A stretch of 63,317 bases of DNA, the filler included, from Folioceros fuciformis (lineage: Eukaryota): the NCBI GenBank assembly GCA_049999805.1. It is 6 parts of 6 records of this genome, joined end to end, with 100 filler letters (N's around TTAATTAATTAA, not from the genome) between each part and the next. Parts side by side here need not be neighbours in the genome. Positions count along the whole stretch, not along the records: positions 36,369 to 54,457 come from JBNGIO010003073.1; 5 more parts are not named here. One strand, 5' to 3'. Position 1 is the stretch's first letter. The number at the start of each line of letters is the position of its first letter. The notes below the pieces were generated by a model. That model worked only from the letters and a program-made list of their open reading frames with translations, was not told where the DNA came from and searched no databases. This document shows, piece after piece, positions 1 to 63,317 of the stretch. The translations under genes and the position numbers were made by a program.

Positions 1-2040
1 GCTTGCTCGCGGCTGGTCGGCCGGGCCGGCATCAGCTGGGTGGGGGAAAGTAGGTAGGCAGCCGGGGTCAGGCGATCCAGTAGTCGGACCGATCCACAGG
101 GGCAGACCGGGACAAAGGCAGGCGGGCTAGCAAGCTGGTTGCCTAGATGGGACGGTCATGGCAAGTGGTCGGCCAGATCCAGGAAGGCAGGCCAGCCTGG
201 AGGGTGGCTGGGCCAATGGAGGCCCGGCTATGTGACCAGCTGGGGTGACCGGCTAGATGCGGCTGCGGGCGGACTAGCGGTGGGCAGATCCGACCAGGCA
301 GCCAGCCCGGCCCAGCAGAAGTTGGCCGAGGAAGGACTAATGGTTGGGTCTGGAGGCCAGAGACCAGCTAGCAGTCTCTGGCTAGTCAGCCTGGGCAAGT
401 AGGTGACAGCCAGGGAATCGAGCAAGCGGGCAGGCTGACAAGGGAGGCCTGCCAGATCCGGCTGGCTTCCGCCGCCGAATCTAGCCAGCTAGCAGGTTGG
501 CTGGCGATGGCAGCTCCGGGCAGGCATTCGGCGGGTGGACTAGAGCAGATCAGGGGGGGCTGGGCTGGAACTAGCAGGTAGGCCGCCTGGTTTGCAGAAG
601 CTGGCCGGGGGGACTTGAGCTAGGCAGCCAGGCCGGGCAAGCAGGAAGCCGCTGCAAGCGGGCAGCCAGGGCGATCACAATGCCGGGTGGACAAGGTTGT
701 TGGCTGGCAGGCGAGTATGGATCAAGGTAGGAGGCCGGCGTGTGGCCTTTGTGCGGGCGGTCTAGCTAGTGCTGAAGGCTGGTTGCACGGGAGGTGGGGC
801 TCCAGACGGCTGGGGCCGGATTTGGAAGCAGACTAATTGGCCGAAATCATGCAAGGAGTTAGGCATGTAGGCGGGTTGGCCAGATCCAGGCCGAGAGGCT
901 GGAGGTGAATCTGGGGTAGAGCAAGGACGGTGCCTTGCCGGATCACCAGGCAACGCTGGCAAGCTGCAGCAGCAGACCCACAACAGGCGGGCTGGGCCAC
1001 GGCCAGGCAACCAAGCGAGGCAGGCTTGCCAGTCGACTCCAATCGGCTGGCTAGCTGGCCAGATCCGGAAGGTTGGAGGCAAAACGTCGGGGCCGCATAG
1101 GGAGGCCGGCAAGCGGCCTAGCGACAGTCTGAGCCAGGCCAAGTGGGTAGCGACCGGGTGGTGGCAGGCTGGAGTGGGATCATGGCAAGTAGCTGGGTAG
1201 TCTAGGCGGGCGGCCGCCAAGGTCGAAGGAGGACGCCCCAAGTTGTAGCAAACGGTGGTGGAGTCCAGGCATGTAGCGGCTTGCTGGTCAATTGGCCGTA
1301 GCTAGTCAGGTGAGGCTGGAGTGGATCTTGGCAGATCATTGGTAGTGGCAGGGGCTGAAGCAGGCAAGCGGATCTGCAGGTCCAAGCAGTTAGGCCGACT
1401 GGCTGGACCATGGCCAGTCGGCGGGCTGGCTGAATCGGGGCCAGCAGCCAAGCTGCAGGGGGCGAATACGGCCGGAGGTGGCCTGGTAGGCAGATCCTAC
1501 CTGCCAAGTAGCCAACAAGCGGGCCAGGCAGGTAGGCCAGAGGTGGTGCCGAATCCTGATTGGCTGCTGGATCTACGCGGTTGGAGCTGTCCATGGCGGC
1601 TACTGAGGTGCAGGCCGGCTTGCCAGCGACCTGGCAAGCAGCTTGGTGGACAGCCGGACCAGCAGCGGCCGCTTGCTTGGCTAGTTGGAAGCAGGGAGCC
1701 TGGTCCGGCGCATGTAGGCAGCCCAGACCAACCTACCAGCTACAGGCGGCCCAACAGCATGGATAGCGACATGCGGCCTGGCCGTTAGGTGAATCCGATA
1801 AGGCTATCGGGGGCAATCGGCGGCGGGCTCTCAGCAGCCCAACGGTGGCACCGGATCCAGGCCAGCGAGCAGCGCAGATTCGGGCGGCTAGGGCCGGATC
1901 AAGAAGGCGGGCTAGCGGATGTGAATGCCTGCCCGGGACGCCGAGGCAAGCTGCGCAGCCCAATAGGAAGGCAAGCCGAACGGGTAGGCAAACAGATGGA
2001 TGGAAGGCAGGGACACAAACCGGAGGCAGATGGCCTTGGA
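1..2040. repeat. GC-rich degenerate low-complexity repeat region, probably transposon-derived
   Basis: Recurrent short words (ggccagatccgg, ggcaggccagc, gctagc, ggctggc) throughout; the many overlapping Gly/Arg/Trp/Pro-rich ORFs show no recognisable domain. Confidence 0.5.
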
Positions 2041-3494
2041 TGGGGAGTTCTATGCCCTCCTTGGGAGCGCACCCGTGTATAAGGAAGGGGTGGACCGATG
2101 GAAGCATGGTTCGCATGAGGTGTTGAAAGACAAATCGGAGCTGTTGGAAGGGCCTCTCAAGTACAGGGACTTGGGACAGGAGAAACACGAACACCACTTG
2201 GCTTTGCTGGACCTAGTGCATCTCTCCATAGGTTATGGAGCAAGGTGCGGGAAGCTAAGTTCTGCAAGTGTGGAGGCCGTTGCAAGCGTGGAAGCTGCAG
2301 TACTAAGGAAGGGAAGCAGTTGCATGCACACATTAGAGAGCAGGGACATGAGGCCGATGAGTTGTGCCCAGCAGTTCAGCTATAGGGGCAGACCTTCTCG
2401 GTCTGCCTGACCAGCAGGGTGGGGAGTGGAAGTATCGGAAGAAGATGGAGATTCTGAAGGGTTGAGGGTGATTTGAGGGAAAGGGATGATCCGGGGAGTG
2501 TCGAGAGAGGTAATTTGGAGAGTTTGAGTAATTTTGATAGGAGAAAAAGGGCCGCAAGTCGGGGGCAGGTTAGGTCAGAGTTAGGGTTAGGATTAGGTCG
2601 GAGTTAGGTTTAGGGTTTTGACGAGTGGAGGGTTATGTCTGAGGTGCGCTGACCTGGTTAGGCAGTGATAGGGGTTCTTGGCCAAGGAGTATAAGAGGCC
2701 AGACATGTCATTGAGGGAGGAGGCTTTTGAAGAGTGCCTGAAGATTGGTGAAGAGTGCCTTTGACCTTGTGTGCAGGCTGCTGGGTTGGAGGGATTAATC
2801 TAATGTGCAGATGCACCTCGGCCTTGATTCCCCATGCCACTAGGGGAACGTGGCGGCTCCCAAAATTGCTGAGATCTGGGTGGCCAAATCCGCAGGGCTT
2901 AACCTCTCTTACAGGCTGGTTGGGTGGTTGGGGTACCTTGACGTCCCTAAGGGGTTTCCAAGGTGACGGATTGCAGGGCTGTGAGCCGAGAGGGCTATCT
3001 AGCCTAGGTCTGCACATCCCGACCTCAAGGACTGCAAGTGAGGGGCTGTTGTGTCCAAAATCCAGGAGTGAGACGTGGAGGCAAAGGGTTGAAGAGTTGA
3101 AGTGCTGGGGCAGAGATTTGAAGTGCTGGAGTAGGGACTTCAAGTGCTGGAACCCTTGAGGGCTGAGAGTGGAGGGCTAGGGCCTCCTCTCAGCTGCTGA
3201 GGAAGCTGATACCAGGAGTTGAAAGTGAGAGCTGAGGATGATGCTGAATCCTCATTCACCTGGGGTTGTGGTCGGTGTTGAAGACAAGGTTTTGATCTTT
3301 TTGCTATAGTGTGGTTTGGTCTAGGAGCCGGTTGATAGATAGGGTTCGACCTGGGCAATGTGGGGGAAGATTGTGGGGGACCTTGACACTAGTTCACTCC
3401 CTTGGGAACGAATCCTAGTATTACGACAATATTAAGGGGGAAGTGTGGCCCTTGGTGGTTCTTGGGTGCAAGTTCCACTCCACAAGATGGATTC

Positions 3495-6030
3495 TAAAAA
3501 CTATCTTTCCCATTCAAGTTCCTTGCAGGCATCTGTTAGGGCCTTGTATTCAGCCTCAATAAACGACAGGGCTAATGAAGACTGCTTTTTACATGACCAA
3601 TTGACAGCACTAGAAGCTAGCAAACATACATAGGCAGACAGACTCTTACAAGTGTTTGAATCTGATGCCCAGTCAGCATTAGCTAGGGCAGTCAGCACAA
3701 AGCTCTTCTTGCCACTGGCAGTATAATGTAGGCCTAAATTGATTGTTCCCTTTAGGTAACGATAGATACGTTTTACTGCAGCCCAGTGGACTCGACCTGG
3801 AGTCTTGATAAACTCAGCTACCATACTAATAGAGAAGCTTATATCTGGTCTAGTCCAGTTTGCCAGGAAAATGAGACAACCAACTACCTCAGCATAAGGA
3901 ACGCCAGCCATATCCCTTTCTTCATCTGCAGAATGAGGGGACATGTTGACTGATAGCTTCTCACCCACAACAAAAGGGGTAGTTATAGGATGTGCTTCAT
4001 CCAAGTGAAATCTTTTAAGTATTTCCTTAAGGTACTTTGACTGATGAAGGACAATTATCCCGTCTTGCCTGTTTTTGAGTATCTGGATACCCAAGCAGAA
4101 CTGAAGAGCACCCTCGTCTGTCATCTCAAATTCGCTCCTCAGAAGATCCTTAACCTTGTTCATTTGTGACATGTTATTGCTCAATAGAATCGCATCGTCA
4201 ACATACAAAGCCAAGATGACAAAAAGCTCAAACTCAGATAAGTAAAACACATTTGAGTCTGCTGATGATTGTGAGAAGCCTACCTTACACAGGAACTTCA
4301 TAATTCGTTTGTACCAGGCTCTGGGGCTTTGTTTCAAACCATAGATAGTCTTCAAAAGTTTGCACACTTTACCTGGCCATCTCTTAATAACAAATCCTTG
4401 TGGTTGGTTCATGTAGAGAACCTCTTCCAGTTCTCAAATCAGTGGCAAATCAGCTACCTCCCAAGTCTGGTTTTTGAGGAGACTATTGTACTCATCATTC
4501 ACAGACACTCGCCAATGGGCCCCATCAGGACCATTTAGTGCTTCATCAAGTGTTCGAGGATCAGGTCTAACATCAGGTACATACAAGTCTATTACATTGG
4601 CTGTTGTATGTCTCCTAAAATCTTCAGACTCATAAGGTGGCTCATCCCATAACTCTTGTGGTCTTCTTATCCTTACAAGATAGCGAGAAGGAGGATCAGC
4701 ATTAGCAATCTCATCAGGATTTGACTGTACACCATCACTATGAGCTTCAATGATATCCGAGTCTTCAAAACCACCTGGCTGCTCATCATTATATTGGTGA
4801 TCCCCTCATAGTCCTCAGCATCAATAGGATCTGGATCTACAAGAGGTGTACCAACAACACGTACCAAAGGCGGGTCAGGCTGATCATTTTGTGGTTGTAA
4901 GAAAGCATCAACTGCTACATGGTCTAACAGAGTAGGAACATCTCAATTGGACTGTGGGTATTCTTGTGTGGACTCTGTATCAGCAAGTGTACTCTGGAGA
5001 GTGGTAGACAAGGAATCTGTAGGAGTCAAAAATTCCTTGAAGGTAACACTACGTGCTAGTGTAATCTTGGAAGTCTTAGGGTCATACAGCTTATAGGCTT
5101 TGGATTCCTCTGAATAGCCAACAAAGATGGAGGGTCGAGACTTATCATCTAACTTCCCCCTCTTGGCTTCACGGACAAAAGCAAAGGCGGGTGACCCAAA
5201 GACCCTCAAGTGCAGCAGGCTAGGCTTGCGACCCCAGAAAGTTTCATAAGGGGTGCGACGAGGTAGAGTAGAAGGAACAAGTCGATTCAGAATGTAAGTA
5301 GCTGTCACCATAGCTTCTTACCAGAATGATTTGGGTAAGTTAGCCCATGAGATCATGCTGCGGGTCATGCCCATCAAAGTTTGATTTTTGCGCTCAGCAA
5401 CACCATTCTGTTGTTGTGTATATGGCACTGACAACTAGCAAAGAATACCATATGCTTGGAAAAGATCATCAAATTGATGGCCAATGAACTCCCCTCCATC
5501 ATCAGTCCGGAAGCATCTGACAAGACGTCTAGTTTGTCTATGGACCATGAGGATCCAGGAGGAGATGTGTTCGAACACATCACTCTTCAACTTGATAGGG
5601 AAGGTCCAAGTATAACGAGAAAAATCGTCAGTCAGTGATAGATAGTACTCTGCTCCATCCAGAGACTTTCACAGGGAGCTTTCGAGCAATATCAGCGTGC
5701 ACAAGTTCAAGGACAACAGTTGCCCTGGTTGGTTGTTTATTCTTGAAAGGCAATTCTTTTTGTTTAGACAGTATGCAGGATGTGCAGGCTGGTAGATGCT
5801 TGAAACAGCTGGGGAGCTTTTCTCTATAGAAGGTGGAGTTCGACATAAAATCCAACTTCGACTTGTTCAGTGCTGAGTGTTCTCTGTAGTCAAAGTCAGA
5901 CAAATCGTAAGTACAGAACTGCTGCTTCGAGGTTGTTGTTGGCCATTCTAAGATTTTGCTTCCTTAGATGAAACATGAGCCTCTGATCTAATAATCTTTT
6001 TGGGCTCTCCAGCTTTCTTCTTCATGCGAT
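3495..6030 (-). mobile_element. Degenerate Ty1/copia LTR retrotransposon internal region (integrase, RT, truncated RNase H)
   Basis: 3501-4412: QPQGF..KVCKLLKTIYGLKQSPRAWY, LYVDD, TRPDIS and ANADWAS..SWSCKKQ-like motifs (RT and start of RNase H). 4943-5311: TATYILNR..TPYE..GRKPSLLHLRVFG..FVGYSEESKAYK (integrase C-terminus). 5628-5903: CTSCILSKQ..LELVHAD. Integrase lies upstream of RT (copia order); stops and frameshifts present. Confidence 0.93.
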
Positions 6031-6068
6031 TATACAAACATAGATAGATTATTTTTATATAGATGCGC

Positions 6069-6168
6069 NNNNNNNNNNNNNNNNNNNNNNNNNNNNNNNN
6101 NNNNNNNNNNNNTTAATTAATTAANNNNNNNNNNNNNNNNNNNNNNNNNNNNNNNNNNNNNNNNNNNN
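6069..6168. other. Artificial contig linker
   Basis: N-run, TTAATTAATTAA (stops in all frames), N-run; identical at all five joins. Confidence 0.98.
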
Positions 6169-6421
6169 AGACTGAGTTAATGCGGATACTCGTCTCCGAG
6201 GCTGAAGCAGGGCCGAAAGCGGGCACGCGATCCCTCACCGAAGGCACCGTCTCGCTGAACGCCCTGGCCTGCAGCAAAGCCCTCCTGTCCTGCCACCTAC
6301 AGCTCAACAGCCGATCATTTGTCGCAGGGACAGTGCAGCGAGACGAAGCGCACGTGGAAGCGGTGCGGAGACCAAGCTCGGGAAGCAGGAATCCGGCCTG
6401 GGTGCAAGCCACTGTCACCAT
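6169..6421 (-). CDS. 5' end of a gene encoding a probable plastid transit peptide, truncated by the contig end
   Basis: ATG at 6421 gives MVTVACTQAGFLLPELGLRTASTCASSRCTVPA..., Ser/Thr/Arg/Ala-rich and open to the contig edge; the mature protein is not visible. Confidence 0.5.
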
Positions 6422-7021
6422 TGCTAACAGCTGGGGGAACTTCAGCTCGAATCCTACGCCATGACACGAAGGCGACACAATGCTTCTGAGCTCGTAGAGG
6501 TTTCCGCGATGGCGCTCGGTGCAGCAACGAAGAAGGAGGAGTAGAAACTTCACGAGACGATTTTAAGACGGTATTTGAATTTAAAATGATTATTTGGACC
6601 GTATTTCGCAGAGAAGCCTACTTGATGCTGTACTAAACAGCACGGGACAATGGACCTAGATAACTTAGGCATCGGCTATGAAGCCCTTCGCCTACTGCTA
6701 CTTCGGCGACACAACAAATCGAGGGCTCCATGAAGGAGGTTTTGATTGGAGCTCCAATGAAGCAACCATCTGTTAAACTGACGAGGGACCAGAAGCCGGA
6801 GCTCCGTGAGACTCTTAACACGGTCTTTGGGTTTGAAAATGATTAACCTGGGGTACTAAATAGTAGCATCCGAGGAGCATACTTGATGCTTACAAAGAAA
6901 CATAGGGCAATGAAACCTACGCATCGAATACGAATCCTTCCACCTCCTGCAGTTCGACGGCTCCACCTACTGAGGGCGCAAGAGGATGTGTGGATTGCTG
7001 TTGCAGGCAAGCAAGCTTTTC

Positions 7022-10000
7022 TCAAAAAATGCTCCTCAGCAAACCCCTGCGGATGGTCAGGTTATCATATGTAAGCCGACCATTTCCCCCCACCGGCTCA
7101 TTTAGATTGAAGCTTAAATGCTCTCACCGGTCACAAGACATACCAGAAGCCCGTAGGAGTATCTTTGGTCCTGTGAGTCAGTACCCACAAACATCAATTT
7201 CATTGAGGACAAGCCACATTGAAAAGCTAAAGCAAAACGACATGGTGGCCGAGTAACTGGAGAGGCTCTCTCGTACCTTGTCCGTCCTTCGAAAGCATCC
7301 CCGATTTCGGATCCGCTTGGTTCTTCAGGAAAGGTGCCTAGTAACGCGTATGTCTCACGTCCTTGCTCTGTGTCCAACCTTCGATAAACTTCGTACGATT
7401 GTGGGTAGGCCATGCTGAATTTTTCATAAGGCCGATCAACGAGACATCGCTGTAAGGAAGAAGAAGGACTTACAAGAACTCGTTTGCGTCACGAAATACA
7501 GCATTTGGGAAGACGGACATACCGCAAGGCTCCCAGGATTGGGTACTGAGTTCCTGACAGATAAAGGAGCCGAAAGTTGTAACAAGTGAAGAAAGAGGCA
7601 ACGAAATCCATTCGTTCTTGCCTTCCTCTGACCTGAACCACGACGCGCCTTTTTGGTCAGCTAACATAACTTCGATGTACACTCACCAAACCCAAATGTA
7701 AGTTCCTGTACTCACTTGCATAACTCCTCCGGCACCGGGCAAGTCCTGCAAACGAAAACCGATTCAGGAGAAGTACTAGTGAGATCAATCATACAGAATA
7801 AGATTGCAACCAGGACACAATTTTGCAGAGAGGCATGATACCTTGAGCCTTGGGTTTAGTATGATAACAGGCCTTTCGCCCGCGGCATTCACCATTGCTT
7901 GCAGATCCTATTGCAACATGTTATGTGGACGGGTAAGGCCTCAGACATACAACACGCCGAACAAAATCCAGCACTGCCAGCACATTGGTCAACTATCATG
8001 TGTCGCACACTTACATCAATGATACAGTTACCAGTTGCATTCTGGGGTGCCATGAGTATGAACATGTCATCCTGATCAGTGACTTCCTTCGCACCTACAA
8101 GGATTTGAATCTCATTACACTCTTGTCTTGCTGAGAAGCAGGAACCTCAAACGCTGGAATAGATCAAGGGTGCACTACCTACTGATCCAATGTTGATGAA
8201 CTCTCCTTTTGCACCATACTCCCCCCAGTCCATGGCCTCCAACATTCTTCTTGTCCCAGCTAGCTGCAAGGGCATACCTGCAAAAATGCCCTCTCCCATT
8301 GAACCCTGGACACAAACCTGAACCACATGCCAACATTGTTTCAGTCCTTGCGATCGTTTGCTCCAAAAGGGAAATAAATCTTGTGAGCACGACTGGCCTG
8401 TCAGCTATTGGGTGGGGAGAGGATATTAGACCCGGACACGCTTTCCGTCATTCGCAAAAGTGAAGGCGAGCTCTCGTATAAGTTCCAGGAGTGTGCCAAT
8501 TCTGTAGACATCCTGCACAAAATCCAAGAAGTTCCTCTGTGACTATAACATATTCCTACAACACGGTTGTCATGAAGACAGCCGAGTAACACGTATAGCG
8601 TACCATCTCAGGATTCAGCTCTGGAATGGTCAATTGAACCTGGTCCATTCAGCATAGCAGGATTAGTCGAGCAGCTCTCCTCATTGAACTCCCACACTTG
8701 CACAACATGCATCCATGGCGGTGCTACCCAATAATGAATAGCATCCAGGATAACATAGCGGACCCTGAGTTTGTGAAGTCCATCTTCCACAGCTCTCTTT
8801 GTAGCTTCACAGACATCTTTGTAGAAGTAAGCACGTATCTCTCTTGAATGAGGAATGCTATTCAGTTTAGTAGGTATCCCCCTCCAACTCTGCCGAAGTG
8901 AAACAAGACGTTGGAACGGGAAATGGAACAACCATCTCTTCAGAAGCGTACAACAGCAAACATCTCATACCTTTTCCAGTTGTGGAAGGTTGGGAACATT
9001 GTTGATGTCTGGCTGAACACGAAGTTTTTGCACATGAACGAATCAAAACTTCTGTCTGGTCTCCACAGTACCACTAACAAAGCTAGTTTCTTCATGAACT
9101 GCACAGTTAAGTCTCAGACTCTGGTGCTAGAAGAGGCTTTCAGATTCAAGCTGACTGCAAGGTAATGTTATTTCTTAGCATATTTCTACCAGTTAGCTTG
9201 ACACCCTGAAGAAATGGCTTGCACCCAGGCCGCATTCCTGCTTCCCGAGCTTCATGGTGTCAATGACAGAACAACCTGAAGCTTGACACCCTGAAGAGGT
9301 GGTTTGACACCCAACAGCACACAAAGTTTAATTCAAGGACACGCACAAGGCTAGAGACTTCAGCTGCTGTACATCGACGCTCCTCGTGAGATGAATCCTG
9401 TTCGTTTCGATGAAAGCTATCCGGAAGTTCAGAGTTTGCAAACTCTAGCCATGAAGGGCAGGATTGACCTGGGCCTGTAGATCTAGAGCAGCGAGCATTT
9501 TTCGCGCTCCAGAAATGCGATTCTTTAGACACGTGGATCAGTTAAGAGTACATTCAGCGAACATGATAAGCCCACCTAATGCAATGACGTCGTCATAAAA
9601 CCCAAGTTTTAGACTACACGCCAAGCTGATGCTAAGATGCAGAATGCAAACCGTACGTCGCTTGTAACAATATTTGCCAAGGAATTGGCATGAATGCTGT
9701 GAAAAATGGTTCAATGGTGTAGGGCTACCTAACAAAGCTTAGTCCTTATCATTCAAGTCCATTAATTAGATTGAACTACTGAAATCCCAGCAAATGCTAT
9801 TTTACAGACTTAGCCCTTCCAATGAGAGACCACTTGGAGCGTCTAAAGTGCAGCCCCACAAAATCAGTAAACTTCGGTCATGCAAATTTAGTGACCACGA
9901 GCAACCACTGGATCACCGACCTCCACATTTTTCTCTTGCACTTCTGACAGAAGATTAATGATTTCCGCAAACACCTCTGGCTTCGGACGATTCCCATCGA

Positions 10001-11689
10001 CCTAATAATCAGACAAACTCCGCATAAGCAGAAATCAGTTGCCAAAACTTGCAGTACGAAGAACACAGAAGTTGGAAATGTCTGCAGTTAACGACGCTTT
10101 TTCTTTGAGATCAGTTTTTCAATGTCTTTAAACACCAATTTGCTATTGCGGTTTCCTTTAACCTAAGGGTTCAAACAGTCCAGAGTAAGAAAACACAGAA
10201 ACAACAGCAAGGAATAGCAAACATTAACTTGATTCCTTGAACACGTTACTGCAGAAATGTGCTATACTTCTCTATGTGACAATTTTGCACTGCCCATAGT
10301 TTCCAAATCTCAGTTCATATGCAGACAGGCAATCTTACCCTTTTGATTACACCCTCGTAGACTGACAGCACCGCAGCAAGATTTTGGTGGTGGGTTTGCA
10401 ACCGCAGTTGGACCTGCTCAGATATTTGATACCAGGAAATAAGATGATTACGCATTTCTTCAGGATGGTCACATGTAAGACTCTATTTTGCAAAACACAA
10501 TCGCACCTTTTCCTCTGTGTCATCAGAACGTTGGATAAGTCGAGCTGCAATCTCTTCATTTTCAGGAGGACTGAACTTGAGGTGGTAGATCTTCCCAGTC
10601 ACAGGATCCATCCTCCTGCCTACAACTCGCTCAACAAGGACTTCATCTGGAACCTGACAACGACGTGCACTTGGTATCAGCTTGTATAAAGACCAGCAGA
10701 GACCTGACACCTGTGCGGACATAGGACGATTCAAGTAACCTGTCACCAGTCATCTCACCTCCAGCAATATGAAAAGCTGGGGCCTGATGTTCAGCTTTTC
10801 GAGAGCCTCAGCCTGCGACAAGCTTCGAGGATATCCATCAAGCAACCATCCTTGAGCAACTGCATCCGGCCTTGTCAACCTGTCCTTGACCATCTGCAGA
10901 CCGGCGAAGGTGCCACGGAATTCGTCAATCTCACTCTATCTACAAGGCGCCCTCACTTAACTTGTCACTAGGTCGCTGAACCGAAAGAGCATGCATTCAT
11001 TGACTTCCACACGAGACGCATACCGTGACCACAATCTCGTTCGGCACCAACTGGCCCAGGTTCATGTACTTCTCGGCCTCCTTCCCGGCATCAGTCCCTG
11101 CTGCCACCTCCGCACGCAGCAGATCACCTGCCGCGATGTGCACCAGATTGAACTGCCACATCCAAAATTTCCACAATCGGCCCCGTGCACACGGAACTGC
11201 AGAATTCCATCAATCCACCTCAACAAATTCGACGCCACACCCAACTCCCTCACCCGCTCCTTGATAAACTGGCATTGAGTGCCCTTCCCAGACGCCGGGG
11301 CCCCGGATATCATCACCTTCCAAGGCGCAGAGCTGGACGCAGCTGCGGAACACTGGCAACATCGTCCCAGCATCAGATCCCTCCCCTCCAACCCCGGAAT
11401 CCACAATTCATCCATCCATCCATAATCCACAATCCAGAACGCAGCAAACGAAACTAATTCATCAATGCCTCCTCACCCTCGCGATACCCTTGCCATTCCT
11501 GCGCGCTGCTACCAGACGCCCGGTCCCCCGAGGCCGAGCCCACCTCACGACGACGCGCTCCCGCCTGGCGAGATCGGCCCCCCAGCCAGCAGCCTCGCCC
11601 CCGGGCCTCCCAGAATGCGAGGCTTCCAAGCCCACACTCTGCCGGTGCTGTACCAGCACGGCAGAAGACGGGCACGGGCACAGCGCCAT
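7022..11689 (-). CDS. AMK5: Chloroplast adenylate kinase with C-terminal DUF1995-type domain, multi-exon
   Basis: Exons give a transit peptide, the P-loop [46 protein letters not shown], then [58 protein letters not shown], ending ...TGFW/GLLRSIF* (stop at 7022-7024). Confidence 0.93.
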
Positions 11690-12102
11690 GGCCAGCAAGC
11701 TTGGGCGCTGGGAAGGGAAGGGCAGGACTCACACCAGCGCCGGGCCGGGCTGGAATGCCTGCATGCCCCCGGTAGCAGGACAGCAGAAGAAGAACCAAAT
11801 GCAGGTAGATGCCGAATCACTGGATGCTCAGAGATGCGGTCTCCCACCCGCTGTCGTCCCAGGCACAGGACTACAGCTTGTCGTGGGCTTTTTATCTGCT
11901 CAAGACTCGGACCACAAGTGTACGATTCGTCTGGTTTACCGGTGGTGTCTGTGGCAGTTCATTTCTTCGTCACGGTTCACCGGCAAGGCGGTTGAACGTT
12001 CTTAGTTAATGCTACGCTAATCGGCTCCCGAACTTCTCTTAGGGAGCAGTCGCGAAGCCGCCATGTCCGTGGACAAGGCTCGCAGAAGCTGGGACGTAGA
12101 CC

Positions 12103-12258
12103 TGATGTGATCATACCGGAAGCAGCTCCTGCATGTCTATCTGCACCTGACTGGCAATGACAGAACAAGTGCCATGAGATGATGTGATCACACCAGAAGC
12201 AGCTCCTGCATGTCTGTCTGCACCTGCCTGGCATGACACAACAAGTGCCATGAGATGA
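12103..12258. repeat. Tandem duplication, two copies of about 77 bp
   Basis: tgatgtgatca...gcagctcctgcatgtct...acaagtgccatgagatga starts at 12103 and again at 12180. Confidence 0.9.
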
Positions 12259-12482
12259 GGGACCGTGAAATTGCAGTGCGACATGCATGCTGGATGAGAT
12301 TGCTATTGAGACAGCGGACGAGGTTTGTTTGTCAAAAGTAGGATGGATGGACGGATGCTCTTTCTCACATCAGGGTGAGAGTGGAGAGGGAAAAATTTTA
12401 GGCTGGGTTCACTCAGCTGGCTTTCTTGTTGTTGCCCGTAGCATGTGCAGACGGCTGTGCGGGTTTGTAGAAGGCAGGAAGG

Positions 12483-13302
12483 ATGTCGGAGAAGCTCGCC
12501 CCCACCCAGCGACACAAGTTCACCTTTGACGGTGCGCTCAGCTCCGCTCAACTCAGCTCAGCTCCGCGCTCATGTAGGGTCCATTGCTGATGTTGTTCGT
12601 TGCTCAACCTGCCGGCTGTTGGCTCCTTGCATAGGGCAAACTGTGTACGAATGGGATCAGACGCTGGACGAGGTGAACATGTACATAGCCTTGCCGCCAG
12701 GGGTGCCATCTAGGAGTCTGTACTGCAACATCCAGCCGCAGCACGTGGAGTTAGGCATCAAGGGGAATCCGCCTTACCTTAAGGTTGCTGCTGTTGTGGA
12801 ACGACGCCTTGCTCATTGAAGGCAAGGACGAGGATCGTAGCGGGTGGCGCTGACTTGGTTTGGCTTGTGTTGTCTGATAGGATGATCTAGCTGGAGCAGT
12901 GAAGCTGGATTCTTCATTTTGGACAATCGGTAAGCAGAATTCGCAGGCAGAAGATTGGATTGACTGTGTGGTTTGGCTGATACGCGAGTGATCGTGCAGA
13001 GGACGGGACTATGCACATCACTCTTCACAAGCGGTGTGTGGGAGAGACCTGGCCTGCTGCCATCAAGGGACACAATGTGGATGCGTATGCTGTGGATCAA
13101 GAGCAGCGCCGCCTCATGCTGGAGCGGTTTCAAACCGAGGTACGGTACATCAGAGTCTTGCCTACTTCGCCCCTAGCCACACGATCTGACGTCACTGCAT
13201 CTCGCAACTGGACAGCACCCCGGTTTCGACTTCTCGCAAGCTGAAGTGACAGGCAGCTGCCCCGATCCCAGAACTTTCCTTGGAGGAATTCAGACAATAT
13301 GA
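12483..13302 (+). CDS. NudC/CS (p23-like) domain protein, NudCD2-like, 5 exons
   Basis: Exons at about 12483-12531 MSEKLAPTQRHKFTFD, 12634-12783 GQTVYEWDQTLDEVNMYI..GIKGNPPYLK, 12881-12929 DDLAGAVKLDSSFWTI, 13000-13139 MHITLHK..EQRRLMLERFQTE and 13217-13302 HPGFDFSQAEVTGSCPDPRTFLGGIQTI*. Confidence 0.92.
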
Positions 13303-13681
13303 ATTCAGTATTTCTGTTTCGAAATTAACAGTAGTTGTCTCCGTAGTTTACAGCTCCTCGAAATGCCTTCACAGGAGGTTTTTATGAAGTAGATTTACAC
13401 GTTACATAGTGTTAGGTATCTAACTTACAGTACCTACTTTGAACTCCGCACTATTGCCAGCTACGCCTAGCATCGACTTTCAGATGCCCAGAGGGCCAAG
13501 GTGTGAACACCTGCTACAAAGTACAGACTCGTCACGAGATATGTCGGGCAAGATTCCCACCCTGAAAGTGAGGTGAGATGCGACAGGTCACCATTCCTGC
13601 CGCTGCTGTTGTTGTAGTTGCATTTCAGCATTGAAGGCCCATGGCTTTCACCTTAAAAAGAGACTGGCCTGCCAAAACTCT

Positions 13682-16600
13682 TCAGCTTGCGTTCCCCTCT
13701 GGCTGATGGGTCTGCCTATGCCTCACACCTTCGCTACTACTTGCCCTCTGCCACGAAGGCTGAGTCAAGTCATCCTGTTGCGTCACGGCAGCCGTGTCAA
13801 ACCCCTGATCCCTTGTCTCCCTGAAGATGGGCAGAAGAGAAACTATGCCACCTGTTGGGCCCCCGAAAATCCATGGCAAAACAGACCCGAAAGCAGTGTA
13901 CGCAGTGGGCGGTGCAAGGGCATTATCACTGCCATGTGACAGACGTGCACCTGTTTCTGCACCTCCAAGACTCTCCCTACTTGCCCTTACATCGCTGCTC
14001 CTTTCGGTCCCTCCGCTACCCATCACCCCAACCCCATTCTGGCTGCTTGAAAGAATGTCATTACTATTACCTGACCTACCTACATTAGAACTACTTCTAC
14101 TGTCTCCCTGGAATGGATTCTGTACTGTGCTGCCATGTGCTGCATTGGTCTGATGATGAGCATCACCCAGGTGATTTGCACCACTGTTTGGGCTTGCCCT
14201 CGCAACCTGGACAGTAGTGGCAAAGAGAGTAGAGTGAATGTGCACACCTTGATGGTGCAAGATGGTCCTCCTTCGCAGATAGGCTTGCAAGGCTGGCACC
14301 TATTCCATAAGCGAAGGAACATCTTTCAATACTGCGTGTTGCAATCCCAAGTTCGCTCTGTACAAGAAAAGAGTATGCAAAGCAATGGGGCATTGTTTCC
14401 CGTACCTCAAATCGGTTCCAGAAGTACAGAACTAGGTGCTGCATAAAGGCTGCGGCTGTCGAAAACGCAAGGTAGGAAAAACCTGAACAATCTCCAACCC
14501 CTTTATTCCCTGTCTACTAAATCCATGACGTCAATCCACGAGACAGGCAACGACTTTTTGGCTACATTTATCTCGTTCGGGCCCAACTTACCATATGTGT
14601 AGGAGAAAAAATATATGTGGAAGACCATGAAATATAAGAAAAAGAAACGAGGAAAGTACTGCATTGACAGCATTGTTCGGGCACTGCAAACCACAAATCG
14701 CTTGTCAATGCCAACTAATTTCTTAAAACATTTGCAACCTGAAGTAACTCGGGAGCAAATTCTGTTACCTGATCATGGTGAACAGCTCGCAAAGCCACAC
14801 AAGTGTGAGGACCATGAAAGCAAGAAGCTGATCATCGAAGAACTCGAACAGAAAGAACAATATACCAATCATTATCTGCAAGGTGATCAAGTGCAATCCA
14901 TCAGGAGTATAGTTGACATTACATGTACTGATGTCCAACACAAACTACACAGATCTACAAGTGCGCGACCAAACTGATACTCACCGGCACAAAAACCAGA
15001 GATTCCACCACATGCACGAAGATGAGTCGATAGGTCGGCAGCCGGTGGCGGGCATGATGCTGAAGTTGCACTACAAGTAGCGTGCACAAAAAAAAAACAA
15101 ATCAGGAACGGTGAAGCGGTCCAAAGAGGAGTCCAAACGAAAAGATGACACGCCGTAGAGAAAACCACGACTTTACCAGTAAACTTAAGCATGCGAGACT
15201 GAGTCTCCCGCAGGGTGAAGGAGACAGACATGGTTGTCGTAAAAAAAACAAATAAAGAGGTGATGAGCACGCCACATTTGAACACAATGAAATCTGCAGA
15301 GGACCATCATGGGGCTGTTAGCCTGTATAGAGGTAATTTGACACTTCAGGAACGGAAACTCACGAGTCCTACCATCCAGCCCATGTGGAACTCCACTAAA
15401 ATCTTGCAGATAGTTGAGGTTGTACAGTTCCTTTGTTTGGAAATTGTACAAAAAGCCTGCCCACAGAGCAGAAGACGTGTTGGCTCATTGGTTGACAAGC
15501 ACCCCACTGGTTGTGCAACAAATTTCGTCAGCACCAGAGCATTCAAGCACAAGAGTTCACTGGAGTACTTGTTACCATTCCCCGTGACATTCAGCAAACT
15601 GTTCATTAAGATAGTGTCGTAGCCAACAAAGTTGTCAATGACAAACTGCTGCCACCTGCATGTAGAACCAGACAACAGACCCGTACATTGAGCCCGTGAG
15701 TGAACCAATGCTTAAGATCAGAGAGTTGGCTAAAGGTCTGGAGAATATTTGCAAGGCCCTCACCCTCAATCACAAGACTTAATCCTCTATCTCACCAACC
15801 TGTTGCCAAAGCATCGGTCCTGAGCTGAGATGCTTATGTTAAGTTTCCGCACATTGCCACGATGCTTAGCAGTCTCCGATAGCATTAAGAAGCCCTGCCA
15901 GAAACATATCCCCATCAGACAAAAGGCACGACTTAATGTCTCTTGGAAAGCTACTGCAGTGCCAATCATTACAGATGCAAAGCTTCACCTTTTCAGCACT
16001 ATACAGATATGTTGGCTCAATCATCCTACTTCGTCCATCTGCGACACAATGCTCACCTTCAGAAAAAATACAGATGTACACATACCGCAGAACCAGAAAT
16101 GTCTGGTCAATTGAGGTCATCAGCCTGTGGATAACATTCTAGCACAGCATTTAGGCCGCTCCACAGTCAAAATAGCTAGATCCACAGAGCGTGTATTAAA
16201 AAGTTGCTTCTCAGCAACATCAATGGCAGATTTATCTGCAACGACTTGTTCACCTGTAACTGCATCAGGCTTGTTCCAGGCAACAGGGCCAGAATCACTC
16301 CGAATTGAACCGTCAGGAGACTCCCAACCTGCAATCCTCTGCACTCTCAAGTTTTGATCACCATACAGACAGATTTACATCGTGCTCATGCTGAAAAATA
16401 CCAAAACATAATCAACTGTCCTCAGCAGAAAATAATCACTGCAAAATTCGGAAACAATTTGTGCAACCCGTGCACGATGGCAATCAATGCGGGTAAATGC
16501 TACAATTTGAGCTCAAACAAGATAGTAACAAAATTAAGTTATGATGGTTTTAGTACCTCCCACTTCCGCTCCGTGTCTCCCGAACCTGCAAATCTCCCCA

Positions 16601-17636
16601 GCTTTTTCCTTCCCCCCTGTTTCAAAGAATGTGCAAGCTACATTCTCAAACACGTACTGGAAAGATCCTGAGAGACACAGATACATTTATCCTAACGACG
16701 AAGGTATGGACTATGGGCTGATTCACTCACCCAAAGGTGCCAGAAAGTCTTCAAATTTTGCTCTGATCGTTTCAACAAAGAACTACTGTAGGTACTCCAG
16801 CTGCTGATATAGTGCCATAGAGCCGACTTCACTGGGCCTTTGCCCGGAACTTCCGGGGCACTCTGCTCAGTTTGTATCTGGTGAGGGTCCCCTTTTGCGG
16901 AGGGGATGTCCACTACGGAAGGAGTTTCCACAACACAGCTGTCTGGTTTCCCGGCCTTGGCATGCCTCTTCAGCGCTTGACTCTTCCTCGTTCCAATAAG
17001 ATTCAACCAAAACTTCGCTGCCAGAATATTCCCCCCTTCATCTGGAACTTCATCATACTTTTCATCCGGATCCGAGGAACCTGCAGCAGCCCTATGCTCT
17101 ATATGCTGCAACCGAGGCAAGATCCTACTTCTGAGAGTCTCCTCTGTAGTTCGCATCCAACCGTCTGTGATCTGCTAGCGCAATTCAGAGTATGCTCAGA
17201 GACGTCGTTGGCCAGGAAAGATAAAACCGAGCAGTTCGTCCATCGCAAACATTCAGACGCACCTTTATCTGGATAATCTGTGAATCTTGCAACCCTTCCT
17301 CTTTCAAGAATGCACTCGCACATCCAGGCTGCATTCCGAGAGCACATGAAGGCATTAGCGAAGTTCAAACCTAAACCATTTCACACGCTGCCAAACTTCA
17401 CCACTGCGTGCCATGACACCAAAACGAACAACGACAAGCCAAGCATTCAATTGGATCGCTCAACACAACACCTGGCCCACGAAGTTGACGTGCATATTTA
17501 CAAGCAGCCCCAGGAGCAGCAGAGCGTTCATCAGGAACAGGTACTCCAACAGTGTCCGAAACCGAGGAGTCAAGAGCCGTGCAAGCACCCCGGAAAGCCG
17601 GGCATGCACTCGCATGAACGTCTGCTCCGGATCCAT
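13682..17636 (-). CDS. Membralin-like (TMEM259 family) multi-pass membrane protein, multi-exon
   Basis: N-terminus MDPEQTFMRVHARLSG..LLEYLFL..VNMHVNFVGQ; conserved SFTLRETQSRMLKFT and FPRFFFLYFMVFHIYFFSYTYG; last exon 13682-14299. Confidence 0.9.
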
Positions 17637-19707
17637 CACTCCCGAATATTTCTCCTGCCAAGACGCCTCCCTACCTACAGCTCCTATCCATAACCGCGTC
17701 ACCCTTCCCCATACATATCCCCAACCTGAGAGCAACACAAGGCCAAGGTATACGCCACAGCCGCCAACATTAGGTCATCGGGGGCGCCAACACCTGTTAT
17801 CAAATCCGGACGCCCAAGCGCATCACCCATTCTGGCAGCGCACACACTCACGTCGCTCCAGAATAGCTGATTTCACGTGCCTCCGATCCTCAGCTGCAAG
17901 AAAATATAAAAGTCCCCGAAATCCAATTGCTGTTCCACAAAGTTCCACAGACATCCGCAGAGCTCCGGTCAGGCGAAATCTGTCCTCGACCAGGTACCGG
18001 ACGTCATGTACCCTGCAGCTGCAAGATCGAAACGCAGGGCTCCACCTGCTCCCTCACACAATCCACTCCAGCACTCCACTTCACGTCCCCGTGCGGCACA
18101 AAACCACGTTCAAGATTCCCCCCGCTGTCCGCCACACTCCACTCTGCTGCACCCCCGGCACGCACTGCACCCCAGTGCTGAGGCTCACCTTCAAACAGCA
18201 CCGCTATCACTCCATATTATCATACCACAAACACGGGAACCTCGACACGTTCCACTCTCCTCCCCAGCAGGATGCCCGGTGGCTGTCCAAATTCCGCTTG
18301 AAATTGCCCAAGCGGCCCAGCAAAACGCCACAAGCCGCGTCCAAACGCCTCCAGCAAGAGCAGCGTCCTGCCGCTGGCACACCCGATCAAAGTGCTGCCT
18401 CCATGGCAGTGGCGGCCAGATCGATCCGGGCCGAGGCGGGAAGAAATATCCCCACGCAAGCTCCAAGCAAGGACGGCAAGGCAGCGAGGAAGGTGAGCAA
18501 ATGGATGACATGCGGGGCGGGGCCGGCCCCACCGAACACCCCTTTTTCACGAGGACCTTTTCTTATCACGTTATGGATGGCGTAAGTAATCCCTCTTATC
18601 CAATGAGGAGATGAATTCTAACAAATCTCTTACAGTCCACTAAGCGTAGATTAGCATGATGCTGAAGCGACTTGGTTACTTAACTTAACAAGCTCCTCCA
18701 AAGGCATCGGTCCTTTCCTTCAATGCCACCTATATAAGTAGGATCAAAGCGCAGCACAGCGCTCTTAACTCTAGAGTTCATCAGGCATTTGGAAATGGGT
18801 CCCATTCTCATCAATACATGTAAACCGTAGTGTAATCTGGGAACTGTGCGTACCGCAGGTAGATCCCGTTCTCTTTTCATCCGATAGAATAAAAATAAGG
18901 ACCGATCTGCCGGTGTGTGGCATCCAGACAGTTCCGTCCAGGGGATGCCCAGTGCAGCAGCATATACCATAAAATCAATCAATCCTTTTGTTCTTGTACC
19001 AAGATATCTGTCTGAAATGTGGGAGAGGGTTGCAGCGAAAGTATCGTACTGGGTGGAGATCTCATCTGCGCTACGTCGCTCAGCCGTGTCCAATCGCGCA
19101 TTCTGAGCGCCATGGCGTCACGTCTTTGAAATGGAAATTCAGGGCTCACATGTCGAGGAAGACAACCCCTGGCCGGCTCCTGGCACATCCTTCTCAATGC
19201 TTAGCCTGGCCTGGCCTGGCCCGGCCTCAGTCAGGTGTTGCCCACGGAACTTTCTCACCAGCAAGTGACTTGCTTCCTTGTTCGTTTGCAGAGCCTTGGA
19301 ATTGTCGCTGAAAGATTTTGGGGGTCCTAGTTTGATGCGACGGTGCGAAACATTCGTTGGACTACGGCTGTTGCTATCTTCAACCTGCTTTCCTCCGTCT
19401 CCAAGTGTTCTGCCCTGCGCCAGAAGCGACTGCTCGCCTTCCGTGTCTCTGGAATTCGCACAACTCTTGCCTTGCGAATGGAAGGCAAGAGAAGGAACCC
19501 CGCGTAGAAAGTGATGAGGGCTTTTGCTTCATTCCGCTGTGAGTCCTGCCATGCTGACTGACCCTGGCCAGGGCCGCCAGACTCGACTTGTTGCAGAACA
19601 AGGTGTTTTATGTACATATGTATGTAAAGGTTGTCGTTCTCACGTGAGAAAGTGACTGCGTTCCTGACATAAAGGCCATCCGCCGCCCTGTGTGCTGCCG
19701 TGCCATA

Positions 19708-19784
19708 GCTCTGGCTGGCCTGGGGGCAAATTTGTTGTCTTCATGTCCATACGACAACAAATTTGCCCCCAGGCCAGCCAGAGC
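19708..19784. repeat. Perfect 32-bp inverted repeat with 13-nt loop
   Basis: gctctggctggcctgggggcaaatttgttgtc (19708-19739) is the exact reverse complement of 19753-19784. Confidence 0.95.
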
Positions 19785-19787
19785 GGC

Positions 19788-22418
19788 TAACCGTAAAAAT
19801 CAGGTGGCCAGGTCTGGGCCCCACCGATCCACTCGTGGAGCCCTGCCATGCTTGATGTATAACATCACATGGCTTGTGCATAAGGATACGGTGAGCATCG
19901 ACGTATAGTTTTGCAGGGTACCGGCAACCGGTGAAATAGAGCGGCACGGGCAAGCCGATCACGAACTACCGTCCTTGGTCTACAGTGCAGACTATTAGAC
20001 TAATACGAATATACATATATCTTAAATAAAATATTCACTAGCGCCTGCCAAAGTCCCGCTTCTTCTCTTCCACGGGCAGAAACAGGTAGGCGTTCGTGAG
20101 CCGAGAAGGTTTGCCATTGCACGCCTGAGCCCCATGGATTTAAAGGCTCTTGGAGTCTAATGCCCATGGATTTGAAGGCTGCTAGAGCTTGAGCTCCATG
20201 GATATGAAGCATGCAAGTAAGAAGGTCTTGGAGGCAACAAGGCACTATAGTGAATGGAAACTAAATGCACAAAGCAGAAGAAACATGGAAGCCAAGGTAC
20301 TCCTCTAGAGAGAAAAACCAAGGAGTGCAAACCTTGCCATTGTCCCGAAAAATGAGGCATGTAATTCTCTACCATTGTCCTCTCTACATTCTCATTGCCA
20401 CCTCCTACATTCCAACTGACTTTCTTCTTTTTTGCCCTTGGGAGGGGAAAAGAAAGGTCTCAACCTAGCTGCATTCCTTGGTCCTTCAACTGGTATAAGA
20501 GGTTGCAATGGCTTGCACTCAGGCTATCCACTCGTCTCTTGCATTTGGGCTATGAGCTACTTCACAGCCAACAAAGTATTATGCACAAGAACATCAGCCT
20601 CAAACACAATACCATCGTGCATACACACACAATCCCAAATGTCCTTGTGTGGAGTGACCTTCTACCCTAATGTGCCACAAGAGGTCCACATTAACCCTCT
20701 TATTGTTGCAGTCTTGAGATTCATTGCTAAAAGGCATTGATAAAGGCATTGATCTCGTGCCAAGGCAACCAAACTAAGCTATTTTAGCCTGATCCTACTT
20801 ACCGGCTCCCTACTCAACCAAACAGTAGCTACAGCGGTTAGGTCTAACCCCTAACTTTATTCCTATTGCATACAAAAACTACCCCAACAGCTAAAAAGAA
20901 ACCTGATTTTACACCTCCCAATCTTCAACTTCAACCTCCTCCCTAGACAACATTGTCAATCCTAGCAGTGTACTCCAATATTGTGCTCTTGATATTTAGA
21001 ATAGAATTGAGAATTACTTTCTGCTTTGTAAAAATCTCAGGATGAGGCTTCGATTTCTTTGTGTATTCAGTGCTTGATGGTAGATAGACCTAAAGTCCCT
21101 TCTCTTTGGGTCCAGATTTATCAAAGGTTGCACACTTATGACTGTTCAATATTGAAGCCACAAAATCGAGGAAGGTGCTTAAGAATTGGCCATGTCTTCT
21201 CTCTCTGTAGTGGATACAGACTTCTTAAACTACCTCCTTTCAAATTCATGTCTTCTCTCTCTACAGCGGATACAGACTTCTTAAACTACCTCCTTTCAAA
21301 TTCTGACTCAAATGACTAGTGCGCCCTTCTCCCTTCAGTCTCTGGCTAGGATTGCGTGCAGGAATTCCTGCGAGGCATCCTTCCAGAAAATCTTAAGGGT
21401 TACTTGGCAAATGGATCCAAGAACCCCAACATTCTATCGAGACTATGAGAGTAAGGGAACAATAGCCATGTGCGCGTCCAGGTACAAGCCTCACGGCTCT
21501 GATACCAAGTTAAGTTTTGATATGCGCTGGTACATCCGTTGATCGACCTTCGCATTCAACACAAAAACACACTTAAATGTACAGGGAGCCATGAACATAC
21601 ATCCTGCATCGCGTGAAACGGTTACATAACTGTATTTGGGGTTTACCCTTTGGTGGTTGCTAAACCCTTTGGTGGTTGCTAATAGCATACGGTCATTTAA
21701 TCCTACTAAGTTAAAGCGGAAAGAGTGGAAATCAGCTAGCTTTCTCGAGCACAATAACAAATGGAATCACTCCTGTCCTTGGGGCAAGTAAGGTTACCTT
21801 CCCATTTGGGGCATGGGGAGCAGTCCAGGTAATAGTGTAGGTAAAGAGGCGATTGTTGCTTAATTCTAAGAAATAGCTTTAAACGCTAACTCATAGCTCA
21901 GTTGCTAATGCTGTGTATTTGCAAGCCTTCAGGCAGCCTTGTGTTGTTTTAATTTGAATTCTTTTTTTTGTGAAAAAAAAAACCTTTCAATGAAGCATCC
22001 TGTGAACTCATTACTTTTATTGAGAAGGGACAATCCCTTAGCAAGTTAAAATCCATGATAGGTATCAAGCCATTATTTGGTGGTTAGCAATGTGACGCGC
22101 ATCATTTGGTGGTACGAGAGGTCTGTTGGGATCACCCTGGTAAAACCAAGGAAGGAGCGCCAAATTTGATCACCCTTGTCCATCTAAGGGGCACGAATTT
22201 AGCGCACCGCGGTGTAAGCAAATCAAGATTTGAAATGAGGGTTTCAATACCTGAACCATTGTTCCTGAAACTAGCACGCAGACACAACCGGCAACCGGTT
22301 ACTGTATACGGTGCGTGTACGATGGTCACATATTATATCATGTGGCACAGTTGCAGACACACTCGTGTAAGGAGTGCGTCAGTGGGGCCCGGACCTGGCC
22401 ACCTGATTTATACGGCTA
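19788..22418. mobile_element. Putative non-autonomous TIR element of about 2.6 kb containing LTR-retrotransposon debris
   Basis: About 38-bp inverted repeats (19788-19825 versus 22381-22418, 4 mismatches) whose outermost bases are TA at both ends; internal reverse-complement tRNA-iMet PBS (ggctctgatacca, about 21495-21507); no intact ORF. Confidence 0.45.
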
Positions 22419-23079
22419 AGACACGGAAGGCATGAGAGAGTATCTACAGTATCACACGTGTCCCTTGTCGGCCAGTGATGAGGGCAGGCCCGGAGGTCAA
22501 GATGAGGGTGCGGGGAAGGAGCCGCAAAAAGGTGTGAAGGCAGGTTCACACGACCTCGAACGGCGGTGGAGAGAAGACGAACGACACTAAATGTTCCGTT
22601 GTGTGAGTTTTCCAAAGCCAGCAGATGGCAACTGGACTTGAGCTGGGAGGTTGAAAGCCGGGGGGCAGATGCCTACACCCCCGGGCGGGCGGTCTCGCCT
22701 CCCGACGGCCCAATTGCTGCTTTTCGGAATGGGGCAGTGAACCACCATGGCAACGGTTGCAGCCACACAGTGCCAGCTACAGTCCTACAGCAAGGCATCG
22801 GGACGTCTTTCCCACCGAAACACGTCTCCGCGCCCCACTCTCTCCGCCAGCCCGGATCTGATACCGCCCAGCTCAGGCCCCCGGCCCCTTAAACCCGGGC
22901 AGCCTCTGCACGCGGCCGCTGCAGATTTGTGGGTTCCCTTCCCGGCCCGGACTCGGCGTCCAGCGCGGGAGAAGCGGAAGCGGATCCGGAGAACCCCGGC
23001 ATCGAGGATGCGCAGAGCTGAGGATTGAAACGATCGGAAGCCTTCGGCAGGGAGGGAGCCTGAGCTGGAGGGAGCAGGA

Positions 23080-24944
23080 ATGGCGGCACCCAAGCCCGGC
23101 GCGTGGCTACCTGTTGCTGCAGCAGTGAAGTCGGCGATCCTGCTGCTCGCGGTGCTGCCTTCGGCGGGTGAGTTGGATCACGATCCGAAATCTTTTGGAG
23201 AAGGAATGCCCGACTCTTGCTGAATTGTGATCCAGCTTTCTGGATTCGCAGGTGCGTTCGACGCCCTGGATCCGTTCGGGAGCATCACGGTGAAGTGGGA
23301 CGTGATGCAGTGGACGCGTATCGGCTACGTGGTACGCACGGTGTGGCCGTGGCATGGGGCAATGGCAGTGCAACCGTGGATTCCAAGCTGAGACTAGGGT
23401 GGTGTGTGGGATTTGGCGCAGGCTACTGTGACCATGTACAATCTACAGCAGTACCGGCACATTCAGGCTCCTGGGTGGGTGTTGGGCTGGGAATGGGTGG
23501 CTGACGACGTGATCTGGTCTATGGTGGGAGCACAGGCCACGCTGCAGGGCGATTGCTCCCGATTCAAGGACAGTGCTATCCCCCACTCCTGCCGTCCAGA
23601 CCCGCACATTGTAGACCTGCTGCCTGGCGTGCCCTATGGCCTCCAGACGGGCAATTGCTGCCGGGGCGGTGTGCTCGCCTCCTACTTACAGGACCCTGCC
23701 AATGCTGTGGCTTCCTTTGGGCTCGTTGTGGGCACTGTCGGCAACACCAACGCCACCATACAGCTGCCCAAAAACTTCACCCTCGCCGGCCCTGGCCCCG
23801 GCTACACCTGTGGCCCCGCCGTGGTGGGTAGCCCCACGCTCTTCCCCACTCCAGACAACAGGAGGTTCACCCAAGCTCAAAGTGAGTGCTCTGTCCTGGG
23901 CTACCTTGCCTTCCCGTTCTTGCCTGCCTTCGTTTTGTTTCTGACCTTTCCATTCTCGTGTGTGCGCAGTGACATGGAATGTGACATGCTTGTACTCGCA
24001 GCGCCTGGCTCATAGGGCTCCCACGTGCTGTGTTTCCTTTTCGGCCTTCTACAATAGCATCATCGTGCCCTGCGCGACGTGCTCCTGTGCCTGCCAGTCG
24101 GACATCACCAGTCCCGAAGAGCAGGCAACTTGTGTGGATCCGTGAGATGATGCTCAACCCTCCCCATTGCCTCATGCATGTCATGTGTATCAATGATGGT
24201 CAGGTCTTGTCCTGACAGTCTGCCCTCCGCTCATTCTTCCATCCTCCTTCCCTCGCAGGACGGACCAGAATGCAATTACAAGTGCCCAACGAGCTGGGCC
24301 GACGCTCAGTCCTGCCAACCTGTATTGCTCCAACGACATGTGTCCCGTCAAGATCCACTGGCACGTGAAGGCCAACTACGTTCAGTACTGGAGGGTGAAG
24401 ATTACGATCACCAACAGAAACCTGTTCCAGAACTATTCGCAGTGGAACATTGTGGCGCAGCATCCCAACTTCGACAACTTCACGCAGGCCTACAGTTTCT
24501 CGTACAGGAGCTTCTCACCTTATGGCGACACAAGTAAACCCACCACCGGGGCTTGGATGCATGACTTGTCTGACACCACATTCTGTGTCGTTGGGTCGAA
24601 GCTCATGGCCATCGTTCTGATCACTTCCCCCTGTTGTGCGGCACGCAGATGATACTGCCGTCTTCTTTGGCATCAAGTACTTCAATGACATGCTCATGAG
24701 TGCTGGCCTGGACGGGAATGTGCAATCGGAGATTCTTTTCAGGAAGGATTCCTCCTTCACATTCAAGGAAGGTTGGGCATTTCCACGCAGGATCTACTTC
24801 AACGGTGACGACTGCGTGCTACCCGATTCTGACGACTTTCCACGGCTGCCGAATGCAGCGCCAGGCATGAAGGCGTCCGTGACCCTACTGATGCTCCTTT
24901 GTACCCTCATCACCCTCATCACATCCTGGGTCCTCCTGCCGTGA
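23080..24944 (+). CDS. COBL: COBRA-like GPI-anchored cell-wall protein, 6 exons
   Basis: Signal peptide exon, then FDALDPFGSITVKWDVMQW, ATVTMYNLQQYRHIQAPGWVLGWEW, NCCRGGVL, the CCVS motif (TCCVSFSAFYN), MCPVKIHWHVK.NY..YWRVK, GWAFPRRIYFNGDDC and a hydrophobic C-terminal GPI-type tail. Confidence 0.95.
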
Positions 24945-25599
24945 CAGCCCGCAACCTGGCTGGGGACCTGGCTTGGTTGGGTACATGTAGGTAGTACTAA
25001 ACAAAACACATTGATTTTTAGAGTGGCGTGCATGTCGGTGTTGTTTGCCTGTCCATTTTCAGCATGGAATGTCCACCGTCATCTGCTACTCTGGACTCGG
25101 GGTGGTAGGAACCGTCCACTGTAGAAAACCCTGCTGGTCAGAAGTAGGGCCAGCGGGCTCAGAAAGGGATGGCACAAATCAAGGCAATGTAACGTGAAGA
25201 ACTTGTCTGAGGGCGCCCACCATTTCCCCTCGTCCTGTACAGGATGTGAGTACATACCGATGTGCATACATGGGTGTGCCATGGAGACCGCAATGCGGTG
25301 AGGGAACTTTCTCCGCCGGTCTCCCTGCCCGACAGGCATGCAGGTTTACAGGTTTCTTCGACATTCCATTTGACAGTCTTTTTGCTCAAGGTCCACTGGC
25401 TCAGCCAGAATATACTGACGGACTGACACAGTGACGTGTCTGTAGAAGCCATGCGAGTGTGATGCGATGTGAGTCTCATGCCTAGAAAGTTTGATGACCC
25501 ATACCTGAGATGAGCGCTCAGCTTTCTAACGAGGGCATCTCTGGGAATCATACCATCAATCATACCATCGATTCCTGGAGAATGTGGTGGCTTTGGAGA

Positions 25600-26306
25600 T
25601 CGAAGCTCCTGCCGTACACCGCAGCTCGTCGGCCTGGGTAGTGGGGGTATGTCAGCATCTCCGTACGAGAAATGTTTCACGCGCCTAGGGCAAGGCTTCA
25701 AGCTCGGATCAGGGTGTGTGCACATCATTCCGACATGCAGCAGAGAGGTGCTTGCGCAGCATCGAACTTGTCGTCCAGGGCTAGATCCGCCACGTTCAGG
25801 AGGGTGCCAGCCTCCTGCATCTGCCACACCCACTCCACCAGCTGAACTTCCAGCTTGGGAGTTTTGTTGCTGGAGGTGGCATGCCCCAGGAGACCTCCGA
25901 CCTGGCCGTGGCCTTCCCTGCCAGTGCAATCTCCGGAGCCTTGTATCCCTTGGTTCCAGCTAAGCATGTCAAGGTGAGGTCCGTGGTCATGGTTTCCTCC
26001 ACCAGGCGCGCCAAACCGAAGCCTTCCAACCGGCCTTCCATATCCGACATCACGTTGCTGGGCTTGATGTCCCTCTGCAGTATGCATTTCTTCCACCCGG
26101 TGTGAATGTAAACCAGTGCCCCTGCAATCCCTCGGACAGTACGAAACCTCTCCGCATGGGTGTACAGCAGCCCCTTGTCGTAGTACAGGTGCCGATCCGG
26201 GTTATACTCGCACACGAGCAGGAGCTCGTTACCCTCCTGGCATCAGCCACGGAGATGCACCAGGTTCCCGTGCCGCAGCTGCCCTAAGCTCTTCAGCTCC
26301 GCCTTG
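25600..26306 (-). pseudogene. Receptor-like kinase (L-type lectin RLK-like) kinase-domain pseudogene fragment
   Basis: SLGQLRHGNLVHLRG*CQE (stop at 26243-26245), QRDIKPSNV (HRD lost), EGFGLARL (DFG lost), LAGTKGYKAPE; frameshifts precede LLHVGMMCTHPDP. Confidence 0.85.
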
Positions 26307-26406
26307 NNNNNNNNNNNNNNNNNNNNNNNNNNNNNNNNNNNNNNNNNNNNTTAATTAATTAANNNNNNNNNNNNNNNNNNNNNNNNNNNNNNNNNNNNNN
26401 NNNNNN

Positions 26407-26600
26407 CTTCTCCTCACGCTGCAACTTCCCTTCTTCTCACGCTGCGACTTCCCTTCTCCTCACGCTGCAACTTCCCTTCTTCTCACGCTGCGACTTCCCT
26501 TCTCCTCACGCTGCAACTTCCCTTCTTCTCACGCTACGACTTCCCTTCTCCTCAGGCTGCGACTTCCCTTCTTCTCACACTCGGACTTCCCTTCTCCCTT
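26407..26600. repeat. Tandem repeat, about 23-bp unit (cttcccttctcctcacgctgcra), about 8 copies
   Basis: Directly visible at the contig start, just upstream of the Harbinger transposase; possibly subterminal repeats. Confidence 0.9.
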
Positions 26601-26757
26601 TTTTATATATGATTATATTGATTATCTTATTTTTAGTTATCAATACTGTGTTCTAATTTTTAGTTATGGATCCTATGTTGTACTTTATGCTTCAAGTTAT
26701 GTTCCAAAGGTCATATTCACATTCTTTATACTTGGAGGATGTACAACCGATAACAGT

Positions 26758-27942
26758 GTGATGCATGTATTGTTCATACTACTTTTGGCAGCTTCAAGTG
26801 GTGATCTTGTGGAGACTTTGCACACTCAAAAAAGTCGTATTTGGTGGAAACCTCCATTGTCTACAAGGTTATGGGAAGAGCTACACATGCAAGCTTGGCA
26901 CTTAGAAGGTCCTAAGAGACAAGATGAGCATTGGTGTAGAGAATACCGAATGTCATATCCAACTTTCATGGTTCTTGTTCCACAACTGCATCCTTTCCTA
27001 GTACAAACCTCACTAAGAACGTCTACACCATGTGATAAAGCTATTGCTCTAGTGTTGCATAGGCTTGGGAGGGATCTACCTTCCCTCACCGTTGCTTTGA
27101 AATATGGTGTTGGAGATGCCACAATTGTTGAGTATACTAAGCTCATTGTTTCCATCTTAAGTGACCCTGCCAAGCTATATTCTTCATTTATCACCATTCC
27201 ATCAGTTCGTCACCAGGTTGACATATCAACAGCATTTGAGCAGCGGACCCTATTGCCTAATATTGTTGGTGCTATAGATGGATTCCTTATCAAGTTTGCC
27301 ACCAAACTAACCGAACAGTACACTCTAGCAGCTTATCACAAACGATACAATATGCATTGCATGGTTGTGCAAGCTGTATGTGACACCCAGAAGATGTTCA
27401 TTAATATATGTGCTAATAGTCCGGGAGGTTCAAATGACGCTAGTATTCTCAAAAATAGTAGCTTATGGCAGCGCCTTATCATTAGACGGATATTTGCAAG
27501 GCCAATCATTGAAGTGGAGGGAGTTCTAGTACCTCCTTACATCATTGGTGACTCCGCTTATCCTCTGAGACCTTTTCTTATGAAAGGCTTCAAAATGCCT
27601 ATGAATGCAAAGCAAAGAGCATTCAACTCTTCCTTTTCTTCTGCACGAGTCGTCATTGAGAATGCTTTCTCCTTATTAAAGAACTGGTGGAGAATATTGA
27701 AGAACCTCAACGTCCACGTGAAATATGCTACGAAGACAGTGGCTGCTTGTTGTGTTTTGCACAACTTTTGCATTGTGGCTGGTGAGTTAGAACCTTTGGA
27801 ACTAGGGGTGGACGAGTATTCTCTACCACATGATGTTCTTGTTATCTTGACAAGTGCGGAGGAAGAGGCTATGAAAAGTATTGCACTGGTTCAACACAAT
27901 GCCTTGGTCAAGCATTGCCGTAGACAAAGACAAGAACAATAG
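26758..27942 (+). CDS. PIF/Harbinger DDE transposase (HARBI1-like), open 394-aa frame
   Basis: YRMSYPTF..L, HTH-like region, VGAIDG, VQAVCD..FI, PGGSNDASIL, YIIGDSAYPL and FN..SSARVVIENAFSLLKNWWRIL..ACCVLHNFC; the D-D-E positions are retained. Confidence 0.93.
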   Translation: MMHVLFILLLAASSGDLVETLHTQKSRIWWKPPLSTRLWEELHMQAWHLEGPKRQDEHWCREYRMSYPTFMVLVPQLHPFLVQTSLRTSTPCDKAIALVLHRLGRDLPSLTVALKYGVGDATIVEYTKLIVSILSDPAKLYSSFITIPSVRHQVDISTAFEQRTLLPNIVGAIDGFLIKFATKLTEQYTLAAYHKRYNMHCMVVQAVCDTQKMFINICANSPGGSNDASILKNSSLWQRLIIRRIFARPIIEVEGVLVPPYIIGDSAYPLRPFLMKGFKMPMNAKQRAFNSSFSSARVVIENAFSLLKNWWRILKNLNVHVKYATKTVAACCVLHNFCIVAGELEPLELGVDEYSLPHDVLVILTSAEEEAMKSIALVQHNALVKHCRRQRQEQ

Positions 27943-28057
27943 TGTTGCATTTATGTGCTTGAGTGATGTACTTTGTTGCACAAATAAGTGAATAAGTCAG
28001 CAAGTGCGTTTGTTGTTTTTGAAAGAAGTCTCTTATTAAAATCCAAAAGTGAGAATA

Positions 28058-28500
28058 CAAGCTTGTAGAGGTAAACAAGCTGATTCTAATGGTATATAGC
28101 TCGTTTTGAGATTAACTGTACATTGGGACTGAATGGCACTTGAAGTTTTGCTCAAAACTTTAAAAACTATTTGGAAGTTTGCAATTTCGGAGCTGTTTTA
28201 GAATCCATCGTTCATTCCAATGAAAAATTGACACCACAAGCTTGTAGAGCTTAATGAGAGAATTTTAATGGTCTATAGCCCATTTTGAAATTAACGGTAC
28301 GTTGGGGCTGAATGGCACTTGAAGGTTTGCTCAAAACTTAAGAAACTACCTTGAAGTCGGCAATTTTGGAGCTGTTTCAAAGGTCATCTTTCATTCAAAT
28401 GGAAAAGTGAAAACATAATCTTGTAGAGATCAATGAGCGGATTCTAATGGTATGTAGCTCTTTTCGAGGTGAGTGATATTTTTGGACTGAATGGCACTTG
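28058..28500. repeat. 179-bp tandem repeat, about 2.5 diverged copies, inside the Harbinger element
   Basis: caagcttgtagag-like starts at 28058, 28237 and 28416; gactgaatggcacttg-like motif recurs with the same period. Confidence 0.9.
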
Positions 28501-28516
28501 GAGTTATAGTGAAACC

Positions 28517-29425
28517 TTACAATATTATAGCTAGCACAAACCATAAGCTATGACAAGTGCTAGAACCCCTTGATGTATCACTCCTCCTCCTGCCTTGAGC
28601 GCTTGGATACTTGTTTAACAGCTTGGCCAACTCTATTTGCGTAAATTGTTGGAGTTCAACAACCTTTATGCTCTGCTCTAGCCTTGTTTTCTCCATGTTT
28701 TGAAGGATCTCCAACCTTGCTCTCTCCATAATTTGGAGGTTCTCTTGCTTCACAGCTTCAACTCTTGCCCACACCTCTGCAAAGCTGTTGATTAATTCAG
28801 CTATCTTGTCTATCCCCGCACCAGAGAGCTTCCTCTTGGCTTGCTTGGAGACCTTCTTCGCTGTAACACCTTTGAGCTTTGTCACGTGAGTGAAAGGTGA
28901 ATCACAAGAGTGATTGTCCTTGGATGTAGAAGGAGGAGTAGGGCCCCTAGTAGGAGTTGTAGGGGGTGGGGATGTAGGAGGAGGAGAAGAGGCAGGAGGG
29001 GAGCTTGCTGGTGGGTTGTGATTGTGTGATGACTCACACACACCTTCAGACATCCCAGATGCCACACCTTCACAAACATGTGTTTTAGTTAAATCCACAA
29101 AGCCTGGATAATGCGAGTTAGGCATTCCTACCACCTTTGGATTGTCTGACATGAAGGAATGCAGTGCTTCCCAAAAAGCCCACTTAGAAGCATGCACTCT
29201 CGTGCCAAGCTTTTTGGTCTCTTCCTTATATTGCTTCTTCAGGAAGTCCATTTTGTTGCGACATTGCAGACTTGTTGGCACAAAGCCCATGCAAGAGGAC
29301 GAAATCATGAGTGCAATAGCGTCCCAATGGTGGGAGGCAAGGTTCCCTTTGTGAAGATAGTTGACATACACCTCCTCGTATGTTGAAATGAGAGCATGAG
29401 TACTGTCTCCTGTCCATGGAGCCAC
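28517..29425 (-). CDS. Myb/SANT-like (trihelix-type) DNA-binding protein, Harbinger partner ORF
   Basis: WTGDSTHALI..GNLASHHWDAIA..TSLQCRNKMDFLKKQYKEE..W.FWEAL, a Pro-rich linker and a C-terminal coiled coil; convergent with the transposase. Confidence 0.88.
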   Translation of the reverse strand: MAPWTGDSTHALISTYEEVYVNYLHKGNLASHHWDAIALMISSSCMGFVPTSLQCRNKMDFLKKQYKEETKKLGTRVHASKWAFWEALHSFMSDNPKVVGMPNSHYPGFVDLTKTHVCEGVASGMSEGVCESSHNHNPPASSPPASSPPPTSPPPTTPTRGPTPPSTSKDNHSCDSPFTHVTKLKGVTAKKVSKQAKRKLSGAGIDKIAELINSFAEVWARVEAVKQENLQIMERARLEILQNMEKTRLEQSIKVVELQQFTQIELAKLLNKYPSAQGRRRSDTSRGSSTCHSLWFVLAIIL

Positions 29426-30234
29426 ATTCTAGTTTCGAAGCCTAGGAATTGCTGAAACTTGTAGCCCATATGCGCTTGGGACAAGTGCTAGTTGTGTTGC
29501 CAACATGCTGTATTGGAACAGCGGATCCATGGGGAACAGATTAGGCAACTTCACAAACACTGTCCAGCACAAACAACGAAGAGCGAAGGAACCATCCCCC
29601 ACAAACAGCGAAGGAAGAAGATGAACCGGTAGTCACATGCACCCAAGATATATCTCGGGTGCTTAAAAAAATATATATGTCAGCTATTACGGGAAAGCCG
29701 CTTTGACATATACAGAGCTCCAACCGTTAAAAGTAGGGTTGCTCCCTACTTTTAACGGACGGAGCTCCATTTCCTTTTAAAAGATCATTCCGTGGACTAC
29801 GCGACGGATGGAGGTGTTCCAATATTCAATGTAAGTAGCCCTTCAGCGTATAGGACGGGCCGGGTCGGCGCACAAAACAGGCCGGGTCCAAAGTTGATAA
29901 TCTTCATTTATAAATTAGATTAATTTATAAGCTATATAGTTCTCTTCTCCTACGGCCGGGCACTCACTTTCTGCTTGGCGTGATGTGCACCGAAACTTTG
30001 TAAGAGCTTCCCAAGTATAATTGAACTCAGTTTCATGTACTGGAAATGGGTCTTCATCGTATTGTTGCGCTTCCGACTCTCCAATCTCCAACCTGTATAC
30101 AAAAATTATGAAGCGAACAACAAGCGATTATGACCTGTGGGGCATATTTCAAACGAACATTTCAACAAGGCAAAGACATTCTCCACTTCCACTATGCCCC
30201 TTCTTAAGGACCGATTGAAATGTTTTTTAGTGTG

Positions 30235-31090
30235 GTCTTCACATGTTACATGAAATAGTTTCATGAGGAAATTCATTAATGGATGAGCACTATCATCTAA
30301 GATATATGGAGTTATTTCAACATCCTCAATATATAGAGTAAGGTCTCTTAAAATAACACTTGTCTTTATCTTCTGCCATATGCTACTTTCCTTAATACTT
30401 GTAGCATCATGAACTCCACCAAGATGAGTGCAACATACATCGATGACGCATCACACATGCCTTGTAGTACAACAGAGTGAATATCATGACAGACACTAGT
30501 ATGCAACTGGGTTATCTAACCTATTATATTAGGTTGTGTAGCCAACTTGATGTGAGAACCATCTATAGCTCCAACCATATTGAATAGACCTGTAAGTTGC
30601 TTGAACTTTGAAGTTGTTAGCTCTAGTTCTATTCCTGTAGGCCAATGAATCAATCTGGAAAATAAATTTTCCTCATTGCTTGATATCTTTGAAATCATAA
30701 TGAAGTACTGAGCCACAGTTGAAGCTCCTAAGCCATACATATCTGCAACAATATAAGGTGCCAACCCTCTAGCAAGCCGAAAGAGCACTATAGCAACTGC
30801 ATGGTGGAGTTGAAGAGGCATTCTAATCGATGTGCGAGGCATGTAGGGTCGCAGCATATCAGCTAAGACTAAAACGTTAGGATACAACATTCTATAAGCA
30901 AATCGCCATTGAGCATCCCGCACCTTAACTCCATTACTGTGCCATGCTCAGATGTGAATATCTCTCCATACCATGATTTGCGGAGAAAACTTCCACCATT
31001 CTCTCTTCTGCTTCTTGGATGATAACTCTTCCAAAACTCCACTCATGCCAAATAGGAAAATTACAATGAAAATAGAAGTTGACAACCAAT
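30235..31090 (-). pseudogene. Second PIF/Harbinger transposase, disrupted and 3'-truncated
   Basis: REWWKFSPQIMVW..AWH..RDAQWRFAYRML aligns with element 1; MVGAIDGSHIKL, GGVHDATSI and PYILDDSAHPL follow with stops and frameshifts; the final E motif is not found. Confidence 0.85.
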
Positions 31091-31959
31091 CATAATAAAA
31101 TACAAGAGATGTCTCATGATCCTAAGACTCTGACAACATAATAAAATACAAGAGATGTCTCATGATCCTAAGACTCTGACAATATGGTTAAAAAAGCATA
31201 TAATAATTGATCCATTAATATATAAAAATATACAAAAACTTCAAAACTCCTATCATAATGATAAAAGATAGAGACACAGCATGCATGCAAAGCACAAAGA
31301 CACAAGAGAGACATACATAAATAAGTTGTTTGAGTGTTGGAAAAACAGAGGGACCGGAGATGTTTGAGGTTTTGTAGTAGCAACGTTGTTTGTGGCGTAG
31401 CAACGTTGTTTGTGGCATATAGACATACATTTAAAGACTTTGATATATGACTGCTTCAATTTCTATGGAAATTTTTTATTTGAAATTGTTGCGAAAATTG
31501 TTCCATGAAGTTGAAACAACCAAATATGAGAGCACACATGAAACACTTGTATCTACAAGCTACTGCCAGATGCATACATCCTTGACCTGGAACGTGCCAC
31601 CAAATTCCACTATCTACCAATTAACTTGTCACACCACAAGCACATGTGGAGAGCATGCTATATGTTTGAGTGGCAAGAACTGTGTGTGCTTATGTCTCCT
31701 TGTTGGTGCACACTTTCATCGGGCCACCGAAACTAAACATGCTACTTTCTTGAAGGGAGTCTTCTTGCCAAGCTTCTTGCCAAGATAGCAACCTTCCTAC
31801 CCTACGTGGAGCCTTCCTGCCCTTGTCTGGCGTCTTGTTCACTTGTTGCCCTTCTCTCTTCCAAGTTTGTTACAAGTCCTAGGAGTTCGTTTGTCATCTA
31901 CATCCTGCCTTTTTTACCACTTCTACTATGTTCACCAAGGCCTCCTTTAGGCAACCCAG

Positions 31960-32850
31960 CAAGCATCGCTGTAATTTTTAGTTGGTTTTTCATCTACAAT
32001 TCATCTTGGCGGAGCTCATGTTGCAACATCAGTTGTTGCATGTGAGGCTAGTTTGCATTTTGGCCTCTTCAATCTTTGCCAAACAATCAGCGAAAGATGA
32101 TAAGCCTGCTGCAATTTCCTTTTCCACTCCTGAAATAGAAGACCTTCTACGCTTGACCTTTTTGCCTTGTACAAATCACTCATATTGTTCTATTCTGCAA
32201 TGCTTGGCTTACTTGGGGATTTTGCACAATGCTTCTTTGTTGTCTCTTCAGCTTTGGAAGTGACATGATGGGGTGCATGCGGTGAATCACCTTGGCTTGC
32301 ACCAAATCAAATAAGTAAGTTCCACTCTTTGCAACATCTGAAGGTGAGTTGGCAATACCTTGTGAAGGCTTTGACTTACCAGGATCCAAGGCACTTGGAA
32401 TCCCTTGGAATTTGGGGTTTTTGTCACAAAGGTCTGCCATCGCATGGAAGTGAGGCCACAACGAATTGATGATTTTTGCTCCTTCTCCTTTTCGATATCG
32501 CTTCTTGAGATTTTTCATTTTCATCTTGCACTTTTTTTGCAGTCACACCAAGAAGGCCATAGTTGTTGCTAACTTCAACAGCCACCTCATTCCAGTGTCT
32601 TGCAATGAGATGACCTTGCTTGAGGTGCACCAGGTGCATCTAATGATAGGCTTCTATCAGAACAATTGTTGCCTCTTCACTCCACATGAGGTTGTCATCG
32701 CGCTTTGATTTGGTTGTAGCATGTTGCTCCTCTGAGCCTACAAGGAGATCATTGTCTTGGTCGTCAAAGGCTTGTCCATCCTCCACAACGGTGAGATGTC
32801 CCATGTTCTGCCTTGTGAAGTCTTGGAATCCGTTCAGTACCTAATCCATG
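31960..32850 (-). pseudogene. Second Harbinger Myb/SANT-like ORF, disrupted
   Basis: LKQGHLIARHWNEVA, KMKNLKKRYRK..WPHFHAMADLCDKNPKFQGIP and coiled-coil GLSSFADCLAKIEEAK spread over shifted frames. Confidence 0.8.
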
Positions 32851-33085
32851 ACTGATCTATGGAGTGTTGATTGGTTAGGAGGCGGAGTATGTGGCTAAGG
32901 GTAAACAGAGGCTACAGTACTTGTGGTGGAAGTTAGAAGTTTTGTTGTCAAGGTTGGAAGAGTCTTCATCCTCACAAGAGGCTAACGCGCGGGAGAGTGG
33001 TGACCTAAGTTGTATGACTATTAATTATAATTATACCATCACGAGTATACAATGGAATCAGAGCAAGTCCTTGGACCGATTTTCC

Positions 33086-33225
33086 AGACAAAATATAGAA
33101 TACTGCGAACTCACCATATTTTTTGAACAAAATATAGAATACTGCAAACTCACCATATTTTTTGGACAAAATATAAAATACTACAACCACCATGTTTTTG
33201 GGACAAAATATGGAATACTATAAAC
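33086..33225. repeat. About 39-bp tandem repeat (gacaaaatatagaatactgcaaactcaccatattttt), 3-4 copies
   Basis: Directly visible; lies beyond the Myb ORF of element 2, possibly subterminal. Confidence 0.85.
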
Positions 33226-33803
33226 TGACCGTGTGAGCAGTTTTTACTTTCTTTCATGGAAAAAAAGCATTTTTTAGAGCTTTTCTTTTCTTTTCTTTCC
33301 AGGAATAGACGGCATGCGTAGTCGACACGGAATAAACATCCAGCAACAGCCCAGGAGGGTCGTAACCGCTACCAGCTGCAGGGCTGCGGCACTTGAAATT
33401 GAGTGAACGACACACTAAACCTTGCACAAATTCGACACAGCCCAAGCAGTGTTTACGATAAGAACTGTTATAAGCAACCCACTGACCCGGTCACTCAAGT
33501 CATAGGGCCAAAAGGAAAAAAAATGCTGTGAAAGAGACCACCACAAGTTTCCACCTCGTCGTGAGCTCATGCTAAAATTACGTACCTACCGCATGCGGGT
33601 GAAATCCTGACTTTCTTGTTGTACAAAGGTCGCGAGAGCCAGGATCCTGGCGCACTGTCGCTGACAACTTGGTACAGCCTTTGTGCTACCGCTATTGGGA
33701 TGCTGGCTACCGCTATTGGGGTGCTGGCCTCCGCAATTATAATGGGTGGGGCCGAGGAAGGAGGTAAGCAACGGTGAAAGGGACCAAGCCTGCCTCTTTA
33801 CTA

Positions 33804-36150
33804 TTATGTGCGTGCAAAAAAATCATTCAGAGCCAGGTTTGCATCTCCATGAGGGACCACATCTTCCGGCTCCGGAATGAACAGACTTGTGGAACTAGCC
33901 TGTGGAGGCAACAAAAAAGGTGATAGACATCAGCTTTCTGCCTGCAATTACACAAACCCTACACTTAGTCTGGACTCCAATCAGCGCCTTCCATTACCTT
34001 GGCATCCATCACCAACTCGCCGGACGGACTCTCCACAGTGAGCTGGGCACCATGGGCTCTCAGCCACTCTTCGCATTCCTCCATTCCTTCCACTTCCCTT
34101 TCTTCACCTTCTGTGCAGGTTGAGAATCCTAATGCTCTGGCAATAAATAGAACAGACACCGACGGTCTATAAGCCCTTGACATGCACCTTAGGGCCTCAA
34201 ACCTCATCTTCTCGACGTGCAAGTCTGCATCATAGAAACGCAGTTAGGAGTGGCCGCATCGATGGTATGATCAAAATACGGACAGTTGCATGGCTACATT
34301 TTCTAACATACCCATTAAGCAGGGGTTTAGGTTCGGAGCCGTTCTGTATAGGCGGAAGAAAGCATGATAGTTGCCGATTGCGACAGCTTCACGCACAGCC
34401 AGGGCATGCTGAACTGCTTCATCTTTCTTGGCCTCAATTGATAGCCTGTGGATGTTCCAACTGTCAGCAAAGCGTGTACAAGCCGCTGGTTCCAAGAGGT
34501 ATCATTAAAGCACCTTACCTTGCCATGGAAGATAGAAGTTCTCGACTACTTCCCCGCTGGAAAATGATGTAGAGCAGACTGTAGGCGGCAAATTCACTAC
34601 TGCAACCCTTGATACCTTCGCCGTATAACTCCTTCAACCGACTCAGGCACTGCACTCCAGTCCCAAAAACACAATTGAGATGTTGTCGTGAGTGATACAG
34701 GAGGGTAGGTTGAGCTTCTTCACAATCTCACCAACAAACCTGATTGTACTCCGGTAGATCTCCCGCCTCCAAAGCCATTCGACCGTGAGTCTCGTACACC
34801 TAAATCACAGCCAACAGTAGCCGTCACAATCGACGGACGTGACATTGGGTCTCAAGAAGGGATTTGTAAACCGCGTGATAGAATTTCACCTCCACCGTGA
34901 GCTCATCACGAATCCTCTGTACAGTGAGATCTTGCCGAATGGATTTCAGCTGCTCGCATTTGTATAGATAACTCTTGGATGTACTTTGGACCATCGCCAG
35001 AGCCCTCCTCAAGACGTCCTCTGGTCTCACCTGCCAACCAACCCCATACATGCATGAGCACAAAGCTGTAATACGAATTGTGGAGTCAAAGCATCCTCGA
35101 TTTGTTTGTGAGACAAGGCACCACAAAAAAGGCTTGCGTCTTCTACGTCTTCATTTTTTGAAGAGAGGAAGGGCTTACCGTGCTAGGGTCAGGAGCAGAT
35201 GTCAGCCGCAAGTACCGCTTCTCAATCTCCTGGCAGGTGCCCTTCACTGTGAGTGCATCCCAATCAATGTCCTCAACAGCCCGTCCATTACCGTCACCAG
35301 CGCTCATAGCCAACTGCAATGCAGTTGCTCGTCGAGCAGTAGCACTACCTCCAGACACTCCTTTCGCCTTCGCCGAACCCTTTGCTCCTACACTGAGGTC
35401 TTTACTTCTGTCAAACCGTTTTGTTCGACTTTGTCTACGTTTCTTCTCTTCTGGGGTCTCTGCTGAGACAGCAGAACCCAGATGAATCCCGCCTGTGTCT
35501 TCCTCATCCTCACTTTCACTATCACTGTTTGTCGCACCATTATAGTTAGGTGCGACTGTCCTTCGCACCCGTTTCACCCCTTTCTGGAGCCTCTGCTTGA
35601 CCGATTGTCCTGGAGTCTGCTGCTGTGAAGGCTTAGCTTTGATCCACGACATTTCCCTCTTGCTTGGCGAGATCTGCATGACCGTTCCAGACTATAAGAA
35701 ACTATAACAAGAGGGATCTGAAAGGATCGACATTTGAAACCACTTCAACATTTGATGAAGAAAAAGCATACAGAATTTTCTCCATCAGTGGCCCTATCTC
35801 GGATGGCGTCTTTCTTGCCATCACGACCTTGCAGCCGGCCATACTTGTCCTCATCCTCCACCTCTTCTGCAACAGGCTCCCATCTACTTCTGACTCGTCT
35901 GTTTGGACTACGTTCCAGCTTCATAATAACTGGAGTAGCAGTAGGGCGCTGGATGCTACTGCAATTTAAGCACACCCATTAGAGACCGAAAAAATGGGAC
36001 AACTTCTGAGCGAGGTGCAAGCCAATAAGGATGGCAGTTGTATAGGATACCCTTTCCCGCCAGTCACCACCTCAGGCAGGGAGAACAAAGGTTCTGTGTC
36101 CCAATCCTTCGTGAAGAGAGATCCATCACGTGACGCCTCTGTAATCATCT
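33804..36150 (-). CDS. SAC3A: SAC3/GANP family protein A (LENG8/Thp3-like), 3' part, multi-exon
   Basis: [94 protein letters not shown], ending [17 protein letters not shown]; the 5' end lies beyond the contig. Confidence 0.92.
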
Positions 36151-36479
36151 GCGGAAAGATAGTCTCAAAGTTTGCATGAATGCATGTAACCTCAAGCTGG
36201 TCGTAATTCCACACAGTCTAGCAGCAATGCATATATACATACATATACGTGTTCCCAATGCAAGCATANNNNNNNNNNNNNNNNNNNNNNNNNNNNNNNN
36301 NNNNNNNNNNNNTTAATTAATTAANNNNNNNNNNNNNNNNNNNNNNNNNNNNNNNNNNNNNNNNNNNNGTCTACCGGCGCACTCCAACCACGAGAAGAGT
36401 TTGTCTCTTTAGGGTTTAGGGTCCATATAGTTCTCGATTTATAATTGTGCTTGTAGTGTGGTTGTTTTGACCAAACTGT

Positions 36480-37694
36480 TTGTTGGCAGAAACCTGCAGA
36501 CATAATGACCTCGAATCATTGCCGAAGCCTTTCCAAGATTACGTGTATTCAGCGAGAAACTGGAAGCATATGGAAGAGGAAAAGCAGAAACTCGCTAACG
36601 CAGATATGGATGCGGGACTATCGAAGTTTAGGGTCCCAAGCAGCAATCAGAAGACAAAGTATCAAGTAATCCAGCAAAACGTTCTAAAGATAAACGGATT
36701 TCTGGTAAAACAACCATATACTCTGTTATTCGCTAATTTGCCTCGTAGACTGCAACTCCATGAATTTGACAGGCAGCTTACAAGCGAAGAACTTGAAGAC
36801 ATGATCATCGGATTTTCAGAATGCACGAGCAGTAATGTTTATAGGATGGTCCTCATGCACGGGGTGGACCTCAATACATAGGCTAGGGAAGCACTTCGAC
36901 CATGGTGCAAGAAGGGCACCATACAGACATTGCTATGGGAGAAGACCAACATTCCTCCCAGTGCAGGGGCAGTTGAGACTGTGGAGTATTTAACTGTTGG
37001 AAGCGTAGGTCACTCAGAAGCGCAGACCACAAAAGCTGCTTTATTCACGAATCAGGGATTTCTTTTGCCGAGAGTTATAAGGCATGGAGCTGTGGTTAAA
37101 AAACATTTGTTCCACTCGGCAGATTCTATGGTCGTCTCGCTGTATCAAAAGCCTCTAGGGTTAATGGGTATGCAGGTCAATATGTTTTCGGCTGAAAGAG
37201 ACTAGGTCGTGGATGCGTGCGCAGGATCTGGGTTGTTCCTTTAGGTTGTGATTCAAAGAGGAAGGCATGTTGTCACAATGGACATTGATATACGATGCAC
37301 GACTTATATGATGCAGAGAGTGAATGGCGTTGGCTCTTTGCCAGACGCTCATGAGGAGATCAGCACAGACCACTTCTCACACGGGCCCACAAAGTTTTGG
37401 GCCAAAGAAGTCTGTGCAGACGGTAGCGTGGATCGTCATATGCAGGTATTCAGTTTGCTAGGCAAAAAGGGAGAGATATTTTCTCAATCGAACAACAGAC
37501 CAGCGGAAGATCTGTACCTGATGACGATTTGGGATGAGAATGGCACACTTCCGCCTCAGACTGTGGACGACCCACATTTCTTTGTCCCGGACATGGAGGG
37601 AGACGACTTCAGAGACACAGAGGGCCAGCGACTCAAAGATGTAGATATAGTTGTCGATTCCGAGGCCAACCAAGACATTCATGATTTGGTGTAG
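36480..37694 (+). pseudogene. Beta-class DNA amino-methyltransferase (N6_N4_Mtase-like), one frame with three premature TAG stops
   Basis: ORFs 36480-36881, 36930-37205 and 37248-37694 share one frame. Read-through gives YTLLFANLP (degenerate motif IV), LLWEKTN, and YQKPLGLM..VNMFSAERD*VVDACAGSGLFL*VVIQRGRHVVTMDID (motif X-I-II region). Confidence 0.75.
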
Positions 37695-38629
37695 AGGTGA
37701 TTTGGAGAGTAGCTGAAGTCCATGGTACATTATGCCTATATTTAAATTCGACTTGTAAACCCTCTAAATTCATGGCATGCACATAGCCGACTTCTTGTCA
37801 CCCGAGCATACTGTTGAGTGCGCTGGTAGATTAAGTATGATTCGTTTTTTCTGGAAATTTTCATAGTTCTAATAACTTATGTACTAGTTGGTTGTGGGCT
37901 GAAAGCAAATTTGTGGAGATGGATGGCGTCCACCACACATCAAAACAAGTCCTTTTTTTTTAAATGGCTTAAATGTGGATATGTGACTAGGATGGTGTAA
38001 ATTCAAATGTGCACCAAACGGGCTGCATAGAATACGACCGTTAGGCGCAGAACTTGTTACATGAGTGTCAACCTCCTCCTCTCCAGAGGAGCACACTTTA
38101 GAATAGGAGAGCTTGCACCACCACTTTCGCATGCTCCTCGTTGGTGGGATGTTGGACTCATAACTTCGATCTACATCACCACCCCCCCCTGGCCATCTTG
38201 CCCTGCACCATTGCCTGGGGTCCCTAGGCACCTCCTCCACCGACTGCTGCGTGTCTTGCAATACTCGCCTCCATCGCATCAAGCTCCACCTGCAAAAAAC
38301 GGCGTTCACGACAATCTTCCCCTCCACAGCTATGTCTTGCAAGCTTCCGACGTCTGGGACCAAACATGTCAGAAAGAAAAAAATTTGACAGCCACTCAAA
38401 CGTTAGGAAAACCCTTAGTACACACTGCATTGTCTCTATGGGACGCACAAATGACTGCCGACTGCCGAGGTAGGCATGTTTGTGATGCCCAAACATTTGG
38501 ACGCTATACAGAGGGGCAAAACATTCTATTAAACAACCCTTGACCGTATCGGTATTCCATACCTTCGCTGTCCATGCAAGGGTTGATAACATGCAGATCC
38601 GTAACAACCAATAATCAACAAACAAAATG

Positions 38630-38865
38630 TGGTGAGCGTATGGGTGATGGTGAGCGTACGGCAGTGGTGATATAGCGATGGTGAGCATAGGGCAGTGGTG
38701 GTACGGCGATGGTGAGCGTAGGGCAATGGTGAGCGTAGGGCAGTGGTGATGGAGAGTAGGGCGGTGGTGATGGACGTGGAGCGTAGGGTGGTAATATGGC
38801 ATAAGTGTGATGGAGAGTAGGGCGGTGGTGATGAATGTGGAGCGTAGGGTGGTGGTATGGCATAG
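38630..38865. repeat. Degenerate G-rich tandem repeats (ggtgagcgtagggcagtggtgat-like)
   Basis: About ten recurrences of gagcgtaggg and gtggtgatgg words. Confidence 0.85.
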
Positions 38866-39059
38866 GTGTGTGTGCAACTTTGCTATGCCATTGTGCGGCT
38901 ATTGGCCTACGGTTTCTAAGAGGTGCTCTTTGGGGAAAGAGTTTGGACGATGAAAAGTGATGTAGGGCAAGGCCATGTTCATTAGGGCTTTGGTTGTGTG
39001 TTTGTGTCCAGGTGAGGAAGGTACCGAAAACTGGTATACCGATATGGTGGAGCAAGCAA

Positions 39060-39525
39060 GTAAGGTTTAGGGTTTAGCGGTAGGGCAAAGCGGAATGAGT
39101 TTGGTGTTTCGTATAATGGCATAGCAGAATGAGATTAGGGTTTAGTGGCATGGTAGAGCAACAAGCTTTACAGTTTACAAGCATGGCAGCAGCAGAATGG
39201 ATTTAGGGCATGGCGGGGGAGAATGGATGTAGGGTTTAGGGGCATTGCGGAGAAAAATAGGTTTAGGGTTTAGCGACATGATGCAGCAGAATAGGTTTAG
39301 GGTTTAGCCACATAGCAAAGTGGAGTGGGTTTAGGGTGTAGTGACAAGGTGGAGAAAAATGGATTAGAATTTTTATCAGCATTATGGAGCAAAAATGGGT
39401 TTAGGGTTTAGTGACATGGCAGAGCTGAACAGGTTTAGGGTTTAGTGACACGATGGAGAAAAGTGGGTTTAGGGGTTTGTAAACATTGTGGAGCAAAATG
39501 GGTCTAGGGTTGAGCGGCTCAGAGT
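39060..39525. repeat. Minisatellite of about 34-bp period, each unit carrying plant-telomere-like GGGTTTAGGGTTTAG
   Basis: About 12 diverged units of the type aatgggtttagggtttagtgacatggnggagcag, for example near 39260, 39294, 39328, 39397, 39432 and 39465. Confidence 0.88.
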
Positions 39526-39623
39526 GGAGCTTATGGAGGGCATTATAGGGTTATGGGTTACAATGAGGAGTACAATTTTTTGGTTTTGATCATTTTACAA
39601 GACTTTCTACATGCCTCCATCAC

Positions 39624-42600
39624 ATGGCGCGTGACACCCAGCCTTTACTTGTCAAGTACACCCCTTGCCCAGTGTGTTCTCAACTTTGCTCCGGGGTCAA
39701 GGGGGTGAAATGCCATATTGGTCACAAGCATAAGGACTTCGATAGGACCACTTGGGTGGCACAAGTGCGACTTGCTTCTTCCTGCGAACTAGGTGCTAAT
39801 CCTCTTCTAACAAATCCTCTGGGGCCGTCCCCGGAGGCTTGGTTGTGGCTTCGAGGGCAATCTGATCACTTGTTGGCTCTATTCCATGCTTGTTTTCCAT
39901 ATCCTCGCCTCTTTCGACGTCTCCCTAGGCACCTACATGATGATATTCACCTTGCTTATCGTCTTCCCTTGGATCGCCTTGCTTGGGACCTGAGGGATGA
40001 GGGTGCTTGGATTTTGTTCCTTTTCCTGCCTAGATGGTGCCTTCGGCGCTCTAGGGGTGGTTCGTCAGGTCATAGGGAGGTGGCCTCTCGACTTTGCCGT
40101 TTTCGATCTGGAGATTGGCAAGCTCTTTAGGAGGAGGATTTACTCGCAGCAAAATCTCGATTGGAGTCCGCTAAGGTTGACAAGGTGTGCCATGACCCAT
40201 TTAAAGCGCGTCTCAAGCGGTGTCTCATGTTGGGCAAGGATGGTAAATATGCTCGGGCTGCTAGAGCATTGCGCCCAGAGCCGGCTGCATTTGCAACTGA
40301 GGACACCATTGCTGCACTTCGTGCCCTTCATCTTGAACCTCATGACACTATATTGCAAGATCTTCTTGACCACACGGTCGAGGAGCCTTTTTGCTTGGAT
40401 AGGGTTGGTTTTGGACATGCACTCTCTTCTGCGCAGGGGGTTTGTCTGGCACAGTTTATGACCATTTTCAAGATTATTTTTCTTCTGAAGATCCCTCAAG
40501 TGTTTTTTCGGAGCTTTATACACTAGCAGTTGCTGTGGCCAGGGGCAAAGTTCCCAATCGAATATCTCAAGTTTTGGCGGCTAGTAGGCTACTTGCATTG
40601 GAAAAGCCCACCTCAGGAGTGCGCCCTATTGCTGTGGGGGAGGTATTTTTGCACCTTATCAGCTGAAGTATCGCAATTCAACTTCAGGAGTACTTCCAAG
40701 CGCATCTTGCACCGCACCAATTTGGGATTGCTACCCTAGGTGGGTGTGAATTTGCCGCTTTCGGCATCCAGGCTACCCTTGAGTTACATCCTCATTGGGT
40801 AGCTTTGTAGGTTGATATTGAGAATGCTTTCAACACTGTCTCTAGGGTCGCCATCTTCTCGGAGCTCAAGAGTGCAGGAGGTCAATTGGCAAGTCTTATC
40901 CCTTTTGTTCGCTCCTTCTATGGCTCGCCATTCAAGCTCTACTACCAACACGGCCCGACTATTGAGGAGGTCTCAATATTTGATTCAGCAACAGGCACAA
41001 GGCAAGGGGATCCGCTAGGGGGTGCTCTTTTCGCAATTGCGCATTTTCGTGCCTTGTCCTCTACTGCCTTAGCATTTCGGGAATGCCTTTTCCGTTCCGT
41101 GGCCGATGACATTCATATTCTTGTGCAAGGAGTCACAGTCAAAGCAGCATTTGATTTTTTCTCATCAGAGCTCTCCAAGGTGGGGTTGCGGGTCAAGCTA
41201 TCTAAATGCAGGGTTTGGTCCCCTTCAGGCATCACTCCCCCCCTTCAATATTTAGGGGGGATATCACCCCCTCGCAGGGACTTCGAGTCTTGGGTGTACC
41301 TATAGGACCTCTTGATTTTGTTCATAGGTTTGTGGATGAAGCATTGGATGAAGATTTGGCTCATATCATGGACCTCTCACAAATCGGTGATCCTCATATT
41401 GCGTTTGGTATCCTTTCTTCTTATTTTGCACGGCGACCAAGTTACCTCACTAGAACTGTTGCGCCTTCTCCATTTTTCTTATCAAGTCTCAGGACGTTTG
41501 ACAATCAAGTTATGCAGGCTCTTGGGAACATCATAGGTCCGGGCACCCTCGAGTGTGATATTGGTGATTTGGCTTGGAAGCAGGCTTCTTTGCCAATGGC
41601 CTTTGGAGGGGTTGGTCTTTTGGCCATGGAGGCGTCTGCCCCCGCTGCCTTTCTCGGCAGCTGGGCCCTCTCAACTCCAATTTTGGCCTCTCGTTTTTTG
41701 CTACAAGATTCCCCTGTTCTTGAAAGTTTTGTTTCAAGTGTTGAGGAGGGCGTTTTCCCTTTACAGGTATCTCTTAGGCAAGTGAGGGATTCTCTACCTT
41801 TGGAGGCTCTTGAGGCTCTACCTCCTTTCACCTCCTTTTCTAGGGAAGGGTTGAAGGGTCTCCAAGCCTCTCTCCTAGAAAAGCAATATGGCCAAGCATT
41901 AAGAGCCCTTCTTTCAGACTGATCCATCCCTAGGTCTTCTCGAGCTCGTATTCGATTTTGTTCAGGTAAAGGAGTGGGCTCTTGGCTTTTAGCTCGACTT
42001 TGTATCCACGCGTTTCGAATCGCACTAGCAACTTTCGCCACCGCGATGAGATTTTGCTTAGGTTTGGCCCACCCCTTGGCTTTTTCTCTCTCTACATGTA
42101 GTTATGGGGTTGCCATTGTCGATACAGGGTCCCATTTGGCACGTTGTCCTGTTGGGAGACATCGCATTGCCACTCCTGATGCAGTTCAAGATGTCGTGTT
42201 CTCAATAGCTAGGGAATGTGGGTTTCTTCCGTATATGGAGCGTCCATATACTTTGCGCAATGAGGTTTCTCATAAAGCCGACCTTTTCTTCAATAGGGGA
42301 GAACAGGTTTGTGTTGCTGATGTGGTTGTTACAGATCCCACTAGGGATTCGATTTGTAAGCTCGTCATCATCAACCCCCCTGGTTGGGCAGCAGAGGGTT
42401 GTGCAAGTGCCAAAGTCCATAAGTATTCTCCCTTGCAAGATGGGCATACTTTCATCCCCCTTGCTCTTGAGACTCATAGAGCTATGGGCAAGGACTTTTC
42501 AAGGTATGTCAAGGAGTGCGCCAAGGTTTATCAGAGCAATAGGAATGATGTTCTGCCTCTTTCCTCTATGGTGGCCTTCTTTCGACAACGTGTATCCATT

Positions 42601-42672
42601 GCTTTGCAACGAGCATTGGCCAATGTAGTTTTTAGAATAGAGCAGGGCAAGCAGCTTCTTCGGCATCGGTAG
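39624..42672 (+). mobile_element. CRE-type non-LTR retrotransposon (C2H2 zinc finger, RT, zinc knuckle, restriction-like endonuclease), apparently full-length but inactivated
   Basis: CPVC..GVKCHIGHKH; LLALEKPTSGVRPIAVGE; VDIENAFN; GTRQGDPLG; VADD; GLRVLGVPIG; ASLPMAFGGVGL; then C..GSHLARC, KADL..VADVVVTDP, AKVHKY and FIPLALET..FRQRVSIALQR. Two frameshifts and at least four stops. Confidence 0.9.
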
Positions 42673-42753
42673 TAGGTAGGCCTTTTGTTATTCCACATCA
42701 TGACATTTTGAGAGTAGTAAATAATTTTTGAAAATAATATTCGCACGTGAGAG

Positions 42754-42859
42754 AGTACCTCTTTTTGCTTTTGGCCCTAATTGGGTTGTTTCTCCAATCT
42801 TTGGAGTACCTCTTTTTGCTTTTGGCCCTAATTGGGTTGTTTCTCCAATCTTTGGAGTA
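42754..42859. repeat. Tandem duplication of about 52 bp
   Basis: gagtacctctttttgcttttggccctaattgggttgtttctccaatctttg occurs twice in tandem. Confidence 0.9.
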
Positions 42860-43582
42860 ATGGGACTTTCATAGAAATCATAGAAAATACTGTTACAAAC
42901 AAAATCAATCAATGTGCTTCTTCATGTTTAATATTATATTTTAATCTATACATGTAAACTAATTACAAAATATGCATGGCGCCACACCATAGAGAGAAGG
43001 GCGTTGTAAGGCTGTGTAGACTCACATTCTATTTGGCTAGAACTTCTGGTGCAGATTTACAGTGCATTATTTGGAATCAAATTGAATAATCATTGCCCAG
43101 GACTACTTTTGGCAACGCGAGGACCTGAGGAGGCGACCACTAAGTCCTTAAACATCCAAACTCCGACGACTACGGTTGTCTCAAGCAATCATGCTTCAGA
43201 AAAGATCTTCCGACCAGGAAGTTCCTGTGAGCGAGGTCTAACATTGGACCCGTGTAGTCTATCCTGCAACTATGTTTCAGAAGACGGCGTATGCGCCTAT
43301 TACAACCAAAACGCTACTTCATACGCAAACAACTTACATCCCAATTGGGACTTGTACACAGGCGCTAGGGGGGCCCTCTGAAACTCGAATCCAAATAGAA
43401 GGGTATCAAAATATGGCGTCGCTCCATACCTCGTACGTACAAGGGGGCCACATGCCGCGGCTTCCCATCATATTTGGCAAACGGGACAAGCTAAGAGAGA
43501 GATGATCATGGACAGGATCGGGGTAGATGCCACAGGGTCTAAAGAAACGTTGGGCACCCACCAGAAATAATTGTTGCACCAT

Positions 43583-46500
43583 TCAGAAGAGCTCCTCCGA
43601 ATTGAACTTGTTCCACGCCTCCTGTGATTTCAGATTGCATTTAGCAGGCACAACCTATGAGTGCAACTCTTTGACTAGGGCTCGTACACACATACCTTCA
43701 AAATGTCAAAAACTTTCTCCGCAATATATTTCTGCTGTACTGTTGCTCCTTTCTGCTGCACTTTGTCTGGGTGTACACACAGAGTTGCTTTCCTGTATGC
43801 CTTCTTCACAGCTATTGCACTGATGATGTCAGTCAGGGATATAGGCTGCCAACCACACTCAGGCCACAATACCTGACACAAAAGACACGGAGGGTCAGAG
43901 AACCAACAAACTTTTCCATCAGAACACCATGATCCCGCAGGACTAAGGGGTTAAAACTAGTTAACATTGGAAGCTTGGAGGCCATTACATATTGTAGAGT
44001 AGAAAGCAGTGCTCGCAGATTCCCTTCCTTCCCAGCAGCCCAGCGTCTTATTTCCGTGTCCAGCACTTCTCCAGCCCTCTGCAACAGGAAACCAAATAGC
44101 ATGATAAGATATCATGTACAGGTGAGATAATCTCTTGGAGTAATCTACACATGAAATGGCAAGGCACAAATAGTCTTACATGCTTCTCAGCTTGTTCCCA
44201 CTGCTGATCCAAATCTCGTTGATTTTTATCCGCAAGTGCCTTGGCCTGCAACAGGGAAAGGAGGAAGTGTTGTTCACCACTGGATCTATTACAAGTGATT
44301 AAGAATGCAAGGATCACCCGAAGCAGACAAAGGGCCATTGCACAGCCCAACAAGAGGGACATACCGCTCTCTCCAGAGTTCGCTGATGGCGCTCCCACCT
44401 TGCTTTTCGCCGGTCGGGAGTCTCTCCCTCAATTTCTTGGAATACATCCTGAGACGCAGGAGCTGTTCCCGACACAAATCTCAGCAGACAGCAATTTGTA
44501 GCCTCCGTCCAAACCCCCAGATGAGACCTGACCTCATCCTTGCCAGTTATTGGTTTATTCAAAGCCACCTACACCAAGGAGGAACTCACCAAAAAGGGAT
44601 GTCCAGTCATCAGCAATATTTGTTGACGACGAAACTTTTCGCACAGGAGGCATTGAAGAAGGCCCCCTCCTTTCAGTGCTAAAAGTTTGACTTGATCGAG
44701 TGTCAGCTGCATGATCCTGCAAAAAGACCCAAATAGATAACAGTTGATTAAAAGGTACCTAAATAAATTCCCAACCCGATTGCCTGCCACATATTCCCTC
44801 ATACCGAATTCTGTGGCCTCTGCCGTGGCTCACTGTTTGCTCGATTACCAAACAGTTTATCCCAGTCAGTTTCGTTCTTGCGTTGCTGGTCCCTAGCTCT
44901 CTCAGCAGCATTTCGCTCTGCCTTCTCACGAGCTTCAGCAGCAGCGCTTTCAGCTCTAGCTCTAGACTCAGCAGCGGCCCTTCTGGCCTCAGCAGCTGCT
45001 CTTTCTCGCGCTTCAGCTGTTGCTCGTTCAACTGCAGCCCTCTCCACTCTCTCTCTTGCCTCATTGGCAGCTCTTTCCCGAGCTTCAGCTGCAACCCTCT
45101 CAAAAGCAGCTCTTTCAGCCCTTTCCTTTGCTTCAACCGCTGCTCTTTCCCGAGCTTCTGCCGCAGCCCTCTCTACAGCTGCTCTTTCTGCAGCCCTGTC
45201 CTTCTCACGCTCTCTCTCTCTTTCCCTCAAGCGCTCTCTCCTTTGCCTCTCCCTTTCCCTCTCCTCCCTGGCTTCCCTCTCTCTCTCTTCCCTCTCCCTT
45301 GTCTCTCTCAGTTTCTGCTCTTTTGTTTCTCTCTCCTCTCTCTCTCTTGCAATGGCCCTTGCTATCATTGCCTCTCTTTGCTTCTCTTCCCTGTCTTTCT
45401 CTCTTGCTTCTTTAGCTAGTCGGAACTTTACATCTCCTCTCTCTGACGGATCTTTCACTGGCGGAGACCCAGCACCTTCACGATCACCTTGCCCTTCCTC
45501 CCATTGAAGATTGGGGGCTCCAGATCTATGTAAAACTCCAGCCACAAACTCCTCTAGCCCGTCTATACCCCTTGCAGCAGCTTCCTTCATTACATCCTCG
45601 GCAGCACCTGGTGCCCAAGGAGGAGAGGCAGCCTGCTGGCGCACTTGCACAGGAGGAGCCTGCCATGAAGACTCGCTATTGAACTCCGCCCCGTTGTTCT
45701 CGAACACATCTTCAAACAAAAATGCCTCCTTCTCATTTCTAGGTTGTGGTGCTCGCCGGGACGGTGGGGGCACCGTCGAGGGTGCTGTCACGAGCTTGAC
45801 TTCCTCCACAGTCAACCAAGTTTCATCAGAAACCGGTTCCACCCTCTCTCTCTCCGATGGCATTGGGGGGGGACTTGCAGATGCCCCAGAAAAGGGAAAT
45901 CCAGACTCATCCTTTACACTGGAGTTTGTAGTTGAGCTCCCTATTTCCTTTTGACGGTCCTTCACTGGACGTGATGTCCTCGGGAGATGAGAAGCTTCAA
46001 TTGGCTCAGTATCAGATATTGAAGTAGATTCCACACTTGATCCAAATAAAGGAAACCCTGGTCCTTCACGCAAACCGGCTTCTGTGGCTGAGTCTCCAGG
46101 ATCCTTCCGCCAGACGTTCTTTCCAGGGCGTGCTGATTTTGAGAAATATGCAGGTTCCACGGTCTCTGGCTCTGGAAACACCGGTGAAGTGTCACCCCCT
46201 GAATCAAACAGAGGAAATCCTGATCCATCCTTAAGGCTGGAATCAGATGCCAGCCCTGCATTATCTTTCCGTCGCCCTTCCTTTATGGAGCGTGATGAAG
46301 GTGGAAAATAGGAATCATAGGATGGAGTAAATCCATCTATGACATCAGCCTCAGTACTTGAACCTGCACCATCAGTAGCAGTCTCTGACTGACCCCCCAA
46401 AATGTCACTCCCCAGCGGCACAGAGGCGGAAGTTTGCTGCATGATGGAGATAATGGGGTCCACAAACCCAGTAGACACTTCAGCAGGACCAGTAGAGGAG

Positions 46501-47846
46501 ATGGAGGGTTGTGGTTCAGCATTTTGCGAGGGCTTCGAGTCTGTAGACCAACTGCACAGGTCAGCCACAAATAATGAGATCCAGAACAAGCGCAGTTCCA
46601 TCCTATGGTTTGCCTCAGATTCCTATCATTTCTCAGGAAGATCATGGAACAACGCTGCTCTCTGCACACTACCAAACAACTGTCCACAAACAAGCAACAC
46701 GTTCAGGACAACCAAACAATGAGACCAGGCACCAGCTGCAGTTTGAAACATCTGGAGTTACAATCCTGGCAGTCAGTCCTTGGAACAAAATAGACTTAAC
46801 AACACAGACCGGTACAGTGAAGTACACTGATGGGACCTAACAGCAGGACAGGTCTCGTCAAACCTGGCTCAGAGATCCGAAGAAATTGGAATTCAAAACC
46901 CCAAGATCAACAGTATCGGATTAGAATTTGAAGCTGACAGGCTAGTTCAGCAACAACGAATGGAATATCAAATTAAAATCGAATCCGAAAGCGTCAGGTC
47001 TGACTACGGCAGCTAAGCCAAATGGACTGGAGACGAGCAACATATCCACACAGAAGGCATACGTGAAGGACAGGCCCGCGGTGACAAAGGGAGGAGGACA
47101 TACCGCAGCTTCGAGGACTCCACGGAGCTCATCCCTGACAGTAGATCGTCAAAACCCCTATCAGCCTCCGACGGAGCAGAAGAACGAGCGGGAACCGATC
47201 TGCCGGACACAGGTGCAGGTTTGGGCTTGCGGTCCGTTGCCGTCGAGTATCCTCCTAGCAAATCCTCGAACTGCGAGTGGGAAACAGCTGCCGAGTCTCC
47301 ACCACCTCCACTTCCAGTTCCAGTTCCGCTAAACAAATCATCGAACACTGCAGAAGTACTTCTGGTGCCAGGCACTCCTCTGAAGATGTCATCATCATCG
47401 TACACAGGAGTATCGAAAACAGGCAAATTGACGCTTTTGGACATGCCGGACTGCGCCTTGGAAGACACCCTAAAGATGTCATCAGGACCGGGATACTTGG
47501 GAGATGAGTACTTAGGAGGTCCCCCAAACACATCATCGTAATCGTTGCTCGACCCGAGCCCAAACGGATCGTCAAGATTGGTGCGAGGAGGAGCTCTGAC
47601 GTTGCCATTACTCCCGGCCCCAAACATTTTCTCACCAAAATCATCCACATTAGGCTCCAGCACGGATCCCTTCCCACTGCCTCCATTCCTGCTGGTTCTA
47701 GCCGCGGAACCCTCCCTCCAGCTGCTGCTCCCGCCGTTCTCCCCCCCGATCCCCAGGCCCAGGCCCCTGGAGCCCGCCATCGGGGCCGACTTCCCCTGCG
47801 GCTTCAATCCATAGTCCCGCTGCAATATGTTGGCGAAATCCTCCAT
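43583..47846 (-). CDS. Auxilin-like J-domain protein, multi-exon
   Basis: N-terminus [15 protein letters not shown], a long E/R/A coiled coil, then [70 protein letters not shown]. Confidence 0.94.
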
Positions 47847-49499
47847 GCTGTCCCTTCAGATCGGATCAGATCGAGCGCATCACCAGCTCCTCCAGAGCTC
47901 TGCTAAAACCTGCGCCGCCTCGCCTCCGCTCCTGACGGCTGTGTCCGGGAGGCCAAACCCCGGCGTCATCGCCAGGCCCCTGCCCTGGCCATGCCGATCG
48001 ACAGAAGCCAGATCCAGACGCAGCAGCAGCAGTACACAAATGTGGATGTCACAGATGCGAACGCATCAAGGAGAGCGCTGGTTGCGTGGTGACTGTGTGC
48101 GCGATCATCCCCCTCACACTCTCCGTGAGTTCAATCCGGCCAGTCCTGGCCGCTGTGCGAACGCGAACCAGGTTTGGGCCTTCCCACCTCTTTCCGCTAC
48201 CAGACAAAATCCCCACATGCTAATGTGTACCTATCTACATATATACTGCACCCCTACTATACGCCCACACAGGGAAGACGGGGTCGGGTCGACTCGTATC
48301 CCTCAGTCTACGATACCACGTGAATCGAGAAACGACCGTTGTTCACGAGGCTCGATAAAATCCTGGTGACTTCTCTTATTATTGGCACTAGTATGTTTTT
48401 TTTTTCTTTTTTGTAAAAACTTTTATGTCGTATTGCTTTCTAAGTATTTTACTTGACATGGCTTAATCTGGCCCAAAGGCAAGTTCAATTTGCATGGCAT
48501 CTTTTTTTTTAATATATGTAGAAAAACTATTATATTCATAAATATAAAATAGTCATGTTCTTACACAAAGTTGTTTTATTTTGTGGCTAAATTTCAACCT
48601 ATGTTGTGTTTGTGTTGTGGATTAATTATATTTTAATATATATAAATTATGTTGTGCATGACTTAGGAATATGAGGATGCATTACTTTCTGTCAATTGTT
48701 AGCCATAGTTAGTTAAAGCTTCATTAATGTATAAATACATGAAATAAAAAATAGGATTTTAAATAGGAAAAGGATCTTGAATTGTGAAGTGAAAGGGTCT
48801 ACTTCATGCTGAAGTGGCTTGAGCCACCTCCCTTTTGCTTATTAATCTTGTCCTGTAATTTGTATTTGCCAGAGTTTATTGCAAGGCGATGACGATTTGC
48901 TACTGTATGAAAATGTCATACAAAAGAGCTTGTTGTTGTACCAAAACCACAATGTCACACAAAGAAGACTAACTTCGTTTCTTCTTGCTGTAAGTAATGC
49001 CAAAGTTGCATTTGCAAGTGTCCTTTGCAAGGGGATGAAAGACCTATTGTTGAAAGAAAGCCACAATGCTAGAGAAGGGGAGACTAAGCCACACTGCCAA
49101 TGGAAAGGGAGACTAACTACCATGCCAAACAAAGGGAGATTAACATTGGTCTTTTTGCTGCAATGCACTCTAATGAGAATTTAGAAAGAAACCCACAATG
49201 CTAGACAAGGGGAGACTAACTCTTTTCCTTTTGTTGCAATGCACTTTGGCAAGAATTTGGAAAACATCTTGCTCTTGGCAATTTCAATGGCCTCATGTGT
49301 CTTAGTGGCAAAGTAATGAGGGTGTGTATAGCCTGCAAAAGCTTGGGATGGACTTGTGGATTTTGGCTTGCAAGAGGAACTTGCTCTTGCATTTTGGCTG
49401 GTGTAAGCCTCTGAGGATAACATCCTTGTAGATAAAGTATTGTGTGGCAGCATGATGAGAGAGCATTGCTAGTTTTGACTTGTGGAGAATTGGGAGTTG

Positions 49500-50404
49500 A
49501 CATTCAGGCTTGACCTCTCAGGTGGCTAACAATGGAGAGGGGCATTGTTAACAATTCCAAGTTGTTCTTTAATTTCCATACCTCCCGACGAAAGCCGATG
49601 GCCCCAAGATTGAAGTTGTCTAAACATTGATAACTAGAAGCACTCAAGCTCTATTGGTCCACCAAAAGCATCCCTCCCAAGGTCAGGACCATAGTGTGGT
49701 GTTTCTTCCAAGCTTGCTTACCTAATGTCGATAGGTGGGATGGTATGCTAGTGGCAGCAAGGGAATAGTCTTGCATGATGTGTACGTCCAGGGCTACTAA
49801 CAAAAGCCAACATATCTTCTTTCAATGCAACTATGCCCAAGCAATGTAGTGGGATATAGAGGTATGGTTGTCACGTAACACGCTGTTTAAGTGTCAATGG
49901 TGGGGGTGGTTGGGAGCTGTTGCTTATATGGCTTATGGTGCAACCAGACAGCAATAGTTTATGGTGGCAAGGATTTCTTGACTACTAACATTGTGCTTTG
50001 GCGAATTTGGGAGCACCTACTAAACACTACATAAGGAGGAAGGGCAAGGGTCCCTCACTGTTTCAAGTAGAAGAGATGGAGAGTGGTAGGGTTACCCCAA
50101 TCAAAGATTCCCATTGGAATCATGTTTGTCCTTGGAGAGCTGGTAGTTTGAGGGAAGCTATCTAACCCTCTTACATGCATATTATGGTTGTCAATACTTA
50201 GCCTCCATCAAATTATGGTTGTCAACACTTTGCCTCCATCAAGAGCTTAGTGACAATTAGATAGTCCCTCACAGGGGTGGTTGATTTGCTACAAAGTCCC
50301 CTTCCATAGTCCTTCCCCTTTCATAGTCCTTCTTGTATGACTTATGTAATCTCTTGTACAGCTCGAGGCTATCTTAATCCGATTTTTCACCAAAAAAAAA
50401 AAAA
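49500..50404 (+). mobile_element. Decayed L1-type LINE 3' end
   Basis: zf-RVT-like remnants LYWSTKSIPPKVRTIVW..LP and CMMC..SQHIFFQCNYAQAM* (Cys at 49772), ending in a 13-nt poly(A) at 50392-50404. Confidence 0.75.
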
Positions 50405-52090
50405 CCATATCATGTGGGGTGCCTTAAGGCCAGATTCACCATAGAAACCTAGTTTGCTTTGATCGGTCTCATGATAAACCCCCTCAGCCGGACATGGGAC
50501 GCTCCTCTAGGGCACCAAGCCATCCCTAATAAATTCTCCGTCTTGGCCGACGAAAAATAGGATCTACTCCTCATGATTTATAATATTATATATATATATA
50601 TATTAAATTTCGGAATGTCACTTTTTGGAAACTCAAAAATTTATTAAACTCGCCTTCGATTCCTGCTGACTGGAGATAGAGAGTTCGACACTTTGAGGGG
50701 AGTGAAATGAAGGAAGTTTCCAGAAGAACAAGACGTGAGTCCAGATGCTTGCCTGCCTGTAAGGAACCCTTGGTTTCACAGGCCTTCGAAGAGCTAAGAA
50801 CATGGGATGTGATCGTGTGCAATCAGGCCATCCTGCTCAATTGGCCATGGACAAGCGCTTCTTGCCTGAGGGATTGATATGGATGTCCAGCTTATGAGGC
50901 AGTTGCATGTTAGCACAGGTGTCAAGATTGGACGTGCATCTTGCAATTCGGCACATACATGCCAAACGGGAAAGCATCAACAAGCATGTTCAGTAGCCGT
51001 CCACATTCCATGATCTGCCTGCCTCCGGTAAGGTCCACCAGTAATTGCTCAGGGCTCGAGAGGGGCAAGCGAAGGGTACATGGTGACCCACAGTCAGGCC
51101 CTCTTGCTCCTTGTCTCCTAACAGAACAGGCGCTAATTGGTTGGAGCAAGCAGCTGCCCACACCTAGTAGTTAGGAGGGATGCTGCTGTGCGACACATCA
51201 TAGTACACGTTGCTGACAGATTCCGAGTTCGCACAAGCTTGAAGGACGGCTACATAGAGGAGCATTTGCCTTCTGCACACACCTGCGTTACGTTTCTCTT
51301 GGAACAGTTGTCTACCCTCGGTAGGCTTCCCTGCATGAAATGAGAGGAGCTTATGGGTTGCCATCCTGGTGAACACGTCTAATAGTATGGCCTCCTGTAG
51401 CCTGTCTCGACTTGCATGTATGCGGAAGATGGTTTCCCACGGATGTATTCGACTGGACCCCAGGTTTGAGAGTCAGTGAGATGATTGCATTGCAGCCTTG
51501 GCACTGTAAAGAACAGACGGTAAGAACGAGGAATAGATATTCTAGGGCTCCAACGGGCTCAGTAAGCTTCCCCTGCTGACATAGCGGGTTCGCCACTGTA
51601 GCTGTCACGGTGCTGGAGGAAAGAAGACACCGTATCCACTCATGCCCATCCAAAGAAACTTGCAGGCTGCTCATCCACCAACTGGCTTGAAACTGTTATT
51701 TACCCGGAGGACTTGCCAGCGGGCCTCCTCTGTGTGCTGATTTCCTCACAGTGTAGTGCTTGCCGGCCTGGTTGTTCGCCACATCACTGCTTCCCTAGGG
51801 GAGGTGGGCGAGAGCTCCTGGCCATCTGACGGGCACACACTCGGAGTATGAGACTCGTCATGTGGAATGGCTGCAGGAAAATTGCTGCTTCCACATGAAG
51901 ATTGGCGTCACCTCGTGCTGTTTCGAGGAGATGCTATTGCGCTTGCAGGACAGATATGACGTTCACTCTCACTGAAATTCTACCTTCGAGTCTGATGGGA
52001 CGTGGCTCGAAGGCGAGGAGAAAAAAATGCGTAAGCTGCAACCTGCTGAAGTATCTTCGAGCACGTTGGCGCCCCGACAAGGGAGCTGAC

Positions 52091-54457
52091 TCATCTAGGC
52101 TGGGGTGTAATGCTATCGAGGAAACCTTGGGAAGGCTTTTCTACTATGGTTTCGGAGCCAGAACTGGAACCGGGAATGACGTCGGTTGTGGAATTGTGGA
52201 CGAGATTGTTCCCGGGCGTGTCACCACTAGACTGGACCGATTCTCCTCGTCGTTCTCTGGACTCCAGTTCCAAAGTTTCAGCTAGCTCGCTCACCACTTT
52301 GCTCATGCCAGGTCTGGCAGAAGGAGCAGCCGTCACACACCTCACGCCTATGTCAGCAAACCTCCATAACGACTCCACCTTGCAGTTTCCTCGCAGAACC
52401 GGATCCACCACTTCTAACAAACTTCCAGTCTTTACAGCGGCTCTCACCTGCCAACTCAACTCGGTATACACGACCATGACTTCCTGCTTCACATCTTCGA
52501 AATGCAGGCCAGAGAAGATAGGACTCTCACCTTTTCAACGATGGGCCCTGCTTGTGAAATGGGCGGCCGTCCACACAAGATCTCCAACAACAAGACTCCA
52601 AAACTGTAGACATCGCTCTTGTCGGTGAGGATGCCAGTTACGTAGTACCTGTGAACATTCCCACCATCGCCGACTGCAGAGGGTTTCCTGGGCGGACTTT
52701 TGCAACATCCATGCTTCTAGGGCTAGATGAGAAACAACTTACTCAGGATCCAGGTATCCTAACGTGCCCTTCACTGTTGTCTGAACGGGAATGTTATCCT
52801 CGACTATGAGCTTGGACAACCCGAAGTCCGCCATTTTTGCTTCTAGTTTGCTATTCAGAAGGATGTTGCTGCTCTTGACGTCCCTATGCAAGATGGCTGG
52901 GTTGCAACCATGATGCAGATATTCTAGACCTGCCAACGGACAGTCAGTCAGCAACTCTCTTCCAGTAGGCTGTAAGGCAAGTCCAACGGGAAGATTTGGA
53001 CAGCCAACTGCAGTTACCTTTGGCAGCGTCCAGGGCTATTAGGAGTCTCTGCGTCCAGGTCAGTGGGGAGTGTGGAGCTCCTTCGGTACCTGCAAGCCGT
53101 TGAGTGCACAGCGGGAGTACCATGAGCTGACAGCCGGTGAGAAACTGATCATGAGTTGGCAGACCACATTAGTGTTGAAAACTGGAATCAGAAGGAAAGG
53201 AGACAAGATACTCTCTGGACGTAACAAACAATGGTTGAAGGCCAAAACTGGGAACTACCATACAACCGGGCTCGAAGATCTCCTCCAGACATGTACTCAT
53301 ACAAAAGAATGAGTTCGTTCTGTTCCTGGCAGTACCCAACAAGTGACACCAGTTTTCTGTAGTGCACCCTTGACAGAAGATCGATCTAGGGAACCATGAC
53401 AAGCAAACCGTAAGGCCTCCACCGTCCAGGAAGGCATCGTCGAAGCAATTTTAGTTCAAGTCCGAGACTCCAGTATGCGTGCAACACACAATGTCATATG
53501 TAATGAAAGAAGCAACAGTCTGGTACACCTACCTCATTCGAGAACTCGGACAACCCTTGCTGAGACTTTTGGGACATAACTTTTACGGCAACTTCACGGC
53601 CCTCGAGCAGTCCATGATACACTGGCCCAAAGCCGCCCTCCCCAATTTTCCTTGCGAAGTTGTTTGTAGCTGCCCTAACAGTGTTCGGAGCATATCGCTG
53701 ACCTTTTCTAGCGGGATGATGGGTGGACTCGGTGGGTTTCTTCTGGCAGCCCAACCGAAGGCAATTACCAGGAGGAGGACCAAGACACCTCCTACAACGC
53801 CACCAATAACCGGCCAGATTGAAGTTTTGCTTCCTCCAGGTCTCCCTGTGGGTGGGCTCCTCGTTCCAGTTGGTGGTGAAGCAGCTGGTGGTGGGCAAGT
53901 TACACTTCGGGTAGGAACACATTGAAGCTGAAGGTTACCAAAATACCTGCAACAGAACACGCAACCTGCAAATGAGCTCCGGTTTCATGTATCGCAAGTA
54001 CAAAAATTATTGAAAAGACTAGCAAGCTCCTTAGGGCTTGAAACTGTGACATTCGTTAGGCTTCACCTGAAGTCATTGATCTGGATGATGTAGGAGGCAG
54101 GGAAGGTGCCAGACAAGTTGTTGTTACTCACATCCCTGGACCACGGCGGAAGCTCGTTTCTAGGTCAATATGCCAAATTTATGATATCACAAGTACTAGT
54201 AGGCAATCCAGATCGATGCGCACCAAGTCCAGGTCGCACTTACACAGAGGAAAAGTTAACGACCCAAGTAGGCAGAGGGCCAGAGAACTGGTTGTCAGAT
54301 AAGTTCCTGTGAATCCCAACACCGGCCACGGTCCAACATCAGTTGGGCCACTAAAAGTGACTGCTGTCACGCAAAGAGAGGTTCCAGAGACACAGCAGCA
54401 TGGATTACAGGTTTTGAAGAGCTGTCAGGCCGGAAATGGCTGATGGAATGGGGCCGC
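52091..54457 (-). CDS. LRR receptor-like kinase (LRR-I-like), 5'-truncated by the contig end, with an apparent frameshift after the TM helix
   Basis: LRR exons ([24 protein letters not shown]), TM helix [17 protein letters not shown], kinase motifs [42 protein letters not shown] and KSDVYSFGV. Confidence 0.88.
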
Positions 54458-54557
54458 NNNNNNNNNNNNNNNNNNNNNNNNNNNNNNNNNNNNNNNNNNN
54501 NTTAATTAATTAANNNNNNNNNNNNNNNNNNNNNNNNNNNNNNNNNNNNNNNNNNNN

Positions 54558-55518
54558 ATTGCAGTGAAGAGAAAGAGGTGCAAGGAGATAGTTCGTGTGC
54601 TACAGCAAGCGGCCTGGGTATGTTGGCAGTTCCTTTGGTCGTGTTTTTGTTTCCAATACTAGTCTGAAACTATCCGCTGTGGTGGTGCATGGCAATTGCC
54701 TCATCTGAAAGGATGTGGGGCTTGCTGCAGAGTCCGTATGTGGCTTAAGTAAAGTGTGTGTATGCTAGATCATGGCACCTAGAGCATGAAGAAATGATTA
54801 TGGTGCATTTTTGAAGGAAGAGGGCCAGGTAGAGATATGGGTGCTGTTCTCAGATCTTAGGCTGAGAAAACTTTGGGTTGGGTTGTTTGATGCAGGAGTT
54901 GGACACCTCTTTTTTATCTTTTGGAAATTAAAAGAAACCTTCCTAGCTTCCGTCACCTCTTTCCTTTGTTTAGGTCTGACATACTTGAGACCCAGTAGGG
55001 GTGTACTGTATTTGATTGAGTTCATAAGCTGTCAGTGTGAAGTCTGACGTGACAGCGAGGGGCAACATTTGAGTCTCAAGTATCCTGGGGCTTTGTTGTT
55101 GTGAATGCCTTGGGTTTTCAGTGACCACAAAACTCTGGGTCCCTAGCAGCTTGTGTACATGCGAAACGGATGTGAGCTGTGTTTGTGTGGTTACATGTGC
55201 CAGACGTTGGAAGAATTGCCCCTAGATTACGACGCTCCTTCAAGGCCACCGCACACGGGTGCTGATGCAACGGGGCTTCCGCCCATTGCTAAGCCCGTGG
55301 GGACATCTTCTGCAATGTACGCTGCATCGAATGGTGATGTGAATGGTAACGGCATGGCGTCCCCTATCTCCAGTGGGTACATGATGTCGCCGAGGAATCC
55401 AAAGTCAAGACGGAGCTTTGCCGAACAGCTGTCATCCTCTGGAAATGGGCCGCTTGGTAGCAATGGCAATGGCCACGTTGGGGGAGCTGGCTATCCAATA
55501 ATCAAGAGTGATAGGTGA
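54558..55518 (+). CDS. DRP3: Dynamin-related protein 3, last two exons (GED end and C-terminal tail)
   Basis: 54558-54617 IAVKRKRCKEIVRVLQQAAW splices to 55204 TLEELPLD..., matching the DRP3 GED C-terminus. Confidence 0.82.
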
Positions 55519-55821
55519 AATCTAATTCGTCCTTATCCGTCTATCACAGCAGGAGTTAGATGCGCCGACTTTGACAAATTCTGAAATCTGCGCCGATGGG
55601 TGGGAAAGGTGATGAAATACAAATTTTTGAGTATTCGAAGCGCTAGAGGTACAGAATGCACCAGATGGTAAGCAAGGGAGGGACGATTGAGGTTTGGATA
55701 GATATTCACCTCCATCAAGGAATAGAATTGTATGCAATGTTTTGTATATTCTTGCAGAGCACATTGAAGGGAACTCACTCTTGGTTTTCTCTTTAGCATA
55801 CTACTTTATGCGTCTACACAT

Positions 55822-56153
55822 TCTTTCAACTCGGGTTTGTATATCAATTGCCTTTTCAACTCGGGTTTGTATATCAATTGCCTTTTCAACTCGGATTTGC
55901 ATATCAATTGCCTTTCCAACGTGCAGAACAGCAAGTAGAACTTCACAAATTCTCATACATAGTTCCTCATTGAACCTTCATAATTTCTCATACCCTCATT
56001 CATGGTTTCTCATCAAACCTTCATAGTTTCTCATCAATGCCATGTTTTCAATGCTCAACTAAACAAGTGAGATAAGACATCCTTAATCCCAATATGTAAG
56101 ACACTCAACTAAGCAAGTGAGATAAGGCATCCTTAATCCCAATATGTAAGACA
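55822..56153. repeat. Short tandem duplications (30 bp x3; about 49 bp x2)
   Basis: ttttcaactcgggtttgtatatcaattgcc three times; ctcaactaa.caagtgagataag.catccttaatcccaatatgtaagaca twice. Confidence 0.85.
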
Positions 56154-56399
56154 CTACAAAGATATGCAGTTAGATAGAAAAGAGGTAATCATTCTTCATA
56201 GACAACTTTCATTAGTATACTATAAAGGTATAAATGAAAAGAGGAAACATATTTGCACAAAGTGTAGCTGTTAGGTCAAAACTCTACCTCTTTTTCATAG
56301 ACACACACTTTAGTCAATTGATTTGGTGTTGATCATATTAACTTCTTTCAAAAATGGGTATACCAACAATTTTTCTTTGGCAGTCAAGACCCAATCGTG

Positions 56400-56680
56400 A
56401 AGTGTGATCTTAGTCTTAGTTGTAGAATTGAATTTAGAAATTCATCCAATGGATGGTTGACTGCATCCTTATATGAGAAGCTCAAGGAGGACACATATAT
56501 ACGGCTTGGAAGATGTTAAAGCTGAGCTTGTTTATAAGCTATTTAAATGCCTCTATGACCTAAAACAAAGTGCTCATATATGTGATGGTATAGATGTGAT
56601 AGTTGCTGTAAATTTATTGGCTTGAATCAAAGTCTTAATAGTAATGTCTATTATCTTGCTAACCATTCTCACTTTATTAT
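56400..56680 (+). mobile_element. Highly decayed copia RT fragment
   Basis: VYKLFKCLYDLKQSAHI near 56530-56580 resembles the copia RT motif VCKLxKxLYGLKQ. Confidence 0.45.
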
Positions 56681-56999
56681 TTTAGAATTATACGTTAATA
56701 CAATATATATGGTCTCTAGTATGCCCCTTATCAACACGGTTAAAGACATGCTTGAAAGGGGGTGGCAAGTGGTTTGAAGACTTGTCGTTTCCTGTTTTGT
56801 CAGGTGTTTCGTTGTCAGGTGTTTCGTTCTCAGGACTACAGGTCTCTTCTTTACGCCATGGAGCAGGTACTGGGCTTGCTGCGCATTCTGGGTGATGTTG
56901 AGATTTGCTGCTAGTAATGCCGTCATGTCCTCTGGAGGTAGCGGATGAAATTCGAGTCATGTCCTGAATGAGGGTTTCCGATCTTCTTTGTTGTGGATT

Positions 57000-57125
57000 G
57001 TGCAGCTGTTTTGGAAGGCTGAGGTCACCAAGCCTGTAGCTGTGCAGCTGTTTAGGAAGGTTGAGGTTACCAAGCCTGTAGCTGTGCAGCTGTTTAGGAA
57101 GGTTGAGGTCACCAAGCCTGTAGCT
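57000..57125. repeat. 42-bp tandem repeat, 3 copies
   Basis: tgtgcagctgtttaggaaggttgaggtcaccaagcctgtagc repeated. Confidence 0.9.
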
Positions 57126-57302
57126 GGTCGAGCAGCCTTTGCTGAGATCTATGTCATCGGGTTGGAGGACAATGTTGTCTAAACGGAAAGCAAGGGTTTA
57201 TCAGATTGTCTATGTAGTACTTCATGATCAAACATACTGGTATATTTGGGAACGACTTGCGCCGCATGCAAAATATTTGCTTGTGGCGAGTTTTCCTTGC
57301 AG

Positions 57303-58750
57303 GCCAAAGCGCGTTCTGCAACAGGCATGCAGGTGGACGTGATGGAAGATGCGTACAGAGAAGATGACCTTTTCTCACTTGCGGCCAGTAAGGTCTATGG
57401 AGGCGTGGTTTTTGAACGACAACAGCAATAGACTCAAATAAAACCTGACATCCTGGGTTTGTTTGACAGAGGGAAAAAGGACCTTCACACCGTGGAGAGC
57501 ATAGAATCGGCAGATGATGAAGTTCACGACAGTGAGGATCAGATACTGAATGGTGTGCAGCCAGACGGTGTGGATAGTGATCTGGATTCAGAAGAGGAGA
57601 GGCAGAGGTTAGTGCTTCAGCTTGTTTGGTCTTTGGGTGTAGCATGGTGTCATCACCATGGTGACTTGTTCTGAGGTTCGGACAGTCTGTCTGAGGGCCC
57701 TTGCTGGTGTGGGTTATTCGGATTTGGCGCCTCTTTCTGCTGACCTGTTTTGGCTTGTCTGCAGGAAGATGTGGAAGGCACTGATGCGCGTGAAGCTGGC
57801 TCTGATTCTGCCGAAGAGGACGAGAATCCAAACCCGTTGGTAGTGCCTCTAGTATCGAACGTGAAACCGTCACAAAGGAGCAGCGAGCGCAGCAATGGAT
57901 CAGTCAAGATGTGTTTGCGGGCGTAGACACAGTAAATGACATCAGCGATGATGAAATGGAGGGGGTTGAGAAGCACACAGAAAAGAATGTAGAATTGGAG
58001 GAGGTGATCAGAGGAGAGCAGAAGGGCGTGGATGGGCAGAAGAAACATGGGCACAGATCTGCAAGTTCCGAGGCTAACGATGGCGAATGCGAAAATCGTT
58101 CTTGCAGTGGCGAGCGCTTCATTTGATGATGACGATGCTAACGAGGACAATAATGAAATGGCCGACATTCTTGCGTATGCGAAAAAAATGTTGCGTAAGA
58201 AAAGCGCGCAAGACATTCACAACAGGTACACCTTTAACGATGATATCCTTCCAAGATGGTTTGCAGACGATGAAGGAAAACACTCCCGGCCCTAGAAGCC
58301 TGTGACGACGGGAGAGGTGGAGGCCATAAAACCTCAGTTCAGAGACATCAATGCCCGACCTGTGAAGTAAGTGGCGGAGGCGAAAGCCAGGACAGTGCGG
58401 CGAGTTCAGAAAAAATTGGAGCCAGTTCGACAGAAGGCTACTGCAATTCCAGACCAGCCTGATCTTAGCGCCAAGTCGAAAAACAGCATGATCGGGAAAC
58501 TATGTAAGGAAGCGTTAGAGGCCCAAAAGAAGGGCAAACGGGAGACTGTGGTGGCCAAGAAAGGAGTAGGAGCCAAGGGAGGGAAGGCCCGGGGGGTAGC
58601 AGACAGGCGGATGAAAAAGGACGCCCGGTCAAGAGGCAGCGGTCCTGTCGAGGGAGGCTCGAAGAGGAAAGGAGTGAACTTTGGCGGAGGCAAGGGGCGT
58701 AGCAAGGCTGGCGCTGGGAAAACGGGGCCTCGGCTCCAAGGCCGGTGGCA
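57303..58750 (+). pseudogene. SPB1: Spb1/FTSJ3 rRNA methyltransferase C-terminal half, pseudogene
   Basis: AKARSATGMQVDVMEDAY..LFSL, then NRYTFNDDILPRWFADDE.KH.RP*KPVT..INARPVK*VAEAKAR..VVAKKG..DRRMKKDAR; stops at 58293 and 58368 plus frameshifts; no N-terminal FtsJ domain seen. Confidence 0.88.
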
Positions 58751-60405
58751 AAGGACGTGGGTCCGGCAGGCCTCAATCAGGAATGAAGTGATTCCAGCTG
58801 TAAATCGCCTTCAAGGAGCACAGATGAGAGTAACCTACATACCTTGCTTTCCACGCGCTCCGCGCCTGCATCTTGCCGTTGCCGGCAGCGTCTATATGTT
58901 GCCGCGGTCGTGGTGAACTGTGTCAAGGCTGTAGGTTGGGAATTCTGCAACTTGCTGGTTTCGGCATGGGGCAGTGTGGCTGCAGGCTTGAGTGCGCTCG
59001 GCAGACGGTGGAAGACCCGGAAGTTAGGAAGGACGTCCTCAGCTCCAGTGTCGTGAAGGATAGGTATCGTGCTAGCAACTGCCGTCAGCTGTTGAAACAG
59101 CTACCAGCGCGCATCTACATCATCCGTCGCTGTATTGCGATTTTGCTCTGTTGGCACAGGCAGCGGGTCTGAGTGATTGCCTTTCACGAGTGCACAGGTA
59201 CCCAGGTGTGCCCGTTGCAGTGCGCTACTGCACTCCTGGATGAGTTGCATGGAGGGTGAAGCTGCAGCCTGTTATGTCTGCCTTGTCACCTGTGTAAAGG
59301 TAGAGATGTTTGCTGAGCCCGCGTCGGGCTTTGAGGTCGAGCTGTGATTGTACCAAGTGTACTGGGAGGGGCCCTTTCTGCAACGGAACGAGGATAAGCA
59401 TCACCCTGAATGCAGCGAGACTGCCACGTCCCTGCGAAGGAGATGGGAGGTCGGCAGCCTGCTGCTCCAACTCCTCACCGTGCGTTACAGAAAGCCGATT
59501 GCGAGGCGTTTGCCCTTAGTCGATAAGGGGAAAGTGAAGATTTCTATTAAAGTTCAAAAGAGTAGACGGAGTCACGAGCTCAGCATCTTGATCAAATTTT
59601 GAGAGCAAAACTTAAGATGGAGGGTGACATATTGGGGGCTAGCCCCTTTCAGGGCTTGTTCCACATGGGCCCCATGGAGGTGGACATTGTTATTTTTATT
59701 TTCTTTTTGTAAGAAGTCTCAGGTTCCTTTTCGAGGGCCCCTTCAAATGAGAAAGCGCCAGCGCGACAACAGGGTGCCGGAGGTTGGGTCGCCAATACGT
59801 AAATGGAATTCTTCCACTGCTGTCCCTTTGTGTCGTGTCGTGAGTACGTCTTGTGTTCCCTGTGTCGTGTGCGCAGCATCCAAAATAGGACTGTAACCAC
59901 CATAAAATAAGGGCCTGCTAGCAGCCTGCCCATACAGTACATCAATTCGCAGGCAGACTTAGCACGCCACCTTATCCGGCTGCCGGTAGAAACGCTTCTT
60001 CGTAGAAAGAAGCGTACAAGGGACGAACAAGGGAGTCGCCACGCATATGCGGGAGGAAGCAGCCATGGCTGGCTGTCTGCGCGCACATGCTGCTTGTACG
60101 CCGCATCTTCCGTGTCCCGTCGCGCAATTGCAGCCACCGGGGTCTGCGGAACATGCCGAGGCGCAGAGCCTCCGGGCTTGATTGCACGTGAAGCTCCATC
60201 CCAAGGGCTCAATCGTCTGCTGCCGCTGCTCTGCTCTGCTCGTGTGGTGTGTGTCAATTTCGCGTCCTCAAGGTTCGCATTGCGGAGAAGGGTAATCGGG
60301 CTTTCTTGTTTCGTCATCCGGCCTCCGTTTTGTGTACATATCTGGGATCTGGTGCCGGGCAGGGCAGGGTGGTATTTTCGGCTTGCGCGTCTCTCATCGG
60401 GAAAT

Positions 60406-62108
60406 ATGACGACTGCCGGGGGCAGGGAGATGGGGGTGTTCGGGGAGGAACCCCGGATTTGCAGCCGGATGCGGCTTTGGGAGTTCCCCGGGCAGTACGT
60501 GTTTGAGCCGACTGATGCGTTTGCGTCTCCGTACTTGTCAATTGATCGGACCTCAGGCGACGTGGCGGCCCTCAGTGAGTGTGCTTGCCGTGGCTCTTGG
60601 CATTGCGTGATCCGCGCTTCGGATTGCGGTCTTGCTGCAGTTCTGTGGCATCTGGATGTGCTGTATGGGTGCATGGAGTAGGTTTTGGGGGCGTTTTTGC
60701 ATGCGGGGGGGAGAGGGCCGCGCCGTGGTGTTCGGCTTGGCCAATTGTCGTCGTAATTGGGAGCAATTCTCGAAGTTGACCTGTTCTTCTGGAATGCCAG
60801 CTCGTGTTGGGTCGCTGCTCTGTTTGGATGGTTTGGTTTTCGCTGTGAGGTTGCCTGAAATAGCTGAGGGGTTTCTAGCACAGAGCATTGTCTTGCAGCA
60901 GATATGATGTCCTTGTTGCTGGGGCGTGACCTGTCTCTTGGCATGGAAGTGGAATCGCTGTGAGACGTTGACGTATGGGCCAGTTCCTTCATTTCGCGTT
61001 CTTAAAGCAGGACTGTTGTTGCAGAGCTAGGATCATGAACTTGTGTGGCTTGAACGCAGTAACGTTTGTTGCTGCCAGCGCCTTGGGCCTGATTAGGATT
61101 CGTCCTGTTGCTCTGTAGGCCAGCTGCCGGAGAGTGCAACCACTCCACAAACAAGCATTGTCTTTGGTCTCGTCGGAGTTGTTCGGCTTTTGACAGGCAT
61201 CGTTTCTGAACCTCTTCGTGGAGCTTTCTCGTGGTCAAGCCCTTGCTGTAGCCAGGGCTCGTTGGAACAAAGATGGCTTTGTGTTGTTGGCTTCATATTC
61301 TAACAAGAAAATTCTAGATTTGTGGCAATAGCAATGGTTGCATGGTGCAAATAGGCCTTGCAACACTGTTGATTATGAATGCAAGGGTTATGACGATGTT
61401 GGTTTGTGTCTTGTAGGTGCCTATGCTCTTGTTATAACCTCCCGTGAAGAGGTTGGCGCCTACCGAGGTGCTTCTGTGTATCGCATTCGGTCTATGAGGT
61501 TCCTGAGCTGCAATCTAGATTTGAAAAATGCAACCGCAAAGCAGGTTCACTTCTCGACCGCGATTGCCGCTTGTAGATCAGCATGGATGGGTCCATGAGA
61601 TTTCCTGTTGCTTTCATGTTTCGGTCTTGTAGACTCAGAATCTGAGATCGTTATACGTGATTTTTGGAACTGTTTTCGTGACGCCTGATAGAAGGCTATA
61701 TAGTTTTTAACTGATTGATGACGTTTGTAGCAGAAAAAGGACGAAGCCCATTATCTTAGCCTACTCAAGGTGGTGGAGACTACTCCTGGCCTATTTTTCT
61801 CTTACGAAGCTGATTTGACTCTCAAGTAAGCTGGCTCGTGGGAATGTTTGAAAGCTGTTGTCAAGTTATAGCTGCTGATGGTTTGCACGGGCATCAGCAT
61901 TTCTGACTGCAAATTTTTGACCTGCAGTGCACAGAGGAACCATACTATCCTCTCAACAGGAAAGGTGCTGCCCCTCTGGAAGCAGGTGACCTTCTCACCT
62001 TGTTTCATGCCGCAAAGGGTTGATGTCGTTAATGAGGTTGTTGAATTTCCTGTCTGTGTGAATTTGACGACTTTGATCTGCTATGGTGGCTTGTCGTTTG
62101 TCCAGGCT
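60406..62108 (+). CDS. SAC-domain phosphoinositide phosphatase (SAC6-8/Sac1-like), 5' exons only
   Basis: RMRLWEFPGQYVFEPTD..LSIDRTSG, IVFGLVGVVRLLTG/AYALVIT, LLKVVETTPGLFFSYEADLTLN/AQR..LPLWKQ; truncated by the contig end. The start could be at 60406 or 60430. Confidence 0.9.
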
Positions 62109-62208
62109 NNNNNNNNNNNNNNNNNNNNNNNNNNNNNNNNNNNNNNNNNNNNTTAATTAATTAANNNNNNNNNNNNNNNNNNNNNNNNNNNNNNNNNNNN
62201 NNNNNNNN

Positions 62209-62365
62209 AACCATGGATCAGAAAGGCAATGCAACCATGGATCAGAAAGGCAATGCAACCATGGATCAGAAAGGCAATGCAACCATGGATCAGAAAGGCA
62301 ATGAAACCATGGATCAGAAACACAATGCAATAGATCAGAAATAGAAACACAATACAATGGATCAA
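62209..62365. repeat. 24-bp tandem repeat (aaccatggatcagaaaggcaatgc), about 6 copies decaying rightwards
   Basis: Directly visible at the contig start. Confidence 0.92.
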
Positions 62366-63051
62366 ATCCCAACAACCTTTGCCTACACAACCTCAAAGTT
62401 GTTTTGGTGATAACATTTCTTGGTAATGCCCGCCCAAGTCCCATAGTGCTAGTGGCAATACGACTCCATGGAGTTTCGTGTTTAACTTAGTACAAAGCTC
62501 TTCATTTGTTTATGTCAGGACCCATGTTTATCCTTCATTCACAACCATTAATTTCTTTTCCCTAAGTTCACATGATGAAAGACAAACATCCACAATGATC
62601 ATCTCTTTTTTATGAACATAATGAAAGGGAAGTAAAACTAGCTACAACTGTCCAAATCAAGAACACTTAGTCATATATTGACAATAAATTTGTACTGTAA
62701 GGTTAGCTATAAATTCTAATCGAGGTTTGTTGACCTGTATTCACTTTTTTTAATGATTATTTTTATATTTTTGATATAAATTATTTTTTCAATAATTTGA
62801 TACATCTTACGGTACCCACACTCTCTAAAATCCTATATATATCTTCTCCTCCTCCTTTTATGTCACGCATGCAGGCCTTATGTCTTCATATTTCATGAGA
62901 TGAGCCAACCTCATTCAGATAAAGATTAAAATTTCACTGAATGATATTTTTTTAATATATTGTTTCATAATATTTCATATTTCTCCATTAATATTCTTCA
63001 TTGTTCTATTAACATTTCAATACTGTGAAGGAGATTTCAATCTTCATCAAC

Positions 63052-63317
63052 ATGGGAAAGAAATCAGAAACCAATCTGTGTTCTTTGTTTCTTACAATTT
63101 TGTGTATCATATCCTCCTGCCCGATTGAGGCAAAAAGCAAAAGTGATGGGCGGCTGATGAAAGGAGCCCCTTCTATTTCTAATAAATTAACCAAACGTAG
63201 TGCAGTGGAAATTACAAATCCACTCGAATGTGTTTTATATCTAAACTGTCTAGAAGGTGATACATGTTGCAATGCCTTATCCACTTGTACTCAAATTTTT
63301 GTTTTTGGACCAAAAGT
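63052..63317 (+). CDS. Putative secreted cysteine-rich (knottin-like) prepropeptide, 3'-incomplete
   Basis: Manual translation: MGKKSETNLCSLFLTILCIISSCPIEAKSKSDGRLMKGAPSISNKLTKRSAVEITNPLECVLYLNCLEGDTCCNALSTCTQIFVFGPKV..., open to the window end; in-frame stop upstream at 63010. Confidence 0.65.
   Translation, partial: MGKKSETNLCSLFLTILCIISSCPIEAKSKSDGRLMKGAPSISNKLTKRSAVEITNPLECVLYLNCLEGDTCCNALSTCTQIFVFGPK

Follow-up and report, generated by a model that had tools for sequence, protein, structure and literature searches.

A probable dead copy of a beta-class DNA amino-methyltransferase-like gene in repeat DNA of Folioceros fuciformis

Little is known about the enzymes that write N6-methyladenine (6mA) and N4-methylcytosine (4mC) in plant DNA. 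The Marchantia sperm 4mC enzyme is the only plant amino-methyltransferase backed by genetics that was found in the literature searched; for MpDN4MT1 of Marchantia (MpDN4MT1a/b), a TSPPY motif is given in the available part of bioRxiv 10.1101/2021.02.12.428880. The bdelloid N4CMT carries a chromodomain and is encoded by a single-copy host gene with introns (PMC8885841; 8s9m-o). Solved bacterial N6-adenine enzymes include CcrM (6pbd), M.RsrI (1eg2/1nw5), M.MboIIA (1g60), M1.HpyAVI (5hek/5hfj) and M.BceJIV (8urk). PF01555-type genes have also been described as accessories of algal mobile elements. According to the available part of PMC12477816, the giant DNA transposon Sola1-1_Ec32 of Ectocarpus has an accessory protein that combines a ParB-like part with an N4/N6 DNA methyltransferase, and green-algal cases are cited there from Iyer, Abhiman and Aravind 2011. 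The red-algal PAG2 and PAG3 occur in Plavaka, Mutator and Zisupton elements, and PAG2 joins PF01555 to SET, as stated in the available part of bioRxiv 10.1101/2025.02.11.637652 (Curr Biol 2025).

In this study, a window of 63,317 nucleotides from F. fuciformis was analysed, consisting of six pieces joined by 100-bp spacers (44 N, TTAATTAATTAA, 44 N). An earlier note on this DNA had read a hidden, bacterial-type methyltransferase in one of these pieces. On the basis of frame, relatives and predicted fold, the feature at 36471-37694 (plus strand) was annotated as a pseudogene of beta-class (PF01555-type), DNA amino-methyltransferase-like, with its N-terminal part absent.

The plant family to which this copy is assigned shares with the bacterial N6-adenine enzymes the permuted motif order, the W-x-K, QKP and D-x-x-x-G-S-G motifs and an acidic residue after strand 2. 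It differs from them in motif IV, which reads D-[I/V/L/F/A]-P-Y-G or DLPRG (DPPY in 0 of 22 relatives), in its long N-terminal extensions and acidic tails, and in being repeated and resident in plant genomes. With MpDN4MT1 and N4CMT it has in common that a beta-class fold of the prokaryotic kind occurs in a eukaryotic host, and N4CMT structures are among the Foldseek matches (E 1e-9). However, MpDN4MT1 and N4CMT have (T)SPPY where the plant family has D and lacks the second Pro, and Ser is found at this site neither in the 22 relatives nor in the window copy. The two N4-cytosine enzymes in the profile comparison are not the closest kin (N4CMT 1.3e-7 and PvuII 4.5e-3, against 2e-17 to 6e-14 for the N6-adenine enzymes). 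Moreover, N4CMT is single-copy with introns, whereas the plant family is repeated and the window copy is intron-free over 1.2 kb. Like the algal transposon accessory methylases, the family is a PF01555-type gene in eukaryotic repeat DNA with many, mostly degenerate copies; unlike them, it is accompanied by no transposase or element structure in the window, and no SET domain was found in the members scanned. The algal accessory proteins are absent from the 43 HMMER matches reported below, and the plant family is set apart from them by their descriptions. It is streptophytic, land plants included, whereas algae are reported in the available parts of PMC12477816 and 10.1101/2025.02.11.637652. No description of the family was found in the literature searched; streptophyte homologues may be listed in the supplements to the papers on Ectocarpus and Bostrychia.

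Reading frame and motifs of the window copy

A read-through frame of 408 codons extends from 36471 to 37694 (plus strand) and closes with a TAG at 37692. Reading of the frame placed in-frame TAGs at 36879-36881 (codon 137), 37203-37205 (codon 245) and 37242-37244 (codon 258), which bears out the single frame of about 405 codons, broken by TAG at 36879, 37203 and 37242, that had been proposed earlier. This frame contains four stops, compared with 14-20 in each of the other five frames and 23.6 +/- 4.5 in the shuffle control, where none of 2000 shuffles was as open (four stops or fewer). All four stops are TAG, and neither a frameshift nor an intron interrupts the 1.2 kb in view. The TAG of codon 245 occupies the site of the family W in G-D-W-V-L-D and is one G-to-A change away from TGG. 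A contig from public runs X1 and X2 reproduces 37077-37307 with 0 differences and spans the TAGs at 37203 and 37242; because the runs may be the sample behind the assembly itself, this agreement is not independent support. Among the exact contigs listed, none covers the TAG at 36879, and the base at 36860 differs in six variant contigs. In the reading-frame test, protein-coding capacity was broken by the three in-frame TAGs and by the absence of the N-terminal part at the contig start.

The strings quoted in the earlier note were all recovered in place, namely YTLLFANLP, LLWEKTN, QKP, VVDACAGSG, RGRHVVTMDID and the acid-rich tail. In the family alignment, the motif IV remnant is N-L-P-R-R (AAT TTG CCT CGT AGA; 36735-36749, plus strand, as are the features that follow), whose N89 at 36735 belongs to YTLLFANLP. 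LLWEKTN (36930-36950) includes W156, which is invariant in an 18-sequence alignment, and QKP (37146-37154) includes Q226 and K227, which are almost invariant across the family. The SAM-binding loop of motif I, VVDACAGSG, lies at 37206-37232 (family VLDLCSGSG), and RGRHVVTMDID at 37257-37289 represents strand 2 with the acidic residue after motif I (family GRNxVAV[ED]xD). The acid-rich C-terminal tail (37359-37691) is predicted by AlphaFold2 to be disordered, with pLDDT <50 from residue 297, and comparable acidic tails are aligned in the relatives. The motif order is permuted as in PF01555 enzymes, with NLPRR (residues 89-93) before DACAGSG (residues 248-254). The glycine-rich loop of motif I (D/x-x-F/C-x-G-S/T-G) and the acidic residue after strand 2 are present as VVDACAGSG and VVTMDID, and motif IV, (D/N/S)-P-P-(Y/F/W), is not matched by the N-L-P-R of the window copy.

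With NLPRR as its sequence, the catalytic loop contains no Asp and no aromatic residue. A single G-to-A change leads from GAT (Asp) to the AAT of N89 and from GGA (Gly) to the AGA of R93, and transitions account for 186 of the 265 difference places in X1. The stops and motif changes could plausibly have arisen by C-to-T/G-to-A decay of silenced, methylated repeat DNA. The end branch of the window copy is long in the family tree (1.48 vs a median of 0.91). Judged by its sequence, the window copy is dead, with three stops, a motif IV of NLPRR and the conserved Trp before the SAM loop replaced by a stop; the stops and the altered loop uphold the earlier view that this copy had died.

Genomic setting and repetition

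The frame starts 102 bases past the start of piece 36369-54457, and it lacks its 5' part, the contig having its start within the repeat. The same piece carries an auxilin gene, which no spacer parts from the methyltransferase frame. In the upstream flank (36369-36470), the repeat reaches the contig edge and TTTAGGGTTTAGGG is found at 36410-36423; a possible splice-acceptor-like stretch (...ttgttggcag) ends at 36489. In other copies, 39 other letters replace 36392-36478, and 36369-36391 is common to them (depth 50.7 in X1 and 31.6 in X2). The downstream flank (37695-38025) is still repeated, and the right repeat limit lies at about 38025-38293; depth is 158-229 up to 38293, position 38025 is covered by 20 variant contigs, and exact contigs at single-copy depth cover 38030-38436 and 38410-38755.

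Contig depth over 36369-38293, which is a sum over contigs and not a copy number, was 102-290 in X1 and 45-179 in X2, against 7-13 (X1) and 5-11 (X2) over the adjoining spliced auxilin gene. The exact contigs of the window copy have a depth of 10-11, which is the single-copy level. Several variant contigs were present per site, and the copies agree at a likeness of at least 90%, non-coding flanks included. The window copy is one of the order of tens of copies at at least 90% likeness in the genome, and the repeated family that had been supposed is thereby supported. It lies within a repeat block beside a satellite and a high-copy retroelement, and its flanks hold TTTAGGG units. A tblastn search for further copies elsewhere in the window found none. 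No transposase, terminal repeat, target-site duplication or second element end is in view on this piece, where the repeat runs off the contig, and reading of the sequence at the right repeat edge (about 38025-38293) revealed nothing recognisable as a terminal repeat. In two other runs, X3 is present on the repeats with depth 0 over the auxilin gene, and X4, guessed to be an RNA run, has depth 0 over 36369-38678 and covers the spliced auxilin, which has no bearing on expression. No RNA run was listed as containing 36369-38000.

Relatives, predicted fold and motif IV variation

The curated gathering score of PF01555 (N6_N4_Mtase) is 26.7 bits, and the window copy falls below it with 23.0 bits (E 8.7e-5, residues 225-274 only); its place in the family is therefore argued through transitive homology and through a structural model that included relatives. 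The gathering score was reached by 15 of the 18 relatives scanned (27.3-65.7 bits). An exhaustive HMMER search was needed because a word-indexed protein search with the read-through protein gave 3329 candidates, none at E <= 1e-3; it returned 43 relatives at E <= 1e-3 and 10 at <= 1e-10, the best with E 6.7e-31 and 30% identity over residues 11-310. A phmmer search of PDB sequences with the window protein gave E 1.8 (RsrI) at best. The family profile matched CcrM (2.3e-17), M1.HpyAVI (4.5e-17), M.BceJIV (1e-15), MboIIA (8e-15) and RsrI (5.9e-14), with the family consensus DlPyg aligned to DPPYN of CcrM and motif I in register with its FGVG. By sequence profile, the family is nearer to the solved N6-adenine enzymes than to the N4-cytosine enzymes.

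An AlphaFold2 model built from 44 sequences had a mean pLDDT of 73.9; most 10-residue blocks of residues 11-296 exceeded 90, and the lowest was 63. The 10 best Foldseek matches in PDB were all beta-class DNA amino-methyltransferases (E 3.3e-12 to 6.3e-10), and the matches include CcrM, RsrI, MboIIA, PvuII and the rotifer N4CMT. Against the bacterial beta-class N6-adenine structures, E was 3e-12 to 6e-10, target-normalised TM 0.52-0.72 and identity about 15%. On this predicted structure, the frame is confirmed to encode a beta-class fold (motif IV before motif I) of the DNA amino-methyltransferases. A Rossmann methyltransferase fold was found where the earlier note had expected one, and its best matches are DNA methyltransferases rather than RNA or small-molecule methyltransferases. 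The assignment as a beta-class N6_N4-type homologue is thus borne out by the relatives, by PF01555 in those relatives and by the profile and fold matches; the structure prediction of the read-through protein agreed with it, whereas the Pfam score of that protein was under the cut-off. The label 'bacterial-type' fits the fold and fails for residence, since the named relatives lie on megabase-scale plant and Chara contigs.

These named relatives come from Chara, Riccia, Adiantum and Ginkgo, on contigs of 1 to 52 Mb, and the databases label them only as 'DNA methylase N-4/N-6 domain-containing' or 'hypothetical'. In Riccia, three annotated genes that diverge from one another each lie on a contig of their own (47-52 Mb). 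In Adiantum nelumboides, a methyltransferase-like gene (L7F22_007404) and an auxilin-like gene (L7F22_007402) share a contig, at a distance of two locus tags. In the family tree, grouping seems to follow lineage, with a clade from Chara, two Riccia sequences together and Adiantum paired with Ginkgo, and the window copy falls in a 7-row clade (98/96 support) alongside DLPRG sequences. A profile search with this nearest clade gave eight matches in a 5.8-billion set. Among the 22 relatives covering motif IV, 14 have D-x-P-Y, six DLPRG, one DIPHG and one DIPST, and canonical DPPY or SPPY occurs in none. The reading of NLPR in place of DPPY/SPPY as decay consequently holds in part only, since no relative has DPPY or SPPY and six have DLPRG; the nearest intact relatives already lack the aromatic residue, because their clade carries DLPRG. 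Intact D-x-P-Y-G members are putative enzymes, and the odds that they bind SAM and act on the N6 of adenine in DNA are somewhat below even. For the DLPRG clade, in which Tyr is replaced by Arg, chances appear evenly balanced that catalysis would be altered or lost.

The relatives carry long N-terminal extensions. The N-terminal domain of the long relatives is conserved and includes a GGGH..EAR stretch, which by eye we take to resemble a ParB/sulfiredoxin signature. A ParB-like domain would tie the family to the algal accessory proteins. A ParB_N look-alike stood at atlas rank 12 (score 0.93), and none of five further tests was significant: PDB sequences gave zero matches to this domain, Pfam matches stayed sub-threshold (DUF6551, E 0.019, P0008), PHROGs gave nothing useful, and a phage ParB-methylase compared by hhalign reached E 0.28. 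In the AF2 model of P0014, the N-terminal domain has pLDDT <50 and is unreliable. A SET domain was absent from the Pfam scans of the window copy and the relatives scanned.

Weighing of explanations and significance

We regard it as probable that the locus is a dead copy of an intronless, beta-class, SAM-dependent DNA amino-methyltransferase-like gene, one of tens of repeats. Such a gene (N6_N4_Mtase type) would have multiplied to the order of tens of copies, and the window copy would have lost its coding capacity through the three TAGs, the NLPRR loop and the stop at the conserved Trp, its 5' part lacking only through the contig start inside the repeat. That the family is cargo of mobile DNA seems somewhat better than an even prospect, by analogy with the ParB-like-plus-methylase accessory genes known in giant DNA transposons of algae (brown, red and green). 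The earlier interpretation is accordingly supported in part: homology, death and the repeat family stood, and carriage by a transposon, like intact siblings that write 6mA or 4mC, stays conjectural.

Spread by segmental or tandem duplication of an old, domesticated and vertically inherited streptophyte host family, of which the window copy would be a pseudogene and not transposon cargo, is unlikely. The lineage-specific-looking clades and the divergent Riccia genes on their large contigs would suit such a history, and the A. nelumboides pair echoes the window, having the same neighbours; unless coincidental, this arrangement would speak for an old host locus rather than a mobile insertion. However, the window copy and the Adiantum protein are in different clades of the tree, so that they are not evident orthologues, and one Adiantum gene model is fused to a stretch that looks by eye like a retrotransposon integrase, Pfam matching only the methylase (residues 422-649). 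The many copies alike into their non-coding flanks, the contig break within the repeat and the position in a repeat block near satellite and high-copy retroelement also weigh against this history. An origin from a large DNA virus (giant-virus-like or of another kind) that integrated here and then lost its methyltransferase to decay is very improbable. For the nearest intact relative, most protein-language look-alikes are Uroviricota PF01555 clusters (0.90-0.94; a lead only), and methyltransferases are common in chloroviruses according to the available part of PMC7248222. Yet of the 39 candidate stretches in an IMG/VR scan only five were confirmed, none with more than 38% identity or more than 131 residues; the longest tblastn match, 270 residues at 28%, fell in a phage ParB-methylase/terminase locus; cultured phages reached 26% identity at best; and piece 36369-54457 holds no other virus-like gene.

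Bacterial or phage contamination, or a misjoin, in place of plant DNA is hardly credible, even though such a fold is usual among phage enzymes and those of prokaryotic restriction-modification systems, and no contig bridges the methyltransferase segment to the auxilin gene. The latter is expected because contigs break at repeats. Contamination is unlikely because the exact contigs stand at single-copy depth, close to the spliced host gene in the same runs, and neither a spacer nor a depth anomaly separates the frame from the auxilin gene, which answers the earlier concern about a misjoined contig. Plant-type repeats flank the frame (the TTTAGGG units and the retroelement), and the nearest relatives belong to contigs of megabase scale from plants and Chara. 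A metagenome scan with the 7-sequence nearest clade gave 24 loci and no close relatives; metagenome contigs matched only around motif I, over 60-131 residues in tblastn at 24-33%, with one 29-residue stretch at 55%. A living gene, with TAGs due to sequencing errors or read through, is just as hard to credit. Although every stop is TAG and the 1.2 kb are free of frameshifts, two of the TAGs lie in contigs with 0 differences (from runs that are maybe the assembly's own sample), the catalytic Asp is lost, the conserved Trp has become a stop, and the end branch is long. Land-plant nuclear genes use the standard code. Reassignment of the stop codon was considered and rejected, as the host is a land plant and catalytic residues are lost too. 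A dead member of a repeated family thus remains the preferred reading.

Swimming sperm occur in all hosts named so far (Chara, a liverwort, a fern and Ginkgo) and also in Marchantia, which has the sperm 4mC system. Because this trait is common to the named hosts, a second, so far unrecognised amino-methylation system in male gametogenesis can be proposed, in which intact siblings would be working DNA amino-methyltransferases of non-flowering streptophytes, probably for N6-methyladenine, that are borne by their own mobile elements and mark them, with the DLPRG clade as a non-catalytic partner or an enzyme of new specificity; we consider this combined proposal a long shot. The window locus itself is inert and without such value. 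Nevertheless, following up this pseudogene brought to light a little-studied family of 43 or more sequence clusters, the named ones from stoneworts, liverworts, ferns and Ginkgo. Its odd catalytic loop (D-x-P-Y-G, DLPRG) offers a clean target for biochemistry. If some members are active, they would be candidate adenine methylases of DNA in non-flowering plants, or candidate means by which mobile DNA there marks itself, and carriage by mobile DNA, if true, would extend the transposon accessory methylases of brown and red algae to land plants.

The decayed reading frame and its fold

The read-through frame at 36471-37694 on the plus strand comprised 408 codons; it ended in a TAG at 37692 and was interrupted by in-frame TAG stops at 36879, 37203 and 37242. 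These 4 stops compared with 14-20 in the other five frames and with 23.6 ± 4.5 in a shuffled control, where 0 of 2000 shuffles gave 4 or fewer. All motif strings that the earlier note had read in this frame were found where it placed them. Two of the stops lie within 37077-37307, which was covered with 0 differences by a contig of a public run that may be the assembly's own sample.

The Pfam match of the window protein to PF01555 (N6_N4_Mtase) was confined to residues 225-274 (E 8.7e-5, 23.0 bits) and fell below the gathering score of 26.7 bits, and a word-indexed protein search with this protein found nothing. Exhaustive HMMER searching of 1.84 billion cluster representatives recovered 43 proteins at E <= 1e-3, including 10 at <= 1e-10, the best with E 6.7e-31 and 30% identity across residues 11-310. 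The PF01555 gathering score was reached by 15 of the 18 relatives scanned with Pfam (maximum 65.7 bits), and the match of one relative spanned profile positions 3-218 of 221. A family profile built from 44 sequences matched the solved beta-class enzymes CcrM (2.3e-17), M1.HpyAVI (4.5e-17), M.BceJIV (1e-15), MboIIA (8e-15) and RsrI (5.9e-14), and more weakly the N4-cytosine enzymes rotifer N4CMT (1.3e-7) and PvuII (4.5e-3). The AlphaFold2 model from the 44-sequence alignment had a mean pLDDT of 73.9; most 10-residue blocks of residues 11-296 exceeded 90 (lowest 63). From residue 297 onwards, the tail was disordered. The top ten Foldseek matches in the PDB, with E 3.3e-12 to 6.3e-10, were beta-class DNA amino-methyltransferases without exception, and METTL3 was first listed at rank 34. 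Profile search and structure modelling thus upheld the proposed beta-class amino-methyltransferase fold, and it was DNA amino-methyltransferases, not RNA or small-molecule methyltransferases, that ranked first in Foldseek.

Motif IV and the streptophyte family

Motif IV was aligned in 22 relatives covering the region, with the misaligned fragments P0027 and P0037 set aside. The family consensus, D-l-P-y-g, was in register with DPPYN of CcrM, and N-L-P-R-R (36735-36749) occupied this place in the window copy. The form D-[I/V/F/A/L]-P-Y was present in 14/22 relatives and DLPRG in 6/22 (two of the six from one 90% cluster), with DIPHG (Ginkgo) and DIPST in one each; the canonical (D/N/S)PP(Y/F/W) was found in 0/22. 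In a tree built from 25 members of the 44-sequence set (P0029, with 1825 residues, P0046, which is truncated at its C terminus, and short fragments being left out), the window copy and the DLPRG sequences formed a 7-row clade (98/96 support), so that its motif is best read as the DLPRG form with two further changes. The earlier note had seen NLPR in place of DPPY or SPPY; those canonical forms are foreign to the 22 relatives, and the alteration itself stands as the two changes beyond DLPRG. A single G-to-A step separates each altered codon, AAT (N89) and AGA (R93), from GAT and from GGA, respectively, and the TAG at 37203, which stands for a family Trp before the SAM loop, is likewise a G-to-A change from TGG. 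The terminal branch of the window copy measured 1.48 against a median of 0.91. Motif I (VVDACAGSG), QKP, W156 and the acidic residue after strand 2 were kept. With three in-frame TAGs and an altered motif IV, the copy is dead, as had been proposed, and a living gene is very unlikely. It is unable to encode an enzyme and does nothing; the locus is an ordinary pseudogene in decaying repeat DNA.

Sources were looked up for 30 of the 43 relatives, 8 representatives having organism names and 22 coming from Logan, ENA or JGI records. Chara braunii contributed three of the named representatives, one of them the 1825-residue model, which has two units in tandem; another three came from the liverwort Riccia sorocarpa, each on its own contig of 47-52 Mb. 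The fern Adiantum nelumboides contributed one cluster comprising two loci, and Ginkgo biloba one representative; among the named sources of the 30 looked up there was no flowering plant. The DLPRG clade was found on Logan contigs only. Long relatives carried a conserved N-terminal domain, a helical middle domain and then the methylase, with acidic tails in many. The N-terminal 270 residues of four of them (P0014, P0039, P0029 and P0008) shared 29 invariant columns, including G-G-x-x-x-x-E-A-R. Atlas look-alikes of this domain were animal proteins, fungal DUF3723 (score 0.95) and ParB_N (0.93), and a GGGH..EAR stretch that resembles ParB by eye suggested a likeness to it; five tests on long relatives gave no significant support for a ParB-like domain, and the structure model of the domain was unreliable.

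Genomic setting and repetition

Five identical 100-bp spacers (44 N, TTAATTAATTAA, 44 N) at 6069-6168, 26307-26406, 36269-36368, 54458-54557 and 62109-62208, which we take to be an artificial joiner placed between contigs, divide the window into six separate pieces; neighbours across a spacer are therefore without linkage. Other pieces carried a Copia-type RVT_2 fragment (3501-4433, minus strand) and a Harbinger-type pair, namely, a DDE_Tnp_4 transposase (26410-27942, plus) and a Myb/SANT-like ORF (28517-29428, minus). The methylase frame lies at the very start of the piece 36369-54457 (18,089 bases), with a single TTTAGGGTTTAGGG upstream of it at 36410-36423. Tandem units of about 34 bp, which all contained TTTAGGG(TTTAGGG) cores of the plant telomere-type repeat, formed an array at 39060-39477, just upstream of a plus-strand non-LTR retroelement (39567-42913; RVT_1 at 40811-41305). 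The N-terminal ORF of this element was zinc-finger-like and the C-terminal ORF was Cys/His-rich; where single-copy DNA had a summed contig depth of about 10, the element had about 500 at its 5' end, climbing to about 4000 at its 3' end. It also contained an exact tandem duplication of 51 bp (42753-42854).

The same piece held two minus-strand genes. An auxilin-related J-domain gene extended from 43067 to beyond 47900, and a single contig of run X4 (guessed to be RNA) linked its exons over seven listed gaps of the form CT..AC, or GT..AG when read along the minus strand. The best named matches of its protein were from Ginkgo, Adiantum and the lycophyte Diphasiastrum (36-38% identity), which marks the source of the window as a land plant, though not a flowering one, lacking near kin among the sequences searched. 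A receptor-kinase gene had its kinase domain in the exon 52739-53035 and further long frames to about 54000. No spacer separates the methylase frame from the auxilin gene within 36369-54457, and none of the contigs of the DNA runs X1 and X2 spans the two, so that their join rests on the assembly.

Contigs of X1 and X2, from the same organism, were aligned at a likeness of at least 90%. Summed depth across 36369-38293 was 102-290 (X1) and 45-179 (X2), against 7-13 and 5-11 over the auxilin gene, in agreement with the repeated family that had been postulated; summed depth is not a copy number, and it was read only as many copies in the genome, of the order of tens. Exact contigs of the window copy (36476-36842 and 37077-37307) had a depth of 10-11, the single-copy level. 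Six variant contigs carried another base at position 36860, and 186 of the 265 difference places in X1 were transitions. Other copies had 36369-36391 in common, and 39 other letters replaced 36392-36478 in them; the repeat therefore extends beyond the contig start, and the absence of an N-terminal part reflects an assembly limit rather than biology. Within 36369-47900, contigs of a further run, X3, lay on repeats only, with C>T or G>A at 94 of 164 difference places, against 80 of 265 in X1. X3 may have been made from the same sample as a converted (bisulfite-type) library, in which case the repeats, including the methylase pseudogene, would be heavily cytosine-methylated.

Origin and possible function

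The earlier note's comparison with enzymes of Marchantia and rotifers needs correction. In Marchantia, the sperm 4mC enzymes carry TSPPY and group with N4C enzymes of prokaryotes (bioRxiv 10.1101/2021.02.12.428880). Rotifer N4CMT has a chromodomain and is encoded by a single host gene (PMC8885841). The streptophyte family is unlike both, its motif and its nearest solved relatives being different. The eukaryotic N6A-MTase clades listed by Iyer, Zhang and Aravind, who state that few occur in land plants, include none whose description fits this family (PMC4738411). A nearer parallel is an accessory protein of 1104 residues, with ParB-like and N4/N6 methyltransferase domains, that belongs to the 21.5-kb Ectocarpus element Sola1-1_Ec32 (PMC12477816). 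In Bostrychia, PAG2 (PF01555 and SET) and PAG3 (ParB-like and 2OG oxygenase) are found, mostly as degenerate copies, in elements of the Plavaka, Mutator and Zisupton types (10.1101/2025.02.11.637652). An IMG/VR phage contig (L002, 5152-9198) carried an adjoining ParB-methylase fusion (DSPY), a second methylase (DPPY) and a putative terminase, a type of phage locus said to be the source of eukaryotic ParB-linked methylases (PMC4738411). None of the papers searched dealt with genes of this kind in Chara or in land plants.

We lean towards the reading that the family is carried by mobile DNA, because of the many near-identical copies including flanks, the absence of introns in the visible part and the algal precedents. 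The chief alternative is a host gene family of long standing whose copies arose by duplication. One finding speaks for it: the same neighbours as in the window occur in Adiantum nelumboides, where the MTase-like L7F22_007404 (P0028) and the auxilin-like L7F22_007402 (P0069) share a 1,317,823-bp contig, two locus tags apart; this pairing may be chance or old linkage, although the Adiantum and window methylase sequences fall in different tree clades. For a viral origin, nothing speaks but generic similarity; among viral sequences, L002 matched the plant family over the longest stretch, at 28% across 270 residues. Contamination, for which the earlier note had suggested a read-depth check, is very unlikely, as the exact contigs of the window copy have the single-copy depth of host DNA.

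Judging from the fold and the retained SAM-loop residues, family members would be SAM-dependent, DNA-binding proteins. The D-x-P-Y-G members may methylate adenine at N6, given their first-place motif IV Asp and nearer kinship to N6A enzymes, two pointers drawn from what is established about motif IV. In the DLPRG clade, DLPRGL was kept in 6/6 members covering motif IV, and the members compared had 35-49% identity to the relative P0002, which suggests constraint on a changed function, either that of a putative non-catalytic partner, like METTL14 beside METTL3, or one with new specificity. The earlier interpretation was borne out on fold, decay and repetition, and the locus is of value as a lead to a streptophyte branch, so far undescribed, of amino-methyltransferase genes that reside in eukaryotes.
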